Source of the DNA: a virus
Taxonomy: Duplodnaviria > Caudoviricetes
Strand: one strand, 5' to 3'
Virus record (IMG/VR): IMGVR_UViG_3300010965_000001
Span: 128,001 to 192,000 of that record
Length of the DNA: 64,000 bases
Part shown: positions 1 to 64,000 of the stretch, in pieces
Layout of the letters: every line of letters begins with the position of its first letter
How positions within the stretch are numbered: the stretch's first letter is position 1
Notes under the pieces: generated by a model
What the model was told of the DNA's origin: nothing
Seen by the model: only the letters and a program-made list of their open reading frames with translations
Databases searched by the model: none
Position numbers and translations under genes: made by a program

Positions 1-1
1 C

Positions 2-967
2 CCTACCTACCCACGAACCACCGTCTGGTGTACGTGCTATTAAAGCGGTATTATTTCCAGTTATGGCGACAAACGTATAACCTCGATGGCAATACACCAA
101 ATATCCACGATTGAATGTGTTATATGCGGCCGCTGGAACCCACGATGCCCCATTAGTTGAAGAAGAGTACAATTGTGGAATTGTCGATGCCCCTCCTCCA
201 TCATTTGCAACAAAAAGTGTTGAACCAGAAACTGCAACGTCCAATGGTATGGAAGGAGGAGTTCCTCCTGCGGCTGCCCACGTTTGTCCACTATTTGCAG
301 ACACGTACATACCGTTATTGGTTGCAGCGAACAGGTGTGTACCACTTGTGGAAAATGCCAACGATTTGACATCAGTAGACCCTGGTAAACCGCTACTCGA
401 TGCTACCCATGAGGCGCCAGTATTCGCCGATTTATACATTCCAGTTGCCTGCATACCTGCATATAAAAATATACTACCATGTGTAGTATCAGTCTTTGAA
501 CGTATAGCCACGTCACCACCGTTAATCGTTTCATAACCGTTAAATGTGTTAGATGCGGTGGTTGCAAGTGCGGTTACATCGATAGTCTGTGAAACTGGTG
601 ACCAACTTGCTGACACTGCCATATACGAATTTTCTGCTTGAAGTGCATAACTACTACTCAACACGGTCATTGAACTTGTTTGCGTAATTAACACAAATGA
701 ACTTGTATCAATCGTCGTACTACTTCCAGCGTTGAGTGCATATGATGATGTAAGTGCATAACTACTACTTAAAACAGTCATGCTTGCAGTTTGATTGGTT
801 AGTACGAAGGAAGATGTGTCAGTAATCCCTCCTCCTCCGCCATTGATTGCATACGATGCTGTTAATGCATATGAGGAGGTACCAAATAAACTTGATGTTA
901 TACTTGATACAGTTAATGAGCTACTAACTGTCAACGAATTTGTATTTAAATTACCTTTAAGTTTCAT
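2..967 (-). CDS. Tail-fibre-like protein with Ser/Ala-rich SSYA repeats and BNR/Asp-box propeller (3' end runs off window)
   Basis: Open frame from ATG 967 (MKLKGNLNTNSLT...) to the window edge, not in ORF track; repeated SSFVL..SMTVLSSSYAL and YxSxNxGxSW motifs. Confidence 0.75.
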   Translation of the reverse strand, partial: MKLKGNLNTNSLTVSSSLTVSSITSSLFGTSSYALTASYAINGGGGGITDTSSFVLTNQTASMTVLSSSYALTSSYALNAGSSTTIDTSSFVLITQTSSMTVLSSSYALQAENSYMAVSASWSPVSQTIDVTALATTASNTFNGYETINGGDVAIRSKTDTTHGSIFLYAGMQATGMYKSANTGASWVASSSGLPGSTDVKSLAFSTSGTHLFAATNNGMYVSANSGQTWAAAGGTPPSIPLDVAVSGSTLFVANDGGGASTIPQLYSSSTNGASWVPAAAYNTFNRGYLVYCHRGYTFVAITGNNTALIARTPDGGSWVGR

Positions 968-982
968 ATTTTTCCAATAATA

Positions 983-1948
983 TTATGCTTCGACAAAATA
1001 ACCAACTACATTACTCTGTAATGAGCCAGTCCATTTAAATGAATCAATTGTTGTTGTATAAAATGTACTTCCGACTCCACACCAAACGTATGGAAAGTGT
1101 GTTTTTACGAATCCAGGTGCTGCACTTGCAGGTAATCCAGTATTAACTGCTACCCACGTTGCCACGCCGACACTTGAGGTTGCCATTCCTCCACCATTAG
1201 TTGTTGTTATTACTGTACTGCCAGTTACCGCCATTTTCATGGAATATATATTTGGCAATCCATTTGTAGTATTTGATATTGACCAAGTACTTCCACTGTC
1301 ATTTGAACGATAGATTCCGTTGTTGCCACCCATATAAATATATGAACCAGCATCAACACCACCGAGAAAATAATATCCTCCACCAGTTAATTGAACCCAA
1401 ACCGCTGAACCAGTTAAACTTGTTCTATAAATACCGTTGAGTGTTGCCGCAAATAACCACGATTCGCCATATTGAACAATATGGTATGTGTTCTTTAATC
1501 CGTTTCCTGCACCAGTACCAAGACCAACACTTGCAGCACCCCATGTTACTCCATTATTTGATGATGAGAATATTCCACCATCAGTTCCCACCCACAATTT
1601 AGCATATGTAATTGTTGGAAAATAATGAATTGAACGAATTCCAGAAGTTATTCCACTTGTCGTAGATACCCATGACAACTTACTACCAGTTAAAGAGGTT
1701 CGATACACACCACCATCTGTACCAGCCCAAAGAAATGTATTTGGTTGTGCGGCTAACCACTGAACATATAGATTACCAAGACCAGTGATGTACAGTGTCG
1801 GTGACCATGTAGTTCCGTTATTAGAGGATGTATAGACACCACCAGATGCACCATACGAACCACCATATAATTTAGTTGGTATTGCTGGAACTTCAGTATA
1901 TACAATATCTACTTGTCCTTGAAACATTGCAAATGGAAAATTTATCAT
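983..1948 (-). CDS. BNR/Asp-box beta-propeller protein (receptor-binding/fibre accessory)
   Basis: Start moved to MINFPF (1948), just past the upstream stop at 1957; repeats YTSSNNGTTW, FSSSNNGVTW, YRSNDSGSTW. Confidence 0.7.
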   Translation of the reverse strand: MINFPFAMFQGQVDIVYTEVPAIPTKLYGGSYGASGGVYTSSNNGTTWSPTLYITGLGNLYVQWLAAQPNTFLWAGTDGGVYRTSLTGSKLSWVSTTSGITSGIRSIHYFPTITYAKLWVGTDGGIFSSSNNGVTWGAASVGLGTGAGNGLKNTYHIVQYGESWLFAATLNGIYRTSLTGSAVWVQLTGGGYYFLGGVDAGSYIYMGGNNGIYRSNDSGSTWSISNTTNGLPNIYSMKMAVTGSTVITTTNGGGMATSSVGVATWVAVNTGLPASAAPGFVKTHFPYVWCGVGSTFYTTTIDSFKWTGSLQSNVVGYFVEA

Positions 1949-1956
1949 AAACCCTC

Positions 1957-4900
1957 TTAGAAATTCTGTGCTGACGCACCATATGTAAGTGAACCAACAC
2001 ATATAAATGTGTAAATATCTGTTTTACTTGTCGTAGCTGACGCTGTTGTTTGTGTTGGAACCGTGCCGCCCTTCCAAGTAATCGTTGCAGGCCACGATGC
2101 TGTAAATGCACTTGCCGAATTTGTCAGTATCACATTTAATGTTTGACCACTTGATGTGTTGCTAAATGTAAGTGTAGAATGTTGCGTAAGTTTTCGTGTA
2201 AACGTATTCCCAAGTGACCAATCGACATCAACGGCTGACATAGATACGGTTGACCCTATGACAGATTTTGATATAATTAAACTACCAGCGATTGCTTGAT
2301 TACCACTAAATGCATTAGAAGTTAACGTAGCAAACGAACCAGTTTGGTCACTCTTAACAAAGAATGACGCACTTACTACACTTAGTGGATTACCAAGTGA
2401 ACCATCTCCAGATAAAGTCGCATCCGTGACAACTGCTGATAGATAATTTCCAGCACTAACCGTTGTCTGACTGTATCTACTTCCAAGTAATTTATCAGTT
2501 TGAATTACACTCCAGTCATTTGCTCCAGTTTCCCGTATAATCACTCTCGCAACAAATACAAATTCTGGTATCATCGTGGATATTGCCGTAGTATTCAAAC
2601 TTGATGGAGTCAATGCTTGAATTGTCGATAGTGTAGTACTTTGTGTTTGCCCGTGGAACCATACATATCTGTATTTTTGTGACTCGGTATCAGATGTAAC
2701 GGGAACTGCAACTAACCATATCGTAGCATATGCGTTGTTTGGTAATGTCGTTCTTTGCCATACCGTGCCAGTATATTGATTGTACGTTGCACTAATTCCA
2801 CTAACAGGTACGAATTCTGCCGATTCGGTCTGGAATGAACCAGTTCCATTTACACCACTTCCAGTCAAATAGAATAACGTATAAGAGCCAGATAATGCAG
2901 TTAGATTGGTTGCAAGGTCTTCATCTTTGATGGTGGCGATTGACATGGTTGGTCTACGAAGTGAAGGTGTAACGGAATTAAGCGTTAAACCACTCACATC
3001 TGCACCAGAACTTAGATACGTTCCAACTGTAGTATGAATTGCTTCATGTACTTGCCATTGCATTAAACCATGAACTTCACGTAGTGCAAACTTATCAGTT
3101 GAAGAATAACGTACCACTGCTATTTGTAATTTATCAAACGTCCACGGAGTTTGTGACCATGTATATGAAGCACCATCATATGATAAGAACCACGTTCCTT
3201 CTGTTGTATCATGTATAGATGATGTCCATCCACTAACCAATTCCTGTATAACTTGACCTTGCCAGTATGCTACTACCGTTCCAGTCAATACTATCTGACG
3301 TGAACCACTATATGTGACTATTATTGATGTAGGATTAACAAATCCAGTTGGGTCTTTGGTTACTTCGTTCATTGTATAGTATGATGCACTTTGTGCCATA
3401 ATTGCATATGATGAAGTACCAAGTAACGACCCAGTTATTCCCGCCGCAACATTTAATGAACCAGTAACCTGTACTATGTCTCCATAAACACGCATCGGAT
3501 AACTAAATACTCCCGCAGTTGCTACACCAAACCTCATAAATCCATTATTATCTACACCATTCCTAAACGTACCAATAGAACCAATAAAATTTTCTGTTGA
3601 ACCACTCTGTAACGTAAATGTCATACTGGAACCGAACCCGTTTACCATTGTATTGTTGGTATGTGCTCTTAATGTTAAAGTTCCTGTTTCACTGTTACCA
3701 GCCGTGTTGGCACGTTGTACCCTCAAAGGTGGGAACGTATCACTAACAAAGTATCCCTTGCCAGCCACATTCAAAGAACCACTGATAATTTCATTCCCAA
3801 CAAATATGTTAGAACCAGTTGTTGCGAATACACTTGTGTCGATTGTGGGTGCCCAACTTGCAGATACTGCATATGATGCACTTTCTGCCAATCCCAACAA
3901 TATGCTTGCGGTTGCAGCATATGATGCAGATACTACTAAGCCCGCACCAGTTGAAACTACAATCTCACCAGTAAATCTTCCATCGGGAATTTCAGATACT
4001 AAAATATCTACCGTAGTTGGACTTGTCTGCCGAATAGTATCTACACCAACTTGCTCATAATATCCACTGCTACTGTCCCACAACGATATTAATAATTCTT
4101 TTGAATTTAAATTATGTACAAATGATTGAGTGTAATATGGTGATGCCAATCCCCACGACGAAGATAAAAATGTTGCTGTATACGATGACCCAGGAAATCC
4201 TGCTCCACCACTTCCACCGTTAAGTGCATATGATGCTGTAAGTGCATACGATGCTGAAATAGATGAACCACCAGGTGCCCACGATGCGCTTAACGCATAT
4301 GATGAACTCAATACCAACATAGAACTTGTTGATACTGCTGATAAAAATCCCGTATGACCTGAACTTGCATAATCTAAATTAGTCAAGTCACTATGTGCAG
4401 TTACTCCAGTTGCTGAAAAATGAATATCAAATGCACTATCAACTTGTATTGCAGTTGATACACCTTCTTGGACAATTATACGTCCTACCAATATTCCCAT
4501 AGATGCTATTCCAGGAGGAATAGAAGATGGTGGTTGTGCTGCCTGTGCATCTGATAGTTTATTGGCGTTCAATGTTCCTAATAAAACACATGCATTGTTA
4601 TAAATAGAACTAGTGGGTCCACTTTGAATGTGGCGATATACCCAATGAGTATTATAATTATTATTACTTAACGATGCCGTAGTTATACCATTGTCATATG
4701 ATGATGAATTGAACGTACTTCCAGTAACATGCGTCCAAGCACTTGCGGAATGATAATATGTGTAAATTTTCTCTGTGTTAGGTAATATTTCTAATAATGT
4801 ATGACGAACAACACCCAACCACACTTTACCTTCTGTAACTGTAACATATGAACCAGTAGTCGATACTATTAATCCACTCTCTCTCGCGTATCGTTGAGTC

Positions 4901-7900
4901 TTAACTAACCGTTGATGAAGTTTATTTGGAAGTCCTCTTCCCAATGAATCCCAATCCACCCAGTAAAGTGTAAGATTGTCTCTAAATATAGTATATACTG
5001 GAAATATATCACTCTCAGTAATTTCTTCTACATCCGTAGTTACTCTGTATATTGGATTACCACTATTATAATCTACTATGACGTAATTTGTAGCAGAATT
5101 AGTAAGAGATAAGGTGGTAATTGGTGGCATTGTATAACGTTGCATAAACCCACTATGATTTTTATTGGTATACAATCTTGAAGAACCACTTACCACAGTA
5201 ATTGTACCATTCCCATTATCAATTATAGAAGAAGTTGTAGTTATACCAGCTGCCGCAGTTACTGTTTTTTGAAATGTTAATACTGACCCGAGCGGTATTC
5301 CAGAATCACTCAATCCACTATTATTTAAAAGCATGCCGCCAGTAACGTATAAAGAACCAGTCAAAATAATAGAACCAGTTGAAATGACGGACCCACTTAT
5401 AACTTGCGTTCCTCTAAATATGTTAGATGAAGTTACTGCGAATGAAGATGACAACATTCCATTAAATAAATATGAAGTAGAAGATGTTGCCGCAAATGAT
5501 GCAGACACCACGGAAAATGCAAACGATGCTGTAGATACAAATGATGCCGTGCCAAGTAAACTACCTGTTACACCACCATTTATTCTAAGACTTCCTGTTA
5601 TGACTTGGTTACCACGGAATGTATTACTTCCAGTCGTTGCATACGATGCTGTATATGATGACAAGATTGCACTGCTTGTCACTGCTGCATTCCATTGAAT
5701 GGAATTTCCAGTTTCTCCTTCACCACCAGCGACACCAGCATATACAACTCTATCAACATATAAGTTTCCACCAGTATCTGATGCAGAACTTGATATGGTG
5801 AGAAATGCACGAACGCTACGCGCGTCAGTAATTGGTGCTGTAAGTGTTGTACCATAATCATCAGAATACAACATACCTTGTTCACCACCATAAAATAATC
5901 TAGAACCTATATGAGATACACATACACCGTAATTTACATATCCTGCAGTGGCGCAGTTCGTCCACGTTGCACCATTGTCGGTGGAACGATACAATGCACG
6001 GGTATAATCCTGCCCGGTGGCGATGAAAATATAACCATCAAATTCATCAAATCCCCCGACTGTTGGATAACCACTGAAATGTGAATACAATCCAGTATTT
6101 GATGCCGCCCATGATGCTCCACCATTATCGGAAACAAATACACCGGCGGAAGGATATACCGCACCAGCAAACAATCTTGTTGAGTTTGCGTAAACTGACT
6201 GGATGTTTGTATTAGTTAATCCATTATTCGCCACAGCCCACGTTATACCATAATCACTTGAAATATACACACCAACAGAGGTTCCCGCAAGTAATGTTGC
6301 GCCGTCGGGTGTCGAACAAATGGCATTGATTTGTGATGCTGCCATTCCATTTCTGGATTGTGTAAATATTAACTGTGTTGGTATATTGGTGATGGATGAT
6401 GAATACATTCCAAGTGAATACGTACCTACAAATAATTTTGACCCAAGTGCTTTTAAAGCACGAACCTCAACATTTGGAAGTCCGGCTGTGGATGATGTCC
6501 AATGTAATCCAAAGTCAGTTGATACAGCTACTCCAGTATTTATCGCACCAGGACCAGATCCACCTGCGTAAAGTGTAGAACCGTTACGACCCAATGCCGC
6601 AATATATGATGATGTAATTGCAGTCGTTCCACTTCCTGTGGCAACTTGAAGTGATACACCATTATCTATAGATGAATAAAGTTGGGACATGTTGGTAAGT
6701 GGGTTTACACCCATAAACAAGTAGGACGCCGCGGAGGTTGTGGTATCCGATGTTTTATACACGTACGCATTACCATATACGTTGATAGCCGCTCCTGCAC
6801 TTCCAGCGGTTGTCGTAGTTGTCGTAGTTGTAATTGGTGGGAACGATGTAATATTAGTTATATTACGATTGTTAAGACCATTTATCTGCTGTGTCCAAGA
6901 GGCTCCACCGTTTACGCTATAAAATACACCTTGGTTTTCCGTTCCAACATATAAATTATTATCAGACGTGACATTAAGTGTTGTTATAGTATAGTCAGTC
7001 AATCCGTTATTACATGCCGTCCAGGTGGCACCCATATCAGTTGATTTGTAAACTCCACCATTTACATTATAGATACCTGCATATACTGTTGTACCAACAA
7101 ATTTAAGACAACTAATATTTAGTGTTGTGGGTGGCATACCATTATTTGCCGCTCCCCACGAACGTCCGCCATTTGAGGATGTATAAATACCGTCACCAAG
7201 CGTGCCAGCAAATAAAGTCGGACCACTGTATGCAAGACTTCGTACACCACTAAACAAAAATCCACTTGTGACTTCATGGAAGGTTGACCCATTATTTGAA
7301 GATGTTACCACACCACCGCTACTAAATCCATTTGCAATAAAGATGACAGAAGATGAAATCATCATATCATAATTATACACATTGGAAATTCCTAATTGGA
7401 ATCCATTCCATGTTTTTCCACCATCTGTTGACTTGTAATATGCAGTTGGATTTGCAAGTGGTGGAATTCTAACACCGAGATAAATATCTGGACCATTCGT
7501 TACTAAGTTAGTAAGGATAATCGATGACAGTGTTGGAAAGTCTGGTGAGAGTTTCCAAGTGTTTCCATAATCAGATGAAGTATAATATACGTTGTTTGTT
7601 GTTCCTGCGAATAACCATGAGCCAGATGCACCAAGAATACCATTTACCCACGGTGCCATTGGTGTGTTGGTTACAGCCCAGTTTGCACCACCGTCAAATG
7701 AACGATACAATCCAGCATGAGTTCCTGCGAATAATGGTATGTCAGTTGTAGTTACAGAACTTGTGGTAGATGAAATATTTCCACCGTAAAATGTTTGTGT
7801 CTTATCCCAAATATTTGAAGTATGTAAGATACCCCAATCAACAGTATCACTAATCGTGCCGTACTTTATAATACCACCAGTCATTAAGATATTGCTACCA

Positions 7901-10725
7901 GTTATATCACCATTACTCTTAACATTGAATCTTGAAGTTGATATAAACATGTTTGCTGGACTTGGATAACCTGCCCATGCCTCTGAAGGGCTACCGCTTA
8001 TAAAAAGTTGACCCGACCATAATGACGAAGAACCGATATGGAATCCACCAATGTTTCCACCAAGTGCATTAATGATACCATTGTAATATGCATCTCCACT
8101 TGAAGAAAGGAAGAAGTTGCTACTACTAATTTCTATTTTACCGTCAGCACCACTAATGTATTGGCTTCCAAGGTCACCTACAAAGAATGACTGTGCTACA
8201 ACTTCAAATATTGACGCTGTACCATCTGCTCTGAATCGCATGCGCCCATAATTTAGACCAGCGTTAAGTTCCAATCCAATTGCGTTGTAATTGTCAGAAG
8301 AACTTAATCTATTTGTTAATGTTGGTGAACCACTATATATTAAAAATCCAGGTGCAGTATTTCCTGCGGTTGCACTTGTATATCCTGAATATGGAAGTGA
8401 ACGAAGATACCCGCCCCAAGGACCACCAGCCAATTCTACACCATATCGATAGTCAGTGCCGGGAGTTAATCCATATGGTAAATTCTCTGTAATCGATGAA
8501 CCACCAATTACTAAACTTCCATCGTGAATGAAGTTGTCATCACCTTCGATTACTACGTTGTTACTTAACGTATAAAGACTCTTTATGCTCGATAACCACG
8601 TTGACGAAAATGAATTTGCGGGATTTAAAAATTCAATCTTGAATTCTAATGTATCACTTCGTTTACTACTTGGATTTGGGACAATCAACGTGTATTCGGC
8701 TGGAGAAAATCCTTTTAATGGCATAGATGTAACAGTGATGTTATTCACAATCCAATCTGCCATATCCTGTATTACAAATACAAGATTTCCAGTTCCGTCA
8801 AAGTCTGGAGTAAATTTATATGTAAGTGTGCTGAAATCTTTTTCGTATACACCGTTTAAACCAACCGCCAAATTAATTAATGTTTGGTCACCGTTTGGTT
8901 CAGTATAATATCCTGCAGGAGTAACCGTTACTTTACCAGTCTTATCTTTTTTAGATTGTGCGGCTCTCCATACCAATGCCGATGGAGCTGGATAAAGTTT
9001 TTTGGATATTAACTCCTTACCAAAAATATTATCTGTATTCTTTCCAAGTGTACTAAACGAATGCTGTAAACCTTCTGCGTTGTTACCTTCCAAAAATCCC
9101 GACCCACTCATGTATACTTCAAAGATTGGTTGACCACTTGTTTCAAATCGTTGACCAATCAAATCTATTGATATTTGATACTCTGTCCCCTTATAAAACG
9201 TCATTTGCTTCTTATGAGTAATCTTGTAAAAAACAAAATCATTTGATAATACTGAGCCAGATGCATTAAATTTAACTGAGTTGAATGAGACATCCGAACT
9301 GAGTTGAATATTCAAGTCATTTACTGCCGTAGGAAGAACTGTATCTGAAAGTGTTGTATAACTTCCAGTAGAAAATATAGTCATAGTATCAGAGATGGAA
9401 CTTGGAAATCTTCCAACGTCAATACCTTTATTATCCACTAATAAGTTTTGATTTGTAATGTTGCGTTCCGCCAATGATGTGAATTCACCATTTGTGCCAG
9501 CACTTCTATACGATACTCTCACTTTTGAAACTTGTCCACCAAGTGTCTTTAGATTACTCAAATCAAAGTTAAGATATGACACAGTTTTTAAATGTGGAAT
9601 GCGCACTTCTGGGTGATAATAACTCATTGACACATGTGAGTTTTCAAATGTGTAGAACTTCAAATCAAATGGTTTTTCATCCGAATTAATGTAATGCTTA
9701 ACATATGGAGTTATAACTGCGGTAGATGAATTAACTACGCGTGTTACGATTCCTCTGTAAGTAAACAACGTTGGATATTTATCTGGAAATCGTGTTAACA
9801 CATTTACAGAATCAGTCATAATTCCGGGAGTTGCAATTTCCATAGTGTTTAATGACATCACACCGAAATTATTATTATCGTTGATATTGACTGGTTCTTG
9901 CACGACAACAGAAGCACCCACGAAGTTAGAATCAAAGGTGAATCCACTTGCATGTAAATAATAGATATTTGGTTCAAGTGTGTAAGCCGTTCCAGCGTAC
10001 TCATTCTGTCCAACGGATTGTGCATTTGATGTTAATGATACGAAGTTGGTAGATGCAGAATTAACAAATATTCCACTTGGAAATACAGCATCCACACCCT
10101 TATAACTTGCCGTAAATTCCGTTATAACCGAAACGGGCGATTTGTAAAATACAATCGGTGCCGCATTGATGGAGTTCCCCAACGTATTGATTCGGATTTT
10201 TGTTGACCATCTAACATTGTATACACCTGTCCAATCTGTGGGGATGTTAACGGTAGCACCATTATAATAACGAATTGCTTCACCAACAAGTGTCAATGTC
10301 GCCATACCAGATGGAATGTCTTCGTATATAATAACTTGAACATCTCTGCCTGTCGTGGTGTTTACCGAATAACCATCGGATGATACGTTTTCTGTAAATT
10401 GTATATTGCCTGGTGTATAATCAATAATATCTTCCATCGTTTTTGGGAACACGATTGGAATACTAACAATATTACCATTGAAATCTGGTTCATCCATGAC
10501 CAATTCTGCCTTAATCTGTGAAGTTAGTTTTAACAGATTTGGGTCTGGATTTACGATAAATGAATATTTTCCATTGGACATTTCACTAAATATCGGTGAA
10601 ACGTGGAAATAGTCAGACATCGGTGAAGTATCTTCGATGAGAATGGGGATTGTTGCCAATCCAAGATAGTCTGCGTGAAGGTTGCGTCCTTCTTCGGGAT
10701 ATTTTAATAGTCTTTTGTCATACAT
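1957..10725 (-). CDS. Giant (2922 aa) tail fibre/virion adhesin with multiple BNR propellers and ASYA repeats
   Basis: ORF track; more than 10 Asp-box repeats (e.g. YRSFDGGANW, YKSTDMGATW), poly-Thr linker, ASYALTASYA fibre repeats. Confidence 0.75.
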   Translation of the reverse strand: MYDKRLLKYPEEGRNLHADYLGLATIPILIEDTSPMSDYFHVSPIFSEMSNGKYSFIVNPDPNLLKLTSQIKAELVMDEPDFNGNIVSIPIVFPKTMEDIIDYTPGNIQFTENVSSDGYSVNTTTGRDVQVIIYEDIPSGMATLTLVGEAIRYYNGATVNIPTDWTGVYNVRWSTKIRINTLGNSINAAPIVFYKSPVSVITEFTASYKGVDAVFPSGIFVNSASTNFVSLTSNAQSVGQNEYAGTAYTLEPNIYYLHASGFTFDSNFVGASVVVQEPVNINDNNNFGVMSLNTMEIATPGIMTDSVNVLTRFPDKYPTLFTYRGIVTRVVNSSTAVITPYVKHYINSDEKPFDLKFYTFENSHVSMSYYHPEVRIPHLKTVSYLNFDLSNLKTLGGQVSKVRVSYRSAGTNGEFTSLAERNITNQNLLVDNKGIDVGRFPSSISDTMTIFSTGSYTTLSDTVLPTAVNDLNIQLSSDVSFNSVKFNASGSVLSNDFVFYKITHKKQMTFYKGTEYQISIDLIGQRFETSGQPIFEVYMSGSGFLEGNNAEGLQHSFSTLGKNTDNIFGKELISKKLYPAPSALVWRAAQSKKDKTGKVTVTPAGYYTEPNGDQTLINLAVGLNGVYEKDFSTLTYKFTPDFDGTGNLVFVIQDMADWIVNNITVTSMPLKGFSPAEYTLIVPNPSSKRSDTLEFKIEFLNPANSFSSTWLSSIKSLYTLSNNVVIEGDDNFIHDGSLVIGGSSITENLPYGLTPGTDYRYGVELAGGPWGGYLRSLPYSGYTSATAGNTAPGFLIYSGSPTLTNRLSSSDNYNAIGLELNAGLNYGRMRFRADGTASIFEVVAQSFFVGDLGSQYISGADGKIEISSSNFFLSSSGDAYYNGIINALGGNIGGFHIGSSSLWSGQLFISGSPSEAWAGYPSPANMFISTSRFNVKSNGDITGSNILMTGGIIKYGTISDTVDWGILHTSNIWDKTQTFYGGNISSTTSSVTTTDIPLFAGTHAGLYRSFDGGANWAVTNTPMAPWVNGILGASGSWLFAGTTNNVYYTSSDYGNTWKLSPDFPTLSSIILTNLVTNGPDIYLGVRIPPLANPTAYYKSTDGGKTWNGFQLGISNVYNYDMMISSSVIFIANGFSSGGVVTSSNNGSTFHEVTSGFLFSGVRSLAYSGPTLFAGTLGDGIYTSSNGGRSWGAANNGMPPTTLNISCLKFVGTTVYAGIYNVNGGVYKSTDMGATWTACNNGLTDYTITTLNVTSDNNLYVGTENQGVFYSVNGGASWTQQINGLNNRNITNITSFPPITTTTTTTTAGSAGAAINVYGNAYVYKTSDTTTSAASYLFMGVNPLTNMSQLYSSIDNGVSLQVATGSGTTAITSSYIAALGRNGSTLYAGGSGPGAINTGVAVSTDFGLHWTSSTAGLPNVEVRALKALGSKLFVGTYSLGMYSSSITNIPTQLIFTQSRNGMAASQINAICSTPDGATLLAGTSVGVYISSDYGITWAVANNGLTNTNIQSVYANSTRLFAGAVYPSAGVFVSDNGGASWAASNTGLYSHFSGYPTVGGFDEFDGYIFIATGQDYTRALYRSTDNGATWTNCATAGYVNYGVCVSHIGSRLFYGGEQGMLYSDDYGTTLTAPITDARSVRAFLTISSSASDTGGNLYVDRVVYAGVAGGEGETGNSIQWNAAVTSSAILSSYTASYATTGSNTFRGNQVITGSLRINGGVTGSLLGTASFVSTASFAFSVVSASFAATSSTSYLFNGMLSSSFAVTSSNIFRGTQVISGSVISTGSIILTGSLYVTGGMLLNNSGLSDSGIPLGSVLTFQKTVTAAAGITTTSSIIDNGNGTITVVSGSSRLYTNKNHSGFMQRYTMPPITTLSLTNSATNYVIVDYNSGNPIYRVTTDVEEITESDIFPVYTIFRDNLTLYWVDWDSLGRGLPNKLHQRLVKTQRYARESGLIVSTTGSYVTVTEGKVWLGVVRHTLLEILPNTEKIYTYYHSASAWTHVTGSTFNSSSYDNGITTASLSNNNYNTHWVYRHIQSGPTSSIYNNACVLLGTLNANKLSDAQAAQPPSSIPPGIASMGILVGRIIVQEGVSTAIQVDSAFDIHFSATGVTAHSDLTNLDYASSGHTGFLSAVSTSSMLVLSSSYALSASWAPGGSSISASYALTASYALNGGSGGAGFPGSSYTATFLSSSWGLASPYYTQSFVHNLNSKELLISLWDSSSGYYEQVGVDTIRQTSPTTVDILVSEIPDGRFTGEIVVSTGAGLVVSASYAATASILLGLAESASYAVSASWAPTIDTSVFATTGSNIFVGNEIISGSLNVAGKGYFVSDTFPPLRVQRANTAGNSETGTLTLRAHTNNTMVNGFGSSMTFTLQSGSTENFIGSIGTFRNGVDNNGFMRFGVATAGVFSYPMRVYGDIVQVTGSLNVAAGITGSLLGTSSYAIMAQSASYYTMNEVTKDPTGFVNPTSIIVTYSGSRQIVLTGTVVAYWQGQVIQELVSGWTSSIHDTTEGTWFLSYDGASYTWSQTPWTFDKLQIAVVRYSSTDKFALREVHGLMQWQVHEAIHTTVGTYLSSGADVSGLTLNSVTPSLRRPTMSIATIKDEDLATNLTALSGSYTLFYLTGSGVNGTGSFQTESAEFVPVSGISATYNQYTGTVWQRTTLPNNAYATIWLVAVPVTSDTESQKYRYVWFHGQTQSTTLSTIQALTPSSLNTTAISTMIPEFVFVARVIIRETGANDWSVIQTDKLLGSRYSQTTVSAGNYLSAVVTDATLSGDGSLGNPLSVVSASFFVKSDQTGSFATLTSNAFSGNQAIAGSLIISKSVIGSTVSMSAVDVDWSLGNTFTRKLTQHSTLTFSNTSSGQTLNVILTNSASAFTASWPATITWKGGTVPTQTTASATTSKTDIYTFICVGSLTYGASAQNF

Positions 10726-10802
10726 AGTGCTTATAAATATAATTGTTTTGAGTTAATCCTCTATTTATTATAAGGAATTATAATCAATCTAATATAAATA
10801 TC

Positions 10803-10979
10803 ATGCACAACAAAAACTATAAGCCAATACAGATACCTCTTGAGTCGTTTGAGCAACTCAAGAAGTATTGTAATGAGAATGGTTATAAGATGGGTAAGTT
10901 CTTAGAGGTTTTAATAGCAAGAAATTGCAAACTTGAAGAGCAACGTCCTAAATTGCCTGTTACTCGTGAACAATTTTAG
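10803..10979 (+). CDS. Small 58-aa protein, possible ribbon-helix-helix DNA-binding protein
   Basis: MHNKNYKPIQIPLESFEQLKKYCNENGYKMGKFLEVLI..., below ORF-track cutoff; strand-helix-helix pattern. Confidence 0.5.
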   Translation: MHNKNYKPIQIPLESFEQLKKYCNENGYKMGKFLEVLIARNCKLEEQRPKLPVTREQF

Positions 10980-11002
10980 AGAAATGACTATTTATATATA
11001 AT

Positions 11003-11626
11003 ATGAATACTACAAAACAAAAAATATATTGTTCAAATTGCAAAATAGAGATAACTGGAAGAGGAAAACACGGTAAATGTAAAAAATGTGTATTTCTCGG
11101 TGAAAATAATCCAAATTATGGAAATCCATCTGAACGAAAAAGTCCATATAAAGGTACAGTTGGAATTTTACACGCCAACACAATTTTTCCATCAAAATCT
11201 GGAAAAAATAATCCAATGTATGGTGTAACGAGAACTGGAAAATTGTCTGGATTTTTTGGAAAACGACATACAGAAGAAACTAAAAAGAAAAAACGAATTG
11301 CAATGATTGAATATATTAAAAAGAAAAAAGGTGGAATATCACCAAATTACAATATAAATTCAATTAAAATAATAGAACAATATGGTAAAGAACATGGATA
11401 TAATTTTCAGCATGCGGAAAATGGTGGAGAATTTTATATTAAAGAACTTGGATATTGGGTAGATGGATATGATAAAGAAAAGAATGTCATAATTGAATAT
11501 TATGAACCTTACCATAAATCAAAAAAAGAAAGAGATGAAATTCGTAAAAACGAAATAACATCTCTTCTTAATTGTACATTCATTGAATTAAAATCTTGGG
11601 AATTATTACAAGAAAGTGATACTTGA
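11003..11626 (+). CDS. NUMOD3-motif homing endonuclease-like protein with C-terminal PD-(D/E)xK-type domain
   Basis: GENNPNYG / GKNNPMYG / FFGKRHTEETKKK NUMOD3 motifs; YWVDGYD..IIEYYEPYH nuclease core; opposite strand to neighbours. Confidence 0.75.
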   Translation: MNTTKQKIYCSNCKIEITGRGKHGKCKKCVFLGENNPNYGNPSERKSPYKGTVGILHANTIFPSKSGKNNPMYGVTRTGKLSGFFGKRHTEETKKKKRIAMIEYIKKKKGGISPNYNINSIKIIEQYGKEHGYNFQHAENGGEFYIKELGYWVDGYDKEKNVIIEYYEPYHKSKKERDEIRKNEITSLLNCTFIELKSWELLQESDT

Positions 11627-14600
11627 AAACTCCTCTGAATTTTTAACAATTTCAAGATTAGAATCTACGGAATCTTTTATAGAATCCAAATGTGACACAA
11701 TGAGAACAAAGTCAAATTTCTGCCTCAAATAATCAAACAAGTAACCGAGACTATTCATATTGTCAGAGTCCATCACCCCAAATCCTTCGTCAATTGCCAA
11801 GAATGTGGGTCGTGACAGGTTTGAAATATTGAGTAATGCGCTTCTAATTGCCAAAGACGCAATAAACTTTTCCATTCCACTAACTAACTCAATCGGCCAG
11901 AAACGCGAATCATCATATGCGATTACGGCATTGATGTTCTTACCGTCAAGATTGAAGATGATATTGAAGTCTACCAATGATGATAGAATGTCATTGACTT
12001 CTTCTTGTAAGGTAGGAATGGTATTTGCAATAAGTTCATAGGGAACACCGTCTCTACTGATTGCTTGGGCATACAATTCATATGCTCTAAACTTTTCTTC
12101 AATATCACGTGCGTTCTTCATTAACTCATGGATTTTATTCATTTCATTCTTTGATACTTCTGCCTTTGAGATTGCTTCTCTAAGGTCGCGTTCAGTATCC
12201 TTCTTGTTACTTAGAACAACGTCCAACTGTTTACGAATTTCGGTAATCTTTTTGTCAATTAATCGATTCATTTCGATAATTTGTTTGTTCTGTTCGTATG
12301 CATTCATCTGAGAATCGATAAAATTAACTTCCAATTTTAGAAATTCAATTTTCTGCTCCATCGCACTTTTTGCGGCTTCATTCTTAAAAACAAGTAACTT
12401 CTGTTCGTCCATCTCACGCGTTTTACGAAGTAAATCGGAATGTGCTTTCTCGCTCGATGCGATTGTATCTCTGACGTGTGCGATGTCAACCAATTCCTGT
12501 TCAAGTTCCGCAAACTGTTTCAGGTCTTCGACTATCTCTTTCTTTGTTTTGATAGCATTCTTGACGAAGATATTATCCATACAGAAACTACAATTTGGGT
12601 CATATTTGTGCTGTTCCAAATCTGCAAGAGTTTTTTTCTTCTGTTCAAGTTTTATCTTTTCTTTTTCATATGTTGCATATACTCTCACATATTTGGATAC
12701 ACATGTTTGGAATTCACTATACAATTCTTCTACACCGTTATCCTTCAATGACTTCACTTCACCATACAGTTCAACGGCACATGCTTTTTGTTGAACGATT
12801 TTTTGTTTTAATACTTCTAACTCAGGAAGTAATTTATGTAACTGTATTTCACACTGAGTATATTTAACTTGCAATTCGGCTATATCAATAGAGTCATCAA
12901 CTGATTGAATTCTATTTCCAGTTTCGGTAATAATCTGTTCGTTAAGTTTGCGGTCTAATGCGTCTAACTTATCCTTCTCAATTGTATATTTATCGATTCG
13001 TTCTGAGTGTTCTTCAACTTCAGTTTCAAGTGTAGACAGTTTTCTACTGAAATCTTGTTTACGATATTCCGTCAGTAATGTATTAATCTCTTTTGTCTTT
13101 TCGTTTGCCTCGTCGTAGAGAATATCGAAAATATCGATGTCAAGAAATTTTGCTAAGAAGTCCTTACGTTCTGTCTGTGACTTATTAATGAACGAATCAT
13201 TGTTACCTTGAAATGACATGGCAGTTGTAACGAAGTCTTCGTACGTTCCGACATATCCTCTAATTAATGAGTTCGTTTCATCTCTACTATCACCATTGAG
13301 AGAGATGATGTTATCATCGTCACCGATTGTCCAAAAGTCTACGTCAACTTTTACTGCACCATTCCGTTGTTTGTATCCCTTCCGTTCAATGTAGTAATCA
13401 ACATCATTAATTTCGAAATTAAACTTGCAATTGAACGTCAATTTACGACTGTTGAGCACACTTGCTCCCTTGAAGGCACGCGAGGATTTATCAAAGATAC
13501 AGAACATAAGTGCATCAATCAATGAGGATTTACCACTTGCATTAGGTGCGAACAATCCAATGATTCCACCAAGTTTTGCGAAGTCAACTACGTTATCTTC
13601 ACCATACGCAAACATATTACTGAACTCAAATCTCTTTGGTTTCCACACGATGTTACGTGAGGTTTCATTCGCCATTAAATTTTTATTTGTATCTCTGTTG
13701 ATTGAATATATCTTGTCCATAATCTCTGGTTCGATGTTACCATAACGTGTGTCAAGGTAACTTCTAATGAGATTATTTTGTGTTTCTACATTTCTAACAT
13801 CCAACGTATTCTGCCGATTAGTTGCTTGAACTCTTGTCGTTGCTCTGTCAACATTGCTGATTATTATTTCTTGAACGTCATACTGTTTACGTAAATCTGT
13901 TTGAATTCGTTGTAAATCAGTTGCCACTGTATCAGATACTTTCAATCGAATGCGTGGCTTCTTACTCATTAATGGTGGCACTGTATACTGTCCAGCCGTC
14001 AATTCGATTGTAAAATATCCGTAATCGTTGGGGATGCTTATAAATTGTGGTGTGCGTGTTGGTATATCCCATAACAAGTATCCTTTGGGTAGATGCTCAC
14101 CGTAATTATTCTGTACGATGGCACCTGCATACCAAATTTCTGGCTTGTGTAGTAACGCATTATATTCTTGAAGTCGTTGATGCCCGTGGATGTCTCCAAG
14201 AAGAACCATATCATATCCGTCAAATTCACTACAAGACATTTCACCATTCTTTGCCTTAAATCCACCAAAGTCTGCACCTGTAACTACACCATGATAGAGT
14301 GCGATGTTTGTCTTATCGTCCATCTTAACTAACGATGGATAATCTGCTTTTTCAGAAAATACGGACAAATGCGTAATTCGAATATTGTCTATTTCAAGTG
14401 TTTCTGTATTCTTTGAATAGATTATATTCTTATTTTTGATGTTAGCGATGATAGGTGAGAGCGTATCCAACCGTGAAGAATTGTTTAAGTTACAGTCGTG
14501 ATTGCCAGGAATGATAACTACTTTTGCAATTTTAGCAAGGTTTACGAAGAACTTTGATACAACATCAATAAGTTCAGGTGAAATCTCCGTCTTACTATGA

Positions 14601-14746
14601 ACGATGTCACCTGTAAGAATAATGAGAGAATCTTCTGCATTTTGTTTTATCTGTTTGTATATCGTATTAAATACTTGCGTGTACTCACTGTGGCGTTTTA
14701 ACAATCTAATGTGAATATCAGAAATGTGATGAATTTTATTTATCAT
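11606..14746 (-). CDS. Fused Mre11/SbcD (gp47) nuclease - Rad50/SbcC (gp46) SMC ATPase
   Basis: N-term SDIH, GD, GNHD, GDIH phosphoesterase motifs; Walker A NASGKS, zinc-hook CSFC, signature SGME, Walker B IDEGF. Confidence 0.9.
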   Translation of the reverse strand: MINKIHHISDIHIRLLKRHSEYTQVFNTIYKQIKQNAEDSLIILTGDIVHSKTEISPELIDVVSKFFVNLAKIAKVVIIPGNHDCNLNNSSRLDTLSPIIANIKNKNIIYSKNTETLEIDNIRITHLSVFSEKADYPSLVKMDDKTNIALYHGVVTGADFGGFKAKNGEMSCSEFDGYDMVLLGDIHGHQRLQEYNALLHKPEIWYAGAIVQNNYGEHLPKGYLLWDIPTRTPQFISIPNDYGYFTIELTAGQYTVPPLMSKKPRIRLKVSDTVATDLQRIQTDLRKQYDVQEIIISNVDRATTRVQATNRQNTLDVRNVETQNNLIRSYLDTRYGNIEPEIMDKIYSINRDTNKNLMANETSRNIVWKPKRFEFSNMFAYGEDNVVDFAKLGGIIGLFAPNASGKSSLIDALMFCIFDKSSRAFKGASVLNSRKLTFNCKFNFEINDVDYYIERKGYKQRNGAVKVDVDFWTIGDDDNIISLNGDSRDETNSLIRGYVGTYEDFVTTAMSFQGNNDSFINKSQTERKDFLAKFLDIDIFDILYDEANEKTKEINTLLTEYRKQDFSRKLSTLETEVEEHSERIDKYTIEKDKLDALDRKLNEQIITETGNRIQSVDDSIDIAELQVKYTQCEIQLHKLLPELEVLKQKIVQQKACAVELYGEVKSLKDNGVEELYSEFQTCVSKYVRVYATYEKEKIKLEQKKKTLADLEQHKYDPNCSFCMDNIFVKNAIKTKKEIVEDLKQFAELEQELVDIAHVRDTIASSEKAHSDLLRKTREMDEQKLLVFKNEAAKSAMEQKIEFLKLEVNFIDSQMNAYEQNKQIIEMNRLIDKKITEIRKQLDVVLSNKKDTERDLREAISKAEVSKNEMNKIHELMKNARDIEEKFRAYELYAQAISRDGVPYELIANTIPTLQEEVNDILSSLVDFNIIFNLDGKNINAVIAYDDSRFWPIELVSGMEKFIASLAIRSALLNISNLSRPTFLAIDEGFGVMDSDNMNSLGYLFDYLRQKFDFVLIVSHLDSIKDSVDSNLEIVKNSEEFSSITFL

Positions 14747-15666
14747 TCAAATAACCTTGTATAAATGAGAGATTTAAAATTGAATTTTGGTGTCTCCTTT
14801 AAGAGATTTACCATACCTCTGAATCCAATTTCGGATGGGTCTTTCTGTTCCAATCTGACAAGATAAACATTCGTGTCAGGATTTATGGACAACAGTTCTT
14901 CTGCGATTTTAACCGCATCAGTACGTGCATCATTGTCAAGACATACATAAATATCTTTGACTTTCTTGATTTCCAATCGATTTTTCAATTGTGGTTGAAC
15001 AAATTTTCCGAGTAACGGTATGGCGTTTCGTTTAATTGCCATTGCATCAAACACACCTTCACATAGTACGATTGGCTGGTCATAACTGATTAAATTCTCA
15101 AATGCTACTATGTCTTTTGATACCTTCGGATTCTTATATTTAAGATTTGAATCGAAGAATGAACGTCCTACGAAGTAGTTCAGTTCACCAAACATATCAT
15201 ATGAAGGGACGATGATTCGTTCACCATATTCACCATCTTCACAGAATCCGATATTATACTTCTTAATATCTTGTGGTGTGAGTCCTCGTTTGCTGAGATA
15301 GACTTTTGCATGTTTATACTCAACACTCTTCCATTCCTGTTGCATTGATTTGAATTCTTTTGGAAGTCGAAGAATGGTTTTTTGTACGTCTGACTTCTGC
15401 GACAGATGTGTGTTGGTGTATTCCTTTATCTTCTCTAACTGTATGTCAGATACATTTGACAGTTCTCTAAAGAGAAAGAAAAAGTTACGTCCACCACGTT
15501 TCGGAGTGCATGTCCAACAATGATAGTTGAACGTCTCTAAATTGATTTCAAGTTTACGTTTATAATGCTTGCAGTGCGGACAGAAGAACGCATAATTGTC
15601 AGGACCAGTTTGTCTGTATTTACCTAACACGTTTTCTGCGATAGTTAGAATCTCAAGTTTTCCCAT
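14743..15666 (-). CDS. DNA primase (Zn finger + TOPRIM, DnaG/gp61-like)
   Basis: CPHC..CWTC zinc finger; EGVFD and DNDA TOPRIM motifs. Confidence 0.9.
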   Translation of the reverse strand: MGKLEILTIAENVLGKYRQTGPDNYAFFCPHCKHYKRKLEINLETFNYHCWTCTPKRGGRNFFFLFRELSNVSDIQLEKIKEYTNTHLSQKSDVQKTILRLPKEFKSMQQEWKSVEYKHAKVYLSKRGLTPQDIKKYNIGFCEDGEYGERIIVPSYDMFGELNYFVGRSFFDSNLKYKNPKVSKDIVAFENLISYDQPIVLCEGVFDAMAIKRNAIPLLGKFVQPQLKNRLEIKKVKDIYVCLDNDARTDAVKIAEELLSINPDTNVYLVRLEQKDPSEIGFRGMVNLLKETPKFNFKSLIYTRLFE

Positions 15667-15690
15667 AGAACCTTATTTTTAGTGTAATTA

Positions 15691-15719
15691 AATATACGAA
15701 AAAATAAGGTTAAAATCAA
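15691..15719 (-). promoter_or_regulatory. sigma70-type promoter upstream of primase
   Basis: TTGATT-N17-TATATT. Confidence 0.6.
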
Positions 15720-16174
15720 GTTTTTTCTTTAGATAATGTCAAAACGGTCTGTTTTACCTGTTCTAACTGAATTAATAATTTCTGAGCAGACGTTGCGTTG
15801 ATTAAAACGTCTTCTTTAGGATAGATTAACTTAAATAGATTATCGAGGGTCAGAATGACTCTCTCTGGTTCGTTATTTGATTTAAATACGAGAACGGGTA
15901 TGAGAGTGCCCCCCTCAGTATACTCTTCAGACTGTCTAATTGCATCCTTCATCTGAGAACTGACCAATGCTTCCACGTTCTTGCACTCAATACAAAGAGG
16001 GATTATACTTTGTGCCGCTGGAGACAATACAACATCTGCCCCAGCTTGACCCATTGGTTGCGATTTTATATCCTTATCCGAAAGAATCCCATGAAAGGAT
16101 TCTCTAAATTTTAACGTAACCGTTTTCTGCAGCCTCGCACCTTTTGCTTTTCTTGCTCTGGTATTCATAACCAT
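15716..16174 (-). CDS. Holliday-junction resolvase-like PD-(D/E)xK nuclease
   Basis: KAKGARLQ...GADVVL...IECKNVE motif order. Confidence 0.7.
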   Translation of the reverse strand: MVMNTRARKAKGARLQKTVTLKFRESFHGILSDKDIKSQPMGQAGADVVLSPAAQSIIPLCIECKNVEALVSSQMKDAIRQSEEYTEGGTLIPVLVFKSNNEPERVILTLDNLFKLIYPKEDVLINATSAQKLLIQLEQVKQTVLTLSKEKT

Positions 16175-16179
16175 TCCTT

Positions 16180-17670
16180 TTACATATCGAAACGTATTTT
16201 AAAATATAAATTTACATCTTTAATTGATTTAATCGGTGCTCTTAGTTTTGCGGTTGCAAGTAAATTATCATCATCGTCATACAATCCAATTCCTGTAATG
16301 TATGGGACGAATACACCCGCGTTGAATGATGAAGTCATGTTATCTGCAAGAATTGACGTGTTGCCTTTACGTAGACTTGGATTCATTGTTAAATTGAATT
16401 CACCGATACCCGCCATAACAGATACTTCATTCTCCGTCAGCTCCGTCACGGAACGATATTGAAGGTTGAATACTCCACCTAACAAATGAGATGGTGTATT
16501 CATAGCAATAATTCCTTTTTCGTAGAATATACTTCCGACTATATTTGTATTGATTGACGATGAATGTAAATTTGTCACTGATATTGGAGTATCATATATT
16601 CTAAGTTCATCGATAGACCCAGATAAATATGTGGTGGTTGATGGTGTTCCTCCGATGAAGAATTTGGAAGCATTCCTTGTTTCATATCGTGACGTATAAT
16701 CAGATACAGAAGAATTTCCGACGCCATCAATATACATCGTTAGAAGTGTTCCATTCTTAACAAATGCGACATGATGATATGCACCATCATTTAAGGTTAC
16801 AGATGATTTAAGAAGAATTGTCTGTAACAAGGTTGAATCCAACGTACCTTGACGAGTTATTAATAATTTTCCTTCATCTACACTTGTTGAGTTATAAATA
16901 CGAACTTCAAATGGATACACATCTTTGGTGGTATCTCTTGTTGTTAAAATAATGTTTGTAGTTTCTGTAAGTATCGACTGTGTAGGTGGAACGTTTAACC
17001 AAAAACCAATCGTAAAATTGGATGTATTGAAATCGTTAAAATCTTTGTCAGGGATGCTCGCATAACTGTTTCCATGCAAATCATACTTATACCCACTTCC
17101 ACCAACACCAACAGAAAATTTTGGATTTACTGTGTCAAGAGTATTTAAGTGAACTGAGTTATCTCTCAATATATGCGTAGTCTTATATGGAAATTGTTTG
17201 GTAACATACCCATCATCAAATGAGAACCATGCTTTTAAGTTAGTAGTTGGAACAAGACTTGATGTTACTACAGTTGTGTCAATTAGGTTTCCAAATCCGT
17301 CATCTACAATCTGAGTTCCATCGTTAATTACTACACTACCCTGTAAAATTCGTTTGCCAAACTTACGAAGTGGTATAGAGATTAAACTAGCACTCTCTTG
17401 TAATATGTGATTATTTTGTGCATAATATTTTGACTTGTAACTGAAAAATCCTGGATTATTATACACCGAATAGAAGTTGTGTTTTAAGAAATTAAAGTTG
17501 TATGAATGAGAGTTTTCTGTATCTGGAATAGAATCTGATGCAGGTGCAATACTATTCTGTATTGTTATTCCGTCAGCGGCAATCGTAGAATCGGTATAAG
17601 TAAATAACTTATACAAATCATGCGTTGAGACAGTGTGATATTCGACTTTTTTCTTGATAAACATGGGCAT
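16180..17670 (-). CDS. Virion structural protein with LamG/ConA domain and tail-collar-like C-terminus
   Basis: LNDGAYHHVAFV..YIDG..GSIDELRIY LamG motifs; C-term ITGIGLYDD..LLATAKL. Confidence 0.75.
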   Translation of the reverse strand: MPMFIKKKVEYHTVSTHDLYKLFTYTDSTIAADGITIQNSIAPASDSIPDTENSHSYNFNFLKHNFYSVYNNPGFFSYKSKYYAQNNHILQESASLISIPLRKFGKRILQGSVVINDGTQIVDDGFGNLIDTTVVTSSLVPTTNLKAWFSFDDGYVTKQFPYKTTHILRDNSVHLNTLDTVNPKFSVGVGGSGYKYDLHGNSYASIPDKDFNDFNTSNFTIGFWLNVPPTQSILTETTNIILTTRDTTKDVYPFEVRIYNSTSVDEGKLLITRQGTLDSTLLQTILLKSSVTLNDGAYHHVAFVKNGTLLTMYIDGVGNSSVSDYTSRYETRNASKFFIGGTPSTTTYLSGSIDELRIYDTPISVTNLHSSSINTNIVGSIFYEKGIIAMNTPSHLLGGVFNLQYRSVTELTENEVSVMAGIGEFNLTMNPSLRKGNTSILADNMTSSFNAGVFVPYITGIGLYDDDDNLLATAKLRAPIKSIKDVNLYFKIRFDM

Positions 17671-17718
17671 CCTCTATTATTATGTAACTATAAATATCAA
17701 CGTAATAGATTTAATGGC

Positions 17719-17748
17719 AAAAAAATTCCCACCGAAAAGTGGGAATTT
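17719..17748 (-). terminator. Rho-independent terminator
   Basis: AATTCCCAC-TTTTCG-GTGGGAATT followed by a T run. Confidence 0.8.
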
Positions 17749-17758
17749 ATTGGTTTTA

Positions 17759-18772
17759 TTAGAAATCCAATCGTATCTTTACAAGTGCCTCAGTGCCTGG
17801 TTCCTTGAAGAGTGGTTTGCTTAACTTTGCGGTTGCAAGTAAGTTACCAGCGTCATCATACAAACCAATTCCTGTCACATACGTGAATGGAACTCCACGT
17901 TTTGTGATTGTGTCAATGATACGTCCAACTGAACCAGAAACATACGTTGGATTGTTGCTTAAGTTGTATTCTTTGCTCTTCATACGAATGAAGTAGTATT
18001 GTGAATTCAGCGTCTCTTCATTACGTGCCTTGAATGATGCACCAGTTTTAATTAAGTTGTGCATACGTTCGTTGTTGTTTGGAACTGGAGTTGTAATACT
18101 TGCACTTAAATATGATGAGTTTGCAAGAGACATACTAACATTGATTGCATCTGCATTTAAAATCATCAATCCCAATTCCTGATATAACAAACCGTACACT
18201 CCCCGACTACCACTTGGACCTGTTGCGATTGTTCCTTCAACGATATTGTAATACTTCTTGCCAGATGGTGAAACACCAGAAACCTGACCAGTTCCAAGAC
18301 TTTGAAGACTGTCGTCAGTTAATGTAACGGTACGTGTACCATTAGATAACTTAAGTTCCCAATTGCCTGGGTCAATATTTTCTTTGAAGCGTGAACGTTT
18401 GAGATTCAACACAACAATGCTGTCCGAATCTACACCACCAGCGAATGTAAAACGTGTATCACCTGGTTCCAAGAGTAAGTTTCTATATTGTGAATAGATT
18501 GCCTTTGTCGGTTTTGAGTCATTTGTGTTTGCTGACCCCGACCCAAGTGCATTTCCATACGATATAGAAAATTGTACTTCAGAAGTTGCATCTGTAGTTA
18601 CTGCATTGTATGCGCTGATTACATACTCACCATTTGTGGTAACTTGTGTTGATGATGTAAATATCGTCGTGATTTCACCGACTCCATTAGTAAATAATCC
18701 TGCCGCAATTTTTGCACTACGTTCTCCAGTATCATCCCCCGAAATGAGTGGTGTATAAATTTTATAAGCCAT
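17759..18772 (-). CDS. Virion structural protein, tail-collar-like C-terminus
   Basis: C-term VTGIGLYDDAGNLLATAKL shared with neighbour; structural cluster. Confidence 0.65.
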   Translation of the reverse strand: MAYKIYTPLISGDDTGERSAKIAAGLFTNGVGEITTIFTSSTQVTTNGEYVISAYNAVTTDATSEVQFSISYGNALGSGSANTNDSKPTKAIYSQYRNLLLEPGDTRFTFAGGVDSDSIVVLNLKRSRFKENIDPGNWELKLSNGTRTVTLTDDSLQSLGTGQVSGVSPSGKKYYNIVEGTIATGPSGSRGVYGLLYQELGLMILNADAINVSMSLANSSYLSASITTPVPNNNERMHNLIKTGASFKARNEETLNSQYYFIRMKSKEYNLSNNPTYVSGSVGRIIDTITKRGVPFTYVTGIGLYDDAGNLLATAKLSKPLFKEPGTEALVKIRLDF

Positions 18773-18800
18773 TTGTTTTCTCCATTATATAATATTAAAA

Positions 18801-19511
18801 TTATGATGCGATGTATACTGTTCCTGCTATCGTAAGTAAAAATCCGAAAGTTGCACCACTCTGATTTCCAACTACCGTGATAGGAAGAATCACACTTGCG
18901 TCAACGGTTGCAACATTACTTGTAATCTGCAATGCCGTTCCTTGACGAACAATACTTGAAAAATCACCAGATGGGTCATAAGGATTTCCTGTACTGAATT
19001 GCGACATGTCAGTAATCATACCCTTTGATTCGTTGATAATATCTGCCGATGATTTGTTAATAATAAATGTGTACGATGTGTCAAGTGTCTGTGTTACATT
19101 ACCCTTAATCTTTGTTGCTGGGTAGAATGTAACTGACGCTGGTTGGTCACTATTCTGTGCTAAAGTAATTGAACTGCCGTAAGGAACCGTTCCGTTAAGA
19201 CTATTAACTGTAAGATACGGAATGTTCACTGTAGTTGCCGTTGTAAGGGCTGTATCATCACTGATAAGTTTGAATCTCATTGCCTGTGTTTCATCGACAA
19301 GAGCCTCAAGAACAGGCATGTTTTCAATTACTTTACCATAGTAATCACTACCACTTGGATGAAGGGGATTCCACAATGAATAATCGATTTCATCATCTGA
19401 GAGTGCAAACCGCGTAATCTTGAATGCCACTCCATTTTTTGATAAAATTTCTCTACCTTTTTTGGTCAATACCGCGTCTACAGTAATTGATGAATTATCT
19501 AAATATGCCAT
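18801..19511 (-). CDS. Virion structural protein (tail-fibre attachment-like N-terminus)
   Basis: VDAVLTKKGREIL..FKITRFALSDDE resembles phage fibre N-terminal anchor motifs. Confidence 0.6.
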   Translation of the reverse strand: MAYLDNSSITVDAVLTKKGREILSKNGVAFKITRFALSDDEIDYSLWNPLHPSGSDYYGKVIENMPVLEALVDETQAMRFKLISDDTALTTATTVNIPYLTVNSLNGTVPYGSSITLAQNSDQPASVTFYPATKIKGNVTQTLDTSYTFIINKSSADIINESKGMITDMSQFSTGNPYDPSGDFSSIVRQGTALQITSNVATVDASVILPITVVGNQSGATFGFLLTIAGTVYIAS

Positions 19512-19580
19512 TTGAATCTCCTTGTTGTGATACTTGTTATTTTATATAAATATAAGAAAAAAATAAATTATACACGTTTT

Positions 19581-22500
19581 TTACAAATCTAAGTCAACAC
19601 CATCAACTTTAAGACGTGGTTTATCAATATCTTGCGTATTTACTGTTGCAATATTTGGTGAAATGAACGTTACTTCTATTACTTGGTCACCATTCAATGT
19701 AGTTGCACCATTTGGATTTTCTGGTCCTTGGGTGGTTGTTCCATTGTAATACGCCATTTGACCTGCGCTTCTATAAATATAATGTTTAATGTGATTAGGT
19801 TCGTAATGTATGCTTGCAGTCAAGATTTGTCCTGTACTTGACGTAATATACAACGGTTCCATTGCCGAATTTCGTTTGATGTACCATCCGATACTTCCCG
19901 TATATTCTCTTGTTTCTTTGAAATCACTAATTGGCAATATAATTGACATTGTACCATATTCATACAACGGTGCCGTAGTTGCAAAAGTCGTGTAAAATGA
20001 CACCGTATCCAAATTTGCATTACTTGAGGTAGCCTGTTGAACGATTCTTGGTTTGATTCCTTGTTCAAGGAATCTGTGTGATGCAATACCTTCACCTTTA
20101 AATTCGTTATCACCAAATATTATATTATCGGTAACATTGACAAATGTCGTATAGTCGGTAAAACTTCCGATTGGGTCGGAAGGCATAACGTCAATCAGTG
20201 AAGTAAATAATATATACTCTGATTTAAGTGTATCTGGTGCTACATTCACACTTGATGTAAAGTAAATGTATTCTGGATAGAGTGTTGGAACCATACCTAC
20301 AATAGATGAGGTATATGTCACATTCTCAATCTTTACAGACTTCACCATTACAATATTTGTTCTCTCTAAGATGTTTGGTTCAATAGAGATTCCAGCGTTT
20401 AGTATCGTTCGTTCAGAATTAAACTGATGTATATTTCTAAACAATGTTTTTGATAATTGATATGCATTATCTACATAATTTTGAAGTGGAACTGCTGGAT
20501 TGTATGTTCTGTAATACTTGTAAATATTCTCCAAGTCAGTGTATGCCCCAACCTCATCAATCATAAATTTAGGGTCTGCAATATAATCCGTCACGTCAGG
20601 ATTTAAGAACATTATGATTTGTTTGTTCTCTATATTGGTTGGTGAAAAGATGAAATCTGCTTTGTTTAAATCTTTTCCATACTTTGTAAGTGAACTTGGT
20701 TCGATGCTTTCATGCCGTGATAAGTACACCTTACCATCGGAATGTGTTACGTAGTTATTTGCAATTCTAATTTTGTTAGATGTTGGTCTACCACTAAATG
20801 CGGTTGTATTGAGTCTAACAATATTTTTCTCATATCGCTGTTCAAATGTGTTACCAACAAATCCACTCGCAGTTCCATGATTTTTACCAAACGATGATAC
20901 GTTAGCATCATAAATTGAACTTGTCAATGCTAAATTCTTATTTTCATCAAACCGAATATGCGTCACCAATGATTGTGCTGACGATGTAACATCATTTCCA
21001 ATTAAGTAGATTTGTGATAATGAATGTCGTTGGAAAATATCATCACGTAAAACTTCCGTAAATAATTTAAGGTCTGTTACATTACCAACCAATGAGCCAG
21101 AACCAACATTTAATATAGATGAGGATATATATGCACCGTTAATTAACGATGAACTCGTTATCAATGATGCACTTACATAAAAGTTAATAGTATCTGAGTT
21201 GATAGTATTGGTCTTCAATGTATACGTCTGCGATGCAGTTGGATTGCTTGTTGATATGGAACGTTGGAACATTACATTCCAAAATGCACCGTTGAATACA
21301 GGAATCTCTTCTGTAGATACAGTATTTCCGTTGATGGTAAACTGTAGCATTCCAGTAGTAGACTTCCAACCAGTCTTTACCGCCTTAATTGCAAACCCAT
21401 CCGTAGTAAGTAGTGATTGTGTTACAGGAAGACCGTTATTTAATTTAAACTTAAATACAATTGAATCTGGTGTCTTTGAATTATAGGTCTTCCATAACAA
21501 GTTTACATTCTGACTTCCATCGAAACGAAGTGAGTATACCAAATTTGTGTAATCTACTGCTGTCTCAGGAACTACAGTCACGTCCATCTGTCGTGCTGTT
21601 ACGTCTGGTCCACCATATTCACGAATTTCATAATAATCTCTGTCGATGCCGAGCATATTTGCAAATGCGTGAAGTAATTGATAACTTCCCTTTGATTTTA
21701 AGAAGAATACAATGTTACTGAAAAATCGTTTTAATAATACGTTCTTCTTAACGGCGGTTGGAAGGGTACGAATAGACGTATCATCACCTGCATTGTTAAG
21801 AAGGAATGTACCCAAATCATCCGTATCAATATCTGTGATAAGTTCACTACCAAACTGTTCTATAAATTTTGTAATAAGACCATTGGATATTCCTGTATTT
21901 TCTTTTAATCCATGAATATCCTTGCTCGTAATATGTTGAATATACAAATGAAGTTCATCAAAATATTCTGCAACCATATTAATAAACACCATGTAGTCCG
22001 TATTTTGTTCATCCTCTTGAATGAATGTAGGGACAGTGTTTGTTAACAGTGATATGTTTTGACGGTCGTATAGACTTGCAGATGCATACTGTCCATCATA
22101 CCAATCCTGTGCAGTTGAAGATGACACAGAATACAATATATATGGTTTTGCAGAAGTTAACTTTGGCCACGAAGAATTGAACGTTTCACCTAAACTACTT
22201 GACACATATGATGAACTTTCATAATACAAATATTTTTCATATGGAGTGAATGTAGAAATAACATCACTTATCAATTGATTTGTCTTCGTCAATGATTGTG
22301 ATACTGCGACTGTTGGGTTACCACTAATTATTAACAAACCAATTGAACTTGAATATTGTGCGGCATCCGCTGAATAATTTTGAATGTTTGTTAATTTATT
22401 CTTAAAGTTTTCAAGACGTTTTACCGCCGATGAATAATATACAAAATTGTTATAATCGAAGTATTCAACATTAAGAGAATCAATACTTGATGAAAAGTTA

Positions 22501-23372
22501 GAAAGAATTTCTGACGTGTTGGTCATACCTGTTAAGGTATCAAGACTCTTATATAAGTTATCGTCCGATAATTTAGAATGTGCGACTTTAATCGTGAAAT
22601 TTGGTTTCAACTTTATCGAATTGTCAAGTTCCGTTGATTTCTCACCAAAAATTTCTGTAGAAAATATGTTACTGTTTATCTTCTTTGAACAAATATAGCA
22701 AAACTGTTTAACATCAACAATTGTTGGTAATGAGTCATAGAATCGTGCAATAAGTGAATCCGAAGATTCTACTAAAATATTGGTCACGGTGAATAGATTG
22801 TCATTTCCAAAGTTTACAAACACGTTCTGACCAAATGACAAATCTGTACTGCTCTGCTTTCCACTTGTTAGTATAGAGTTAGTAGACAGTGATGGCATAT
22901 TTTTGAAATTGACTTTGCCATCATTTAACGTGTATTTGATTCGTGCTTCATTCCGTGAAGGAGATATATCAAAGGTAATAAGTTCATTGTATGCGTCAGT
23001 AGATACTTCCGCTTTTATGAAGTTAAATGTTAACTTAACTTTACCTGAGAAGAATGGCTGAAAGTCTGCGAAGAACTTTTCTGAGTTAAATGACAATGCT
23101 CCACCTCTATCAGTGGAAAAATAGTCATACATTGCATGTCCGCGGCTCTCAACGTATTTCCTTAGATTTGGAAAAGAGAATAACTGCGTAAAGGTTTCAT
23201 CGTCAGCATATACATGTAATTCAACGATGTCGTTATTGACATCACCAATATTCTTAGAATCCTTCGTTATCTGTAATAATTTTACATCAGTCGCAGATAT
23301 AGTTTCCGCTTCAATCACAGGAACAAGTGACGTTTTTATTTCATCTATATTTTTATAATCAAGTATTGACAT
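19581..23372 (-). CDS. Large baseplate wedge protein (gp7/P2 gpI-like region plus LamG-like domain)
   Basis: FLKSKGS..LLHAFANMLGI..IREYGG motif; position upstream of fibre-anchor genes. Confidence 0.6.
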   Translation of the reverse strand: MSILDYKNIDEIKTSLVPVIEAETISATDVKLLQITKDSKNIGDVNNDIVELHVYADDETFTQLFSFPNLRKYVESRGHAMYDYFSTDRGGALSFNSEKFFADFQPFFSGKVKLTFNFIKAEVSTDAYNELITFDISPSRNEARIKYTLNDGKVNFKNMPSLSTNSILTSGKQSSTDLSFGQNVFVNFGNDNLFTVTNILVESSDSLIARFYDSLPTIVDVKQFCYICSKKINSNIFSTEIFGEKSTELDNSIKLKPNFTIKVAHSKLSDDNLYKSLDTLTGMTNTSEILSNFSSSIDSLNVEYFDYNNFVYYSSAVKRLENFKNKLTNIQNYSADAAQYSSSIGLLIISGNPTVAVSQSLTKTNQLISDVISTFTPYEKYLYYESSSYVSSSLGETFNSSWPKLTSAKPYILYSVSSSTAQDWYDGQYASASLYDRQNISLLTNTVPTFIQEDEQNTDYMVFINMVAEYFDELHLYIQHITSKDIHGLKENTGISNGLITKFIEQFGSELITDIDTDDLGTFLLNNAGDDTSIRTLPTAVKKNVLLKRFFSNIVFFLKSKGSYQLLHAFANMLGIDRDYYEIREYGGPDVTARQMDVTVVPETAVDYTNLVYSLRFDGSQNVNLLWKTYNSKTPDSIVFKFKLNNGLPVTQSLLTTDGFAIKAVKTGWKSTTGMLQFTINGNTVSTEEIPVFNGAFWNVMFQRSISTSNPTASQTYTLKTNTINSDTINFYVSASLITSSSLINGAYISSSILNVGSGSLVGNVTDLKLFTEVLRDDIFQRHSLSQIYLIGNDVTSSAQSLVTHIRFDENKNLALTSSIYDANVSSFGKNHGTASGFVGNTFEQRYEKNIVRLNTTAFSGRPTSNKIRIANNYVTHSDGKVYLSRHESIEPSSLTKYGKDLNKADFIFSPTNIENKQIIMFLNPDVTDYIADPKFMIDEVGAYTDLENIYKYYRTYNPAVPLQNYVDNAYQLSKTLFRNIHQFNSERTILNAGISIEPNILERTNIVMVKSVKIENVTYTSSIVGMVPTLYPEYIYFTSSVNVAPDTLKSEYILFTSLIDVMPSDPIGSFTDYTTFVNVTDNIIFGDNEFKGEGIASHRFLEQGIKPRIVQQATSSNANLDTVSFYTTFATTAPLYEYGTMSIILPISDFKETREYTGSIGWYIKRNSAMEPLYITSSTGQILTASIHYEPNHIKHYIYRSAGQMAYYNGTTTQGPENPNGATTLNGDQVIEVTFISPNIATVNTQDIDKPRLKVDGVDLDL

Positions 23373-23377
23373 AATTT

Positions 23378-23941
23378 TTATATTGGTAATACTAATCCAG
23401 GTCCTACAGGTGTGACCACTGGTTGTGCTAATAAATATTGAACTTGTGCCGCTGAGGCAATTCCATTTTGAACTTTATTTGCAATTTCTATGATACACGC
23501 GTCACCTTGTGACAACTTAATAAACTCATTTTGAATTGTTTGTGCCGCGTAATTCTGTGCGGCTAAAATCAATCCTCTACCAAATGCACCAAAAAGTGCG
23601 GCTACTGCAGGTGCAGGAATATCAAATGCTTTCAAGAATGACAAGTCAGGGACTTGTGGTAACTGTGGAGCACCTGGAATTTGTGGTAAATTATTGTTAT
23701 TTTGATTCAATACAGGGCATCTATTTGTCTTTAACCGTGCATTAACACTTGCCGCGTTCTTTAATCCATCTAAAGGGTCACCATCCCCATTCAACACATC
23801 GTCAAATGATATTGGAAGTAACGTATCAAGTGGATTTTCGGGGGCAACGTAACTTGCACTTGCCTGTAAATAAGTATCAAATGTCGATAAAAGATTTCCA
23901 GTATTAGTGGAAGGATATATACAATATGTTGTTAGTGTCAT
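23378..23941 (-). CDS. Hypothetical structural protein
   Basis: ORF track; abuts both neighbours. Confidence 0.6.
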   Translation of the reverse strand: MTLTTYCIYPSTNTGNLLSTFDTYLQASASYVAPENPLDTLLPISFDDVLNGDGDPLDGLKNAASVNARLKTNRCPVLNQNNNNLPQIPGAPQLPQVPDLSFLKAFDIPAPAVAALFGAFGRGLILAAQNYAAQTIQNEFIKLSQGDACIIEIANKVQNGIASAAQVQYLLAQPVVTPVGPGLVLPI

Positions 23942-26900
23942 TATCTATATCTCATATTAACAGAAACTGCGGTGAATTTAAAGTTAATTGAACTTCCAGG
24001 TGCAATACTAAATAACTGTATCATTCCTGTGAATGTGTTTCCTGCCGTCAATCCTCTTTCTTTTTCTGGAAATGTACCATCGCCAGTATCATAATTTGTA
24101 AACGGTGACGTTATTGTCGTTGTTCCAAAATTCTTTTCATAAATATTTGGAGTTGGTGTACTTCCTTCACCAAAAACACGTCCTGGTTCTGTTTCATACC
24201 ATGAACCGTTCACTGTTGGTGTTACAGCGTCTCTAAGATAAACAGGTGTAAATATATCCGCCATTACTTGTGTATTGAATTTACTTACTTCCCATCCAAA
24301 TGGAGGAATGTAAATCCAAGTATTCGCGTGAATGTACGATATACCATTTTTAGCACTGTTCTGTCCATGTCCATAATAGAATATGGTTGGATGTAAAAAA
24401 TATCCTGAACCATCTACTGGAGGCGTGTATCCTTTTTGTTTGCTTGACGGCCAATTGAGTTTATCAAGTTTTGCAATATTCTCAAAAATTGGAAGTGCCG
24501 TTCCATTGGTAACAAGTGTTGGCAAAGATACACCATTAGAGTACCACTTGTACGTGTCCATCACCGTAATATAATCTGATACTCCTGTCTGTACAGGCGC
24601 GTTTACTTTTGCCAATGCTTCTATGATAAGACTGATATTGGTAAAGTATTGCACCATTAGATTTGTTGCCTTATGCATGACGGTCAATACTTTTTCAGAA
24701 TAAGAAGTACCGTTGAACACACGTTTTTCATTTGTCACAACTTGTGTGATATATACGGACTGTGTTGATAAACTTGCATCAATCATGTTAAACAAATCAG
24801 TGAATCCCTGTAATATAAACTTCATATCGTTGGATTTACTTATCAAATATTCAAGTGGAAATACTTTTAACTCTGGTCTTGCTTGTTTGTCTGCCATATC
24901 AGAAAATATCTTAGGAAACTTATTTATTGCAAAGTCAAATGCAAGAACCATATTGTAATTTATATCTTTTGAATCTATGGTATCTACCGTTCCTAACAAA
25001 ACAGACAACAAATTTTTAACTTTTGTTGAAGTTTTATTGTTTAATATTTTCTCACTGAAATCAAACAACGAACACCAAGGTAACTGCGGAGGATTTTGTG
25101 GTTTAGGCCACTTACCTTCCGATGGGTTCTGCATATGAAAATCATTGAAAATAGTTTGATAATATTTAGTTGTTGTCCTATCTGACCAATTTTTGTTCAA
25201 TTCCCAATTTGTATATGGAACTGATGTTATTCGTAACGATTCTTGAAAATTTGTCTGTGGTATTGATATTAAAATCATATTCAGAACTTGAATGTAATTT
25301 ATATAAAAATTGGCATAGATGTTTTCCAATGCAGATGTTGATAAATTTGACAAATTGAATTGTGTTATCAACGTTACCCAATTTACCTCTGTTTGGTATT
25401 TGGTTAAAAGTAAATTACTTTCAATCAATCCTTTAAGAGAGTTATTGTATGTGTCTGCGTTATACCCATAAAAATTATCTAATGTTTTCTCTAATCCCAT
25501 TAAAAAGTTTAACTGCTTACTCATTTGAATGCTCAGCGTGTTAATGTTCGCATTTAATTTAGAATTCATGTCCGTCAATTGAGTGTTTATATCAGACAAT
25601 ACAGATGGGTCACTGTAATCAAGTCGTGGATTTTCATAAATAAATCGCAACTCATGTGAATTTTCATCCTCTGTACCACCACTTCTAAACGGTGACTGTG
25701 GTATTCCATCTACAACAGTTCCCTTTAATGAATTCATATAATGATAACTACCATTGTATGGTTGTCCATCAAGTGTGAATATTGAACTGTTTGACGTTAG
25801 ATTACTGTAATCCTTGTCACCCTTCAATATTAAGTTAACATACACAATTTCATTCTTCTTAATTATTTCTTTATTTAGTGTTGTAACCTCATTTTTATTA
25901 TTAATCAATTCGGTATATGAATCTCCAACAGTTATTTTTGGAGTATTTTGCTTTATCATTGCCGACACATCAACATATTGTATATATGGTTTTGATACGG
26001 TTGGCGCAGAATTTTGTGTGATAACAGTTGTTCCGCCACCGACCACATCACCAATAACAGTTGATACTGTAGTGAATGTCCACCACGTTGACGGATACTT
26101 ACCCATTGATAAATAATTTCCAAGTCCATCATCTAATAGATAATCTACTTTACCTCTCCACTTATACACCTTATCCTTGACAAGAGTTGCTGTCACCGAT
26201 GGAAATTTAAGAAGAGTGTATGATTTTATATCATTTGGTGAACCATCTGGATATATTTCAATTGTATATTGCTTTACAACTTTTTTGGATTGACCGTCTG
26301 GTGCATTATACATCAACAATGTATGTTGTCCAGAATCAACCTGTATCTGTGTATCGTATGGAGAATTTGGTGTTAACACTGGTGCTTCATCGATTGGCGT
26401 GGTTGTTCCATCACCATCTTCTCTACCAAGTACTACATCTGTTCCACCAGTACCAGTCTTTGCATTTAAAGACAAATCTGTAGTTGTAAAATTACGTATA
26501 ATACTCCACGCACCTGCTCCAGCGTTATTCGATGCTCTTACTCTCCAATAATATTTAGTAGCATTCTGTAATCCCTGTGCAGTAACTGCGGTAGTTGCTA
26601 TACCATTAACATTCATTGGAAGTACATTTGCTTCAAATGTATTCGTCTTGGAAACTTGAACTTGATATGCAAGTGCAGAAGGTGCTGCGTTCCATGACAA
26701 TCCACCAGTTGCAGGGATATTCTTGCTATCATTCAATGGTAATTTCAATGTAGGAGCAGATGGTATTCCACTTGGTGTTGGTGGGGGAGGCAATACCTTA
26801 TTACCCGTTGTAGTGAACTGTGCTCTTGCCCATTCACTTGCCACACCAGATGCACCAATTGCACGAACTTCCCACCAATAATCGGCACCGTCTTCTAAAT

Positions 26901-28803
26901 CAAATATACTTGAAAATCCGACTATGCCAGTCTTACCAGCGTAACCACCGCCGTAACTCGCGTCTGCATATATTCTAACTTCATAACTCGTTGCCGCAGG
27001 TGAACCGTTCCACTTGAATAATATTCCCTTAGAATTCACGTTAGTCAGTAATGTCGGTCCAACTATTTCTGGCATAGGTGGAGGAGGATTTACTGGTGCA
27101 GGCGGTAATTCAACTGAAGTTGCAACCGAAGGTGTGTTAAAAAATATAACTGGAGTTGACGGTTGACTTGCTACGCCCATTGAGTTTACCGCTGTAATAG
27201 TTGCTTCATACTGACTTCCCAATACCAAGTCTACGATGTCTGCCGTTGTTGACATTGCCCCATAAAATGGATATTCACTCCACTGTGGGGAACTACCAAA
27301 TCTCAATTTAAGTATATACGATGCCGCATCCAATACTGAATTCCATTGGAATGAAGATACCAATTTACCAGAAGGAGATGTTGAAAATCTCACCGTTGGA
27401 TTGAGTGATGGAGTTATAGGTACACCCGGCTCAGTTGGTGGAGGTGTTGTCGTTGTCATGGATGGTGTATGAAACTGCGTCCACGTTGGTCCAAATGACC
27501 CATAGCCATAAATATTACCAGACTGAACGTTATATTCATATGCCGTGTCGGGCGTTAATGTATAATTTGTCGCAGTGGTTGCCATTGCACCAATAGTGGT
27601 GATATATGTTACTGGCTGGTCGGAATTTGCTCTGTGATATTGTAAGTTATACTTGTCCGCACCAGGTTGCATGCTCCACTCAAATACGGTCTGAACTTTA
27701 CCATCAACAATAGTTGTTTGTGGTACTTTTTTGACAGGTGGAAGTGGCACAGTTGCCGTTGGTGTAGGTGGTGGTTGTGTTACAGTTCCATTAGATGTTG
27801 TAAATGTATTAACTACCCAATCACTTTTTACTCCAGTACCACCAACAGAACGAACTCTCCAATATATCAATCGATTTGGGTCAAAACCCGTATCTGATTG
27901 ATTTACAACAGTTGATGTATTTACAGTTGTTATGAATACAGTGTCTCCATCAAAATACGGATTCAAATCAAGTTCAACCTCATATGTCGTAGCACCTTGT
28001 GCTGGAATCCATGCAAGAGAAATAGTTGTACTTCCTACCACCTGCCCGTTGATAGGGGAATTGAGTGTTGGCGGTAACAATGGTGGTAATGGTGGAACAT
28101 CCACCAATGCCTGTGCAGTGTTTCCCGTAGTAAATGAATATACATCTGACCAAGGGCTTCCTGTTCCACTTGCCGTAGTACTTCCCTCCGACATAACTCT
28201 CCAGTAATATGTCGTGTTTGGTTTCAATCCTCTATATGTTTTATTTGGTGTAGAACTATCCACCACAAATTGCGTTCCAATTTCTCTAAACGGGTCTATC
28301 GGGACTTCGAAAAATTTCGATGTTCCGTTTGTTTGCATATACCAACCTGTTGACGTATACACAAAATATGGGTCTGTAAATAATTGAACGTAATAACGTG
28401 CGGCTTGTACTGGTTGCCATTCAACAGTATAACCACCCGTTGACGGATTCGTAGAAACATTAGTAGCACCATTTGATGGTGACAATAATATAGGAGTGGT
28501 AGCCTCACCAACTTTGGTTGTTCTGAAATGATATACATCCGAACGTGGACTTTGCCCATGCTCATTTTCTGCCCACACCTGCCAATAGTAATCAAGAAAT
28601 TCACCTAACCCATAAGTATATTTAGACTTTGGCAAGGTGTTGTAGTCGTACACTACACTATTTTGCATGTCGGGCGTGGTGGACACCAACGTGTAATATG
28701 CGGCGGCACCAGGTGATTCTGTCATAATAAATTGCACATTGGATACAGTCGTTAAATCATTTTCTGCTGGATACACAATGGTTGGAGTAATTGGAATAGC
28801 CAT
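23941..28803 (-). CDS. 1620-aa fibronectin type III repeat virion protein with Pro-rich linkers
   Basis: Repeated W...GA..Y.V...YYWRVRA FN3 pattern (about 7 copies) joined by PPPP linkers. Confidence 0.75.
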   Translation of the reverse strand: MAIPITPTIVYPAENDLTTVSNVQFIMTESPGAAAYYTLVSTTPDMQNSVVYDYNTLPKSKYTYGLGEFLDYYWQVWAENEHGQSPRSDVYHFRTTKVGEATTPILLSPSNGATNVSTNPSTGGYTVEWQPVQAARYYVQLFTDPYFVYTSTGWYMQTNGTSKFFEVPIDPFREIGTQFVVDSSTPNKTYRGLKPNTTYYWRVMSEGSTTASGTGSPWSDVYSFTTGNTAQALVDVPPLPPLLPPTLNSPINGQVVGSTTISLAWIPAQGATTYEVELDLNPYFDGDTVFITTVNTSTVVNQSDTGFDPNRLIYWRVRSVGGTGVKSDWVVNTFTTSNGTVTQPPPTPTATVPLPPVKKVPQTTIVDGKVQTVFEWSMQPGADKYNLQYHRANSDQPVTYITTIGAMATTATNYTLTPDTAYEYNVQSGNIYGYGSFGPTWTQFHTPSMTTTTPPPTEPGVPITPSLNPTVRFSTSPSGKLVSSFQWNSVLDAASYILKLRFGSSPQWSEYPFYGAMSTTADIVDLVLGSQYEATITAVNSMGVASQPSTPVIFFNTPSVATSVELPPAPVNPPPPMPEIVGPTLLTNVNSKGILFKWNGSPAATSYEVRIYADASYGGGYAGKTGIVGFSSIFDLEDGADYWWEVRAIGASGVASEWARAQFTTTGNKVLPPPPTPSGIPSAPTLKLPLNDSKNIPATGGLSWNAAPSALAYQVQVSKTNTFEANVLPMNVNGIATTAVTAQGLQNATKYYWRVRASNNAGAGAWSIIRNFTTTDLSLNAKTGTGGTDVVLGREDGDGTTTPIDEAPVLTPNSPYDTQIQVDSGQHTLLMYNAPDGQSKKVVKQYTIEIYPDGSPNDIKSYTLLKFPSVTATLVKDKVYKWRGKVDYLLDDGLGNYLSMGKYPSTWWTFTTVSTVIGDVVGGGTTVITQNSAPTVSKPYIQYVDVSAMIKQNTPKITVGDSYTELINNKNEVTTLNKEIIKKNEIVYVNLILKGDKDYSNLTSNSSIFTLDGQPYNGSYHYMNSLKGTVVDGIPQSPFRSGGTEDENSHELRFIYENPRLDYSDPSVLSDINTQLTDMNSKLNANINTLSIQMSKQLNFLMGLEKTLDNFYGYNADTYNNSLKGLIESNLLLTKYQTEVNWVTLITQFNLSNLSTSALENIYANFYINYIQVLNMILISIPQTNFQESLRITSVPYTNWELNKNWSDRTTTKYYQTIFNDFHMQNPSEGKWPKPQNPPQLPWCSLFDFSEKILNNKTSTKVKNLLSVLLGTVDTIDSKDINYNMVLAFDFAINKFPKIFSDMADKQARPELKVFPLEYLISKSNDMKFILQGFTDLFNMIDASLSTQSVYITQVVTNEKRVFNGTSYSEKVLTVMHKATNLMVQYFTNISLIIEALAKVNAPVQTGVSDYITVMDTYKWYSNGVSLPTLVTNGTALPIFENIAKLDKLNWPSSKQKGYTPPVDGSGYFLHPTIFYYGHGQNSAKNGISYIHANTWIYIPPFGWEVSKFNTQVMADIFTPVYLRDAVTPTVNGSWYETEPGRVFGEGSTPTPNIYEKNFGTTTITSPFTNYDTGDGTFPEKERGLTAGNTFTGMIQLFSIAPGSSINFKFTAVSVNMRYR

Positions 28804-28845
28804 TTATTTTTCCTTTATTTACGATGTTGGTGTTACGTTACTATT

Positions 28846-29487
28846 TTATGTATCGATTGCTCTTCCACCACCAGGAGGAGGTGCCGTTGGAATATAAGTT
28901 GGTGTAGCGTTAAACGTCTTTAAGTCTATCTTTTGATTTTCGACTAAGAATGCGTTAATTCCTTCTTGCACTATATCATTATTAAATGACTCATAATTTC
29001 CAATGAATGCTTGTAATGCTGGACTGTATTTTGTTATATTATCACCACTCATCATAAAGTCTGTTAACGATTTTGTCATTCCACCCAACACACCACCGAA
29101 GGAATTGATGATTGTGACGGATGCGTTAAGTTGTTCGTTCAACTGTATAATTCTATTTCGTAATGTGTCATTTTGAAGTAATAATGCTTCTATTTCGTTT
29201 GGAGAATATTGTGCACTATCACCAGTTAAATAATTTACACTGTTTGCTACTAAGTATGCGTGTGTTTTATATGTGGTATTATTCGCGTCAACAGGCACTC
29301 CTGTCGGCGGCACTTTGTTTATCTTGCCAGGGTCAATACTGTCTTTTAGTTTATCATACAATCTAAACAGCGTATCAATCTCATCTTCACCTGCCAACTC
29401 AAATATAGTGTCATCAATGATATTTTCTTCATTGATATTTGGTGGAGGTGGATTATACAATTCACTTTTAAATGGTGTGTCTGCCAT
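28846..29487 (-). CDS. Hypothetical structural protein (coiled coil)
   Basis: ORF track; ends in PPPGGGRAIDT. Confidence 0.6.
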   Translation of the reverse strand: MADTPFKSELYNPPPPNINEENIIDDTIFELAGEDEIDTLFRLYDKLKDSIDPGKINKVPPTGVPVDANNTTYKTHAYLVANSVNYLTGDSAQYSPNEIEALLLQNDTLRNRIIQLNEQLNASVTIINSFGGVLGGMTKSLTDFMMSGDNITKYSPALQAFIGNYESFNNDIVQEGINAFLVENQKIDLKTFNATPTYIPTAPPPGGGRAIDT

Positions 29488-29488
29488 A

Positions 29489-30568
29489 TTATCTTCCTAC
29501 TTTAAAGTAAAATTTATCATCTAAAATAATTGTATTTGCCGTATTCTCTACCTTCAATACAAACTTATAATACCGTTCAGGTTGAAGACCACTCATATCA
29601 AAATTGAAATAATTAATTGTTCCATCACAACTTAACTTCGTAGAATTTACGTCGAATGGAATCAACACTTCTTCTGTATGTGCATCCATTACGGAGTAGT
29701 AAGAAGTTTGTGGAAGTGCCTGTCCAATTAAATAACGTGAACTTGTAACGAACGCTCTTGCTGGGTATCTTCCTCTTGCAAACACATCTACTCTTGCAAC
29801 TTCAGATGTCTTATATTCCGCTTTCAGTTGATTCATTGAAATCAATGTGTGGTTAATATCCGCCAATGCCAAACTACCTGTAGCATATGAAGAATCATCC
29901 CACTTTACTTGAAGTAATGGTGGGTAGATTGTATGTGTATCTCTTGAAAAGAAATTAAGAGAACCGTATTCATTTCCATCTGCTTCGAATGCGGCAGGAA
30001 ATTTTAAAATAAATCCGTAATTAGGTGTGCTTCCGCTTATCCAAGCATTTACTATCTGCGTTACATCCATTAGAATGTCAGATGTTTCATATGAGAATGC
30101 CTGCGATGCTGATGGTGATGCTGCCCACGTTCCACCCTGTAATGTCGTATCTACGGGTAGTCCACCAACCCACGGAGTAACACCATCCGTGAAATTCCAA
30201 CTCACACCATCTATGATGATTGGATTTGCAAATCTATTTCCCATTCCCATTTGCCAATCTTGCGATACAGGATGTGCTTCAAGATTATACTTGATTTTCA
30301 TTCTGTCCGCATGGGTTGTACTAAGTTTTAAATAAAATGCAGGATTGGTAATTCTACCTGATGCAACTGAGCTTGAAATGTCCGTGATGTCGAATTTAAT
30401 TAATGGACGAGCAATCGATGCGGATACTGCGGTAGTCTCAGTCAACGTCCCTACATTAATTTTAAGAAAACTTTTACGGATTTCTAAAATCTCATCAAGA
30501 CCTGTATTTAATGTCGGAATGTCATTATATATCGTAGCATCTGATTCTACGAAAGTACTTTTAATCAT
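29489..30568 (-). CDS. DNRLRE-domain-like virion protein
   Basis: ESDATIY..LNTGLDEILEI..LIKFD..MDVTQIVNAW..NYGFILK..FFSRD..YPPLL pattern. Confidence 0.65.
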   Translation of the reverse strand: MIKSTFVESDATIYNDIPTLNTGLDEILEIRKSFLKINVGTLTETTAVSASIARPLIKFDITDISSSVASGRITNPAFYLKLSTTHADRMKIKYNLEAHPVSQDWQMGMGNRFANPIIIDGVSWNFTDGVTPWVGGLPVDTTLQGGTWAASPSASQAFSYETSDILMDVTQIVNAWISGSTPNYGFILKFPAAFEADGNEYGSLNFFSRDTHTIYPPLLQVKWDDSSYATGSLALADINHTLISMNQLKAEYKTSEVARVDVFARGRYPARAFVTSSRYLIGQALPQTSYYSVMDAHTEEVLIPFDVNSTKLSCDGTINYFNFDMSGLQPERYYKFVLKVENTANTIILDDKFYFKVGR

Positions 30569-30578
30569 TGGTTACTCC

Positions 30579-32540
30579 TTAGTAATTTACTACACGACCA
30601 GTTATGTCTTGATTTGGGAACTTTATTTCAAATATACTTGCGTCCGCCGCTGGATAAATAATTCCACCATCTGGTGAGAATGCCGCGGTGATACCACCTT
30701 CATATGATGCATTTGAATAATTACCACCGACTTTATTTGTAACTTTGACCGATGGAACCGACTGTACACCGTTGACTAATGAAATCAAATTATAAATTTC
30801 CGACATGATAATCGGTTTGTTGATTTGCATATTGTCATTGTTAAAGTAATCTTTTAATGCTAAAATACAACGAAGTAATACTTCATTTTGATTGTAATTC
30901 TTCAACACAACGATGGAGAAGTCTACTCCAATGTTGATTATGTATGCGTCCATCAAATTCAATGAATCACCGAGCATCCGATAGAATCCCAAGTATTGTG
31001 TTAAATTATATTTGGTTGCCGCGTTTACTTTCACAAAGTTCTTTGCACTGTCATATGCCAAACAATACAAGTTAATTGCCATTGGATTGTCTGTAGACGG
31101 TGGAGTTGGAAGTACCGCCGTTGTAGGTGTGCTGTTTCCAATCTCAGTATCAATTGCTCTTCCACCGCCAGCGGGTGGTTGAGTTGGAGTATACGTATTG
31201 ACAATTGGTGTGGATGAATGAATTTGGTCATCTCTAATCGCAAATACTTTTGCAATACTTCCAAGTTTTTGTGGAAGTGCCAATGTACGAATCATGTAAT
31301 CTTGAGCAGTTACACATCGATTCTGTGCGTTGAAATACGCCATTGCGTTCTGTCGAATCTCTTCATCCGATTCTGCCTCTCTACCGCCCTGTGCAGGTTC
31401 TTCATTCGTTGCGGTGATACTATTTTGAACAAATGTAAGAATTCCACTATTTAATCCAGTTGAATTCATCTCACCAAGTTGGATGGATTGTAACTCCGTT
31501 ATACTTCCTGCACTCACGTTTGACTGAAATCCTCCACCAGCATAATAACGAACCGTCAATGTAACATCAGAGGGAACTTCACCATTTGCCTTCATATAAA
31601 GAAAGTTAGTAGGGTCCAATGCTCTGTTGTTTACGGCGGTTGTTTCGAATCCACTGTTAATTGTTTCTTGATTTGCAAACAATATTGAGTCTGCATCAAT
31701 AGCAACACCCGAACCAAACATCAATTCGGTTGTATTATCCACGTTAACTTTCTTAACAAACTTTTTATTGGTTAAGATGTAATTTAACAAATATGGTGTT
31801 TCACGTTCGAATGCAGAAAATACATTATACATACTTGCGTTATTTTCATTGAGTTGTAATATAGTCTGTTGTGCAAGGTATGGAACTTCATACCACACAT
31901 AACCACGACTATCTACCACGTCCATAATTTCAATAACATCCGTTCTATTAATTTTTATAGATGGATTTGGTTGTGTGTTCTGTGGAAAGTAAAATGTTTC
32001 CGTAATCAACGACCCCGCAGACGCCATTACTTTTTGTTTTAATAACCAATATGGGTCTTGATATAAATCTGCGGATGCACCTAACGAAGAAGTCATTGCA
32101 AAATTAACATCTGTAAGAGTTCTAAACGTTACTCCACCAGAAGTTCCTATCAACGAATTTGCCTTAATGGTCATAGCGTAATCTAAGTCTGGATATGCAC
32201 CACTTCCTGTGCCTGGTACCAACTGATACAAACTTAACTGCGTTGCCGCGGGTGTAATATTCTTATGAGTATAACCCAACATGTTTGCAATCTGAATAAT
32301 ATTTTCACGTTCCGTCGCCGTCTGAATGTATGTCTCTTGAATCTGCTTATCAATATAGAATGAAAGTAAGTCACCAACATACGCCGTCATTTCAATAAAC
32401 ATCGTTCCAGGTGAAGCAGGTGAAAAATCATTTCCTGTCGTTGGGAAATATGTCTTGGCATAATTAAACAAATCTTCTCTAATCTTTGAGAAATCTTTGT
32501 TGTAATAATTTATTCGGGTGTTGTTGTTTGGAGTTGCCAT
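30579..32540 (-). CDS. Baseplate wedge subunit (T4 gp6/baseplate J-like)
   Basis: DFSPASPGTMFIEMTAYVGDLLSFY; GGREAES..EIRQNA..QNRCVT.QDY. Confidence 0.85.
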   Translation of the reverse strand: MATPNNNTRINYYNKDFSKIREDLFNYAKTYFPTTGNDFSPASPGTMFIEMTAYVGDLLSFYIDKQIQETYIQTATERENIIQIANMLGYTHKNITPAATQLSLYQLVPGTGSGAYPDLDYAMTIKANSLIGTSGGVTFRTLTDVNFAMTSSLGASADLYQDPYWLLKQKVMASAGSLITETFYFPQNTQPNPSIKINRTDVIEIMDVVDSRGYVWYEVPYLAQQTILQLNENNASMYNVFSAFERETPYLLNYILTNKKFVKKVNVDNTTELMFGSGVAIDADSILFANQETINSGFETTAVNNRALDPTNFLYMKANGEVPSDVTLTVRYYAGGGFQSNVSAGSITELQSIQLGEMNSTGLNSGILTFVQNSITATNEEPAQGGREAESDEEIRQNAMAYFNAQNRCVTAQDYMIRTLALPQKLGSIAKVFAIRDDQIHSSTPIVNTYTPTQPPAGGGRAIDTEIGNSTPTTAVLPTPPSTDNPMAINLYCLAYDSAKNFVKVNAATKYNLTQYLGFYRMLGDSLNLMDAYIINIGVDFSIVVLKNYNQNEVLLRCILALKDYFNNDNMQINKPIIMSEIYNLISLVNGVQSVPSVKVTNKVGGNYSNASYEGGITAAFSPDGGIIYPAADASIFEIKFPNQDITGRVVNY

Positions 32541-32542
32541 TG

Positions 32543-32968
32543 TTATCCTAAATTAGTATTAAGTGTGAGACTCACAGTTTGTTGTGGTGCGGCACCGAAC
32601 AACGTGTTGCTTGAGTTTTTCAATCTAAAAGTTACATCAATGTCAATTCGATAGTTGTTGTTATCGGGAAATGTTACATCGATTAAAAGTACGTCAACAT
32701 ATGGAAAATACAAATCCATCAAATTTTGAATATTGGAAATGATTGTTGCAGTAACATCTTGCTCCGAAGTTATCTGCTCAAATAACAATCGATGTAGTTG
32801 TGAACCAAAACCAACGTTCATCCTACGTTCACCAACCATTGTAAGAAGTAAATTCTTTATGTTAGAATATGCTTGGTCAATCGTTGAAAAGTTTTGATTA
32901 AAATATCCCAAGTTACCTCTTGTCAAGGGAAGTTTCAAACCAACTGCTATTTTATTATTAGTTGCCAT
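32543..32968 (-). CDS. Baseplate gp25-like protein
   Basis: NIKNLLLTMVGERRMNVGFGSQL..LFE motif. Confidence 0.85.
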   Translation of the reverse strand: MATNNKIAVGLKLPLTRGNLGYFNQNFSTIDQAYSNIKNLLLTMVGERRMNVGFGSQLHRLLFEQITSEQDVTATIISNIQNLMDLYFPYVDVLLIDVTFPDNNNYRIDIDVTFRLKNSSNTLFGAAPQQTVSLTLNTNLG

Positions 32969-33453
32969 TATATTTTCTTCTTGTCTTTAAGTGTTTTCAT
33001 TACAGCGGAATAGTCACGAGTAATTGCTTGTTCCACTACGGGGTCAAGTTGTGTGACGGGTCTACCCTCAATGTCTACTTGTGGAATTCTTGTTTCGGGA
33101 ACCGCAGAACGTCCCATCCTCATTGACGATGCATCACCGTATCCAAACATCGCTGGATTGATTCCTCTTCCTTGAAAATTCTGAGCATCCTTTGAAGTGA
33201 ACTGCATCACACCAGCCTCTTCCATCATCTCTTCCTTTGTCTCATTGAGAATATCCATGAGGGATGGCTTTGCTGGAAGTGGTTTCCGTGGTTGTCGAAC
33301 TTGTTCTTGTAATTTTGCAACATGTACCATGTCTTGCTTAAATGACGTTTGTTGTGTAGGTTGTACTGATTCCTTTAGTAAATTTCTAACTGCGAAAGTT
33401 ACTTCCTCACGAATCATCTTACGTAGTTCTTTTAAAAATGTTTTATCGTCCAT
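32968..33453 (-). CDS. Hypothetical protein
   Basis: ORF track; TATTTATA motif upstream. Confidence 0.6.
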   Translation of the reverse strand: MDDKTFLKELRKMIREEVTFAVRNLLKESVQPTQQTSFKQDMVHVAKLQEQVRQPRKPLPAKPSLMDILNETKEEMMEEAGVMQFTSKDAQNFQGRGINPAMFGYGDASSMRMGRSAVPETRIPQVDIEGRPVTQLDPVVEQAITRDYSAVMKTLKDKKKI

Positions 33454-33488
33454 AATACTCCTTCGTTTCTATATAAATATAAGGATAC

Positions 33489-34730
33489 TTATAAAGTAAA
33501 CGTTGTTTTACTTGAAAATACCGTTGAATTGTCTTTCTTTGATAATAGTGATTTTAACTGTCTTAACTGCGTGTCTGTGCCTGGTATGAGTGTACCATAA
33601 TTGTCGTATTTCAGTGACAATATTGCATCAATCATTGATTTTAGAAAATTCATCATATCGTATCCCTTTACCACAGGTTGACCAGATGCTTTTGCACGTT
33701 CACCCAAATTGATAACACTTCCATGAACTTCTAACGTATTTTGGGTTTTAAAATATATGTTTTTGTTGGATAACCCTATCAAATTATTGTAACTTGACAA
33801 TACAATGTCAGATGCCTTTGAATTGAAAATCAATCTATCCGAATTTAATATAATTAAATTATCATTATATTCCGATGGTAACTTTACATCAGATGGAATG
33901 TTATTTTTTATCGCAGACAGCAAGAATGGTAAAGTTATACCATTTGGACCACCTTGTGATATTAATATAGTAGATGGGTCATGTTGAATATCTTCTATTG
34001 TATAAAACTGTGAAATGTTTGATTTGCCTGCACCAATGACAATGTATGGATTACCACCTACCGTATCTGACTTGGAGTATATCCACTTAGAGTTTGGGAT
34101 TAGTTGTGAATAGTTTGGGTTGCCGAAAGTAATCTTCTTTGGAATTGCACTACCAAACCGAATCGACTGTCCAGATCGTCCCTCATAAATCAAATCTCCT
34201 TCAAACATCACAGAACGTTTGTCGGACTCTTGTTTATATTCAAAATATTTACCAACGTAAAATACTTTTGAATTTATACTCGATGGTATTCCTTTTATTT
34301 TTTCAATGTCTATCCCATGTTTCCGTAAATCTTCCACCGATGCCACAATTAAGTCGGCAAATCCTTGGTCATTCATATGAACCGAATAATTCCAACTAAG
34401 TGGTTCATAAAAACTACTAAAAAGTGGTGTGGGGTTTCCAGCAACCGTAACAGGATTTTTCAATAATCGGTGATTTCGGAATGTAACAATTTCACCTGGT
34501 AAAGGATTACTACGAAGGTTCATGTTCGAAGGCATCGCCTCAACTATAACCTTACTAAATAATCCATACGCACGAATTTTGTCAACACTTCCACTAAATT
34601 CAGTATCAAGCACGATGGCTGGTTCTATCTCGTAGAAGTAATTCATTTTCTCTACAATGGATGAACCAACTTCATATCCAGATGGATTGACGATGTTTGA
34701 ATTTTGAGATGTAGTTTCGGTGTATGCCAT
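33489..34730 (-). CDS. Baseplate hub/spike protein (gp5-like)
   Basis: PLPGEIV, GDLIYEGRSGQSIRFGS and C-term GQPVVKG motifs; next to gp25/gp6. Confidence 0.6.
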   Translation of the reverse strand: MAYTETTSQNSNIVNPSGYEVGSSIVEKMNYFYEIEPAIVLDTEFSGSVDKIRAYGLFSKVIVEAMPSNMNLRSNPLPGEIVTFRNHRLLKNPVTVAGNPTPLFSSFYEPLSWNYSVHMNDQGFADLIVASVEDLRKHGIDIEKIKGIPSSINSKVFYVGKYFEYKQESDKRSVMFEGDLIYEGRSGQSIRFGSAIPKKITFGNPNYSQLIPNSKWIYSKSDTVGGNPYIVIGAGKSNISQFYTIEDIQHDPSTILISQGGPNGITLPFLLSAIKNNIPSDVKLPSEYNDNLIILNSDRLIFNSKASDIVLSSYNNLIGLSNKNIYFKTQNTLEVHGSVINLGERAKASGQPVVKGYDMMNFLKSMIDAILSLKYDNYGTLIPGTDTQLRQLKSLLSKKDNSTVFSSKTTFTL

Positions 34731-35104
34731 TATGCGCTAGTCCCAATTTGTCCACTATCTTGCATTACCTTATCGTAGTAATTTTCCGCTTCCTTAATCA
34801 ACTGTCTCTTCTCTTCTTCAGTGATGAGTGTTTCGTCTCCACCCTTTGACGTTGCCGCGGCCGCAAGGCGCTGGACGATTACGGCAAGTTTAATGAGATG
34901 TTCATCATTCTTGACGGAAACGTCCATGTATTCTTTGATAATGGGGACAAGCATTGCGGCATCACCAATATTCTTGATGAAAGGGCGTAGGTCTTCGATT
35001 AGACTGTGAATACGTTCACGTTTGTCTACCGAATTAGTGTATATCTCTTTGAAGAGGTCAGCAAGAGTCTTGCCCGAAAAAACTTCAATTTCATTAATAT
35101 CCAT
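34730..35104 (-). CDS. Conserved phage hypothetical protein
   Basis: ORF track; RBS GGAG upstream. Confidence 0.6.
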   Translation of the reverse strand: MDINEIEVFSGKTLADLFKEIYTNSVDKRERIHSLIEDLRPFIKNIGDAAMLVPIIKEYMDVSVKNDEHLIKLAVIVQRLAAAATSKGGDETLITEEEKRQLIKEAENYYDKVMQDSGQIGTSA

Positions 35105-35157
35105 ATAGTTCTCCTTATATGAATAAATATTAAAATTAAAGTTTTTTCAGGCGCTTT

Positions 35158-35868
35158 TTACTCATATATGAAGAAGTTTTCCGATTGAATATCACCTGTA
35201 TTTTGGAACTCATAATGTGCTTTAACATATGATGACTTAAGAGTGTTGATAACTTTGGTTATCTGTTGGGTTTTGGCTCCCGTCATCTCCCTTAGTTGTA
35301 GATACAATGCCTTCTTATTGAAGTTTTCAATTGAATCTATACTCCTAAACAACTGTAACACACAGTCGGCAATTGTGATGTCCCTTTTATGTTTAAATAT
35401 GAATGGAAGTCTTCCTTCCAAATAGGGAACCATCCTTTGGATAAGTTCCTTGTTGTATAAACCTGTATCTGTTTCGGTTTCCTCCGTTGCGAAATCTCGT
35501 TCAGCATCAATGACATCAAGTGTATTGTGAATCTTAAGTTTCTTGTAGTTATTGTTATTATGAAGTATCAAATAGTTCTTTGCTACGATACTAAAATAAG
35601 AGAAAGCCTTACCCTTGTCTTGGTTATACTTTTCAATATTGATTAACATAAATGCGACAACTTCATGCTTCAAGTCGGTGAAGGACATATCGAAGTATTG
35701 AAACTTAAACGTGTTTATAATATTTTCTGCCAATTTGTCGAACGCGTATTCAATACCTTCTTTATATATCTGATTCTTTTTTATTTTATCTTTTTCTTTT
35801 ACGTACTCTACAATAGCATTTTCTGTATCCTGCGTAAAATAATTTTTACTCTTCTTTTTTATCAACAT
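35158..35868 (-). CDS. Phage RNA polymerase sigma factor (T4 gp55-like late sigma)
   Basis: NYFT...KLAENII..F...KYNQDKGKAFSYFSIVAKNY, region-2-like motif. Confidence 0.75.
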   Translation of the reverse strand: MLIKKKSKNYFTQDTENAIVEYVKEKDKIKKNQIYKEGIEYAFDKLAENIINTFKFQYFDMSFTDLKHEVVAFMLINIEKYNQDKGKAFSYFSIVAKNYLILHNNNNYKKLKIHNTLDVIDAERDFATEETETDTGLYNKELIQRMVPYLEGRLPFIFKHKRDITIADCVLQLFRSIDSIENFNKKALYLQLREMTGAKTQQITKVINTLKSSYVKAHYEFQNTGDIQSENFFIYE

Positions 35869-36139
35869 AATTCACATTAAAAACTTGCAATTGAGAAATG
35901 ACCAATTTAATTGTTTTGAATGCGAAACCGACTTCATCGTCAGCCGCAAACACGCCTCGGTTATCAATTTCGGTCAACTGTGAATCTATTGTAGAAAGAC
36001 TGTTCGAAAATTCGCCGATAAAATTTTGTAATAGGAGAACTCTTTCTTCCAACTTTTCATTTTTTTTCAGCATGTTAATGCAACCAAATACGGCGGCACC
36101 TAATAATATTAAAAGTAACACGATAATAAACCATTCCAT
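35846..36139 (-). CDS. Small membrane-anchored coiled-coil protein
   Basis: Hydrophobic N-terminus. Confidence 0.55.
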   Translation of the reverse strand: MEWFIIVLLLILLGAAVFGCINMLKKNEKLEERVLLLQNFIGEFSNSLSTIDSQLTEIDNRGVFAADDEVGFAFKTIKLVISQLQVFNVNYVDKKEE

Positions 36140-36148
36140 AACGACTCC

Positions 36149-36937
36149 TTATTTTCTGAACAAGTCTTCAAATATTTGCTGACCGTTCGTTGTTCCAGTC
36201 TTGTTTACGATTTGTGAAATCTTTTCAAGATTTTGTTTCTTGTGCATGACAACAGGTTCATCTTTACCTTTTTGAACCATTCCAATAAGTGATTTGGATG
36301 TAGCCCATCGTTCATATTCCAAACGAGTTGCCGTCATGTCAGCGTGATGTAAAATGTGAACGATGTTAGTCTTGACGATTTGCTCAGGATAACTTGTCTT
36401 GAGATATTTGCCATTCTCTTCATCGTACATTCCATCGGTACACTTGATACCAATAAATTCTGTCTCAGTATACTTGATACCAAAATATTGAAGTATGAAG
36501 AATGTTCTATCGGCAGTAGACATGTTAATGATTTTGGGATTGTACGAATACATCTTCCCTTGATGCTCTCTGTGCCACTGCGAATCATTTGGAATGTAAA
36601 ACTCTTCATCGACACTTCCAAGTTTACCTAAATCGTGATGCATAGCACAAAAAATCAGTGTCTCTTTAGTGAAATTAAAGACGGCACCGTTTCGTTCCCA
36701 CACATCAAACAACTGTAAACTTAAATCGATAACACGTAAAACATGGTCAATGTATCCACCAGGAAATGCATTATGATAATGTTCGATACTTGAAGCAGGT
36801 GCCATTACGGCTCTTTCCTCAAAGTGTTCGTACATTTTGTTTAACAAATCACGTTTTTCACCAGTGAATGTTGTATTGATTATTTCTTTTAACTTTTCCC
36901 AATTTTCTACAAGTTTCGTGTCTGATAACATAACCAT
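36149..36937 (-). CDS. HD-domain phosphohydrolase (YhaM-like)
   Basis: APAS..HYHNAFPGGYIDH..HHDLGK..HHADM. Confidence 0.8.
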   Translation of the reverse strand: MVMLSDTKLVENWEKLKEIINTTFTGEKRDLLNKMYEHFEERAVMAPASSIEHYHNAFPGGYIDHVLRVIDLSLQLFDVWERNGAVFNFTKETLIFCAMHHDLGKLGSVDEEFYIPNDSQWHREHQGKMYSYNPKIINMSTADRTFFILQYFGIKYTETEFIGIKCTDGMYDEENGKYLKTSYPEQIVKTNIVHILHHADMTATRLEYERWATSKSLIGMVQKGKDEPVVMHKKQNLEKISQIVNKTGTTNGQQIFEDLFRK

Positions 36938-36945
36938 TTCTCCTT

Positions 36946-37512
36946 TTACTGATTGATATATCTCTTGTAAACTACTCTTGCATATTTATTAAACTGTCTT
37001 TTGTGTTTGTTGAAACTACCCTCACCTGTATTGTATGCTGTAAGGGTTGCCATCCAAATAGAATCTTGTGATGTATACTCCTGTGAATACTTGTCATACA
37101 ATAATTTTATAAATTTGGTCGCAGTCGCAACGTTGAATTGAATGTCGTACTTTAACTTTTTTCCCGTAACGGCGATTGAAGAATCTTTCCACAACGACTT
37201 TGCGGTATTCAATTTTATCTGTCCAACACCGTATGAAGTTCCACCGTCACCAACAACATTCGCACTGTATGAGGTATCACCCAACTGCCATCGGCTCTCT
37301 TCATAAAAAACCGATTCCATAATTCCGCGTGGGACTTGATACATCACCGAATATATTCCAGTCCAATAATTAACGCTATCGGCGTGTGTAACCAAAACAA
37401 CGGCTGGTGCGGGCATGGGCACGGCAGCAGGATTGTTTAACTTTTTTACACCATAAACTGCAACACTTCCCAAAAATAATATAACAATTGCTCTGATTAA
37501 AAGGCTTCTCAT
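36946..37512 (-). CDS. Lytic transglycosylase (SLT family) with signal anchor
   Basis: ESRW..SYGVGQI..NV..ATKFI..AYNTG. Confidence 0.8.
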   Translation of the reverse strand: MRSLLIRAIVILFLGSVAVYGVKKLNNPAAVPMPAPAVVLVTHADSVNYWTGIYSVMYQVPRGIMESVFYEESRWQLGDTSYSANVVGDGGTSYGVGQIKLNTAKSLWKDSSIAVTGKKLKYDIQFNVATATKFIKLLYDKYSQEYTSQDSIWMATLTAYNTGEGSFNKHKRQFNKYARVVYKRYINQ

Positions 37513-37526
37513 ACAACTTCCCCCAT

Positions 37527-37733
37527 TTATTGAATAAAGATTTCCGTTGATAAATCCAACGGAATATATGTTTCATCGTCCTCATCTGTGGACTCAATAG
37601 ATGATAATTCGATGTCACTGATTATTTCATTTAGAAGTTGTAGACTTTCTTCCAAATATTCGTGATTGTACTCGGAGAGCACCACTTGAATTAAGTTTTC
37701 TACTTTATATAATATGTCTAAGTTATTTTCCAT
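37527..37733 (-). CDS. Small acidic hypothetical protein
   Basis: ORF track, gene-dense context. Confidence 0.5.
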   Translation of the reverse strand: MENNLDILYKVENLIQVVLSEYNHEYLEESLQLLNEIISDIELSSIESTDEDDETYIPLDLSTEIFIQ

Positions 37734-37752
37734 AATATATAAGTATTATAAA

Positions 37753-38127
37753 TTATTTAATTTCATTTAGTTTCTCCTGAAACTCGCGAACTTTGTCATT
37801 CACTCGCTTTATTATGTTTTTGTTATATTCCAATTTTTTCCCATCAGATGTTTGTTGATTCTTGTTGAATACTTCGTAAAACACCGCATCAATTTCTTGT
37901 CTAAACTGCTCACGGTCAACACCAATCCCCGAGAGATACTGTTCATAGACAAACATCGATGCCATTACATAATTTAATGTGTTGGTTGTAATGTTCATCA
38001 ACTTGGTATATTCAGTATCTCTCAGTTCCAATGTGTGAAGACGGTTATTCAATTCGTCAATTACTTTTGCTATGCCTACAATGTCTTCATCCACTTCATC
38101 TGCTCTTGTTACCTTTTTCTTTGCCAT
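37753..38127 (-). CDS. Hypothetical protein
   Basis: ORF track. Confidence 0.55.
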   Translation of the reverse strand: MAKKKVTRADEVDEDIVGIAKVIDELNNRLHTLELRDTEYTKLMNITTNTLNYVMASMFVYEQYLSGIGVDREQFRQEIDAVFYEVFNKNQQTSDGKKLEYNKNIIKRVNDKVREFQEKLNEIK

Positions 38128-38433
38128 TTACTTCTCCGATTGAGATTCATCTCTCTTGTTAATATCGTCAACCGAGATGTTCATTCTTGTCAACAAATCA
38201 CGCAACGGCTTTTGAACATCGTCTTGTATATAAATAGTCTTATCTTTTTCTACAACGTCCAAATTTACCAAATACTGAACAACAAAATCATAATGGTCTA
38301 ATGTCTGTAGAAACTCTTCCGCTGAATAATTCTTCTGTTGTAACTCAACTGACCTCTTCAGAGTCTTGAAGACTTCGACTAAGATAATTACTGCCCAACC
38401 ATCTATTGTATAATGTTTATTATTGTCTATCAT
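38128..38433 (-). CDS. Hypothetical protein
   Basis: ORF track. Confidence 0.55.
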   Translation of the reverse strand: MIDNNKHYTIDGWAVIILVEVFKTLKRSVELQQKNYSAEEFLQTLDHYDFVVQYLVNLDVVEKDKTIYIQDDVQKPLRDLLTRMNISVDDINKRDESQSEK

Positions 38434-38442
38434 GTGGTTTCC

Positions 38443-38901
38443 TTATTCGAAAAATTGTTCAACGTGCTCAGCGCGCGCGTCTTCTTGTGCTTTCTTTTCT
38501 TTCTTCTTCTTCACTTTGTCCTTCTTATCCATCTTCTTCTCATACTTCGCAGCAAGTTTCTTTTCCTTTGCAATACGAGCCTGCTCCTTGTGATACTTTG
38601 AGATTTTAGGTTTGGCAGTAATAACGGTGGCATCCAACGTTCCCTTCAAGGATTCGTCTTCCACACCACTTATATAAACTCGTCCATCCGTATGGACAAA
38701 TTGTTTGTACAATTTCCATCCACGCGGGAATCCAGAAGATTCTTTCACTGCCTTAACAGTTACCTTCCCACCATAATGTGAGCAACATGTTGAACAAATC
38801 ACACCAACCGATTCACTGTCAACATTTTTTACTGTCTTGCCGCATTGCGAACAATTCAATTTCTTGATGCTGTGTATAGTAAGTGTAAATTTCTTTTTCA
38901 T
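38443..38901 (-). CDS. Zn-finger protein with Lys-rich C-terminus
   Basis: Start moved to MKKKFTL (38901); CSQC..CSTC. Confidence 0.6.
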   Translation of the reverse strand: MKKKFTLTIHSIKKLNCSQCGKTVKNVDSESVGVICSTCCSHYGGKVTVKAVKESSGFPRGWKLYKQFVHTDGRVYISGVEDESLKGTLDATVITAKPKISKYHKEQARIAKEKKLAAKYEKKMDKKDKVKKKKEKKAQEDARAEHVEQFFE

Positions 38902-38902
38902 G

Positions 38903-39388
38903 TTAGGCTCCTGTGCTTCCAAAACCATCCGCACCACGGGTTGTTTCAGATAATGAAGTAACGATTTCCACGTTGATTGGTTCAAGTGTTGCGGCGACAA
39001 TTTGTAACAGTCGCGTTCCACCTTTTATAAAATATTCTTCGTCTGAATTATTAAACAACTTCCCCATAATTTCTCCACGATACATCGAATCAATGATGCC
39101 AGGACTGTTTGCCATAAGCAACGGAGTCTTTGTCATGGAACTTCGTGGGACTAAAAAGTACGAATTGAAGTTGGAGTGATATACGCGGGTAAAACTGTCC
39201 TGCACGACTTCTTTCATTTCACATGCGATGTCGTGATGAATAGTTGTAACTTGTCGTGGTGAACAGATTGTATCATTCTGCACGATTAAGTCAAATCCTG
39301 CGTCACCGTGATGAACACCACCCAAAGTTGTATATGGATAATTCACCAATGATGAATCGAGAAGATATTTCACGTAGAGTGTTTTCAT
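38903..39388 (-). CDS. dut: dUTPase (trimeric)
   Basis: GDAGFDL, PRSS, GIIDSMYRGEI, RGADGFGSTG; start MKTLYVK. Confidence 0.95.
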   Translation of the reverse strand: MKTLYVKYLLDSSLVNYPYTTLGGVHHGDAGFDLIVQNDTICSPRQVTTIHHDIACEMKEVVQDSFTRVYHSNFNSYFLVPRSSMTKTPLLMANSPGIIDSMYRGEIMGKLFNNSDEEYFIKGGTRLLQIVAATLEPINVEIVTSLSETTRGADGFGSTGA

Positions 39389-39570
39389 TAACGAGGGCTC
39401 CTGTGTTTGAATTGCTGATAGAAGAATCGTTTGCAATCGACAGTAAGATACAATGTCTCTTTGCCGTTCGTCATTTCAGCAGGTGTAAGATTATAGGTAG
39501 GTGTATTAGACAAGTCGGCGAATTTCGCTTCAATCCATCGTCTAAGTGTTTTTGCTTTTTTCAAGTTCAT
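39388..39570 (-). CDS. Hypothetical protein
   Basis: ORF track; follows sigma70 promoter. Confidence 0.55.
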   Translation of the reverse strand: MNLKKAKTLRRWIEAKFADLSNTPTYNLTPAEMTNGKETLYLTVDCKRFFYQQFKHRSPR

Positions 39571-39597
39571 AGGTATTCCTTTCTATTATGTGTATAT

Positions 39598-39626
39598 AAT
39601 ATAAGGAAAAAATCTATTAAAGTCAA
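39598..39626 (-). promoter_or_regulatory. sigma70-type promoter
   Basis: TTGACT-N17-TATATT. Confidence 0.7.
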
Positions 39627-39629
39627 GTA

Positions 39630-40673
39630 TTAAAAACTTGACGTTTGACTTGGCATAGGATGATATGGTTCTTCGTACTTCTGCTCCAACGCTTTTGCTA
39701 CTTCAGTCTTTTCGACTTTTGGAGTCTCTATGATAGGTTCCAAAGGTGTGTCAATTATCTCCGACATGACATTTTTCGGTCTTTCAGGTGCCGAATCCTT
39801 CCAAAACTTGGTCAGAACCCCATCCCCCGTGGTTTGCACCGCAGGAACGGGCTCTAATTGCGTCTCAGGCGTGAAATTGGCAAAGATTTGACCTCTTTCT
39901 TCCCTGTCGGAAGTCATTGTAATCTTGTTAAATGCGATAATTAACGCAAGTGCAAGGGGGTCAAACACGATAATAAAGAGAATAATCAAATACTGAACTG
40001 CGGTTGTAACGGTGATGTCAAATGCTCGTGCTACGAAGATAATTGGACCGACATCTGAACCTGTATCAATCATTTTGACTTTTGCATCGGAAATTCCTTG
40101 TGAAAGATTTCCAATTTTTTGATTGTTAACAGTTATCTGCTTATCTTTGTCAGAAATTAATGCTTGATAACGTTTCTGTACGCCTGCTCTACGTTGAACA
40201 TCGGAATACCGTGTCTCTTCTTTTATAACAAGACCATTTAATTCTTGTGCTAAATTGCTCTGATAGTCCTTCTTCTCTAATTTAAGAGTTTCATTATCAC
40301 TTTTAATTCGTGTAATTTCATCTTCTTGAAGGGTAAGCGTTGCAATTTCCTTTTCCAATCCTAATGTAGAACCTTGAAAGGCGTTACTTAAAAAGCCGTA
40401 GATACCAATACTTGTAATTAACATTAAGATAAGTAAAGCCGAAACCATATAAGACTTGAAGAGTAAACCTAAATCTTTCCAATATCGATACACATATGAC
40501 GCAGTAATAACCTTTGCGAACTCAAGACTTGATGCCATGATTCCAACATAAATTGCCGCTCCTGCGAACAACTTTGTAAGTCCATATACACTAAAAAAGG
40601 TTGCACAAATTTCTACTATTGCAGCAGACGTTAATAACAATATTGGAAAGTATTTAGTTTTGATATGAACCAT
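39630..40673 (-). CDS. Multi-TM membrane protein with coiled coil
   Basis: Three N-terminal TM segments, coiled coil, C-terminal TM (IIVFDPLALAL). Confidence 0.65.
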   Translation of the reverse strand: MVHIKTKYFPILLLTSAAIVEICATFFSVYGLTKLFAGAAIYVGIMASSLEFAKVITASYVYRYWKDLGLLFKSYMVSALLILMLITSIGIYGFLSNAFQGSTLGLEKEIATLTLQEDEITRIKSDNETLKLEKKDYQSNLAQELNGLVIKEETRYSDVQRRAGVQKRYQALISDKDKQITVNNQKIGNLSQGISDAKVKMIDTGSDVGPIIFVARAFDITVTTAVQYLIILFIIVFDPLALALIIAFNKITMTSDREERGQIFANFTPETQLEPVPAVQTTGDGVLTKFWKDSAPERPKNVMSEIIDTPLEPIIETPKVEKTEVAKALEQKYEEPYHPMPSQTSSF

Positions 40674-40858
40674 TAAACGTTGTCACTTTCCAATTCCATT
40701 CGTTCAAGAATAAACTCAAGTGTCTTACCGATGTTTGCAGTAAGTTGAGCAAGTTCCTGTTGTGTTGCGGGCTTGTTGCCGAGCAATACTTGATGGACTG
40801 TTTCCGTGAGATTCAATGCGGCTTCTAATCGTGATACATATTCCTGTTTGTATTTCAT
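40673..40858 (-). CDS. Hypothetical protein
   Basis: ORF track. Confidence 0.5.
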   Translation of the reverse strand: MKYKQEYVSRLEAALNLTETVHQVLLGNKPATQQELAQLTANIGKTLEFILERMELESDNV

Positions 40859-40882
40859 AATACTGTTCCTTTTAGTTTGTTA

Positions 40883-41461
40883 TTACCATTCTGGATGTGT
40901 TATATGGTTCCAGTACCATTGCCAAGTTCTGTCTTTTCTAAATGCAAAACTGTAATAAAACGTGAAAGTGAAACCTTCAACTGCGTACAAGAATACGTAG
41001 GACAATAAACCATATCCCCACTCCCTCGGTAAAATTAATGCCGCCATAACTGCAGTTGTTACTGTTGCACTTATACATAACGTCCACATCCATTTACACC
41101 AATGCCAAAAATCACACTTGAAAGGATTTCCTGGTGGGAATTTGTAGTTACCACCTATGAACCATTTTTCTGCTGGAGAGTATACACTGCTTTCCATTGT
41201 ATAATCGGTCATTGTTAATTTGTTCGTCCAAAATTTGGATTGCTCAGGTGCGTCTTTTCTAACAGTCTGTGCTCCATCAAACATTCCAAATAAGTGAGTC
41301 AATAATATTGGAAGAAGTACTACAAGTAAATTTGTGATGAAGTTGTAATCTACATATACACCAAAATACAATGTTAAAAACGTTTGGAATGTAGACAGTA
41401 TAATTATTAAACATAATGCCAATGTGACAATAAATTTATATCTATAAACAGTGTTTAACAT
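40883..41461 (-). CDS. Membrane protein
   Basis: Four hydrophobic segments. Confidence 0.55.
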   Translation of the reverse strand: MLNTVYRYKFIVTLALCLIIILSTFQTFLTLYFGVYVDYNFITNLLVVLLPILLTHLFGMFDGAQTVRKDAPEQSKFWTNKLTMTDYTMESSVYSPAEKWFIGGNYKFPPGNPFKCDFWHWCKWMWTLCISATVTTAVMAALILPREWGYGLLSYVFLYAVEGFTFTFYYSFAFRKDRTWQWYWNHITHPEW

Positions 41462-41468
41462 ATGTCTC

Positions 41469-41702
41469 CTAATTAATTGTAGTCTTTGTACCGTACATAA
41501 AATCGTAAATTGTATTTATCTGAGCCAACAACAATGGAAAATATTGTGGGTCATTTGATAATAGATTTTCAACTGTTAATGCAAACACATCGTTCACGTT
41601 TTTATTTGTAATATTTGTATGTGTTATTTGTGGTATTGAATTATTCTTTTCCCATGTAAACGCGATGGTAGCATCGATATTGTCTTTTTTGATTTTTTTC
41701 AT
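41469..41702 (-). CDS. Hypothetical protein
   Basis: ORF track; RBS GGAG. Confidence 0.5.
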   Translation of the reverse strand: MKKIKKDNIDATIAFTWEKNNSIPQITHTNITNKNVNDVFALTVENLLSNDPQYFPLLLAQINTIYDFMYGTKTTIN

Positions 41703-41703
41703 A

Positions 41704-41940
41704 TCATTTTATGAATCTAAGTGGAAACCAAAAACAACGATTGTTTGGTATTATATGAATCTTATATACAATTCTATGTTGTAAAAACCAAATTGAAAAT
41801 AAATACGTCTTGAAATTTGGTATATTCTTTATCTTTGCATAACTAAATGCAGGTAAAAGATACACATTGTATTCACAGGAATTATATTCAATCTTTTCCA
41901 TTACATATTTTATCACCATTATATGTTTTAATCTTCTCAC
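41704..41940 (-). CDS. Hypothetical protein
   Basis: ORF track. Confidence 0.4.
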   Translation of the reverse strand: MRRLKHIMVIKYVMEKIEYNSCEYNVYLLPAFSYAKIKNIPNFKTYLFSIWFLQHRIVYKIHIIPNNRCFWFPLRFIK

Positions 41941-41961
41941 TCATACTACCTCATCTATGTG

Positions 41962-42162
41962 CTACATTTTTGGGATAATTGTTTCGATGACTTCTTGTGC
42001 TTCTGGTATTTTATAACAAAAATGATACACTACATCATTCTTCACCACAATATCATAATCATACTCTTTTCTAATAGCAATGCTATCTTCTTCCGTAATG
42101 ATATTTGTAGGGCGAGAATATGCTACATAATACTTCTCACCATTCAAATCAATAAACTGCAT
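41962..42162 (-). CDS. Hypothetical protein
   Basis: ORF track; RBS GGAGG. Confidence 0.55.
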   Translation of the reverse strand: MQFIDLNGEKYYVAYSRPTNIITEEDSIAIRKEYDYDIVVKNDVVYHFCYKIPEAQEVIETIIPKM

Positions 42163-42172
42163 ATATCCTCCA

Positions 42173-42207
42173 AATAAAAAGGGAGAAGCAGTGATGCGTT
42201 CTCCCTT
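42173..42207 (-). terminator. Rho-independent terminator downstream of tmRNA
   Basis: AAGGGAGAA...TTCTCCCTT followed by TTTATTT. Confidence 0.7.
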
Positions 42208-42374
42208 ATAAATATAACGAATTGTTTGTTTTATGCGTCAAAAACATTGTCTAACCAGTCATAATTAACTTTTTTTGGCGAATTAATATAATAAGCCATT
42301 ACAAGTACTATGACGATTGGACATATGATTGTGGCGATAACTATTGCCGATATTTTTTTCATAAGTTGCCTCGG

Positions 42375-42755
42375 TGGACTAGGAGGGGTTCGAACCCTCG
42401 TGTTGAACAAACACCAATTAAAAGACTACATGCTTAGTTTGATTCTGCGGAACGTCATAAACTTGTAAGAATCTAACAAGATACAAGAAAATCTATTCTG
42501 CTTTTGAATGGTACAGATAAACCATTTGTATCTACAACGTCTTATTTTTTGTTCTGACTAAGGTAAATAAGAACCTTAGGCTGCGTACGCGTATTCGGCG
42601 TTCACTGCTTCACCCATGATGAACGCCATAGCATCATCAAATGTGAATGAAGATTTCTCTTCTGCGTTTATTTGTTTTGCACCTTTTAAAGAGTTTATTG
42701 CTCCCTCTGCATGCCTTCTAATCTATACTTATCCAGTCGATTCCATATCTAGCCC
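42375..42755 (-). ncRNA. ssrA: tmRNA
   Basis: 5' GGGCTAG pairs with 3' CTAGTCC-A with G3-U70; T-arm GGGTTCGAACCC; D-like GAATCGAC; tag frame 42665-42576 AEEKSSFTFDDAMAFIMGEAVNAEYAYAA*. Confidence 0.92.
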
Positions 42756-42764
42756 AAACCGCTG

Positions 42765-43076
42765 TTAGACGATTTCTTCACCAATAAGTGTTGCTGTAAG
42801 ACCTGTTGCTGCAGTTAAGACGGTTGGTAATACAATGTCTTTAACCTTGATTTCAAGTGCAACTGAATACACTGTTGACTGTCCATCAGCCTTTGAACCA
42901 ATTCTAACTAATACAGATGCCAACGTTGCATCAAACAATACAATATTGTCTGCAACATCTTTTAACATATCATCAAATACAACTGAATACGTTACACCAC
43001 CATCAATTGACTGTTCAAGAACCTGTGTATCATTTCCACCAGGAATCCATGCAATATTAAACTTTTTCATCAACAT
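42765..43076 (-). CDS. Hypothetical beta-rich protein
   Basis: Start MLMKKF after GGAGG RBS. Confidence 0.55.
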   Translation of the reverse strand: MLMKKFNIAWIPGGNDTQVLEQSIDGGVTYSVVFDDMLKDVADNIVLFDATLASVLVRIGSKADGQSTVYSVALEIKVKDIVLPTVLTAATGLTATLIGEEIV

Positions 43077-43473
43077 AATAATTATCCTCCACAATAATCT
43101 AATTAAGTAATATAAGAATTTTATAACTGTTTTCATGTCTATAAATATCAACTTAAAATTATTTAATGGCTTCGCACAGCAAAGAACGCTGTGTTTATTT
43201 TTCAATTATTTAATAACTCTTTACAGCCTAAAAGCCATTCTTCACCCTTGAAGGGAATAATTTTGATTGTGCCTTATCAACGTAAGGGGTTTCGACCGTT
43301 GAGTTTACATCAAATCTTTCGGTAGACAACGATAACTTATCTTATATACTAAGACTACAAACCGTTTGTGGCGTCACAGTTACGAATAACTTCTACCTCT
43401 TCACAATGCCTTCGCATTCACCTTACGGTGCCTCCATTTTTACGCTCTTGGTGCGTTCACTGTGTGCTCTGTA

Positions 43474-43677
43474 TTACGATTGTGGGTGGTCTTTATACCA
43501 ATCTGCTTCTGACTTTTCAAACCATTCTTGTGCCATTCTGTCAAATTCTTCCCTAGAAATCGGAGGAGAGTTTTCTCCATCCAACGATTCAATTAAAATT
43601 TGTTCAATCTCTTCTTTTGTAAAATGTGGTCTATCTTTCCATTCAATTGTATGTACCTTCATTCTCATCTTGACCAT
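43474..43677 (-). CDS. Hypothetical protein
   Basis: ORF track. Confidence 0.45.
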   Translation of the reverse strand: MVKMRMKVHTIEWKDRPHFTKEEIEQILIESLDGENSPPISREEFDRMAQEWFEKSEADWYKDHPQS

Positions 43678-44330
43678 CCCATTGCTTTTGCAATATCGGG
43701 AAACTGTTCATTGAATATAACCATTATTTGTTTTGCGATTTCTGTATGTTCAAGTTGTGTGCCGTGTTCCATTCTCAAATCAAGATAGTGTATCCAACTC
43801 CGTGCGCTTCCCGTCATATACATCGTTGTGGCTAAGTTCGTGGGTAAAAGGAATCTCGCACATTCTTTTGCGATACCCTTATCAAGTGCATTTTGATACT
43901 TGTCAAATGCTACATTCCAAACTGTTTCCTGTGCATCTAAGAACCATTGTTTAGTAGCATCATCCAAATCATCGACACTATTCTGTCGATTCTTTTCATC
44001 TTGTCGCCTTGCTTGTTGTGGGAGATAGTTAGTCATTTTTGCATAACGACCAGAAAATTTTTGGAAGGTAAAGGAGCGGTGACGGAGCATCTGCTCTGCG
44101 ATAGGCATCGTTGTGGTAATTTCCACCGTCATAAATGCGTGTTCAAAGATTGACCAATGATTGTGTTGAATACAATAACGGAGCAACCCCGAGACAGTAT
44201 CAAAATTCATTTGATTACTTGGATTACTTACTCTTGCTACAAAGCCAGTAACTTCTTGGGCACTCTTATTAATCAAATCTCCAGCCCCTTGTGTGATACT
44301 AACTAATTTAGTAGTTGGTTGCTCTGTCAT
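43665..44330 (-). CDS. thyX: FAD-dependent thymidylate synthase
   Basis: HWSIFEH, RHRSFTFQKFSGRY, ARFLLP; start MTEQ. Confidence 0.95.
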   Translation of the reverse strand: MTEQPTTKLVSITQGAGDLINKSAQEVTGFVARVSNPSNQMNFDTVSGLLRYCIQHNHWSIFEHAFMTVEITTTMPIAEQMLRHRSFTFQKFSGRYAKMTNYLPQQARRQDEKNRQNSVDDLDDATKQWFLDAQETVWNVAFDKYQNALDKGIAKECARFLLPTNLATTMYMTGSARSWIHYLDLRMEHGTQLEHTEIAKQIMVIFNEQFPDIAKAMGWSR

Positions 44331-44595
44331 ACGCCTCCGTCCAATCTTTATCTTCAACAAAATAGTTATCTAACAAGTACGAACAGAGTAAAAGTAAATC
44401 CTCTGGTTTTTCTGGAAGAATTAACCAACCAGCACACCATTCGTCTGCTGAGTATTCACGGTATGCGAATTGTATATCAAGGTCATCCACTACCGCATTG
44501 AGTTCATTAAATCCTACACGGAATCGCTCAACATCATCGGGATAGTCAATCATTGTAGGAGTATTTTTTAATCTATATTTCTTAATTAATCCCAT
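44308..44595 (-). CDS. Hypothetical protein
   Basis: ORF track. Confidence 0.5.
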   Translation of the reverse strand: MGLIKKYRLKNTPTMIDYPDDVERFRVGFNELNAVVDDLDIQFAYREYSADEWCAGWLILPEKPEDLLLLCSYLLDNYFVEDKDWTEAYDRATNY

Positions 44596-45194
44596 AAGTT
44601 ATCCCACACATCAATGATTCGTTTCATTCGTTTCTTAATATTGTTATGGATAACAAGTTCATCATCCCAAAACTTTTTGTATACGTCACGGGGAAGTTTG
44701 TATTTAGGATTGTTCAAATAATCAGTAAACTTTCCCAACTCACCACTTGCGACTTCTTGCCACGTAGGAATATTGTGTTGTTTATGTAGTACATCCAATC
44801 GAGCGTGAGAATTATCATCGTAATTCTTATAATCATCAAATGCCTTAATGATTTCATCCAACTCAGTCTGCCATTCCTGTAAGGAATTAAACTGACATGG
44901 ATGCCCCATTGGATTACTGCGCAATTTCGTAACAGAACCGATTATAACGTCTGTCAAATAACTGTTCAATCCCCAAACATCATTGTCTGCGAAACCATAT
45001 TTGATACGTTGATAGGGATACTTGAAATGGCACCGCACCCAATAATGGATGTTGTGATAGTTGTCTTTGAAATATTTAGAAATGATACCAAAACCTTTTG
45101 GTTCCACATAACGATGAATCTCTTTGTCTATCAATTGAAGTTCTTCATCAGACCATTCGACAGGTTTCTCAAACAATTCAAGTTGTTCACCCAT
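44586..45194 (-). CDS. Conserved phage hypothetical protein
   Basis: ORF track; D.DVWGL..W..LDEII pattern. Confidence 0.55.
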   Translation of the reverse strand: MGEQLELFEKPVEWSDEELQLIDKEIHRYVEPKGFGIISKYFKDNYHNIHYWVRCHFKYPYQRIKYGFADNDVWGLNSYLTDVIIGSVTKLRSNPMGHPCQFNSLQEWQTELDEIIKAFDDYKNYDDNSHARLDVLHKQHNIPTWQEVASGELGKFTDYLNNPKYKLPRDVYKKFWDDELVIHNNIKKRMKRIIDVWDNLWD

Positions 45195-45214
45195 GATAAT
45201 AACCTTTATAAAAT

Positions 45215-45290
45215 TGGAGCGAGCCGAAGGAATTGAACCTCCATCCTCATGCTGGATTTAGCATGCCATCTTAACATTAGACGAAGCCCG
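45215..45290 (-). tRNA. tRNA with Gly-type body and atypical anticodon loop (TAATCCA)
   Basis: GCGGGCT/GGCTCGC, U73, encoded CCA; stem CATGC/GCATG. Confidence 0.7.
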
Positions 45291-45306
45291 CATATGTAAC
45301 TGTAAT

Positions 45307-45335
45307 AATATACAAAATAAATCAATCAATGTCAA
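45307..45335 (-). promoter_or_regulatory. sigma70-type promoter
   Basis: TTGACA-N17-TATATT. Confidence 0.75.
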
Positions 45336-45567
45336 GTCGTTTTTTTAATTCAAGAACTTGTTCTTCCAACCAAACAGTGTAGTCGTAGATATACCAAAAA
45401 TCATATCCGTCCGTTTCAATTATATTTGAAAATCCTTCATGGACACGATTACCAAATAATTTACGATTGACATGTGTTAATCCTTCTTCACGTAACCGTT
45501 CAACATCAGTCATCATCTTCATCACCGTCACCGTTGATTCCCTGTACACCAATGGAGTAAAATTCAC
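45322..45567 (-). CDS. Hypothetical protein
   Basis: ORF track. Confidence 0.45.
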   Translation of the reverse strand: MNFTPLVYRESTVTVMKMMTDVERLREEGLTHVNRKLFGNRVHEGFSNIIETDGYDFWYIYDYTVWLEEQVLELKKRLDID

Positions 45568-45820
45568 CGTTGTTTACATCAAACACGACACCACCTGCAT
45601 TAGCACCCTTACCGAAATTTTTCCGTACATAATTTTCGAAGGACGCCCATGCCTCATTTGCAATCTTCATAGCGTCTTCACTGTTAAGGTCAAAATATTT
45701 GGAGAATGTTTCGGATTTGTAAAGGGAAATGAGAAGTAATCCCTTTGGGGTCAGTGTATACTTTGGTTCTTCTGCGGGTTCACCGTCTGTCGGTTCCACA
45801 TAATCATCATCTAAGTTCAT
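45506..45820 (-). CDS. Acidic hypothetical protein
   Basis: Start moved to MNLDDDY after GGAG; longer ORF overlaps a tRNA. Confidence 0.55.
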   Translation of the reverse strand: MNLDDDYVEPTDGEPAEEPKYTLTPKGLLLISLYKSETFSKYFDLNSEDAMKIANEAWASFENYVRKNFGKGANAGGVVFDVNNGEFYSIGVQGINGDGDEDDD

Positions 45821-45842
45821 CGTAACTCCTTTTGTTTGTAAA

Positions 45843-45920
45843 TGGTATCCCGAATAGGATTTGAACCTACATTCTCCAATTATGCACCTATCGTTTAGGA
45901 AACGCGGCCAATATCGGGAC
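45843..45920 (-). tRNA. Atypical tRNA-Arg(CCT) lacking a canonical D-arm
   Basis: Acceptor GTCCCGA/TCGGGAT+ACCA, T-arm, loop TT-CCT-AA. Confidence 0.65.
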
Positions 45921-45991
45921 ATTTTATTAAATGTACTGTCTTTCTGATTCGAAAATTAAAATTCATTATACTTATATTAAAGGAGAATATT

Positions 45992-46618
45992 ATGAAAATT
46001 AATTGTGCATATTGTGGTAAAGAAACTGATAAACGCCCATGTAGAGCAAAGGTTGAAAATAATTGTTGCTCTATTCAATGTAAACATTTATTAATGACAA
46101 CTAAATTGTTAGTTCATTGCTTACATTGTAATTTTGAATTTTATAAAAAACAATCCGAAATAAAAAAATCTAATAAACATTTCTGTAGTAAATCGTGTGC
46201 TGCAAGTTATAACAATACACACAAAACCAAAGGAAATCGAAGGTCTAAACTTGAGTCATGGATTCAATCTAAATTAACTGAAATATATCCAAATTTAGAA
46301 ATCCACTACAATCGAACTGACACAATTGATGCTGAACTTGACATCTATATTCCATCATTAAAACTTGCATTTGAATTAAATGGAATTTTTCATTATGAAC
46401 CAATTTACAGTCAATCTAAATTAGAACGAACCAAAATGAATGATTCCAAGAAATTCGTAGCATGTCATCAGCATGACATTGGATTTTGTGTAATAGATAC
46501 ATCAAAACAAAAATATTTTAAAGAACAAACTTCATTGCAATATCTGAAAATAATTACAGATATAATCAGTAGGCACGGAGAGACTCGAACTCTCATGGTT
46601 TTACCCGCAACGGTCTAA
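45992..46618 (+). CDS. Free-standing homing endonuclease-like protein (Cys-rich zinc repeats + Vsr/DUF559-type domain)
   Basis: CxxC..FCSxxC repeats; ELDIYIPSLKLAFELNGIFH; inverted within tRNA array. Confidence 0.75.
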   Translation: MKINCAYCGKETDKRPCRAKVENNCCSIQCKHLLMTTKLLVHCLHCNFEFYKKQSEIKKSNKHFCSKSCAASYNNTHKTKGNRRSKLESWIQSKLTEIYPNLEIHYNRTDTIDAELDIYIPSLKLAFELNGIFHYEPIYSQSKLERTKMNDSKKFVACHQHDIGFCVIDTSKQKYFKEQTSLQYLKIITDIISRHGETRTLMVLPATV

Positions 46619-46654
46619 ACGTTGTGCGTCTATGTCCAATTTCGCCACGCGCCC
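46570..46654 (-). tRNA. tRNA-Leu(TAG)
   Basis: Cloverleaf, long V arm. Confidence 0.9.
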
Positions 46655-46659
46655 ATACA

Positions 46660-47013
46660 TTACTTATAATCGAACGGAATCCTGAGACTTCTAATTCCAG
46701 CATCATCGAAGGTGTGTTGCATACTTTGCGCTCCGACGGGATTAAAACTGTGAATGATGATTCTCTTAGGGAGTTTATCAGCAGGCAACGTAGTGATGAA
46801 TTTAGCAACTTCGTGTCCACTCACCTCATCACTTGGGCAATACACATTCCCACCTAAGTCATGGTCAAGAGAAACCAAATCGAACGGAGAATGCTCAGTT
46901 AACACTTTTATTGCATCTTCCGCTGTCTCCGCTTCAAACCATTCACAACCAATAAAATTTGGTTTTGCCTTTTTAAGACGAATTTTATCATCGTCCAAGA
47001 AAAATACTTTCAT
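46660..47013 (-). CDS. Cyclic-phosphate-processing receiver (cREC)-like protein
   Basis: FFLDDD..VSLDHDLG..G..VA..IIIHSFNPVG..M. Confidence 0.7.
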   Translation of the reverse strand: MKVFFLDDDKIRLKKAKPNFIGCEWFEAETAEDAIKVLTEHSPFDLVSLDHDLGGNVYCPSDEVSGHEVAKFITTLPADKLPKRIIIHSFNPVGAQSMQHTFDDAGIRSLRIPFDYK

Positions 47014-47108
47014 TGTTTATTATTTCTCCTATTCCGCCTAACAAGATAGTCGATACCTAAAAATATACAAATAGTTCCAACAAACAATAAAACCGTCATA
47101 TAACCTCC

Positions 47109-47585
47109 TCAACGTTCTTTATTCAAAATGTATTTTGCTTTGTAACAATTCCGTGGTGTTAAACCACTAAATCCATCCACATGAATGAAGTTGTATTGTT
47201 GCCAAAGTAACATATCCGAATCATCATCAAAAATTACATACGTGTCAAATTCAGAGTCTCTTTTACCAAGTAATGCAAAATTATCTTGAATCCATACACG
47301 TATTTCGTTTCCACGAACTGTTCCACGTCCAAGAAAAGGTGTGTAGTCAATTATCTCACCCACAAATCCAGCCTCTGCAAACAACTCACACAATCTGTCA
47401 ATTGCAGTGCTTCGTCTCCACGATGAACTAATTACAATCTTACAATCCGTATCTTTTACAAGTTCATTGAGTAATTTAATACACCGTGGGTCTAAAGGAT
47501 ACCGTGTATTATCACTCTTTGGATTGGTTTGGCTGAACAGTTCACTATTAAGAACACCGTCAATATCTAAGAATACAATTTTCAT
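47109..47585 (-). CDS. HAD phosphatase of the Swiss-Army-knife RNA repair type
   Basis: FLDIDGVLN, IVISSSWR, RGNEI, YVIFDD. Confidence 0.8.
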   Translation of the reverse strand: MKIVFLDIDGVLNSELFSQTNPKSDNTRYPLDPRCIKLLNELVKDTDCKIVISSSWRRSTAIDRLCELFAEAGFVGEIIDYTPFLGRGTVRGNEIRVWIQDNFALLGKRDSEFDTYVIFDDDSDMLLWQQYNFIHVDGFSGLTPRNCYKAKYILNKER

Positions 47586-47604
47586 AGTAACCCTTTTTTG
47601 TTTG

Positions 47605-47679
47605 TAGCGTTCGTGGGATTCGAACCCACACGTAAGTAATTTTTGAGACTACATCCTCTGCCAGTTGGGATAGAACGCC
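47605..47679 (-). tRNA. tRNA-Leu(CAA), short variable region
   Basis: Cloverleaf, loop CT-CAA-AA. Confidence 0.85.
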
Positions 47680-47914
47680 ATAAATTCTTCCATATACTAA
47701 TGTGTTGCTCCGCACCGATTTCTACCCGACGAACGGCGAGACTCCTATAGAATACACCGTGAGACAGCAGGTGTTGACAGCCAAGCTCTCTGTCTTTATT
47801 GTCGTGTTTCGTTAGTATATGGAAGAATAAAATCACCTCTATGTGAACTCACTCATTTCAGAGATTTCTGATTCACTTTCAATCTTTTACTTTCGCAGTC
47901 AGATTAGAGGTTAG

Positions 47915-48000
47915 TAGGGATGGTCGGGGTCGAACCGACACGGTTGTTTAGACCTCCAGATTTTAAGTCTGGTGCGTGCTACCAATTTCGCCACACCCCC
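47915..48000 (-). tRNA. tRNA-Leu(TAA)
   Basis: Cloverleaf, long V arm. Confidence 0.9.
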
Positions 48001-48143
48001 ATAAAAAGTTGATAATTTAAATTTAAGGTTGAAACCCAACTGCGTCCGCGCTCGAAGTCATTCACAGTGGTCAATATCCGCCCGCTCTATTTACTTTTTT
48101 CCAGAGTCAGTCTCGCGGGTTGGCTGAAATTATCACACTTTTG

Positions 48144-48217
48144 TACACTTATCGGGATTTGAACCCGATTTGCCTTCTTGAGAGGAAGGTATCCTAACTC
48201 ATATAGATGATAAGTGC
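48144..48217 (-). tRNA. tRNA-Glu(CTC)
   Basis: Cloverleaf, loop CT-CTC-AA. Confidence 0.85.
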
Positions 48218-48221
48218 ATGG

Positions 48222-48641
48222 TTATATACACCATACGTATGGTAAATTGTCTGGAACATCTGTAAATTTACTTGAATAAAAACTATAATCCTTACGCAAC
48301 AGATTTGATTGATGTGAACGATGAAAATCTTCTCTACCTAACCACTTTGGACGTTCGATTTCACTAAATATCCTATCTCCGAGTTCTGCCAAAAAGAAGT
48401 CACGTTGAGTATCTTTGTAACCTCTCATTCTCCATTCTGTGCACATTTCGAATCCGTACAACAACAACGCATCTTCATAACCTTTCCACATTTTAACCGC
48501 AGGGTGATTCTTCCATCCGTATTCATCCTTAGTCAATGCGAAGTAAATCTGCTTTGCTTCCACTCGTTGCTTACCCAGTCTACGATAATCCAAAGACTTT
48601 GCAGATTGTGCGAAGTTTGGAAAAGGTAAGAAGGTTTGCAT
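48222..48641 (-). CDS. Pyrimidine-dimer glycosylase-like (MSMEG_6728/DenV family) protein
   Basis: MQTFLP..LDYRRLGKQRVEA..NHPAVKMW..SHQSNLLRKD. Confidence 0.8.
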   Translation of the reverse strand: MQTFLPFPNFAQSAKSLDYRRLGKQRVEAKQIYFALTKDEYGWKNHPAVKMWKGYEDALLLYGFEMCTEWRMRGYKDTQRDFFLAELGDRIFSEIERPKWLGREDFHRSHQSNLLRKDYSFYSSKFTDVPDNLPYVWCI

Positions 48642-48761
48642 ATTAAATATCTCCCTTTTCAGATTTGCCGTATTTAATAAAACAAACAATGCCGACGATT
48701 ACTGCAATGGATGTTATCGTACCCAAAAATGATTTCCATAGTATAACCTTTTATTGTATAG

Positions 48762-48833
48762 TATTCTCAGTTGGAATCGAACCAACATTAGAGGTTTAGA
48801 AGACCGCTGTCCTATCCGTTGAACGATGAGAAC
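48762..48833 (-). tRNA. tRNA-Arg(TCT)
   Basis: Cloverleaf. Confidence 0.9.
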
Positions 48834-48845
48834 ATATTATTTCAG

Positions 48846-48921
48846 TAGGCGTGGTAGGAGTCGAACCCACCTAACAAGGAGATATAAGCTCCTTTCCTGC
48901 AACCACGCTTGATTCACGCCC
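48846..48921 (-). tRNA. tRNA-Ile(TAT)
   Basis: AGGAG/CTCCT stem, loop CT-TAT-AT. Confidence 0.8.
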
Positions 48922-48954
48922 GATTTAACATATATAAATATACGAAATTTTAAT

Positions 48955-49212
48955 TTAATAATCAAGTGATTTTAACAATTCTTTTAACTTGTTTTTATCG
49001 AGTAAAATCTCATCAAAATCACCGAATTTACATCTATAACCGAAGATATACTTCAATCCGTACCATATCCGTTCAAAGAATGGGCGCGGCGTCAGGTGAA
49101 TTTCAACATCAATTTCATCCTCATACCCGTCCACTACTTGGAATATTACAATATGTTCCGTAGAGTTACATTCACATACCATCAATTTTCGCGTAACCAT
49201 GATTATCTCCAA
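48955..49212 (-). CDS. Hypothetical protein
   Basis: ORF track. Confidence 0.55.
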   Translation of the reverse strand: MEIIMVTRKLMVCECNSTEHIVIFQVVDGYEDEIDVEIHLTPRPFFERIWYGLKYIFGYRCKFGDFDEILLDKNKLKELLKSLDY

Positions 49213-49444
49213 ATATTCTGTTTAATATTTTATAGTGTTCATACAACATTGCATTTTCATTTGACCACCACATATACTGCTTGCCTATTCGTATATAGAT
49301 ATTTTTATTAGTCGCCCTATACACTTCGGATATGGTATCCTCAATTACGACACGTTCGTCACTTTCTGGATTGTGCCCTCCCAACAGTATAACAATGTCA
49401 CCATTTTTGAATTTGTGGTTCATATGATACTCAAATATTTGCAA
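49172..49444 (-). CDS. Hypothetical protein
   Basis: ORF track. Confidence 0.45.
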   Translation of the reverse strand: MQIFEYHMNHKFKNGDIVILLGGHNPESDERVVIEDTISEVYRATNKNIYIRIGKQYMWWSNENAMLYEHYKILNRIFGDNHGYAKIDGM

Positions 49445-50316
49445 TACATTGTGTCAGATGATAAATACATTTCTGCTAACTTTCGATTTATGTCACCCAT
49501 AAATATACTGTAGTTCTTAATTTCATTTGATACTACATCATCATCCCATGCACCATCTACAAGATACGCCATATTCATATTATAATAGAACAACTCATTA
49601 AAATTACGTTCTGTGACCCACGTGCTAAGTGTTCTACCATCCGAAACAAACACGGCTTTACCACATGCCATGCCTTCATATGCAGACCGCCCAATCCCAA
49701 TTACAAAGTCAGATAAATGAATCATATCTCTAATTTCACGTTGTCCAAAGTCATTGCCAACAAATTGTAATTCAATATCATTTTGCTTAAAAGAATTTAT
49801 CAGTTGCTCTGTAAAATGTGTAGAATATCGTGATAGAACCAATCCTCTTTTTAATTTCACTGCGGAACAACCCATGTAATCAAACAAATCCAAATCTATT
49901 CCATTTGGTATACTGTAATTTGCATTAATCAAATCATACAAATATTGACTTACTGCGATAACTTTTCCATTGAAATTATAATCATATAAACCTTCACACA
50001 TTGCTTTGCCATGTGCCACAAATATTTTCTTAGCGGTAACGGTATTAAATTCTTCTAAATGAAAAAGATAATTTAAAAATATTACATCGAACTTATTATA
50101 GTTAGCAGATTCGTCAGGAAGGATAATAGAAATATTCGCGGATTTGCAGTAATCAAAAAACTTCGGCTTGCTTACATCATAATAAGGACGAAACTTTTCA
50201 GGAATAATCTTAAAAGATACAAAATGCCCATCATCAATAAAGTGTTTAGCAAGCGTGTAAGCCCACGTATTTACTCCTGTGAACCGATTATGTTGTAACA
50301 CAAGTAGAATTTTCAT
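49420..50316 (-). CDS. GT-B fold glycosyltransferase (family 4-like)
   Basis: TGVNTW..GHFV; IPNGIDL; GRSAYEGMACGKAV. Confidence 0.75.
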   Translation of the reverse strand: MKILLVLQHNRFTGVNTWAYTLAKHFIDDGHFVSFKIIPEKFRPYYDVSKPKFFDYCKSANISIILPDESANYNKFDVIFLNYLFHLEEFNTVTAKKIFVAHGKAMCEGLYDYNFNGKVIAVSQYLYDLINANYSIPNGIDLDLFDYMGCSAVKLKRGLVLSRYSTHFTEQLINSFKQNDIELQFVGNDFGQREIRDMIHLSDFVIGIGRSAYEGMACGKAVFVSDGRTLSTWVTERNFNELFYYNMNMAYLVDGAWDDDVVSNEIKNYSIFMGDINRKLAEMYLSSDTMYCKYLSII

Positions 50317-50336
50317 TGTAGACCTTATATTGTTAG

Positions 50337-50409
50337 TACCCTAGTGCGGAATCGAACCGCCGTCTCAGCTTTGTAAGAGCCACGCCTTATACCACTAGAC
50401 CACAAGGGC
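50337..50409 (-). tRNA. tRNA-Val(TAC)
   Basis: Cloverleaf. Confidence 0.85.
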
Positions 50410-50420
50410 ATTTGTTGTTG

Positions 50421-50492
50421 AGAACGAAATGGGAATTGAACCCATCTAAATGGTTTTGCGGACCATCACCTCAGCCTCTCGGTCATTCGTTC
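50421..50492 (-). tRNA. tRNA-Cys(GCA)
   Basis: Cloverleaf, U73. Confidence 0.85.
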
Positions 50493-50503
50493 ATGTTTTA
50501 TTG

Positions 50504-50575
50504 AGCCCCTTACCCGCATCGAACGGGTGACTTAACTTTACGAGAGTCACATTTTACCAACTAAACTAAAAGGGC
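50504..50575 (-). tRNA. tRNA-Thr(CGT)
   Basis: Cloverleaf. Confidence 0.85.
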
Positions 50576-50583
50576 GTTTCTTG

Positions 50584-50654
50584 CAGTCCTAAATGGTGTT
50601 GAACCACTGTTTTTCGGTTCAGAGCCGAATGTAATACCGTTATACTATAGGACT
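50584..50654 (-). tRNA. tRNA-Gln(CTG)
   Basis: Cloverleaf. Confidence 0.9.
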
Positions 50655-50659
50655 ATTTG

Positions 50660-50732
50660 CAGAGGCAGCAGGGCTCGAACCTACACTTGTACGCCTTCAA
50701 AGGGCGTTGCCATACCATTAGGCGATACCTCT
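50660..50732 (-). tRNA. tRNA-Gln(TTG)
   Basis: Cloverleaf. Confidence 0.9.
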
Positions 50733-50742
50733 AAACCTTTTA

Positions 50743-51111
50743 TTACTTGAACAACTGAGAAGAAATTATAAAATTTGCAGTTGCACGATTACACGCTGTT
50801 GGAACATCATACAGAACTGCAAGTCTAAGTAATGCCTTAACGTCTGGGTCATGTGGATGTGCGTTCATCGGGTCCCAAAAAAATATTAATGCATCGACTT
50901 GTTTATTTGCAATCATTGCACCTATTTCTTGGTCGCCACCGAGCGGTCCAGATTTTTTACGTTCAACCACCAAATCAGTTGCATCGGTGATTAATCCACC
51001 CGTAGTTCCTGTAGCGACTAATGTGTGTTTACTTAAAGTTAATTTATTGAAGACTGCCCATTCCAATAAATCTTTCTTTTTTTCATCATGTGCAATTAGT
51101 GCTATATTCAT
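50743..51111 (-). CDS. mgsA: Methylglyoxal synthase
   Basis: [41 protein letters not shown]. Confidence 0.95.
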
Positions 51112-51258
51112 TCAGTCACTTCCTTAGATTTTAACCACTTAAAATACATTTCCAACCAATCTCCAGACGTATGTTCATCTTTCCACGATGTTTCATCCAT
51201 AAATTGGCTGATGAGGTTTTCCATGTGACATTGAAATTCGACCATTCCCATTTCTTCG

Positions 51259-51801
51259 TTAGTCTGCTCCATGACCTGCCATTTTCTTTTCCTTACCACG
51301 GCAAACATGGTCACTTGCATAACTTGCTGCAGGCGAGTCAGGCTTTGCGTATGCATCGAAACCCATACTCTGAATATATCCCATAGCCTGCTTGTGGATA
51401 ACATTGCTTTCGAAGTTTTCATTTGGGTTTACATCCAAGTGAACTTCAAATGCGGTGATTTTCTTATTATCAAACAAATCAGAATCAGTTAAAATGGACG
51501 CAATATCAACTACTCTGTAAACTTCATCCCAAAGACGATTCTTTAACCTATCTCCCTTTGCCTTACCGTAAATCTTAACATTGTTATCACGCGAAAAGAC
51601 AACGTGTGCACCACGACCAACCTTGTAGATACAAACAACTGTTACATATGTTGCGGCGTCAAAACGACGGGGCTGACTGTCACATCCTACGTAAATTTTA
51701 AATTCAGAAGTAAGTTCATCCTTACGAATGTATTCTTTAATATACTCCGCGATGTTTGGAATCTTCGTTCCCTCTACCGTTTCCCATTTGAATTCTCGCA
51801 T
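51259..51801 (-). CDS. RNase H-like YkuK family protein
   Basis: YVGCDSQ..RLWDEV..EVHLD..KPDSPAASYASD; start MREF. Confidence 0.8.
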   Translation of the reverse strand: MREFKWETVEGTKIPNIAEYIKEYIRKDELTSEFKIYVGCDSQPRRFDAATYVTVVCIYKVGRGAHVVFSRDNNVKIYGKAKGDRLKNRLWDEVYRVVDIASILTDSDLFDNKKITAFEVHLDVNPNENFESNVIHKQAMGYIQSMGFDAYAKPDSPAASYASDHVCRGKEKKMAGHGAD

Positions 51802-51828
51802 AACCTTACTCCTTTGTTTTGTTAGTTG

Positions 51829-51903
51829 TCGGAGTGACAGGATTCGAACCTGCGACCTCATGGTCCCAAACCACGCGCTCTACCAAACTGAGACTACACT
51901 CCG
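51829..51903 (-). tRNA. tRNA-Pro(TGG)
   Basis: Cloverleaf. Confidence 0.9.
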
Positions 51904-52136
51904 ATATATTTACCTTTTAGTGCATTAAAACTTTCTAAATACAATGGTCCTTTACAATTGGGACATCCATGAGAATAATATAATAGATACCAATTCTCAT
52001 ACAAACTGTCAACGAATCGAAATCTATGCTCATGGTTTATAAATGCTTTGCAATTGTAACACCTTATCAGTGGAGCATTTCCAGCATTTATAATTCTAAC
52101 ACAACGTTCTCTAAATTCTTTATATGATAGAGTCAT
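51894..52136 (-). CDS. Small Zn-finger protein, paralog 1
   Basis: MTLSYKEF..CYNC..CPNC..LYLESF. Confidence 0.6.
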   Translation of the reverse strand: MTLSYKEFRERCVRIINAGNAPLIRCYNCKAFINHEHRFRFVDSLYENWYLLYYSHGCPNCKGPLYLESFNALKGKYIGV

Positions 52137-52153
52137 AATCATTTTGTTTATTG

Positions 52154-52228
52154 TCGGGATAGAGAGACTTGAACTCTCACGATACCTTCGCCCCAAACGA
52201 AGTGGCTTGCCAATTAGCCCACATCCCG
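52154..52228 (-). tRNA. tRNA-Pro(TGG), second copy
   Basis: Cloverleaf. Confidence 0.85.
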
Positions 52229-52230
52229 TA

Positions 52231-52458
52231 TTAAAATGCCCTTACAAACTTGTCACCACGTTCATCTTTAGCACATTCTAAATACTTTTGTGAATTACAT
52301 CTAACACATTTACGAATATAGTTATAATTATATAACATATGGAAATCTCCACCAACCTTTATCCACGTTCCACAATAATAACACTTTAATATTGGTATGT
52401 GACGTGCTTTTCTAATTCGGTCAATTCTATCACAAAATTCTTCATAAGATAGTGTCAT
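52231..52458 (-). CDS. Small Zn-finger protein, paralog 2
   Basis: MTLSYEEF..CYYC..CVRC..YLEC. Confidence 0.6.
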   Translation of the reverse strand: MTLSYEEFCDRIDRIRKARHIPILKCYYCGTWIKVGGDFHMLYNYNYIRKCVRCNSQKYLECAKDERGDKFVRAF

Positions 52459-52646
52459 CTTGGTTTTCCCGCAGTAAAACTTTTTAAATATAATTGAGAA
52501 CCACACCGTTTGCATCCACGTTCATATCGAATATATCCACCAGCATTTTCATGTTGAATACATTTATAACAGAATAACAGTGGTGCATGCTGTGCAAGAC
52601 GTATTCTATTAATCCTGTCGTAATATTCATTAAAAGAAAGCATCAT
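52455..52646 (-). CDS. Small Zn-finger protein, paralog 3
   Basis: MLSFNEY..CYKC..CKRC..LYLKSF. Confidence 0.6.
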   Translation of the reverse strand: MMLSFNEYYDRINRIRLAQHAPLLFCYKCIQHENAGGYIRYERGCKRCGSQLYLKSFTAGKPR

Positions 52647-52744
52647 AACATTTATCAATTTTAAAGGTAATCGACATTAGTATGTAACAACATAACTCGT
52701 GTAGTTAGAGGTTTGTCAGGATACTACTCCACAATTACCAATTG

Positions 52745-52822
52745 TACACACAGAAGGACTCGAACCTTCATTTTCAACCATTACCTATAGTCCCGCGTAT
52801 CAGACGGGCTGGATATGTGTGC
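52745..52822 (-). tRNA. Atypical tRNA-Ile(GAT) lacking a canonical D-arm
   Basis: GCACACA/TGTGTGT, CCCGT-CTGATAC-GCGGG, canonical T-arm. Confidence 0.7.
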
Positions 52823-52829
52823 ATTGTTG

Positions 52830-52912
52830 CTCATTAGGTAGGATTCGAACCTACAGGGGCGTTAGCCGTCCGCTTAACAGGCGGGGGAGTTTACCAGTTC
52901 CTCTACTAATGA
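52830..52912 (-). tRNA. tRNA-Asn(GTT) with long variable arm
   Basis: Cloverleaf; 14-nt V region. Confidence 0.8.
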
Positions 52913-52926
52913 ATATAAATTTTTTG

Positions 52927-53008
52927 TGCATTCGGAAGGAGTCGAACCCTCGTTGGATTTCTCCACCGCTTAAGAGGCGGGTGCATAATGCCGTTCTGCC
53001 ACGAATGC
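52927..53008 (-). tRNA. tRNA-Lys(CTT) with long variable arm
   Basis: Cloverleaf; GGA-GAAA-TCC V hairpin. Confidence 0.8.
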
Positions 53009-53016
53009 TTGTTTTG

Positions 53017-53089
53017 TACACCCAGTAGGAGTCGAACCCACCTAATACAATTTAAAAGATTGTTACCTAAACCGCTCGGTCACGGGTGC
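53017..53089 (-). tRNA. tRNA-Lys(TTT)
   Basis: Cloverleaf. Confidence 0.85.
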
Positions 53090-53095
53090 GTGTTG

Positions 53096-53166
53096 TGCAC
53101 CCACAGGGAATCGAACCCTGGTCAATTGATTAAAAGTCAACTGCTTTGCCACTAAGCTATGGATGC
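53096..53166 (-). tRNA. tRNA-Lys(TTT), second copy
   Basis: Cloverleaf. Confidence 0.9.
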
Positions 53167-53295
53167 GTTTATTAACGTCACACCCACTACTTAGTGAATG
53201 CGACCTACCGTTTAGTCATCTTCTTTTTCATTGTGTATATCTCCTTAATTGTCTTTCGCCCCGCTACCATAAGCAATATGCTTAATTTCTTGTTG

Positions 53296-53367
53296 AGCCC
53301 CAGATGGGAGTTGAACCCATGTCTCATCCTTACCAAAGACGCGTTCTACCGTTAGTACTACAAGGGC
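53296..53367 (-). tRNA. tRNA-Thr(GGT)
   Basis: Cloverleaf. Confidence 0.85.
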
Positions 53368-53510
53368 AAATCTGTTAAAAATTTTGTGAGTTTCGGTGTC
53401 CTACGAAGTGCTCTGTTATTTTTCTTTTTATTAAAAACTGCACGTTCATTGGAATCTGCATACTTATTTGTTGCCTTTGTAACAATCTTTTTATACAGTG
53501 CTTTTTGCAT
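53358..53510 (-). CDS. Small basic protein between tRNAs
   Basis: MQKALYKKIVTK..., 50 aa, AAGGA RBS; below track cutoff. Confidence 0.4.
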   Translation of the reverse strand: MQKALYKKIVTKATNKYADSNERAVFNKKKNNRALRRTPKLTKFLTDLPL

Positions 53511-53529
53511 AAAAATCCTTTTTTGTTTG

Positions 53530-53600
53530 AGCCCACTATCGGAGTCGAGCCGATGTCACAACTTTACAAGAGTCGCGTTTTACCGTTAAACTAAGCAGGC
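53530..53600 (-). tRNA. tRNA-Thr(TGT)
   Basis: Cloverleaf; T-loop CTCGACT. Confidence 0.85.
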
Positions 53601-53615
53601 ATGCTGTGTTACTTG

Positions 53616-53690
53616 TAGTGCGTACGGGATTCGAACCCGTGATACCTACCTTGAAAGGGTAGTGACTTAAGCCAGCTTGTCGAACGCACC
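53616..53690 (-). tRNA. tRNA-Glu(TTC)
   Basis: Cloverleaf. Confidence 0.9.
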
Positions 53691-53694
53691 ATAT

Positions 53695-53842
53695 AATATT
53701 TTATAATAGGATTTTCACCTATACGGTCTACCTCTCTCCTAGCTGACCCACTTGGAATTTTACTTCCGTGCCCGACTCGAACGGGGATGGGTGTGACCTC
53801 GATTCAGCTCTAGCGTCTAAATATTTCGCCATATAAAATATT
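53695..53842 (-). ncRNA. tRNA-like RNA with a 57-nt structured insert in place of the anticodon loop
   Basis: 11-bp terminal stem, Leu-type D-arm, AGCTGA/TCAGCT stem, T-arm-like ATAGG-TGAAAAT-CCTAT. Confidence 0.55.
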
Positions 53843-53843
53843 G

Positions 53844-53932
53844 CGGAAGAAAAGAGAATTGAACTCTTAGGACACTTTCATGCCCGACTGTTTAGCAAAC
53901 AGGTCCGACTAACCAATATTCGGCTTTCTTCC
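53844..53932 (-). tRNA. tRNA-Ser(GCT)
   Basis: Cloverleaf, long V arm, G73. Confidence 0.9.
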
Positions 53933-53938
53933 ATGTTG

Positions 53939-54007
53939 TACGGTATTTTGGTTCCGACCCAAATCAACAAGTTTATGATACTCGTTTCGTCTCCTGACGT
54001 ATACCGC
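53939..54007 (-). tRNA. Degenerate CAT-anticodon tRNA-like gene
   Basis: GCGGTAT/ATACCGT, mini D-arm, T-loop GTCGGAA. Confidence 0.5.
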
Positions 54008-54020
54008 GTTAAAACTAATT

Positions 54021-54090
54021 TGGTAGCGGGGCTGGGAACCGCCCCCAGGTAATCTCGGTTATGAGCCGGACTGGCACTCTGCTCCCCGCA
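54021..54090 (-). tRNA. Degenerate tRNA-Met(CAT)-like gene with encoded CCA
   Basis: TGCGGGG/CCCCGCT+ACCA, loop CT-CAT-AA, mini D-arm, T-loop GGCGGTT. Confidence 0.55.
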
Positions 54091-54102
54091 ATATATTCTT
54101 TT

Positions 54103-54176
54103 GTAGCGCGAACGGGATTCGAACCCGTGGTCTGAAGGTTATGAGCCTACTGAGATGACCTCTTCTCTATCGCGCA
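54103..54176 (-). tRNA. tRNA-Met(CAT), initiator-like (1:72 mismatch)
   Basis: Cloverleaf, T1:T72. Confidence 0.85.
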
Positions 54177-54188
54177 GTAATTTCTTTG

Positions 54189-54259
54189 AGCACCGTATCG
54201 GTGTCGAACCGATGACCGTAGTTTGGAAGACTACTATTTTACCGTTAAACTAACAGTGC
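54189..54259 (-). tRNA. tRNA-Gly(TCC)
   Basis: Cloverleaf. Confidence 0.9.
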
Positions 54260-54277
54260 GTTATTTCTGACACTTAT

Positions 54278-54306
54278 AATATACAACTAATTTTCATCAA
54301 TGTCAA
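54278..54306 (-). promoter_or_regulatory. sigma70-type promoter for tRNA run
   Basis: TTGACA-N17-TATATT. Confidence 0.75.
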
Positions 54307-54493
54307 GTTTTTCTTTTCTACGTATTCTTTTTTTACATCGTTCGTATGGAATACCATCTTCCACCTTATAATCTGTTTCTATTACATTTTCACAATCCCA
54401 ACATTCGTGACCCCAATGTCCACCTGCGTTAAACCAATTCCAACAAACATAGATAGATTTACAGTACGGACATTTACGAAATCGATTTTTCAT
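54287..54493 (-). CDS. Small Zn-ribbon protein
   Basis: CPYC..CWDC. Confidence 0.5.
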   Translation of the reverse strand: MKNRFRKCPYCKSIYVCWNWFNAGGHWGHECWDCENVIETDYKVEDGIPYERCKKRIRRKEKLDIDEN

Positions 54494-54494
54494 A

Positions 54495-54677
54495 TTATCC
54501 CTTGTAGAATTTGTTGAGAATTTCTTCTATCTCACCACTTGCCAACATTGTTCCACATTCACAAATGGCTTGAATGTCATATTGATGGTCAATTCCTCCA
54601 TCTGGATTCCACAATGGAGTTTCTTTAATACGTAACTTCCATGTGTGTACATGTTTTTCTTTTTTATCATGTCCCAT
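54495..54677 (-). CDS. Hypothetical protein
   Basis: Start MGHDKK after TATTTATA motif. Confidence 0.45.
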   Translation of the reverse strand: MGHDKKEKHVHTWKLRIKETPLWNPDGGIDHQYDIQAICECGTMLASGEIEEILNKFYKG

Positions 54678-54945
54678 AATAGAACCCTTTATAAATATAA
54701 AAGAATAAAAAATACCCACGATTCTGTATAACGGATACCATTTCTCTATTGGCCGCAACCCGCTCTCATCAATAACAGGAAATGAGTATCTCAAGCTGTT
54801 TGCGTTGCACGCTCTCTTGTAGTTAAACGATTTTCATCAATTCATCGTCTCCGATGGTTGAGATAATCTCCTACTCTTCCTGTTGCGTGTCGTGAGGTTC
54901 CTCACATCCTTTTACAAGGGTAGTGCGGTATCCTATTTTATTCTT

Positions 54946-55018
54946 GTTGCTCGACAGGCTTCGAACCTGTAGTCTCTCGGGTCGCAGCCGAGCATTTTAC
55001 CAATTAAACTACAAGCCA
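54946..55018 (-). tRNA. tRNA-Arg(GCG)
   Basis: CTCGG-CTGCGAC-CCGAG; one acceptor mismatch. Confidence 0.75.
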
Positions 55019-55197
55019 ATTTTCATTCCACCAGCCATAATAACTTGTAATGCCATTTGGTGATGTTCTGGTTTTATTTTTGAAAAATCAAATACCGCGT
55101 CTACTTCTGCACCATTTCCAAAATCAACATATCCTTTTACCATGACTTTTGGTTCTGTCATTACTATACAAATATTATCAATGTCTGCCGTAATCAT
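55009..55197 (-). CDS. Hypothetical protein
   Basis: Start MITAD; longer ORF overlaps tRNA-Ser. Confidence 0.4.
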   Translation of the reverse strand: MITADIDNICIVMTEPKVMVKGYVDFGNGAEVDAVFDFSKIKPEHHQMALQVIMAGGMKIGL

Positions 55198-55220
55198 AAT
55201 ATAACCTTTATGTTGTTCTG

Positions 55221-55311
55221 CGGAAAAGAGAGGATTCGAACCCCCAACCCAGCTTTCGCCAAGAACTGTTTTCGAGACAGTAGCGGTCATCCAGTTACGC
55301 TTTACTCTTCC
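55221..55311 (-). tRNA. tRNA-Ser(CGA)
   Basis: Cloverleaf, long V arm. Confidence 0.9.
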
Positions 55312-55461
55312 ATTTTCGTTCCCATACAGAAACCAATATTGCAAGTGGAAATGCAAACGGTAACAAAAATAATGCTTCTCTACTTGTATATGGTGAACAT
55401 AAATATTTTATGTTATTCCAAAAATTTCTAAATCCCATGATATAACCTTTTTGTTGTTCTG

Positions 55462-55549
55462 CGGAAAGTGAGGGGCTCGAACCCGTCAACTGATTTTTCA
55501 ACCAGCATCTGATTTCCAATCAGACTCCTTGCCAATTCGGTTACTTTCC
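55462..55549 (-). tRNA. tRNA-Ser(GGA)
   Basis: Cloverleaf, long V arm. Confidence 0.85.
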
Positions 55550-55696
55550 ATTATTTTTTACTATCCCACAATGCCCAAATCAATCCAACTAATACGATAG
55601 CGGGTATTGTCCACCAAGGGTCTTCTTTGTTAATCTTAATCTTATTCCAAAATTCTTTTAACAGTTCATTCATTGAAAACCTTTGTTTGTGTATTG

Positions 55697-55779
55697 CGGA
55701 AGATATAGGAGTCGAACCTATACATCCTTTCGGACGGCAGTTTTCAAGACTGCTGCAATAGCCATTATGCGAATCTTCC
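55697..55779 (-). tRNA. tRNA-Ser(TGA)
   Basis: Cloverleaf, long V arm. Confidence 0.9.
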
Positions 55780-55781
55780 AT

Positions 55782-55925
55782 TTAACAATTTGTTTTATAC
55801 TTTCTCACACGACCTTTCCATCTTCGAATACAAATCAAACATGCTTTACTTTCTTTTATCATTTTGCGTATTTTTAACTTCTTGTAGACAGAAGAATTTG
55901 TCGTATTTTTCAAAGTATCAGTCAT
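55782..55925 (-). CDS. Small basic protein between tRNAs
   Basis: MTDTLKNTT..CLIC.. Confidence 0.4.
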   Translation of the reverse strand: MTDTLKNTTNSSVYKKLKIRKMIKESKACLICIRRWKGRVRKYKTNC

Positions 55926-56056
55926 AGTATATTCAGTTATGCGATAGTGAACAGTAATTAAACCTTTACCTCCATAACTCGTTTTGAGTGAGTCAGCGCT
56001 CTGATTTGAACAGGCGATTCGTAGCGTGCAAGGCTCGCGAGGTTTCTCATATTTTG

Positions 56057-56136
56057 TAGACTTGATAGGATTTGAACCTACATTTTCAGCTCCAGTTACG
56101 ATTAAATGTTTCGAAGACATACTCGGCTACAAGTCC
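56057..56136 (-). tRNA. Atypical tRNA-Arg(TCG) lacking a canonical D-arm
   Basis: GGACTTG/CAAGTCT, ATGT-CTTCGAA-ACAT, canonical T-arm. Confidence 0.65.
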
Positions 56137-56351
56137 ATATAAAATTAAACCCAATTGATGCCGTATTCATCTCTGCGGGGTTGCAATGCCTTACGTAAAG
56201 AATGTCTGATAGCACCATCGCCTTTACTACCAAACTGCTCTCGGCTACTGAACTATAAAACCGTCAACCTACACATTAAAGTGCCCAGCCTCCCGATAAC
56301 GATTATGTGATGACCAGGAATCGTTAGTTCATTTACATCTCTTGGGTATTG

Positions 56352-56422
56352 AGCATCGTATCGGTTACGCTCCGATTTTTGTAACTTGGCAAGTTACCAT
56401 TCTACTATTAAATTAACGATGC
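56352..56422 (-). tRNA. tRNA-Gly(GCC) with atypical T-loop (AGCGTAA)
   Basis: All four stems pair; D-loop lacks GG. Confidence 0.75.
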
Positions 56423-56476
56423 ATTTGTGATTCGAAAATTAAAATTCATTATACTTATACATATAAGGAGAATACT

Positions 56477-57076
56477 ATGAAAATACCAATTATATGTGAT
56501 TATTGTGGAAATCCGTCAACAAAATTAAAATATAGCATTACACGATATAAAAATCATTTCTGCTCCAATACCTGTGCTTCCATGTTTCATAGGAATAAAA
56601 TTGAAGTAGAATGTAAATTTTGTGGAAATAAATTTCTAAAATTTGCAAATCAACTAAAAAAACATCCAAACAGTTTTTGTAATAAATCATGTGCTGCTAA
56701 ATACAACAACACACATAAAACACATGGGTCATCTCGTTCTAAACTTGAAGTGTGGTTGGAAAACGAACTTATTACATTATATCCAACTTTGGATTTTCAT
56801 TTCAATCGTAAAGATGCCATCAATTCTGAACTCGACATTTATATTCCATCGTTAAAACTTGCATTTGAACTAAATGGAATCTTTCATTTTGAACCAATTT
56901 TTAGTGAATCTGGGTTAAAGCGAACCAAAGAAAACGATTCAAAAAAATTTAAATTATGCCATGACAATGGAATCAGTTTATGTGTAATCGACACTTCAAA
57001 ACAAAAATATTTTAAAGAACAAACTTCATTACAATATCTAAAAATAATTACAGATATTATTAATATGAAAGTTTAA
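56477..57076 (+). CDS. Free-standing homing endonuclease-like protein, paralog of 45992-46618
   Basis: Near-identical C-terminus ELDIYIPSLKLAFELNGIFH..VIDTSKQKYFKEQTSLQYLKIITDII. Confidence 0.75.
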   Translation: MKIPIICDYCGNPSTKLKYSITRYKNHFCSNTCASMFHRNKIEVECKFCGNKFLKFANQLKKHPNSFCNKSCAAKYNNTHKTHGSSRSKLEVWLENELITLYPTLDFHFNRKDAINSELDIYIPSLKLAFELNGIFHFEPIFSESGLKRTKENDSKKFKLCHDNGISLCVIDTSKQKYFKEQTSLQYLKIITDIINMKV

Positions 57077-57297
57077 ATATTTGCGGTGTGTTGTCATTTA
57101 CACTATTAATTCCGATTTCGAAATTAAATTGAATTTGAGCCAATATCTCCGCATTTACAACTAAATTGTGTCCGTATGCTATCCAGTACATCACGATTTT
57201 CAATCTATCATTTAGGTGCTCATGCATTAGCACAGTAATGGATTTCACGTTGTTCTGAAAATCGAGAGGAATCGAACCTCTTCAACGGACTGTTATT

Positions 57298-57326
57298 AAT
57301 ATACAAAATCTTTTTATCAATGTCAA
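57298..57326 (-). promoter_or_regulatory. sigma70-type promoter
   Basis: TTGACA-N17-TATATT. Confidence 0.75.
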
Positions 57327-57377
57327 CAACTTATTCTGTGATTAAATTGGAGTCGAAATTTAATTTCCAGATACTTG

Positions 57378-57450
57378 TGCGACAGACTTGAGTTGAACAA
57401 GTTCCTGTGGTTTTTCAGACCACCGTGCATACCACCTACACCACTCTCGC
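57378..57450 (-). tRNA. tRNA-Phe(GAA)
   Basis: Cloverleaf. Confidence 0.85.
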
Positions 57451-57658
57451 ATAAAAACGTAGGAATCACGGGTTGTACATGCACGGGTATTTCACTCCCC
57501 ACTATTTCCCGTTGCCCAGTTTAATTGCAACCTATTATATTCACTGTTCGTATACTCTTCTTGCCGCTAAGCAAGTACCCTCTACTTTAAAATGTATTCG
57601 TGAATATCCACTTTACCATACATTGGGATTTTCGTGTTTTAATAGGTATACAGTATAT

Positions 57659-57949
57659 CTATAAAATCTCTACTACCTTTCCATACACACTGCGTGTCCA
57701 TCCATTTATACCACCTCTGTTATTTCCAATCAAACAACCTTTGTGTAAGTCCGTTGCTTTAACTAAGTGCGTATAATAATTTCCATGAACTTTGCAATAT
57801 ACAATGTCTCCAGTCTTAACTTCTAAGAATGTTACAGGAGCGAGTTTATGCTCTTGACCAGACTTAATTAGTGGAACCATTGAATTACCTTTTTCACTGG
57901 TGATAAACGTCTCACCATTTTGTAACTTCTCTAATTTGTAGTTTCTCAT
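57659..57949 (-). CDS. S24/S26 peptidase-like small protein
   Basis: GNSMVPLI..GDIV..HLVK Ser/His pattern. Confidence 0.6.
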   Translation of the reverse strand: MRNYKLEKLQNGETFITSEKGNSMVPLIKSGQEHKLAPVTFLEVKTGDIVYCKVHGNYYTHLVKATDLHKGCLIGNNRGGINGWTRSVYGKVVEIL

Positions 57950-57951
57950 AG

Positions 57952-58033
57952 TGCAGTTACAGAGACTCGAACTCTGACGGATTACTCCACGGGCTTCTTA
58001 GACCCGCATGTTTACCAATTACATCATAACTGC
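57952..58033 (-). tRNA. tRNA-Leu(AAG)
   Basis: CGGGT-CTAAGAA-GCCCG, long V arm, A73. Confidence 0.85.
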
Positions 58034-58042
58034 GTTTTGTTG

Positions 58043-58125
58043 TGTATCGCCAGGGAATCGAACCCCGCGTGTCCTTCCGAACGGGTGGGTTACAGCCACC
58101 TGCCACACCTTGTAGCCTGCGATAC
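58043..58125 (-). tRNA. tRNA-Tyr(GTA)
   Basis: Cloverleaf, long V arm. Confidence 0.85.
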
Positions 58126-58137
58126 ATATTATTACTT

Positions 58138-58209
58138 GACATCCAGAGAGCCTTGAACTCTCATTCCCCACTGAAATGTGAGTTCTTAGTCCGTTTAGAA
58201 GATAGATGT
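58138..58209 (-). tRNA. tRNA-like gene with 6-nt anticodon loop (ATTTCA)
   Basis: ACATCTA/TGGATGT, D-arm, CTCAC/GTGGG, T-arm. Confidence 0.5.
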
Positions 58210-58246
58210 TCCGTGTTATTCACCTGCCCGATGAGGTAACACATTC

Positions 58247-58477
58247 TTAGAATCTTGAAGTATATCTCATTGTTTCTGTTTCGATAGCCTTCTTAATCCA
58301 TTTCATAAAATAAATTGCTTTTTCATCACGAAGGAGAACACCAGTTCCAACTTCTTCAATTGGAATAGGAAATTCATACATATCATTCTCAACCGAAATT
58401 GAGTAATACACTTTTCCTTCTTGATAAAAGGAAAATTGTGCCGTGTTGTTTTCTATAATTTGTTTAATTGTATGCAT
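58247..58477 (-). CDS. Conserved phage hypothetical protein
   Basis: Start MHTIKQII. Confidence 0.55.
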   Translation of the reverse strand: MHTIKQIIENNTAQFSFYQEGKVYYSISVENDMYEFPIPIEEVGTGVLLRDEKAIYFMKWIKKAIETETMRYTSRF

Positions 58478-58495
58478 TGTTTTTCTTTCTGTTTG

Positions 58496-58573
58496 TAGGA
58501 AGAGATGGATTCGAACCATCAGTCTCCGAGTCAATGATTCCCCGGCGTTTTGCGCTTATTAAACTATCTGCCT
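58496..58573 (-). tRNA. tRNA-like gene with 10-nt anticodon loop (GAATCATTGA)
   Basis: Canonical T-arm, CCGGG/CTCGG stem. Confidence 0.55.
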
Positions 58574-58579
58574 ATGTTG

Positions 58580-58650
58580 CGCGTCCTACAGGAGTCGAAC
58601 CCGTGTGAGGAGATTTGGAGTTTCCCATGTTTCCGTTACATCAAGGACGC
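58580..58650 (-). tRNA. tRNA-Trp(CCA)
   Basis: Cloverleaf, G73. Confidence 0.85.
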
Positions 58651-59015
58651 ATTTTTACGTGACGTATTTTATGACAATTTGCACAAATTAAATCACATTT
58701 TTCAATTTCAGTGTTAAAATATGTTTTACCACTATGAATTGCACCAGACACGGACGATAATTTTTTAGACGGCTCTCTGTGATGGAACTCTGCAATTTCT
58801 GGATGCTCATTAAATGATACATTACAGTCCATACAAAATTGTGTTTTTTTCCATTCTATTAATTCTTCTTTTTTCTTTCGTCTGACATCTAACTGCGAAT
58901 CAATTTGATGTTTTTTATTGCGGTAATACCAATCTCTACGGTATTGTCGCATTTTATCTATATTTTCTTCTTTCCATTCTAATGTCGCCATGATATTCTC
59001 CATTTGTTTAACCAC
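58641..59015 (-). CDS. HNH endonuclease
   Basis: CMDC..EFHH..CDLICANCHKIRH. Confidence 0.8.
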   Translation of the reverse strand: MVKQMENIMATLEWKEENIDKMRQYRRDWYYRNKKHQIDSQLDVRRKKKEELIEWKKTQFCMDCNVSFNEHPEIAEFHHREPSKKLSSVSGAIHSGKTYFNTEIEKCDLICANCHKIRHVKMRP

Positions 59016-59080
59016 TATATATAAATAGTAGTATCCAAATGGAAAGTTGTGTTTGGAGACATTATTTGTTAATAAATTTT

Positions 59081-59328
59081 GGATGCTGTTTTACCATTGC
59101 CACTACAAAAAGTCGTTAGACAATCTGGTGGGAGTCGAACCCACAACTTCATCCTTGTTAAATCCTGCCATATGTCCTATCCGTTAGACGATGTTACCCC
59201 GAAGGGCACCACTGGGATTCGAACCCAGATTTTCCAGCCTGTTAAACACGTAGAGTGCTCTGACCACTGAGCTACCGTGCCGTCTTTTGAACGAACACAG
59301 GTGGGATTCGAACCCACGACCTCTCTAC
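59081..59328 (-). ncRNA. Array of three circularly permuted tRNA-like modules
   Basis: Order T-arm, loop-capped acceptor stem, D-arm in each unit; see findings. Confidence 0.7.
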
Positions 59329-59341
59329 TCCTTTTCTTAAA

Positions 59342-59431
59342 TGGGGTGACGAGTGGAATTTGAATCCACGATAGGGTATTATCCCAACGAGGGCCACAAC
59401 CTCGCGCAATTGACCGCTCTGCCATCGTCAC
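59342..59431 (-). tRNA. tRNA-His(GTG) with long variable arm and encoded CCA
   Basis: CGAGG-TTGTGGC-CCTCG, C73. Confidence 0.8.
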
Positions 59432-59433
59432 AG

Positions 59434-59510
59434 CGGTCTGTACGGAGAATGATTCCGTCTGTTTCTCTTCATTGACAGTGAAGCGTCCACACCAAGCAGA
59501 CCCACAGACC
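59434..59510 (-). tRNA. tRNA-Asp(GTC) with atypical T-loop (ATCATTC)
   Basis: GGTCTGT/ACAGACC, G73. Confidence 0.8.
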
Positions 59511-59521
59511 ATATTTATTTC

Positions 59522-59836
59522 TTATTCAATGTATTTATAAAGTGGTAAAAATTTCACGAACTTTGGAAAATTTTCTCTTGGTAAAAGAACACACGCTACT
59601 TCTTGATTACCAAGAGAACTTTCCGTAATTATAACAGACCGTTCAAGATTTTTACATTGTTCAAATGCTTCGTTAGAAACTTTACATACGACTTTTTTGA
59701 ACGAATTCTGCATCCATTCGATGACTTCTGCATCTTCTTTATTCTTGTGGTATGCCGACAATGCCGCATGCGCGCATACAACAGGAACATAATTTGAAGG
59801 AACGTCATCTCTAACTACAATATACATTTTAGACAT
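59522..59836 (-). CDS. Peptidyl-tRNA hydrolase 2 (PTH2)-like protein
   Basis: MYIVVRDD..CAHA..W...FKKVVCKV..LPLY. Confidence 0.75.
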   Translation of the reverse strand: MSKMYIVVRDDVPSNYVPVVCAHAALSAYHKNKEDAEVIEWMQNSFKKVVCKVSNEAFEQCKNLERSVIITESSLGNQEVACVLLPRENFPKFVKFLPLYKYIE

Positions 59837-60633
59837 TATTGTTTCTTTCGTTTACCAATATCTTTAACAACCGCTTTCGTATGGAACTTCCTAATGTCAA
59901 CATCTTGATGACCCTTGAGAAATTCTACAATCCCTTTTAATACACCTACCAACGATTGAACGTCTGCGATTGCCGAATGCCAATTATCAACATTGACTTC
60001 AAGTGCGGTTGATAATTGACCAAGATTAGAATTAATTCTACCGTTTCTTGTCAATGCTCCCAACATTTTTGTTATACCTTCATCACCAGACTTTTCTAAT
60101 GACTGTAATGCCGGGGCGAAATACAACTGTGCAATTTTCAAAGAATCAAGAACTCTAAATCGGTTCATTCGTATTCCATAGTGTTGCCCACGTTGGTTGA
60201 TATATTTCATATCAAATGATGCGTTGTGAGCGATTAATAATGGATTCTCAAATGTTCCTAACCAACCATTAAACTCTTGTAAAACTTGTTGTTCACCTTT
60301 GAATTTTGCGTGACGTTCACCATACTTCGTCATCTTCATAATGTCACGCATCTTCATCGAACCTTTTTTCGGAGGTTCTGTATCTTGAACCTTCATCTTT
60401 GCCTGTGCGTCTTTTCTAAGACTTACTTTTTCATGGAAGATACCAACTTGTTCAAAGGTAGTTCCATCAAATGCGATTGCGGCAACTTCTGTTACTTGTG
60501 TATCAAGATTTTGCGGTTTCAATCCAAGTGTTTCTGTGTCAAAGAATATTAACGTCTGTCCTTCGAACGCCAAAAACTTTTCTAATACTTCCTTGATTGA
60601 TAGTCCGTATATCTTTTTTTCCTGTAATTTCAT
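59836..60633 (-). CDS. DEDDh 3'-5' exonuclease (Pol III epsilon-like)
   Basis: FFDTETLG, AHNASFD, H.AIAD. Confidence 0.85.
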   Translation of the reverse strand: MKLQEKKIYGLSIKEVLEKFLAFEGQTLIFFDTETLGLKPQNLDTQVTEVAAIAFDGTTFEQVGIFHEKVSLRKDAQAKMKVQDTEPPKKGSMKMRDIMKMTKYGERHAKFKGEQQVLQEFNGWLGTFENPLLIAHNASFDMKYINQRGQHYGIRMNRFRVLDSLKIAQLYFAPALQSLEKSGDEGITKMLGALTRNGRINSNLGQLSTALEVNVDNWHSAIADVQSLVGVLKGIVEFLKGHQDVDIRKFHTKAVVKDIGKRKKQ

Positions 60634-60864
60634 TTGATTCTCCCATTAGTGTATATATAAATATGAGTGAATCAAAGTAAAACTATTATAAACGGAGCCG
60701 ATGGGCGGGAATTTTAGTGTCCCGAACATACCGATGTAACATATCCCATCAAAAGGGATATTGCATGCGGATTCTTGTGCCTCATCGGCAAATTGAGGTT
60801 CTTTGTAAATTTTCGATTTCTGGTTCATGCACCTAAGTGAAATGTACGATTTACAAGAAACTTG

Positions 60865-60940
60865 TGGAAGATAAGGGATTTGAACCCTTCTGAAATCCTC
60901 ATTGCAAGTGAGGTGTCCACCCCGAGCAGACCCATCCCCC
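60865..60940 (-). tRNA. tRNA-Ala(TGC)
   Basis: Cloverleaf, G3-U70. Confidence 0.9.
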
Positions 60941-61201
60941 AAGTTTATTTCTATTTTAAAGTAATTGGATTTTTGCGACATCAGAGTTATCGTCGCCCCA
61001 CTTTTTACAACACCAACTACTTTTTTGCTTTGGTGTTACGCCAGTGGGGCTTGATAAAATTCAGGTGTATTACCGTTCGCAAACATGACTCCACTATCAG
61101 CAATGGATGCCGACTGCCATGAGCGTTTTGATTCGGTATGTAAATTCGTCTTTTTCACGATAATCACCTTGAATGAATTTGTTGTTTGTGTATATAATAT
61201 A

Positions 61202-61229
61202 AGTATAAAGAAAAAAAATAAAACGTCAA
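61202..61229 (-). promoter_or_regulatory. sigma70-type promoter
   Basis: TTGACG-N16-TATACT. Confidence 0.55.
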
Positions 61230-61391
61230 TTATTTTACAACTTCCTTGACTTTTTTAATGTCACGAACTGTCACCTTCCAGTCCCGCTTGGGAACGTAGA
61301 TGTGCGTCTTGTCGAGTGTGACGCGGTGTTCTGCGGTATAATCCGAAACCTTAGTGATTTCGTTTGTTTCAATGGATTTAATGCACTTCAT
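61230..61391 (-). CDS. Small hypothetical protein
   Basis: Start MKCIKS after GGAG. Confidence 0.5.
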   Translation of the reverse strand: MKCIKSIETNEITKVSDYTAEHRVTLDKTHIYVPKRDWKVTVRDIKKVKEVVK

Positions 61392-61519
61392 AATTGAATC
61401 TCCGTGATTAATGGTTGACAACTTTTTGAGATGAATAGAATTAACAACTTGTAAACTACTTGTAAACAATATAGGTATTGCTCCTATCAAGTGCTCATTG
61501 CAATTGTTTATAAAAAATT

Positions 61520-62395
61520 AAAAGGTTGAGAGATTACACCTTCTACGCATTTCCTTTTCGTAGATTATAGTGACCTTGCGGGTCAGTTTCCTACTTTCTC
61601 CACCAGCGTTCAGCTCGAGTAGAAATGCATGACTTCCGTTGTTTTTAACGGTGACGGTACCGATATGTATGAGCCTACTCAATCCTTGTCAATTCTCCCT
61701 GCCTTGCGAGCAGTTAATCCTTGCGGGGAATAGATGCAGACTTGAATTAAATTCCTACGCCTTGCGGGTTTCAGAACTCTCCATTCCTTTCGGTGGAGAT
61801 TTAAGCCATTTTTGTTCTCATACATGACCACGACTTTGCTGTTTTTAATTGTCTTGGGATTTGAACCCAATCTTTAGTTCCATATACTAACGCTCAACCA
61901 TTTGAGCTAAGACTGTGCAACTCACAAAAGACGTGCGTGGTCAGTGGTTCCATTCTCTTTTGGAAAACGATATGCCACACGCCCTGTATCTTTCGTCTGC
62001 TCGACTACTCAACGGATTTTCAAGATTTTGGTGCTTATGGAACAACCACACCAACACCAACCTCTTTCAATCTAAATAGAAGCCCTTATTTTGCATCACT
62101 CGGACAACTACTCTCCCCTTCATTTCTCGTTCATCGTCTCGTTTGGTATCTGCTTACTCGGCACCACCCGCTAGTCCAGTCCTACGGAGTTACCCTCGGT
62201 CTGTTCGCAGCGAAACTTCTGACATACTTCCAGCAGGATTAGTGGCTGAAAGACTCCGAAACTCGGTTTGCATAAGTGACCAATTGAGATTGGCGACGCC
62301 CTGTGAGCGGGTTAAGTCTTTTACCATATTACTACGGCTTATCTTCTCCCTTGCGGGAATGGATGTCATACCACCCATTTTAAACTTTATAATTC
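61520..62395 (-). ncRNA. Large ornate ncRNA, GOLLD-like
   Basis: About 870 nt with no credible ORF, five C-GCAA-G hairpins, embedded tRNA-like domain, own sigma70 promoter, U-rich 3' end; family call not confirmed by a covariance model. Confidence 0.65.
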
Positions 62396-62409
62396 AAAGA
62401 ACAATTTTG

Positions 62410-62556
62410 TTTCAACTTGATGTATTAAATATACAAAACTTTTATTACAATGTCAAGCCTTATTTCAAAATTCTTTTATTTCTTTTTCGTTACGACTTGT
62501 TTCAACTTGATGTATTAAATATACAAACTTTTTATTACAATGTCAACGCCTTATTT
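62410..62556 (-). repeat. Direct duplication (about 55 bp, two copies) each carrying a TTGACA-N17-TATATT promoter
   Basis: gtttcaacttgatgtattaaatatacaaa...ttacaatgtcaa at about 62410 and 62500; -35 boxes at 62451-56 and 62541-46. Confidence 0.85.
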
Positions 62557-62834
62557 GCTTTTTTATATAATGCGTTAAAAAGAATCATGTCCCACCCATT
62601 TATACTCTGCGCCGAGACCCCATTCACCTGACCAGCAATATGAATAGAATTCGTTTCATTCAACATCCATTGCTCACTTGCTAAATTAAAGAATGCAAAC
62701 TCTCGCATACTCTCATAAATAGGATTTGAACATTTTAGCAGAAATTCCGTTGTAACAGTTATATTGAACGTTGTGGTTTTGTTATTTTTTAGTAAATAAA
62801 ACAAGTCCACAGTTTTCTCATATGCTGATTTCAT
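62535..62834 (-). CDS. Hypothetical protein between early promoters
   Basis: ORF track. Confidence 0.4.
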   Translation of the reverse strand: MKSAYEKTVDLFYLLKNNKTTTFNITVTTEFLLKCSNPIYESMREFAFFNLASEQWMLNETNSIHIAGQVNGVSAQSINGWDMILFNALYKKANKALTL

Positions 62835-62836
62835 AT

Positions 62837-62994
62837 AATATAACCTTTATTTATTGGAAAGTCAACGCCTAAATAAAAATAAATTCAAGGCGACCCGCTT
62901 ACGGATTGGCTTACTCTATCGTCAGATTTTTCGGAGTCTGACCGAGCCTTGAACTTTATGTATTAAATATAGTAACTTTTTAGGCAAATGTCAA
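62837..62994 (-). promoter_or_regulatory. Two further sigma70-type promoters
   Basis: TTGACT-N17-TATATT (62865-62837) and TTGACA-N17-TATATT (62994-62966). Confidence 0.7.
62881..62956 (-). ncRNA. Small three-way-junction RNA
   Basis: 11-bp terminal stem AAGTTCAAGGC/GCCTTGAATTT starting about 10 nt after a sigma70 -10 box. Confidence 0.55.
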
Positions 62995-63003
62995 CGCCTA
63001 AAA

Positions 63004-63999
63004 TTAACTTGTTGCTTCACCAAAATGAAGACAGAATGGGTGACCGTAATCCTGTGTTTCACAAGGAGGAACTCTACCAAAAATAAGACACCAAATATGT
63101 TCTGGGTCAGTTGGCAGTGGGTCATATGATACAGTATTTCCATCTGCAACATACATACCACTTCCAGTAGGTTCCCATCCATAACTCAAATTCTCACCCC
63201 ACCATATACGTGTTTTTGGATTTGGGTTGACCATAGTGATAGTGTGTTTAAGTCTTCCATATGCACCAGGGCTTGTAGACCGCACATAAGTAACTACATC
63301 TGGAATACGTTGTTTAGTTATATTAAAATTATTATATGCAAAACATTGTCCATGATTTTGGCTTGTAATCATCGTGTTTACGAGAACATCCTCATCACCA
63401 AATAATGGGAGTGTAACTTTAACAGTCCATGTTTTTGAAGTAGTACACCAATCATCCGAAGATAAGAGTTGATACGATGCACCGTTATTCGCAGCAATTG
63501 CCAGCGTGTACGGTTCATTGTCAATTCCATATCCAGAATTAGTAATGTCAAATGAATATATGTTTTCAATCATACCAGTATATTGACCAGTCTGAGTTGT
63601 AACACTTGACTGTAAAGTACGGTTAAAAACAGGAATCACATGTGTTGGTTCTGGTGGAGGTGGTGGAGTAAACAATGGATATTGAACGCCAACAAGCGTA
63701 CATCCAACTACATACCAATTACCATAAATCACCACATATATCTGGCACGAACCTGGGGATGCATTTGCCGTCAACGCTCTCCACGAATGTGTAGATGGAT
63801 TACATCGTTGTGAGTAATAATTGTAAGTTCCACCCACTCCACCTGTTCCCTCTATGGCTTCGGGTCCATACGGCCAGAACACATCCGAATTGGCAATCGG
63901 AATATTTGGGAATGTGACATCGTACACTTCCGCTGTGAAATCAATTCTATATGATGTGTTTGTGTTTGTTACTGTTTGTACATACCGAACCCAATACTC
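63004..63999 (-). CDS. Ig/FN3-like beta-sandwich virion protein (5' end outside window)
   Basis: Frame open to the window edge; Thr/Trp/Tyr-rich with PPPP linker. Confidence 0.55.
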   Translation of the reverse strand, partial: EYWVRYVQTVTNTNTSYRIDFTAEVYDVTFPNIPIANSDVFWPYGPEAIEGTGGVGGTYNYYSQRCNPSTHSWRALTANASPGSCQIYVVIYGNWYVVGCTLVGVQYPLFTPPPPPEPTHVIPVFNRTLQSSVTTQTGQYTGMIENIYSFDITNSGYGIDNEPYTLAIAANNGASYQLLSSDDWCTTSKTWTVKVTLPLFGDEDVLVNTMITSQNHGQCFAYNNFNITKQRIPDVVTYVRSTSPGAYGRLKHTITMVNPNPKTRIWWGENLSYGWEPTGSGMYVADGNTVSYDPLPTDPEHIWCLIFGRVPPCETQDYGHPFCLHFGEATS

Positions 64000-64000
64000 C

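What the first reader, a model, noticed from the sequence alone, without database searches (positions are those of the whole stretch)
59081..59328. Three tandem circularly permuted tRNA-like modules with capped acceptor stems and open anticodon ends
Seen on the minus strand right after tRNA-His CCA. Each unit runs 3'-anticodon strand, V, T-arm, acceptor 3' strand, short loop, acceptor 5' strand, D-arm, 5'-anticodon strand. Unit 1 (59328-59250): GTAGAG/CTCTAC 6 bp, CTGTGTT/GGCACGG 7 bp, AAAA cap. Unit 2 (59238-59167): TGGTGCCC-UUCG-GGGTAACA, a cUUCGg cap. Unit 3 (59154-59081): GGATG/CATCC, GTC-TAAC-GAC cap. Spacers share TTTAA(C/G)A. Read linearly, the halves give mismatched chimeras. Known: permuted tRNA genes occur in some algae and archaea, and the tRNA-like module of bacterial YrlA Y RNAs has this topology, but no Ro/TROVE gene or long Ro-binding stem is present here. 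Inference: either a phage array of mimics of anticodon-cleaved tRNA (decoys for nucleases, ligases or sensors), or permuted pre-tRNAs matured through a circular intermediate.
Basis: partly seen in the sequence, partly recalled or inferred. Interest (0 to 1): 0.92.

Follow-up and report, generated by a model that had tools for sequence, protein, structure and literature searches.

The report
Three back-to-front tRNA look-alikes in phage
A large T4-like phage from peat carries three tandem tRNA-shaped modules with a closed acceptor end and no anticodon loop; they resemble the tRNA-like part of bacterial Y RNAs, but no Ro protein partner is present, only the first module is well formed, and no related phage could show that they are conserved.

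Summary
The observation largely holds. On the minus strand after tRNA-His there are three tandem units. Each runs T arm, hairpin-closed acceptor helix, D arm, and is closed by pairing of its own two ends.

- **Unit 1 (59328-59250)** is a complete permuted cloverleaf. Its terminal helix is 6/6 Watson-Crick, its acceptor 7/7, and its fold z-score is -2.6. It matches the tRNA-like core of Rfam YrlA at 36 bits, below the 69-bit cut-off.
- **Unit 3** keeps a 5-bp terminal helix but has a weak D stem and acceptor.
- **Unit 2** has a C(UUCG)G-capped acceptor but only a 3-4 bp terminal helix.
- **Control:** in 58 genuine tandem-tRNA junctions, no such cross-half helix reached 5 bp.

The 210-kb genome has no TROVE/Ro60 gene, no RtcB gene and no Ro-binding motif. 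DUF7873 did not appear in any ORF I scanned. No anticodon loop can be rebuilt from the flanks.

My best reading (0.45) is that these are non-decoding, Ro-independent tRNA-body mimics derived from tRNA halves and made together with the phage tRNAs. The main rival (0.33) is debris from tRNA-gene rearrangement. The nearest relative whose DNA could be read lacks the array, and no covariation or RNA data exist. This scan has noted YrlA-like permuted modules on other DNA many times.

Verdict: a new variant of a known kind, of moderate interest.

The parts
59250..59328 (-). Unit 1, an intact permuted tRNA-like body. Terminal helix GUAGAG/CUCUAC, V AGGUC, T arm 59317-59301, acceptor 3' strand 59300-59294, cap 59293-59282, acceptor 5' strand 59281-59275, D arm 59272-59257.
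   Evidence: The fold is a permuted cloverleaf at -27.9 kcal/mol, z = -2.6. YrlA RF02553 scores 36.2 bits over model positions 19-90. ARAGORN calls it a tRNA in every re-permuted construct. G15-C48 and all elbow nucleotides are present (read).
59167..59239 (-). Unit 2. T arm 59228-59212, 8-position acceptor hairpin 59211-59192 closed by C(UUCG)G, D arm 59189-59174, weak terminal helix GCUG/UGGC.
   Evidence: Fold (z = +0.15). Terminal helix is 2 Watson-Crick pairs, 4 with G-U. The D-arm region is 19/21 identical to the island's tRNA-Arg(UCU). No YrlA hit.
59081..59154 (-). Unit 3. Terminal helix GGAUG/CAUCC, T arm 59144-59128, acceptor hairpin 59127-59106 (7 of 9 pairs, UAAC loop), degenerate D arm 59103-59088.
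   Evidence: Fold (z = -0.8). YrlA scores 21 bits, which is no better than plain tRNA junctions (17.9 and 28.5 bits). Terminal helix is 5 Watson-Crick pairs.
59335..59341 (-). Linker motif TTTAAGA between tRNA-His and unit 1.
59240..59246 (-). Linker motif TTTAACA between units 1 and 2.
59156..59162 (-). Linker motif TTTAACA between units 2 and 3.
59204..59281 (-). The overlapping 'linear' reading, made of the 5' half of unit 1 plus the 3' half of unit 2. It is called tRNA-Asn(GUU) but lacks an anticodon stem.
   Evidence: ARAGORN. Rfam tRNA 41 bits, with the anticodon arm unaligned. Acceptor pairs 6/7. Anticodon-stem helix is 2 bp.
59342..59431 (-). Upstream neighbour: tRNA-His(GUG) with a long variable arm and an encoded CCA.
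58641..59015 (-). Downstream neighbour: an HNH homing endonuclease gene. Its family sits next to tRNA-Trp in the three other contigs I could read.
   Evidence: PHROG HNH hits. Contexts.

Best explanation
The stretch encodes a tandem array of circularly permuted, non-decoding tRNA-like bodies. Each unit runs T arm, hairpin-closed acceptor helix, D arm, and is closed by a short helix between its own 5' and 3' ends at the place of the anticodon stem. AU-rich UUUAAC/G linkers lie between units.

Shown: this topology for units 1 and 3; the capped acceptor and intact elbow nucleotides (U8, R15-Y48, G18G19, T54-Psi55-C56, A58, G53-C61) in all three units; and the absence of an anticodon loop, an encoded CCA or a Ro partner.

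Inferred:
- The array is transcribed with the minus-strand tRNA island and cut out at the linkers.
- Each unit folds into an L-shaped tRNA body that cannot be charged or decode.
- It acts as a tRNA-body mimic, as the tRNA-like module of YrlA does, but independently of Ro60.
- The likely ligands are factors that read the elbow plus the acceptor/T helix: RNase P, the neighbouring RNase T-like exonuclease and CCA-adding pathway, T-loop and D-loop modifiers, or host tRNA-directed defence or repair proteins.
- The units arose from tRNA halves by tandem duplication. Unit 1 is under the tightest constraint, and units 2 and 3 are diverging or decaying.
For: Structure:
- Unit 1 folds as a permuted cloverleaf and aligns to the tRNA-like core of YrlA.
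- Cross-half terminal helices of 6 and 5 Watson-Crick pairs compare with a maximum of 4 in 58 control junctions. Within-'linear-tRNA' helices are only 2 bp.
- Same-unit acceptor pairing is 7/7, 6/7 and 5/7; one cross-unit pair, the first 'linear' chimera, also reaches 6/7.
- Elbow and Levitt-pair nucleotides are kept in all three units, although the units share only 39-50 of about 75 positions.
- The terminal and acceptor helices differ in sequence between units yet stay complementary, which is paralogue covariation.
- In a peat relative, a 1-base deletion at 59295 removes the bulged U and makes the unit 1 cap a perfect 10-bp helix.

Genomic setting:
- No minus-strand promoter or terminator separates the array from its neighbours.
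- The context is a tRNA and RNA end-processing island: an RNase T-like DEDD exonuclease and PTH2 upstream, cREC, SAK-HAD and a YkuK-like RNase H-like protein (PF04308), and an Rnl2-type ligase domain elsewhere.
- In relatives, the exonuclease sits beside a CCA-adding enzyme.
- Genuine phage YrlAs next to TROVE genes also score only 31-41 bits on the Rfam model.
- A related contig (L036, PTH2 68% identical) carries two further modules of the form T arm, acceptor 3' strand, spacer, acceptor 5' strand, D arm, with 7/7 pairing.
Against: - No orthologous array was found. Searches of phage records, IMG/VR and metagenome contigs all came back empty.
- The nearest relative with readable DNA (L029, exonuclease 57% identical) has an ordinary ORF after tRNA-His. 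Conservation and true covariation are therefore unproven.
- Units 2 and 3 do not fold better than shuffled sequence.
- The YrlA model gives 28.5 bits on a plain tRNA-tRNA junction, so unit 1's 36 bits is only modestly above a known false positive.
- Junction hairpins arise trivially between paralogous tandem tRNAs.
- No partner protein has been identified.
- The acceptor helices run on beyond the 1:72 pair, so RNase P processing is uncertain.
Confidence: 0.45

Rival explanations
1. The array is non-functional debris from tRNA-gene rearrangement. Tandem duplication of tRNA genes and loss or exchange of halves, in an island full of homing endonucleases, left half-tRNAs whose complementarity is inherited rather than selected.
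For: - Three HNH or homing-endonuclease genes lie within 3 kb.
- The halves resemble island tRNAs. Unit 2's D arm is 19/21 identical to that of tRNA-Arg(UCU), and unit 2's 3' end resembles tRNA-Lys.
- The caps of units 1 and 3 still contain the island's usual 3' trailer words CAA and CUA.
- Units 2 and 3 have decayed helices.
- The array is absent after tRNA-His in the L029 relative.
- Paralogous neighbours such as Lys-Lys give junction hairpins for free.
Against: - Inherited complementarity predicts that each tRNA keeps its own anticodon stem and loses pairing with its neighbour. The opposite is seen: 6 and 5 bp across halves against 2 and 2 bp within the linear tRNAs, and 0 of 58 controls reach 5.
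- Making three different permuted units side by side needs several independent duplication and deletion events, or one duplication followed by compensatory change.
- The elbow nucleotides are intact in all three units.
- The C(UUCG)G cap looks designed.
Confidence: 0.33
2. The units are permuted or split tRNA genes. RNase P, 3' trimming and CCA addition would open the caps. Ligation or simple association of the halves would then give working, possibly two-piece, tRNAs.
For: - The 3' half lies upstream of the 5' half on one strand, as in algal permuted tRNA genes.
- M. smegmatis YrlA, which has a 7-bp capped acceptor, is cut by RNase P and receives CCA in vivo (PMC4201824, read).
- The phage has an RNA-ligase-domain protein.
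- The L036 modules carry the normal N73-CAA/CUA trailer inside the cap and a hairpin upstream of the T arm.
- This lineage tolerates odd tRNA topologies (first-stage notes).
Against: - No unit has an anticodon hairpin.
- No choice of flanking bases gives a consistent 7-nt loop with U33 and R37.
- The linkers between terminal helices are 11-12 nt.
- There is no RtcB.
- Every amino acid is already served by another tRNA, counting the non-canonical tRNA-Asp found here and the Ile genes (first-stage notes; read by eye).
- The acceptor helices are paired beyond position 1:72, and units 1 and 2 lack the trailer in register.
Confidence: 0.07
3. The units are true Y RNAs that use a host-encoded Ro60 (Rsr). 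In that case the phage supplies only the RNA.
For: The topology is the same as YrlA, and unit 1 is the best YrlA-model hit in the genome. Phage YrlAs are known from 22 Ro-encoding phages (PMC4201824).
Against: - There is no GNCGAAN0-1G motif and no long terminal stem.
- Scores are below the cut-off.
- There is no TROVE gene in the phage.
- The host is unknown, so host Rsr could not be checked.
Confidence: 0.07
4. The array is cis-acting processing punctuation. tRNA-like bodies would recruit RNase P or RNase Z to separate tRNA-His from the HNH mRNA, or to stabilise that mRNA's 5' end.
For: The array lies exactly between tRNA-His and the HNH gene with no promoter or terminator. tRNA-like punctuation is an established principle in mitochondrial transcripts and in mascRNA (my knowledge).
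Against: One module would be enough. Homologous HNH genes in other contigs have ordinary tRNAs, not such modules, upstream. The capped acceptors offer no normal RNase P site.
Confidence: 0.08

Closest known systems
YrlA (Y RNA-like A, Rfam RF02553), the tRNA-like Y RNAs bound by bacterial and mycobacteriophage Ro60/Rsr (Chen et al. 2014, PMC4201824)
   Same: The arm order is the same: T arm, loop-capped acceptor-like helix, D arm, with the RNA's ends at the anticodon side. The T-loop and D-loop elbow are canonical. Unit 1 aligns to model positions 19-90. YrlA also occurs in phages, sometimes several in tandem.
   Different: All units score below the cut-off (36, 21 and no hit, against 69 bits). 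There is no long Ro-binding stem, no GNCGAAN0-1G motif and no TROVE gene anywhere in the 210-kb genome. The units are minimal (72-79 nt), directly abutted, and embedded in a tRNA array.
Circularly permuted tRNA genes of Cyanidioschyzon merolae, some green algae and Thermofilum pendens (my knowledge; cited in reviews listed)
   Same: The 3' half lies upstream of the 5' half on the same strand, and the acceptor strands are joined by a short spacer.
   Different: Those genes rebuild a complete anticodon loop through a BHB-directed circular intermediate. Here no anticodon loop can be assembled, and no splicing endonuclease or RtcB was found.
Dimeric or tandem tRNA junctions, the known false positive of YrlA searches (PMC4201824)
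   Same: A T arm followed by a D arm, and a junction hairpin when the neighbours are paralogues.
   Different: In real arrays each tRNA keeps its own anticodon hairpin. Here the anticodon-stem strands pair across the unit rather than within a linear tRNA.
Ro-independent permuted tRNA-like RNAs noted earlier in this scan, such as two-headed RNAs next to DUF7873 (unpublished AI notes)
   Same: Permuted, acceptor-capped tRNA look-alikes inside phage tRNA clusters, without Ro.
   Different: DUF7873 was not found in any of the roughly 120 ORFs I scanned. There are no long stems, and the array has three short units rather than one RNA of 330-400 nt.
Small stable RNAs encoded in the phage T4 tRNA cluster (species 1 and 2; from my memory, not checked here)
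   Same: Non-tRNA stable RNAs made from the tRNA gene cluster of a T4-type phage, with unknown function.
   Different: Neither sequence nor structural relationship was tested.

Membership tests
YrlA (RF02553) | Covariance-model score at or above the gathering score (69 bits) | tested here: not met
   Unit 1 scores 36.2 bits, unit 3 scores 21 bits and unit 2 has no hit. Phage YrlAs next to TROVE genes also score only 31-41 bits, and a plain tRNA junction scores 28.5 bits.
YrlA (RF02553) | tRNA-like module ordered T arm, capped acceptor helix, D arm | tested here: met
YrlA (RF02553) | Long terminal stem carrying the Ro-binding motif GNCGAAN0-1G | tested here: not met
   The motif is absent from 58900-59520 on both strands. 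The terminal helices are only 4-6 bp.
YrlA (RF02553) | Encoded within about 4 kb of a Ro60/TROVE gene | tested here: not met
   PF05731 is absent from the whole 210,562-base record. tblastn with two phage TROVE proteins finds nothing.
YrlA (RF02553) | Bound by Rsr; carries tRNA-type modifications | not testable with these tools
   Needs biochemistry.
Circularly permuted tRNA gene | 3' half upstream of 5' half on one strand, with the halves mutually complementary in the acceptor and anticodon stems | tested here: met
   Clearly met for unit 1, mostly for unit 3 and only weakly for unit 2.
Circularly permuted tRNA gene | Joining the ends yields a 7-nt anticodon loop with U33, an anticodon and R37 | tested here: not met
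   All flank combinations were tried. No consistent loop appeared and the anticodon calls vary arbitrarily. The linkers are 11-12 nt.
Circularly permuted tRNA gene | BHB motif with a splicing endonuclease and ligase for circularisation | tested here: inconclusive
   No RtcB. An Rnl2-type ligase domain is present. I did not search for a BHB motif or an endonuclease.
Canonical tRNA (RF00005) | Model score at or above 29 bits | tested here: met
   The linear reading 59281-59204 scores 41 bits.
Canonical tRNA (RF00005) | Anticodon stem-loop | tested here: not met
   The 22-nt anticodon region does not pair; the longest helix is 2 bp.
DUF7873-linked double tRNA-like RNA (this scan's earlier notes) | Adjacent DUF7873 protein gene of about 245 aa | tested here: not met
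   Not among the Pfam families reported for 58 ORFs of 190-320 aa, 41 ORFs of 321-750 aa (25 of 28 families listed) or the island ORFs.

The most novel reading that the evidence does not exclude
This T4-like peat phage lineage may have evolved its own family of permuted or split tRNA-type genes. Under this reading the caps are opened by RNase P and by the phage's RNase T-like exonuclease plus CCA enzyme. That would give two-piece tRNA bodies. The anticodon-less versions in this window would serve as Ro-independent decoys or scaffolds. The L036-type versions, which carry a hairpin upstream of the T arm, might even decode.
Probability: 0.12. Interest if true: 0.85.

Novelty: new variant of a known kind. 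Interest (0 to 1): 0.45.

Why it matters
If functional, these would be minimal tRNA-body mimics that work without Ro60 and are made in the same transcript as a phage's own tRNAs. That would extend the Y-RNA/YrlA design principle to a new setting. It would also point to an unknown partner, such as a processing enzyme, a repair factor or a host tRNA-directed defence protein.

The array also shows a plausible route by which permuted tRNA-like RNAs arise from tandem tRNA genes. If it is debris, it is a useful caution: phage tRNA islands can produce convincing YrlA-like false positives.

Tried and rejected
Searches for orthologues that found nothing:
- blastn of the region against 50,697 phage records.
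- Peptide-seeded searches with the exonuclease and PTH2 in IMG/VR and JGI metagenomes.
- Exact or degenerate DNA patterns for unit 1 in IMG/VR and metagenomes.
- A two-T-loop plus TTTAASA pattern, which found only ordinary tandem tRNAs.

Relatives reached through homologous proteins:
- L029 and L037/L038 lack the array.
- L034 and L035 are the same phage at 100% identity.
- Several contigs gave no DNA.

Sequencing runs:
- No RNA holder is listed.
- Peat-metagenome contigs laid on the region are mostly tRNA T-arm matches from other organisms or identical short pieces. One 369-nt contig overlaps unit 1 with a single-base deletion and two other differences.

Partner genes not found:
- TROVE, RtcB and DUF7873.
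- The MoxR-like AAA protein and 744-aa protein at genome 9-12.7 kb look like a CobS/CobT-type pair, not Ro.

Other dead ends:
- The MAFFT alignment of the three units is not structurally correct. I therefore made pair counts by script rather than with the count of structure pairs.
- ARAGORN on re-permuted units is a lenient test, because 8 of 60 chimeric controls were also called tRNA.
- The whole-array MFE pairs T arms with each other and is not informative.
- Reading the UUUAAC/G linkers as anticodon loops (U33-UUA-A37) or as displayed Asn/Lys codons is numerology without a closing stem. I did not pursue it.

Full report
**Setting**

The window is bases 128,001-192,000 of a 210,562-base IMG/VR virus record that CheckV rates complete. 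The phage is T4-like, with Gp23 capsid, Gp20 portal and T4 baseplate proteins. Near-identical pieces occur in peat and sediment metagenomes.

All 34 ARAGORN tRNAs, a tmRNA and a GOLLD RNA lie on the minus strand between window positions 42 and 62 kb. The finding sits between tRNA-His(GUG) (59431-59342, encoded CCA) and an HNH endonuclease gene (59015-58641). An RNase T-like DEDD exonuclease and a PTH2 peptidyl-tRNA hydrolase lie just upstream.

**Checking the observation**

The sequence is as described.

- **Unit 1 (59328-59250)** folds on its own into a permuted cloverleaf. It has a 6-bp terminal helix GUAGAG/CUCUAC, a 5-nt variable region, and a canonical T arm. Its 7-bp acceptor helix is extended and capped by a CAAAA loop, and it has a canonical D arm. 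Energy is -27.9 kcal/mol, z = -2.6.
- **Unit 2** has an 8-position acceptor hairpin closed by C(UUCG)G and good T and D arms. Its terminal helix is only 3-4 bp with G-U pairs and is out of register. Its fold is no better than shuffles.
- **Unit 3** has GGAUG/CAUCC and an acceptor hairpin with two U-U mismatches, but only 2 of 4 D-stem pairs.
- **All three units** keep the tRNA elbow nucleotides: G18G19, the UUCGA(A/C)U T loop and G53-C61. The Levitt pair covaries with the unit: G15-C48 in unit 1, and A15-U48 in units 2 and 3.

**Is it more than chance?**

Junction hairpins are not diagnostic by themselves. The two adjacent tRNA-Lys genes of this same island give a -11.5 kcal/mol junction hairpin. 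In addition, 6 of 56 true tandem junctions pair at least 6/7 across the junction.

The discriminating feature is the anticodon-side helix. I examined 58 true junctions from this genome and eight other phage loci. The longest Watson-Crick helix between the anticodon-stem 3' strand of one tRNA and the 5' strand of the next was never 5 or more. Units 1 and 3 have 6 and 5. The two 'linear' readings (5' half of one unit with the 3' half of the next) have 2 and 2, like the null. So the pairing logic of a normal tRNA array is inverted here for two of the three units.

The region is not an assembly artefact. Two Logan contigs from two runs match it 100% across the array.

**What it is not**

- *Ordinary tRNAs.* ARAGORN and Rfam call 59281-59204 a tRNA (41 bits), because it has good D and T arms and a 6/7 acceptor. 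Its 22-nt anticodon region does not pair. The second linear chimera has no acceptor at all.
- *A Ro-dependent Y RNA by any testable criterion.*
  - There is no TROVE gene in the genome.
  - There is no GNCGAAN0-1G motif.
  - The terminal stems are short.
  - Scores are below the cut-off.
- *On the Rfam scores.* These need care in both directions.
  - Two IMG/VR contigs with YrlA-like RNAs beside TROVE genes score only 31-41 bits.
  - A plain Leu-Asn junction in a megaphage scores 28.5 bits.
  - A Glu-Thr junction in this genome scores 17.9 bits.
  - Chen et al. (PMC4201824) explicitly discarded dimeric tRNAs as false positives and required a Ro60 gene within 4 kb.
- *A permuted tRNA gene that matures into a decoder.* No combination of flanking bases yields a consistent 7-nt loop with U33, and RtcB is absent. 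No isotype is missing. The apparently absent tRNA-Asp is a non-canonical gene at 59510-59434 that folds as a cloverleaf with a CUGUCAA loop and has a recognisable homologue in L029.
- *The DUF7873-linked RNA of earlier notes.* DUF7873 was not found among about 120 ORFs scanned.

**Origin**

The halves look derived from island tRNAs.

- Unit 2's D-arm region is 19/21 identical to that of tRNA-Arg(UCU), and its 3' end resembles tRNA-Lys.
- Of the 39 T-arm-bearing elements I examined in the island (genes, orphans and the three units), 24 are followed by N73-CAA and 8 more by CUA or CUG. Only three carry CCA.
- The caps of units 1 and 3 still contain CAA and CUA.
- The three phased TTTAAC/G-A linkers suggest that a permuted unit, once formed from a tandem tRNA duplication, was itself duplicated with its linker.
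- The helices then changed sequence while staying complementary.

**Relatives**

No orthologous array was found. The relatives examined were:

- **L029** (exonuclease 57% identical) keeps Ala-Asp-Asp-His but follows His with an ORF.
- **L037/L038** have protein genes after PTH2.
- **A peat contig** overlaps unit 1 and carries a one-base deletion that removes the bulged U of the cap, making a perfect helix. This is a weak hint of structural constraint.
- **L036** (PTH2 68% identical) is more interesting.
  - It holds two modules in which a T arm and acceptor 3' strand are followed by the usual N73-CAA/CUA trailer and a 16-17-nt spacer. Then comes an orphan acceptor 5' strand plus D arm that pairs 7/7 with the upstream strand.
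  - The acceptor sequences differ between the two modules, while the flanks are conserved.
  - Permuted tRNA-type modules therefore recur in this lineage.

**Mechanism and odds**

I commit to non-decoding, Ro-independent tRNA-body mimics (0.45). They would be transcribed with the tRNAs, excised at the AU-rich linkers, and folded into L-shapes whose elbow and acceptor/T helix can engage tRNA-body readers.

The neighbourhood fits this. It holds an RNase T-like exonuclease, which in relatives sits beside a CCA-adding enzyme, and PTH2. It also holds cREC, SAK-HAD and a YkuK-like RNase H-like protein (PF04308). Together these make tRNA end-processing, repair or competition with host tRNA-directed factors the most plausible arena (compare PMC7824862). 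No step of the function has been shown.

The alternatives are rearrangement debris (0.33), cis-acting punctuation (0.08), split or permuted tRNA genes (0.07) and host-Ro-dependent Y RNAs (0.07).

**Novelty**

The YrlA topology and phage YrlAs are published. A stemless, Ro-less, three-unit array inside a tRNA operon is a variant I did not find described. This scan has already noted many permuted tRNA-like modules in other genomes. With no conservation or expression data, and two weak units, I rate it of moderate interest.

Noticed in passing
window 59434-59510 (-): A non-canonical tRNA-Asp(GUC) that both ARAGORN and Rfam missed. It has a 7-bp acceptor, a 6-bp D stem with a 5-nt loop, a CUGUCAA anticodon loop, and a T arm with an AUCAUUC loop in place of TPsiC. 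Its discriminator is G, followed by CUG. A homologous, recognisable tRNA-Asp sits in the same place in L029. The 5' part of this gene recurs in many peat-metagenome contigs.
   Followed up: partly
window 42000-62000 (-), all T-arm-bearing genes: Of 39 T-arm-bearing elements in the island (the three units included), 24 are followed by N73-CAA and 8 more by CUA or CUG. Only 3 encode CCA. The same trailer occurs in megaphage LR745206 and in L029 and L036. An RNase T-like exonuclease is encoded in the island, and in relatives it sits next to a CCA-adding enzyme. Together these suggest a lineage-specific route for maturing tRNA 3' ends.
   Followed up: partly
L036:300-445 and L036:850-985 (+): A related contig (PTH2 68% identical) has two modules. 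Each runs T arm, acceptor 3' strand, N73-CAA/CUA, a 16-17-nt spacer, then an orphan acceptor 5' strand plus D arm that pairs 7/7 with the upstream strand. The flanks are conserved and there is a hairpin upstream of the T arm. These are possibly permuted or split tRNA genes.
   Followed up: partly
L005:100-590 (same as L007): Three to four tandem Y-RNA-like units that share a CTTCCTTCTAA 5' strand and an ATCA(T/A)T..CACC 3' strand. Two carry permuted tRNA-like modules (YrlA 40 bits). A 687-aa protein with no Pfam family follows them. No TROVE gene is present in the partial contigs.
   Followed up: partly
genome 12790-13030 (-), outside the window (L021): A promoter-like site followed by an RNA of about 170 nt with a 7-bp acceptor (AGUCGGU/ACCGACU), a canonical T arm and an A-CAA trailer. 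It is flanked on both sides by the direct repeat TTTGGTAACAATTTGGTAACA, just upstream of a CobT-like protein and MoxR-like AAA pair. Rfam tRNA scores only 19 bits.
   Followed up: partly
window 57260-57330 (-): A strong sigma-70-like promoter (TTGACA, 17 nt, TATATT) followed by an orphan T arm plus acceptor 3' strand with no 5' half nearby. A complementary GAAAAUCG lies about 75 nt downstream.
   Followed up: no
window 58641-59015 (-); L031, L032, L033: This HNH endonuclease family sits directly beside tRNA-Trp in all three other contigs that I could read, one of which has EF-Tu next to it. This suggests a homing site at the tRNA-Trp locus.
   Followed up: partly
window 45201-45304, 48829-48932, 52728-52831, 55204-55307, 56040-56143 (-): Further T-arm-bearing genes that ARAGORN did not call. 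They are tRNAs with unusual architecture, matching the 'rewired' tRNAs in the first-stage notes. One has a 6-8-nt loop containing AUC and an encoded CCA.
   Followed up: no
genome-wide: A Por_Secre_tail (T9SS sorting) domain in one phage protein hints at a Bacteroidota host. The phage also carries Mom-family, DruA-like and sugar-nucleotide biosynthesis genes.
   Followed up: no

Follow-up and report, generated by a model that had tools for sequence, protein, structure and literature searches.

The window that we analyzed is a 64,000-nt stretch of DNA, bases 128001-192000 of a 210,562-bp IMG/VR virus record, which is rated 100% complete and comes from an uncultivated phage. Proteins encoded in it match the PHROG families of baseplate wedge, primase, and polymerase-type exonuclease, and these matches confirm that the virus is a tailed phage. 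The minus strand of the window contains a GOLLD RNA gene, which reads, from 5′ to 3′, as a ~430-nt 5′ domain, a hairpin, a linker holding a degenerate tRNA, and a conserved 3′ core (Table 1). The RNA would be ~1000 nt long if counted from the upstream promoter P1.

Table 1 Features of the GOLLD locus, in window coordinates.
Feature	Position	Strand	Basis or remark
GOLLD RNA gene (predicted)	62421-61510	minus	~910 nt; span from promoter to tail
Upstream promoter P1 (predicted), TTGACA-17-TATATT	62518-62546	minus	in repeat copy 62497-62546
Proximal promoter P2 (predicted), TTGACA-17-TATATT	62428-62456	minus	in repeat copy 62407-62456; predicted start near 62421
5′ domain, ~430 nt	61988-62421	minus	AU-rich leader, then conserved helices
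GUAA-capped hairpin of the 5′ domain	62339-62322	minus	covariation
Helices of the 5′ domain	62318-62316/62297-62295, 62251-62246/62233-62228, 62113-62102/62085-62074	minus	covariation
First hairpin of the Rfam GOLLD model (positions 1-62), ahead of the variable linker	61926-61987	minus	RF02032 alignment
GOLLD variable linker, almost wholly tRNA-like insert	61835-61925	minus	RF02032 alignment and literature
Embedded tRNA-like element, 70 nt	61847-61916	minus	Rfam tRNA, 41.1 bits; ARAGORN 'His-atg'
GOLLD 3′ core (model positions about 133-416)	61523-61834	minus	RF02032 alignment
U-rich tail (UUUUAAUUUUUU...), immediately past the last GOLLD hairpin	61505-61522	minus	direct reading

The covariance model of GOLLD in Rfam 15 (RF02032) matches 61523-61987 on the minus strand with 180.5 bits (E 4e-49, Infernal), and the match spans model positions 1-416 of 416 without truncation. 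We note that this model represents the conserved 3′ half of GOLLD only; its curated gathering score is 150 bits, which the window exceeds. None of the 14 control genomes has an RF02032 match. A permissive-filter Rfam search of 61300-62700 returned only GOLLD and tRNA at E<=1. As nothing besides GOLLD and tRNA reaches this cutoff, the locus was rejected as a ROOL RNA. A sequence-only reading of this stretch had named the search with the GOLLD and ROOL models as its check, having called the family 'from gestalt only' at 61520-62395; the call agrees with the Rfam model, and its bounds lie within about 25 nt of ours. The reading had also expected a weak or partial match to indicate a new ornate RNA class. 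This part did not hold, as the match is weaker than those of mainstream GOLLDs but complete, which argues for a divergent member of the family.

The features on which the call had been based are all present. The motif CTTGCG (plus strand; CGCAAG in the RNA) is found at exactly 61575, 61703, 61720, 61761, and 62350, all as reported, and 5 of its 18 matches in the 64-kb window fall within 1.4% of the window length. These motifs had been read as five C-GCAA-G tetraloop hairpins; the motifs stand, but several are 5-nt CGCAA loops in the family model instead of strict tetraloops. The GAAA motifs correspond to CGAAAG at 61995 and 61792 and GGAAAC at 61591. The proposed purine bias is real but mild (57.1% in the RNA strand vs 53.5% in the whole minus strand). 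The U-rich end, the internal tRNA-like domain, the duplicated promoters, and the scarcity of ORFs are likewise borne out, as described below. A simple count of GNRA hairpins is uninformative (3 observed vs 2.1 expected), since most CGCAAG motifs are in short stems or 5-nt loops. The single-sequence minimum free energy fold of the 921-nt RNA is no better than those of shuffled sequences (z -1.09), so the structure is supported by the covariance model and by covariation rather than by its folding energy. In the RF02032 alignment, several helices of the GOLLD model hold non-canonical pairs in the window sequence. A blastn search of 61400-62600 against 50,697 phage records gave zero matches.

To our pattern derived from the 3′ core, 61 GOLLD loci in IMG/VR correspond. 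The 14 mainstream loci that were scored reach 282-308 bits, and the window is about 100-130 bits under mainstream GOLLDs. It groups instead with loci L044, L036, and L043 in nhmmer comparisons. A more specific pattern for this side branch found L063-L068 in metagenome contigs and only L036, L044, and L053 in IMG/VR; it had no match in 185,579 species-representative prokaryote genomes, so that these searches yielded neither a prophage copy nor a clue to the host. When 51 distinct 3′ cores were placed in a tree, an exclusive clade with a support of 0.996 united the seven side-branch members caught by the extraction pattern. Side-branch members score 86-180 bits, and five of the ten scored loci (L044, L063, L053, L064, and L065) are full length yet below the gathering score. 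These five are four distinct RNAs, as L044 and L063 look like the same element. L066 is also below the gathering score, and it ends at a contig end. Most members have a tRNA in the linker, and the branch has its own structured 5′ domain. By these sequence comparisons, the window locus belongs to a divergent, well-supported side branch of GOLLD.

Four of the five CGCAAG motifs are located in the 3′ core of the window, as are the invariant blocks of the family, namely GUGGA-AA-GGAA, AUAAUC-AAAAG, and GUAAUCUC. An additional GCAA-capped (GNRA-type) hairpin, common to the side branch, separates the GGAA block from the AUAAUC block at 61591-61573. Among 8 side-branch sequences, 44 of the 60 RNAalifold pairs of the 3′ core are maintained despite changes in both partners. 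Covarying helices in the 3′ domain are one of the features by which a GOLLD RNA is recognized. Others are also found here. GOLLDs are large RNAs, roughly 700-900 nt, with a less conserved but structured 5′ domain of ~400 nt, and the window RNA spans ~910 nt with covariation in its 5′ domain, into which RNA contigs bridge. They have a variable linker that sometimes bears a tRNA, and the tRNA-like element here lies inside the insertion region of the model. They are borne by phages or prophages, often beside tRNA islands, and this locus combines a virus record, phage proteins, and a tRNA island.

The 5′ domain lies outside the Rfam model, and its structure was derived by comparison of relatives. 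With a 931-nt query (window 61500-62430), the closest relative, L067, aligned over positions 19-899, a span that starts in the promoter region and reaches the last hairpin, and the alignments of L068 and L063/L044 begin at query position ~255. RNAalifold of the 5′ domains of 4 sequences gave 47 pairs, and both partners vary in 27 of these. For example, the stem of the GNRA-capped hairpin is CCGUA/UAUGG in the window and CAUCUG/CAGGUG, CAUGAG/CUCAUG, and CACUAG/CUGGUG in relatives. Pairing in the cells of this alignment is 89.7%, compared with 33-43% when partner columns were slid and at most 78% in shuffles; this control is lenient, as the alignment had itself served to derive the structure. 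A close variant from RNA contigs, independent of the structure derivation, shows compensatory double changes at 62316:62297 (C-G to G-C) and 62108:62079 (G-C to A-U), together with one G-U to G-C change and 3-4 substitutions that disrupt predicted pairs of the 5′ domain. These observations indicate that the 5′ half genuinely belongs to the RNA as a structured domain, and that this type of domain is peculiar to the side branch.

A GGUGUU-type repeat (GGUUGGUGUUGGUGUGGUUGUU) is present at 62036-62062 on the minus strand, and contigs of all three RNA runs have a 6-nt deletion at 62048. The repeat is a length-variable spot in the RNA.

We also considered that the 5′ half might be the mRNA of a small protein and that GOLLD would comprise the 3′ half only, a reading to which we give almost no credence. 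The region does contain an ATG-initiated sense-strand ORF of 62 codons (62190-62378), which is the sole sense ORF of note, but there is no Shine-Dalgarno sequence ahead of its ATG. In the close variant, 11 nucleotide changes in this ORF lead to 8 amino-acid changes, and the ORF is not conserved, as the longest ORFs in the 5′ domains of relatives differ in frame, place, and length. What the region displays instead is compensatory base-pair changes. The ORF is therefore not gene-like, and the description of the locus as ORF-poor is accurate.

The relation of this 5′ domain to the canonical P1-P13 of mainstream GOLLDs was assessed with profiles. A profile of 38 mainstream 5′ domains, which scores 213-418 bits on its own members, matched neither the window nor a side-branch locus at E<=10, and searching the mainstream with the side-branch 5′ profile was equally without a match. 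The domain may be P1-P13 in a diverged form or a substitute for it. A pattern based on its conserved stretch had 0 matches in IMG/VR. One reading of this result is that the RNA belongs to a new ornate class that merely resembles GOLLD, with a common 3′ module, an unrelated 5′ domain, and another function. The mutual failure of the two profiles at E<=10 is consistent with such a class, as are the separate clade, the extra hairpin in the 3′ core, and scores that straddle the threshold, with half of the scored loci (four distinct RNAs) under 150 bits. However, the 3′ match runs from end to end at a highly significant E value with the invariant blocks in place, a divergent 5′ region is already part of the published definition of GOLLD, and the context of phage, tRNA island, and linker tRNA is that of the GOLLD family. 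We therefore regard a new class as improbable and treat the window RNA as a divergent GOLLD.

The linker of this GOLLD is located in the long insertion region of the model, which separates the first hairpin from the long-range helix, and the tRNA-like element occupies almost the entire linker. The element folds into a cloverleaf with the anticodon loop AUAUGGA (anticodon AUG) and the canonical T loop UUCAAAU. It has a 4-bp T stem and two acceptor mismatches, C-A (2-71) and A-A (3-70), and CCA is not encoded. A canonical tRNA would have a 7-bp acceptor stem, a 5-bp T stem, a bacterial anticodon, and a processable 3′ end, which the embedded element lacks; its score is nevertheless above the Rfam tRNA threshold. 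To our knowledge, bacteria use A34 only in tRNA-Arg(ACG), and we know of no bacterial tRNA-His with the anticodon AUG. We rejected the possibility that the element is a recent copy of one of the 33 other tRNA genes of the phage, as the best global alignment of the 70-nt element has 50 identical positions. These features suggest that the copy in the window is probably a pseudo-tRNA.

Linkers of the relatives differ widely. The linker tRNA of L053 is a well-formed Ile-GAU that scores 60.7 bits and encodes CCA. In L063 (4978-5053) and L044 (6512-6587), the linker tRNA reads UGA ('Ser') at the anticodon, but its variable loop is short (class I), and CCA is encoded; judged from this architecture, it should not be a substrate of seryl-tRNA synthetase. 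A tRNA-Arg(ACG) is also found 5 nt past the last GOLLD hairpin in L063/L044. Cys-GCA is also among the linker tRNAs of the relatives, and L068 has a weak tRNA-like element of 43 bits. Thus tRNAs occupy the same place in L036, L044/L063, L053, and L068 with an identity that differs in every relative, and the linkers of L067 and L043 have no tRNA. As the relatives range from a well-formed tRNA to none, the insert is variable and dispensable within the branch.

It has been proposed in the literature that tRNAs covalently linked to GOLLD are released. The embedded element might be a working tRNA, which RNase P and RNase Z would cut out of a GOLLD transcript whose main purpose is to be its precursor or store. 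The cloverleaf with its canonical T loop, the tRNA score, and the well-formed, CCA-encoding linker tRNAs in L053 and L063/L044 are compatible with this scenario, which we nevertheless find very improbable for the window. The mismatched acceptor stem, the short T stem, the missing CCA, and the anticodon AUG all argue against decoding; the phage already has a separate tRNA-His(GUG); and a tRNA is not a constant part of the linker in the branch. RNA contigs are unbroken across the element, although this argument is a weak one as it comes from contigs only, and the GOLLD pseudo-tRNA of M. aubagnense has no separate transcript (PMC6582537). We therefore keep to the reading of a pseudo-tRNA within the GOLLD RNA.

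Upstream of the gene, a 50-nt repeat is present in two copies (96% identical, 90 nt apart), each of which carries one of the TTGACA-17-TATATT promoters. Both promoters belong to a class of 8 TTGAC-N18-TATATT sites in the window (39598-62994), all on the minus strand, where 0.14 would be expected by chance. Three of the 8 sites precede tRNA groups (45307, 54278, and 57298). The class looks like a set of phage-wide near-consensus promoters that drive the tRNA island, and transcription of the GOLLD gene would be carried out by the host sigma-70 polymerase, with predicted starts near 62421 and 62511. Several sites of the class also have TTGACATTGAT...TTTGTATATT in common. In L067, two promoter-like sites are found ~80 nt apart before GOLLD, at 900-1020 (TGcTATATT near 930 and TTTACA-17-TAATAT at 985-1013), an arrangement that echoes the tandem promoters of the window. 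The -35 box of P1 coincides with the last codons (…GCG TTG ACA TTG TAA) of a 99-codon ORF at 62535-62834 on the minus strand. A promoter at 62865-62837 stops 2 nt before the ATG of this ORF; because of this short distance, either the ORF is expressed from a leaderless mRNA or it is not real.

At the other end, the RNA reads CCUUUUAAUUUUUU and is U-rich. The U-rich tail may act as a weak intrinsic terminator, and the terminator scan gave no terminator call there. The arrangement of a hairpin followed by a U-rich tail is also seen in the relatives L036, L053, and L068. Directly downstream of the tail is a 53-aa ORF (61233-61394, minus strand) that has a GGAG ribosome-binding site and no PHROG match.

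Further downstream, 33 tRNA genes and a tmRNA gene follow on the same strand, from 60940 down to 42373. The tRNA island spans 19 kb with 34 tRNA genes, the embedded element included, and the tmRNA; since the other genes are downstream of it on the same strand, the GOLLD gene heads the island. The tmRNA gene (42373-42755, minus strand) encodes a long tag, AEEKSSFTFDDAMAFIMGEAVNAEYAYAA. The tRNA-His(GUG) gene (59342-59431, minus strand) is 90 nt long and has a long extra arm and an encoded CCA. tRNA-His is normally a class I tRNA, and a long extra arm is unusual. Among the side-branch GOLLD carriers, L043 and L044/L063 have a tmRNA gene within a few kb. We also looked for relatives in IMG/VR through the neighboring 265-aa exonuclease gene and found none.

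To assess expression, we compared the locus with sequencing runs. Two DNA runs of one sample, which may be the sample that the virus record came from, contain 88-93% of the sampled words of 61400-62600, and freshwater-sediment metatranscriptome runs of another study contain 26-31% of them; runs X5-X16 have small word shares, which have no bearing on habitat. Within the compared region of 60400-63400, DNA run X1 covers the flanking genes as well, with depth in 28 of 30 bins, and the RNA-library contigs (three runs of one study) lie within 61634-62364 only. We note that stretches without RNA contigs (60400-61633 and 62365-63400) are no proof of silence. Three contigs of run X4 are identical to the window (61654-61740, 61711-61763, and 61734-61928), and the other RNA contigs are variants with 90-99% identity. 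A contig span of 61636-62032 joins the 3′ core, the tRNA, the hairpin, and the 5′ domain, and another of 61951-62364 covers most of the 5′ domain. In record 5 of run X3, 61669-61914 is replaced by 249 other letters, and we take this record to be from a more divergent relative. The pattern of RNA contigs is consistent with an abundant, stable RNA whose ends lie approximately where we place them. As assembled contigs carry no strand, ends, or level, and as carry-over of DNA is possible in such libraries, we consider expression of the GOLLD RNA likely. The sequence-only reading had named the lack of both expression and covariance-model or covariation support as what would speak against it; the data give a model match, covariation in both halves, and contigs from RNA libraries.

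Taken together, we consider it highly probable that 62421-61510 on the minus strand encodes a ~910-nt GOLLD RNA of a 210-kb tailed phage, belonging to a divergent side branch with its own type of 5′ domain. Very few natural RNAs are known to build closed cages of RNA only, and GOLLD is one of them. Following the published GOLLD structures, the host RNA polymerase would transcribe the RNA strongly, 12 to 14 copies of it would assemble into a homo-oligomeric RNA-only cage with the 5′ domain as the cap and the 3′ domain as the ring, and the linker with the tRNA-like insert would point to the cage interior. Cage formation by the window RNA and a role for the enclosed element are thus suggested by analogy. 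Since the 5′ domains have no detectable sequence similarity in either direction, cage formation and stoichiometry are not transferable from the mainstream with confidence. GOLLD has been published as rising during phage lysis. With low confidence, we suggest that its role is tied to the tRNA or translation biology of the phage in lytic growth, and that the enclosed tRNA may be dispensable cargo, not a working decoder.

A stronger version of this view is that the side branch is a distinct GOLLD subclass, in which a conserved ring-forming 3′ core is combined with a different cap (5′) domain and the linker tRNAs are often implausible decoders. We think this unlikely as a whole and offer it tentatively. 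The His-AUG element of the window with its broken acceptor stem and the class-I 'Ser-UGA' of L063/L044 are examples of such implausible decoders, and all copies of the side branch that we found are on free phage contigs rich in tRNA and tmRNA genes, which stem from sediment, freshwater, and soil-type samples. A different cap domain on a conserved 3′ core may result in a cage of different geometry. If this subclass exists, the caged tRNA would be structural cargo or a decoy (e.g., for host factors that bind or cleave tRNAs) rather than a tRNA stored for translation.

All salient features of the window have precedents, including the location of GOLLD near tRNA islands, the linker tRNAs or pseudo-tRNAs, and the variable 5′ region. 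These results overturn nothing known and are mainly material for GOLLD specialists. What they add is the delimitation of a full transcript, evidence for its expression, and the recognition of a side branch that has a distinctive 5′ domain and in part falls below the Rfam threshold. Standard annotation would overlook the five sub-threshold loci among the ten scored relatives. The example is well delimited and defined by promoters at ~910 nt, and it comes from a large lytic-type phage rather than a prophage or a mycobacterial tRNA array. As the side branch has its own cap domain and a linker content that ranges from a perfect tRNA via a decayed one to none, it is a natural comparison set for asking whether GOLLD needs the enclosed tRNA to function and whether the number of copies per cage depends on the cap domain.

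Comparisons with known systems place the window RNA close to described GOLLDs. The env-38 GOLLD, 833 nt in size without a tRNA, forms a D7 14-mer RNA-only cage with the variable linker inside (cryo-EM, PDB 9MEE, Kretsch et al. 2025, PMC12286853), and GOLLD linkers sometimes hold tRNAs (PMC12286853). The published GOLLD structure also includes an L20-J13/15 kissing loop. Compared with mainstream GOLLD (RF02032; Weinberg et al. 2009; env-38), the window RNA has the same full-length 3′-domain match, a total of ~900 nt, the same order of 5′ domain, hairpin, variable linker, and 3′ core, and the conserved CGCAA loops, and it is likewise borne by a phage and adjoins a tRNA island. It differs in its lower score, in a 5′ domain dissimilar in sequence to the mainstream one, in the extra GCAA-capped hairpin, and in a linker taken up by the tRNA-like element. 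ROOL RNA (Rfam) is similarly a large ornate phage RNA that is found near tRNA islands and forms cages, but the window is not a member, as it has no ROOL match.

The linker insert has its closest counterparts in mycobacterial GOLLDs. A tRNA-Phe is located in J13/15 of a Mycolicibacterium GOLLD (PMC12990946), and a pseudo-tRNA is found within the GOLLD gene of M. aubagnense, in a 32-tRNA cluster (Behra et al. 2019, PMC6582537). Mycobacterial GOLLDs in tRNA arrays (Morgado et al. 2020, via PMC12990946) share with the window a location among more than 30 clustered tRNA genes, and a tRNA or pseudo-tRNA in the single-stranded linker J13/15 (PMC12990946, PMC6582537). They reside in bacterial chromosomes or plasmid-like arrays of Actinobacteria, whereas the window belongs to a free 210-kb environmental phage genome with a tmRNA in the island. 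With respect to the 5′ domain, GOLLDs assemble into 10-, 12-, or 14-mers according to this domain (PMC12990946). The Streptococcus agalactiae GOLLD (700 nt, dodecamer, PDB 9L0R, PMC12990946) has a reduced or altered 5′ domain and still assembles, with another copy number. Compared with this RNA by its description, the 5′ domain of the window is full-sized (~430 nt) and not reduced.

Follow-up and report, generated by a model that had tools for sequence, protein, structure and literature searches.

In the genome of an uncultured phage, we identified a compact 76-nt RNA fold that sits between a predicted strong promoter and a run of U residues, upstream of a divergent version of the giant RNA GOLLD. 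The source virus record (IMG/VR) spans 210,562 bp (~210 kb) and holds a Gp23-type capsid gene. Unless they are named as genome positions or belong to another record, coordinates refer to the window, which is the whole stretch of 64,000 nucleotides of this record that was analysed. The promoter, the fold, its GC island, the U-run and the apparent dependence of a neighbouring reading frame (ORF99) on RNA begun further upstream together point to a transcribed structured element that would work as a leader or terminator in cis. We predict with considerable confidence that the small fold is a real transcribed element. The interpretation that we favour, at roughly even confidence, is that its closing stem and U-run serve as a leader or leaky terminator for the transcription of ORF99 and GOLLD behind them, and that an 11-nt match between the small RNA and GOLLD is coincidental.

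The small fold, its promoters and its surroundings

All features of the locus are read from the minus strand, in the order ORF348 end, P1, 76-nt fold, U-run, P2, ORF99, P3 and P4, GOLLD RNA, and RNA genes crowd the surroundings (34 tRNAs, a tmRNA and GOLLD). Their positions are as follows:

63006-63004, minus strand: stop codon of ORF348, an orphan 348-aa gene upstream of P1
62966-62994, minus strand: P1 promoter, TTGACA, 17 nt, TATATT, agreeing at 11/12 consensus positions, with a predicted start near 62959
62881-62956, minus strand: three-way-junction RNA of 76 nt, by fold prediction (MFE = centroid)
62929-62939, minus strand: segment complementary to GOLLD, AGACUCCGAAA, 3 nt of which belong to a hairpin stem and 8 nt to its loop
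62871-62880, minus strand: U-run AUUUUUAUUU, directly 3' of the closing stem, read from the sequence
62837-62865, minus strand: P2 promoter-like site, TTGACT, 17 nt, TATATT, agreeing at 10/12 positions
62535-62834, minus strand: ORF99, an orphan 99-aa frame with the small RNA on one side and the GOLLD promoters on the other
62428-62546, minus strand: P3 (62546-62518) and P4 (62456-62428), tandem GOLLD promoters, from the promoter scan and repeat finder
61988-62421, minus strand: variable 5' domain of GOLLD, from the P4 start to the Rfam match and outside the Rfam model
62251-62261, minus strand: target segment UUUCGGAGUCU, pair I8 of the repeat finder
61523-61987, minus strand: conserved 3' domain of GOLLD (RF02032, 180.5 bits, E 4e-49)
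61847-61916, minus strand: tRNA-like module inside the GOLLD 3' domain (tRNA model, 41 bits)

The 76-nt RNA is closed by a stem of 11 bp whose upper part, CAAGGC/GCCUUG, is G+C-rich and is extended by A-U pairs. Hairpin 1 (GUCAGA/UCUGAC, 6 bp) carries a 10-nt loop, CUCCGAAAAA, hairpin 2 (AUCCG/CGGGU, 5 bp) carries a 4-nt loop, UAAG, and a 14-nt single strand lies between the two. The MFE structure, at -24 kcal/mol and a z-score of -2.73, is identical to the centroid structure, and its stability was equalled by 2 of 200 shuffles. The GC content of the fold is 47% as compared with 22-26% in its flanks, and GOLLD itself lies at 43-45%. An initial annotation of this DNA had described a 76-nt RNA with an 11-bp stem and two hairpins, all of which we recovered at the same positions. 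From the sequence, the U-run behind the closing stem is likely to mark the 3' end of this RNA or a point of attenuation. A simple terminator scan made no call at the U-run because the stem that precedes it closes a branched fold.

The promoter P1 belongs to a class, TTGAC(A/T)-N16-18-TATA(A/T)T, that has 22 copies in the genome, every one of them on the minus strand, where it precedes protein genes (with leaders of 20-30 nt), tRNAs and, twice, GOLLD. Four strong promoter-like sites (P1-P4) fall inside 570 nt and all are directed toward GOLLD. P3 and P4 stand 90 nt apart, and a 50-nt repeat that lies over each of them is 96% identical between the two (repeat finder, D1), which marks the tandem repeats as an apparent recent duplication. 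This 50-nt repeat recurs as a 72% copy in the P1 region, where it reaches into the first ~17 transcribed bases. We also observed an 8-bp hairpin, UUUUAGGC/GCCUAAAA (62976-63003), that follows directly after the stop codon of ORF348 and holds the -35 box of P1 in its 10-nt loop. The same design of a hairpin around the -35 box is found at two more promoters of the class, at genome positions 203121 and 3482 (minus strand), and such hairpins may be combined terminator and promoter modules.

P2 overlaps the ribosome site and start codon (62832-62834) of ORF99: its -10 box stops 2 nt short of the ATG, and the AAAGG of ORF99 lies within its spacer. The usual leaders in this phage are 20-30 nt long with an AAAGGA-type site. 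Given the position of the -10 box and of the AAAGG, P2 should be unable to yield a translatable ORF99 mRNA, and since the start region of ORF99 is buried in P2, translation of ORF99 would need RNA that was begun upstream and that has passed through the fold and the U-run. Either ORF99 relies on transcripts that read through from P1 or from ORF348, or the RNA that P2 drives toward GOLLD is untranslated. Among 5.8 billion proteins, ORF99 had no homologue but itself and ORF348 had none, and no Pfam or PHROG family was found for ORF99.

The initial annotation had proposed a covariance-model scan of the small RNA, and this led to no family: in Rfam 15 the sole overlap was sR38 at 13.1 bits (E 4.9, gathering score 50), which is noise. 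As a tRNA, the small RNA was called neither by ARAGORN nor by RF00005 even at E<=10, and its hairpin loops of 10 nt and 4 nt are not of the tRNA-type 7 nt. A hammerhead or a purine-riboswitch-like junction was rejected when the cores were checked by eye and no Rfam match was seen, and an internally deleted mini-GOLLD was rejected as the small RNA shares only the promoter and ~17 nt with GOLLD. We built a covariance model from the small RNA (R1), which found only the small RNA itself in the 210-kb genome and no paralogue.

Our search for homologues by DNA searches, pattern scans and the covariance model revealed none in GenBank phages, IMG/VR or the JGI metagenomes, and none in 38 GOLLD loci or in 24 phage records related by their capsid; R1 likewise gave no match when it was run on 50 complete phage records. 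The 1.7-kb locus had no blastn match among 50,697 GenBank phages, the exact hairpin pattern was absent from IMG/VR, and locus searches anchored on ORF99, on a fragment of ORF348 and on the nearby exonuclease found no related locus. A pattern of loop plus junction gave 4 matches in the JGI metagenomes, all of which were random and had neither an R1 match nor a GOLLD. The relatives of the capsid are at best 75% identical and mostly ~60%, and no GOLLD was found in 26 records of capsid relatives. On a 107-kb contig with a 57%-identical relative of the exonuclease, tRNAs are present, and no GOLLD or small RNA was found within 6 kb.

What the element may do

In the leader or terminator reading that we favour, host RNA polymerase would start at P1, near 62959, and the first ~80 nt of the transcript would fold into the three-way junction. 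The 11-bp closing stem and the U-run would then halt a share of the transcripts, freeing an RNA of ~82-89 nt, and read-through transcripts would carry ORF99 and continue toward the GOLLD promoters. The fold would thus have a role in cis, that of a leader or leaky terminator heading the four-promoter array, and would have no function in trans, although the release of the ~82-89-nt RNA may come in addition to the cis role. Some considerations count against this reading. Branched terminators are unusual, and the simple scan did not call this one. No homologue was found that could reveal selection on the fold. A promoter that serves only to feed a terminator would be odd, and this speaks for an RNA product that has a use.

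Such a used product could be a free-standing stable small RNA that is unrelated to GOLLD, for instance a protein-binding or decoy RNA, with the U-run as an efficient terminator. The strong promoter of its own, the compact GC-rich fold and the U-run would suit an RNA of this kind, as would the RNA-rich surroundings. Phage T4 has rnaC and rnaD, small stable RNAs of unknown function, beside its tRNAs. However, no homologue, paralogue or known family was found for the element and it shows no similarity to rnaC or rnaD: R1 reached at best 8.7 bits (E 0.49) against the T4 tRNA region and had no full match on either RNA. An efficient terminator would, moreover, deprive ORF99 of a usable transcript. 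We consider a free-standing RNA possible but somewhat unlikely.

It could also be that the element has no function at all, in which case P1 would be a diverged duplicate of the GOLLD promoter that is followed by a fortuitous fold. The 72% resemblance of P1 and its first ~17 transcribed bases to the P3/P4 repeat, the 2 of 200 shuffles that fold equally well and the failure to find a homologue of the small RNA are all consistent with such an origin. Against this, the GC island is sharp, which speaks against a fortuitous fold, the three helices are clean with MFE and centroid in agreement, and the placement is exact, with a promoter on one side and a U-run on the other. We therefore regard the absence of function as improbable.

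The divergent GOLLD and its match to the small RNA

The large RNA is ~910 nt in length and ends in a U-run near 61512. Its 3' half is a full-length GOLLD match that covers the full RF02032 model (1-416) at 180.5 bits, with a gathering score of 150, so that the transcript first described as "GOLLD-like" is a genuine GOLLD. It is nevertheless a low-scoring one. A generic GOLLD pattern returned 37 loci in IMG/VR, all of them canonical GOLLDs, and the six that were scanned scored 280-330 bits as compared with 180 here. In these 37 loci, nhmmer detected nothing that resembles the small RNA or the 5' domain, and R1 gave no match. At 180 bits, the GOLLD of this phage is of a divergent subtype of the family. 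As in the family, it has an embedded tRNA-like linker and a tRNA island nearby, whereas the small RNA is no part of RF02032.

In the passages on GOLLD in Kretsch et al. 2025 (PMC12286853), cryo-EM reveals a 14-mer cage made only of RNA, with kissing loops and with 5' domains that form the caps. The variable linker, which sometimes is a tRNA, faces the interior of the cage, and the function and cargo of the cage are given as unknown (PMC12286853). A partner RNA for GOLLD is mentioned neither in the literature found by a GOLLD keyword search nor in the GOLLD passages of PMC12286853. The stretches in the published GOLLD alignment (PMC12286853 supplement) are ~410-490 nt, the size of the Rfam 3' domain, and the alignment could not serve to locate the target segment within a consensus 5' fold.

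Just 3' of GOLLD lies a 53-aa ORF (61233-61391, minus strand) that belongs to a family of 45-80-aa proteins with up to 70% identity. It also matches 10-19 repeated stretches within proteins of 1,000-3,300 aa, and from these matches it would seem to be a repeat domain that stands on its own. No GOLLD was found beside the relatives of this ORF.

A pattern for the GOLLD subtype, searched in IMG/VR and GTDB genomes, gave random matches and a single related locus, IMGVR_UViG_3300005253_000596 (here L126). Its GOLLD lies at 6175-7165 on the minus strand and has an embedded tRNA. Its score of 143.5 bits falls short of the Rfam gathering score (150), and it would thus escape standard annotation. The 5' domains of the two GOLLDs can be aligned; the hairpin CCAAU/AUUGG of the phage studied here is CCAUC/GAUGG in L126, a change by two compensatory pairs, and both GOLLDs have the stem UUUCAGC/GCUGGAA. 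The L126 GOLLD is a second member of the divergent subtype. An RNase_T-family (DEDDh) exonuclease gene is located within ~1 kb of GOLLD in both phages (window 59836-60633 and L126 7205-7750), and BLASTP found no similarity between the two exonucleases.

In L126, the exonuclease gene ends immediately before the GOLLD promoter, so the small RNA is absent upstream there. The position of the target segment is taken by another hairpin, UGCGGC-AGCGAU-GUCGCA, and in the 11-kb L126 locus the longest same-strand complement to the equivalent segment is 10 nt long, lies in protein-coding sequence and is unlinked to any small RNA. From this single distant relative, the small RNA is no fixed companion of this GOLLD subtype, and the target lies in a variable hairpin. 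A relative that carries both the small RNA and the target segment was not found in any of our searches. R1 gave a weak match (16 bits) at L126 535-608, which was rejected as a homologue as it is a four-way junction whose loop complements to its GOLLD are at most 8 nt. This 74-nt element (minus strand, z -3.3, 11-bp closing stem) lies between a tmRNA and a tRNA, had no ARAGORN or Rfam call, and could be another non-standard tRNA-like RNA.

The match that the initial annotation had reported, an 11-nt complement between the small RNA and GOLLD with 8 nt of it in a loop, is exact. AGACUCCGAAA (62939-62929) and UUUCGGAGUCU (62261-62251) are complementary at 11/11 positions (repeat finder, pair I8), and the 11-bp helix cannot be extended at either side by Watson-Crick or G-U pairs. 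The target lies in the GOLLD 5' domain, ~270 nt upstream of the RF02032 match and at about nt 161-171 when counted along the GOLLD transcript. It begins within the weak 4-bp hairpin CCGA-GUU-UCGG, of which it takes up two loop bases and the 3' strand, and goes on over a short linker to the opening 1-2 nt of the strongly predicted stem UUUCAGC/GCUGGAA. In a separate observation, the unpaired junction UAAGCCA (62907-62913) of the small RNA is complementary to UGGCUUA (61802-61808), a junction of the GOLLD 3' domain that is common to L126; this 7-nt complementarity is at chance level, with ~4 such matches expected.

How often the 11-nt match would arise by chance depends on the control. Dinucleotide shuffles of the small RNA gave a probability of 0.005 for a complement of at least 11 nt. 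Windows of the genome are a better control for chance than shuffling, and 1.7% of the same-strand 76-nt windows of the 210-kb genome (2.1% on the other strand) have a complement to GOLLD of at least 11 nt. The chance estimate of ~0.02 in the initial annotation agrees with the 1.7% of windows, provided that GOLLD is taken as the single pre-chosen target. Complements to GOLLD of at least 11 nt occur about once per 4 kb per strand. Seen from the small RNA, there are 8 complements of at least 11 nt genome-wide, four on each strand and three of them of 12 nt, where ~6.6 would be expected by our own arithmetic; the GOLLD site is 1 of these 8, and the seven others are equal or longer.

The predicted energies are favourable but weak. 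The 11-bp duplex would contribute about -16 kcal/mol and cost 5.3 kcal/mol to open in the small RNA and 6.5 kcal/mol in the target, while the 8-bp loop contact would contribute -9.9 kcal/mol at opening costs of 0.3 (loop) and 4.3 (target) kcal/mol. The net binding between small RNA and GOLLD is thus about -4 to -5 kcal/mol. When a hypothetical P1 read-through precursor of 1443 nt was folded, the long-range helix took ~9.5% of the ensemble and the MFE structure retained the three-way junction.

If the match were functional, the small RNA would pair through its loop, CUCCGAAA, in a contact extendable to 11 bp, with nt ~161-171 of GOLLD, the two RNAs meeting in trans or being parts of one P1 read-through precursor, and this would tune the folding or assembly of the GOLLD 5' cap domain or dock the small RNA there. 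A number of observations are in line with such pairing. The complement is perfect, the 8 of its 11 nt that lie in the loop are cheap to open, the nominal p is 0.005-0.017, the helix is visible in the precursor ensemble, and the two RNAs have locus, strand and promoter type in common. GOLLD cages are themselves built from kissing loops, with the 5' domains as caps (PMC12286853). The match also lies mostly in a single large accessible loop and on the same strand as its target, which is the nearest large RNA; this is where a designed contact would sit, and it argues against coincidence, as a p of ~0.017 is not negligible. However, this is a single match of modest length among complements that are frequent in the genome, its net energy is weak for a functional RNA pair, and its target is in part taken up by a small hairpin and by the base of the stem that L126 has in common. 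L126 itself has another hairpin there, no upstream small RNA and no small-RNA complement to the region, and R1 is without a match in the 37 other GOLLD loci and the 50 whole phage records. The 1.7% of windows, the 8 complements where ~6.6 are expected, the weak net energy and the lack of both segments in L126 lead us to the coincidence reading: the complementarity is probably due to chance, and functional pairing of the small RNA with GOLLD is quite unlikely.

Significance and comparison with known systems

A dedicated partner RNA would offer the first experimental handle on what the GOLLD cage binds or how it is regulated, and the present evidence falls short of one. That the small RNA docks onto the cap (5') domain by a loop contact of 8-11 bp is, in our estimate, very doubtful. 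If it did, the docked RNA would be a tethered passenger, of which each cage could hold up to 14, or a switch for the folding of the cap and the assembly of the cage, and it would be the first known RNA partner of GOLLD. The solid part of our analysis, an orphan promoter-driven structured RNA or leader that heads a four-promoter array before a divergent GOLLD, adds modestly to the RNA elements known from phages.

Trans-acting small RNAs that work by base pairing include terminated riboswitch or leader transcripts, such as SreA and SreB of Listeria. The element described here resembles them in its short predicted transcript, its own promoter, the U-run, a possible seed in a loop and a perfect 11-nt complement nearby. 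It differs from them in that its putative target is not an mRNA but a giant non-coding RNA that forms a cage, and in the weak net energy of the pairing.

With intrinsic (Rho-independent) terminators and leader attenuators, the element has in common a G+C-rich stem followed by a U-run and a location between two genes, whereas its stem closes a three-way junction and a promoter stands directly in front of it. By position, the nearest known kind are T4 rnaC and rnaD (species 1 and 2), which are small structured RNAs of the tRNA region. At 119-139 nt, however, these are longer than the 76-nt fold, and they are cut from a tRNA precursor whereas the element upstream of this GOLLD has a promoter of its own.
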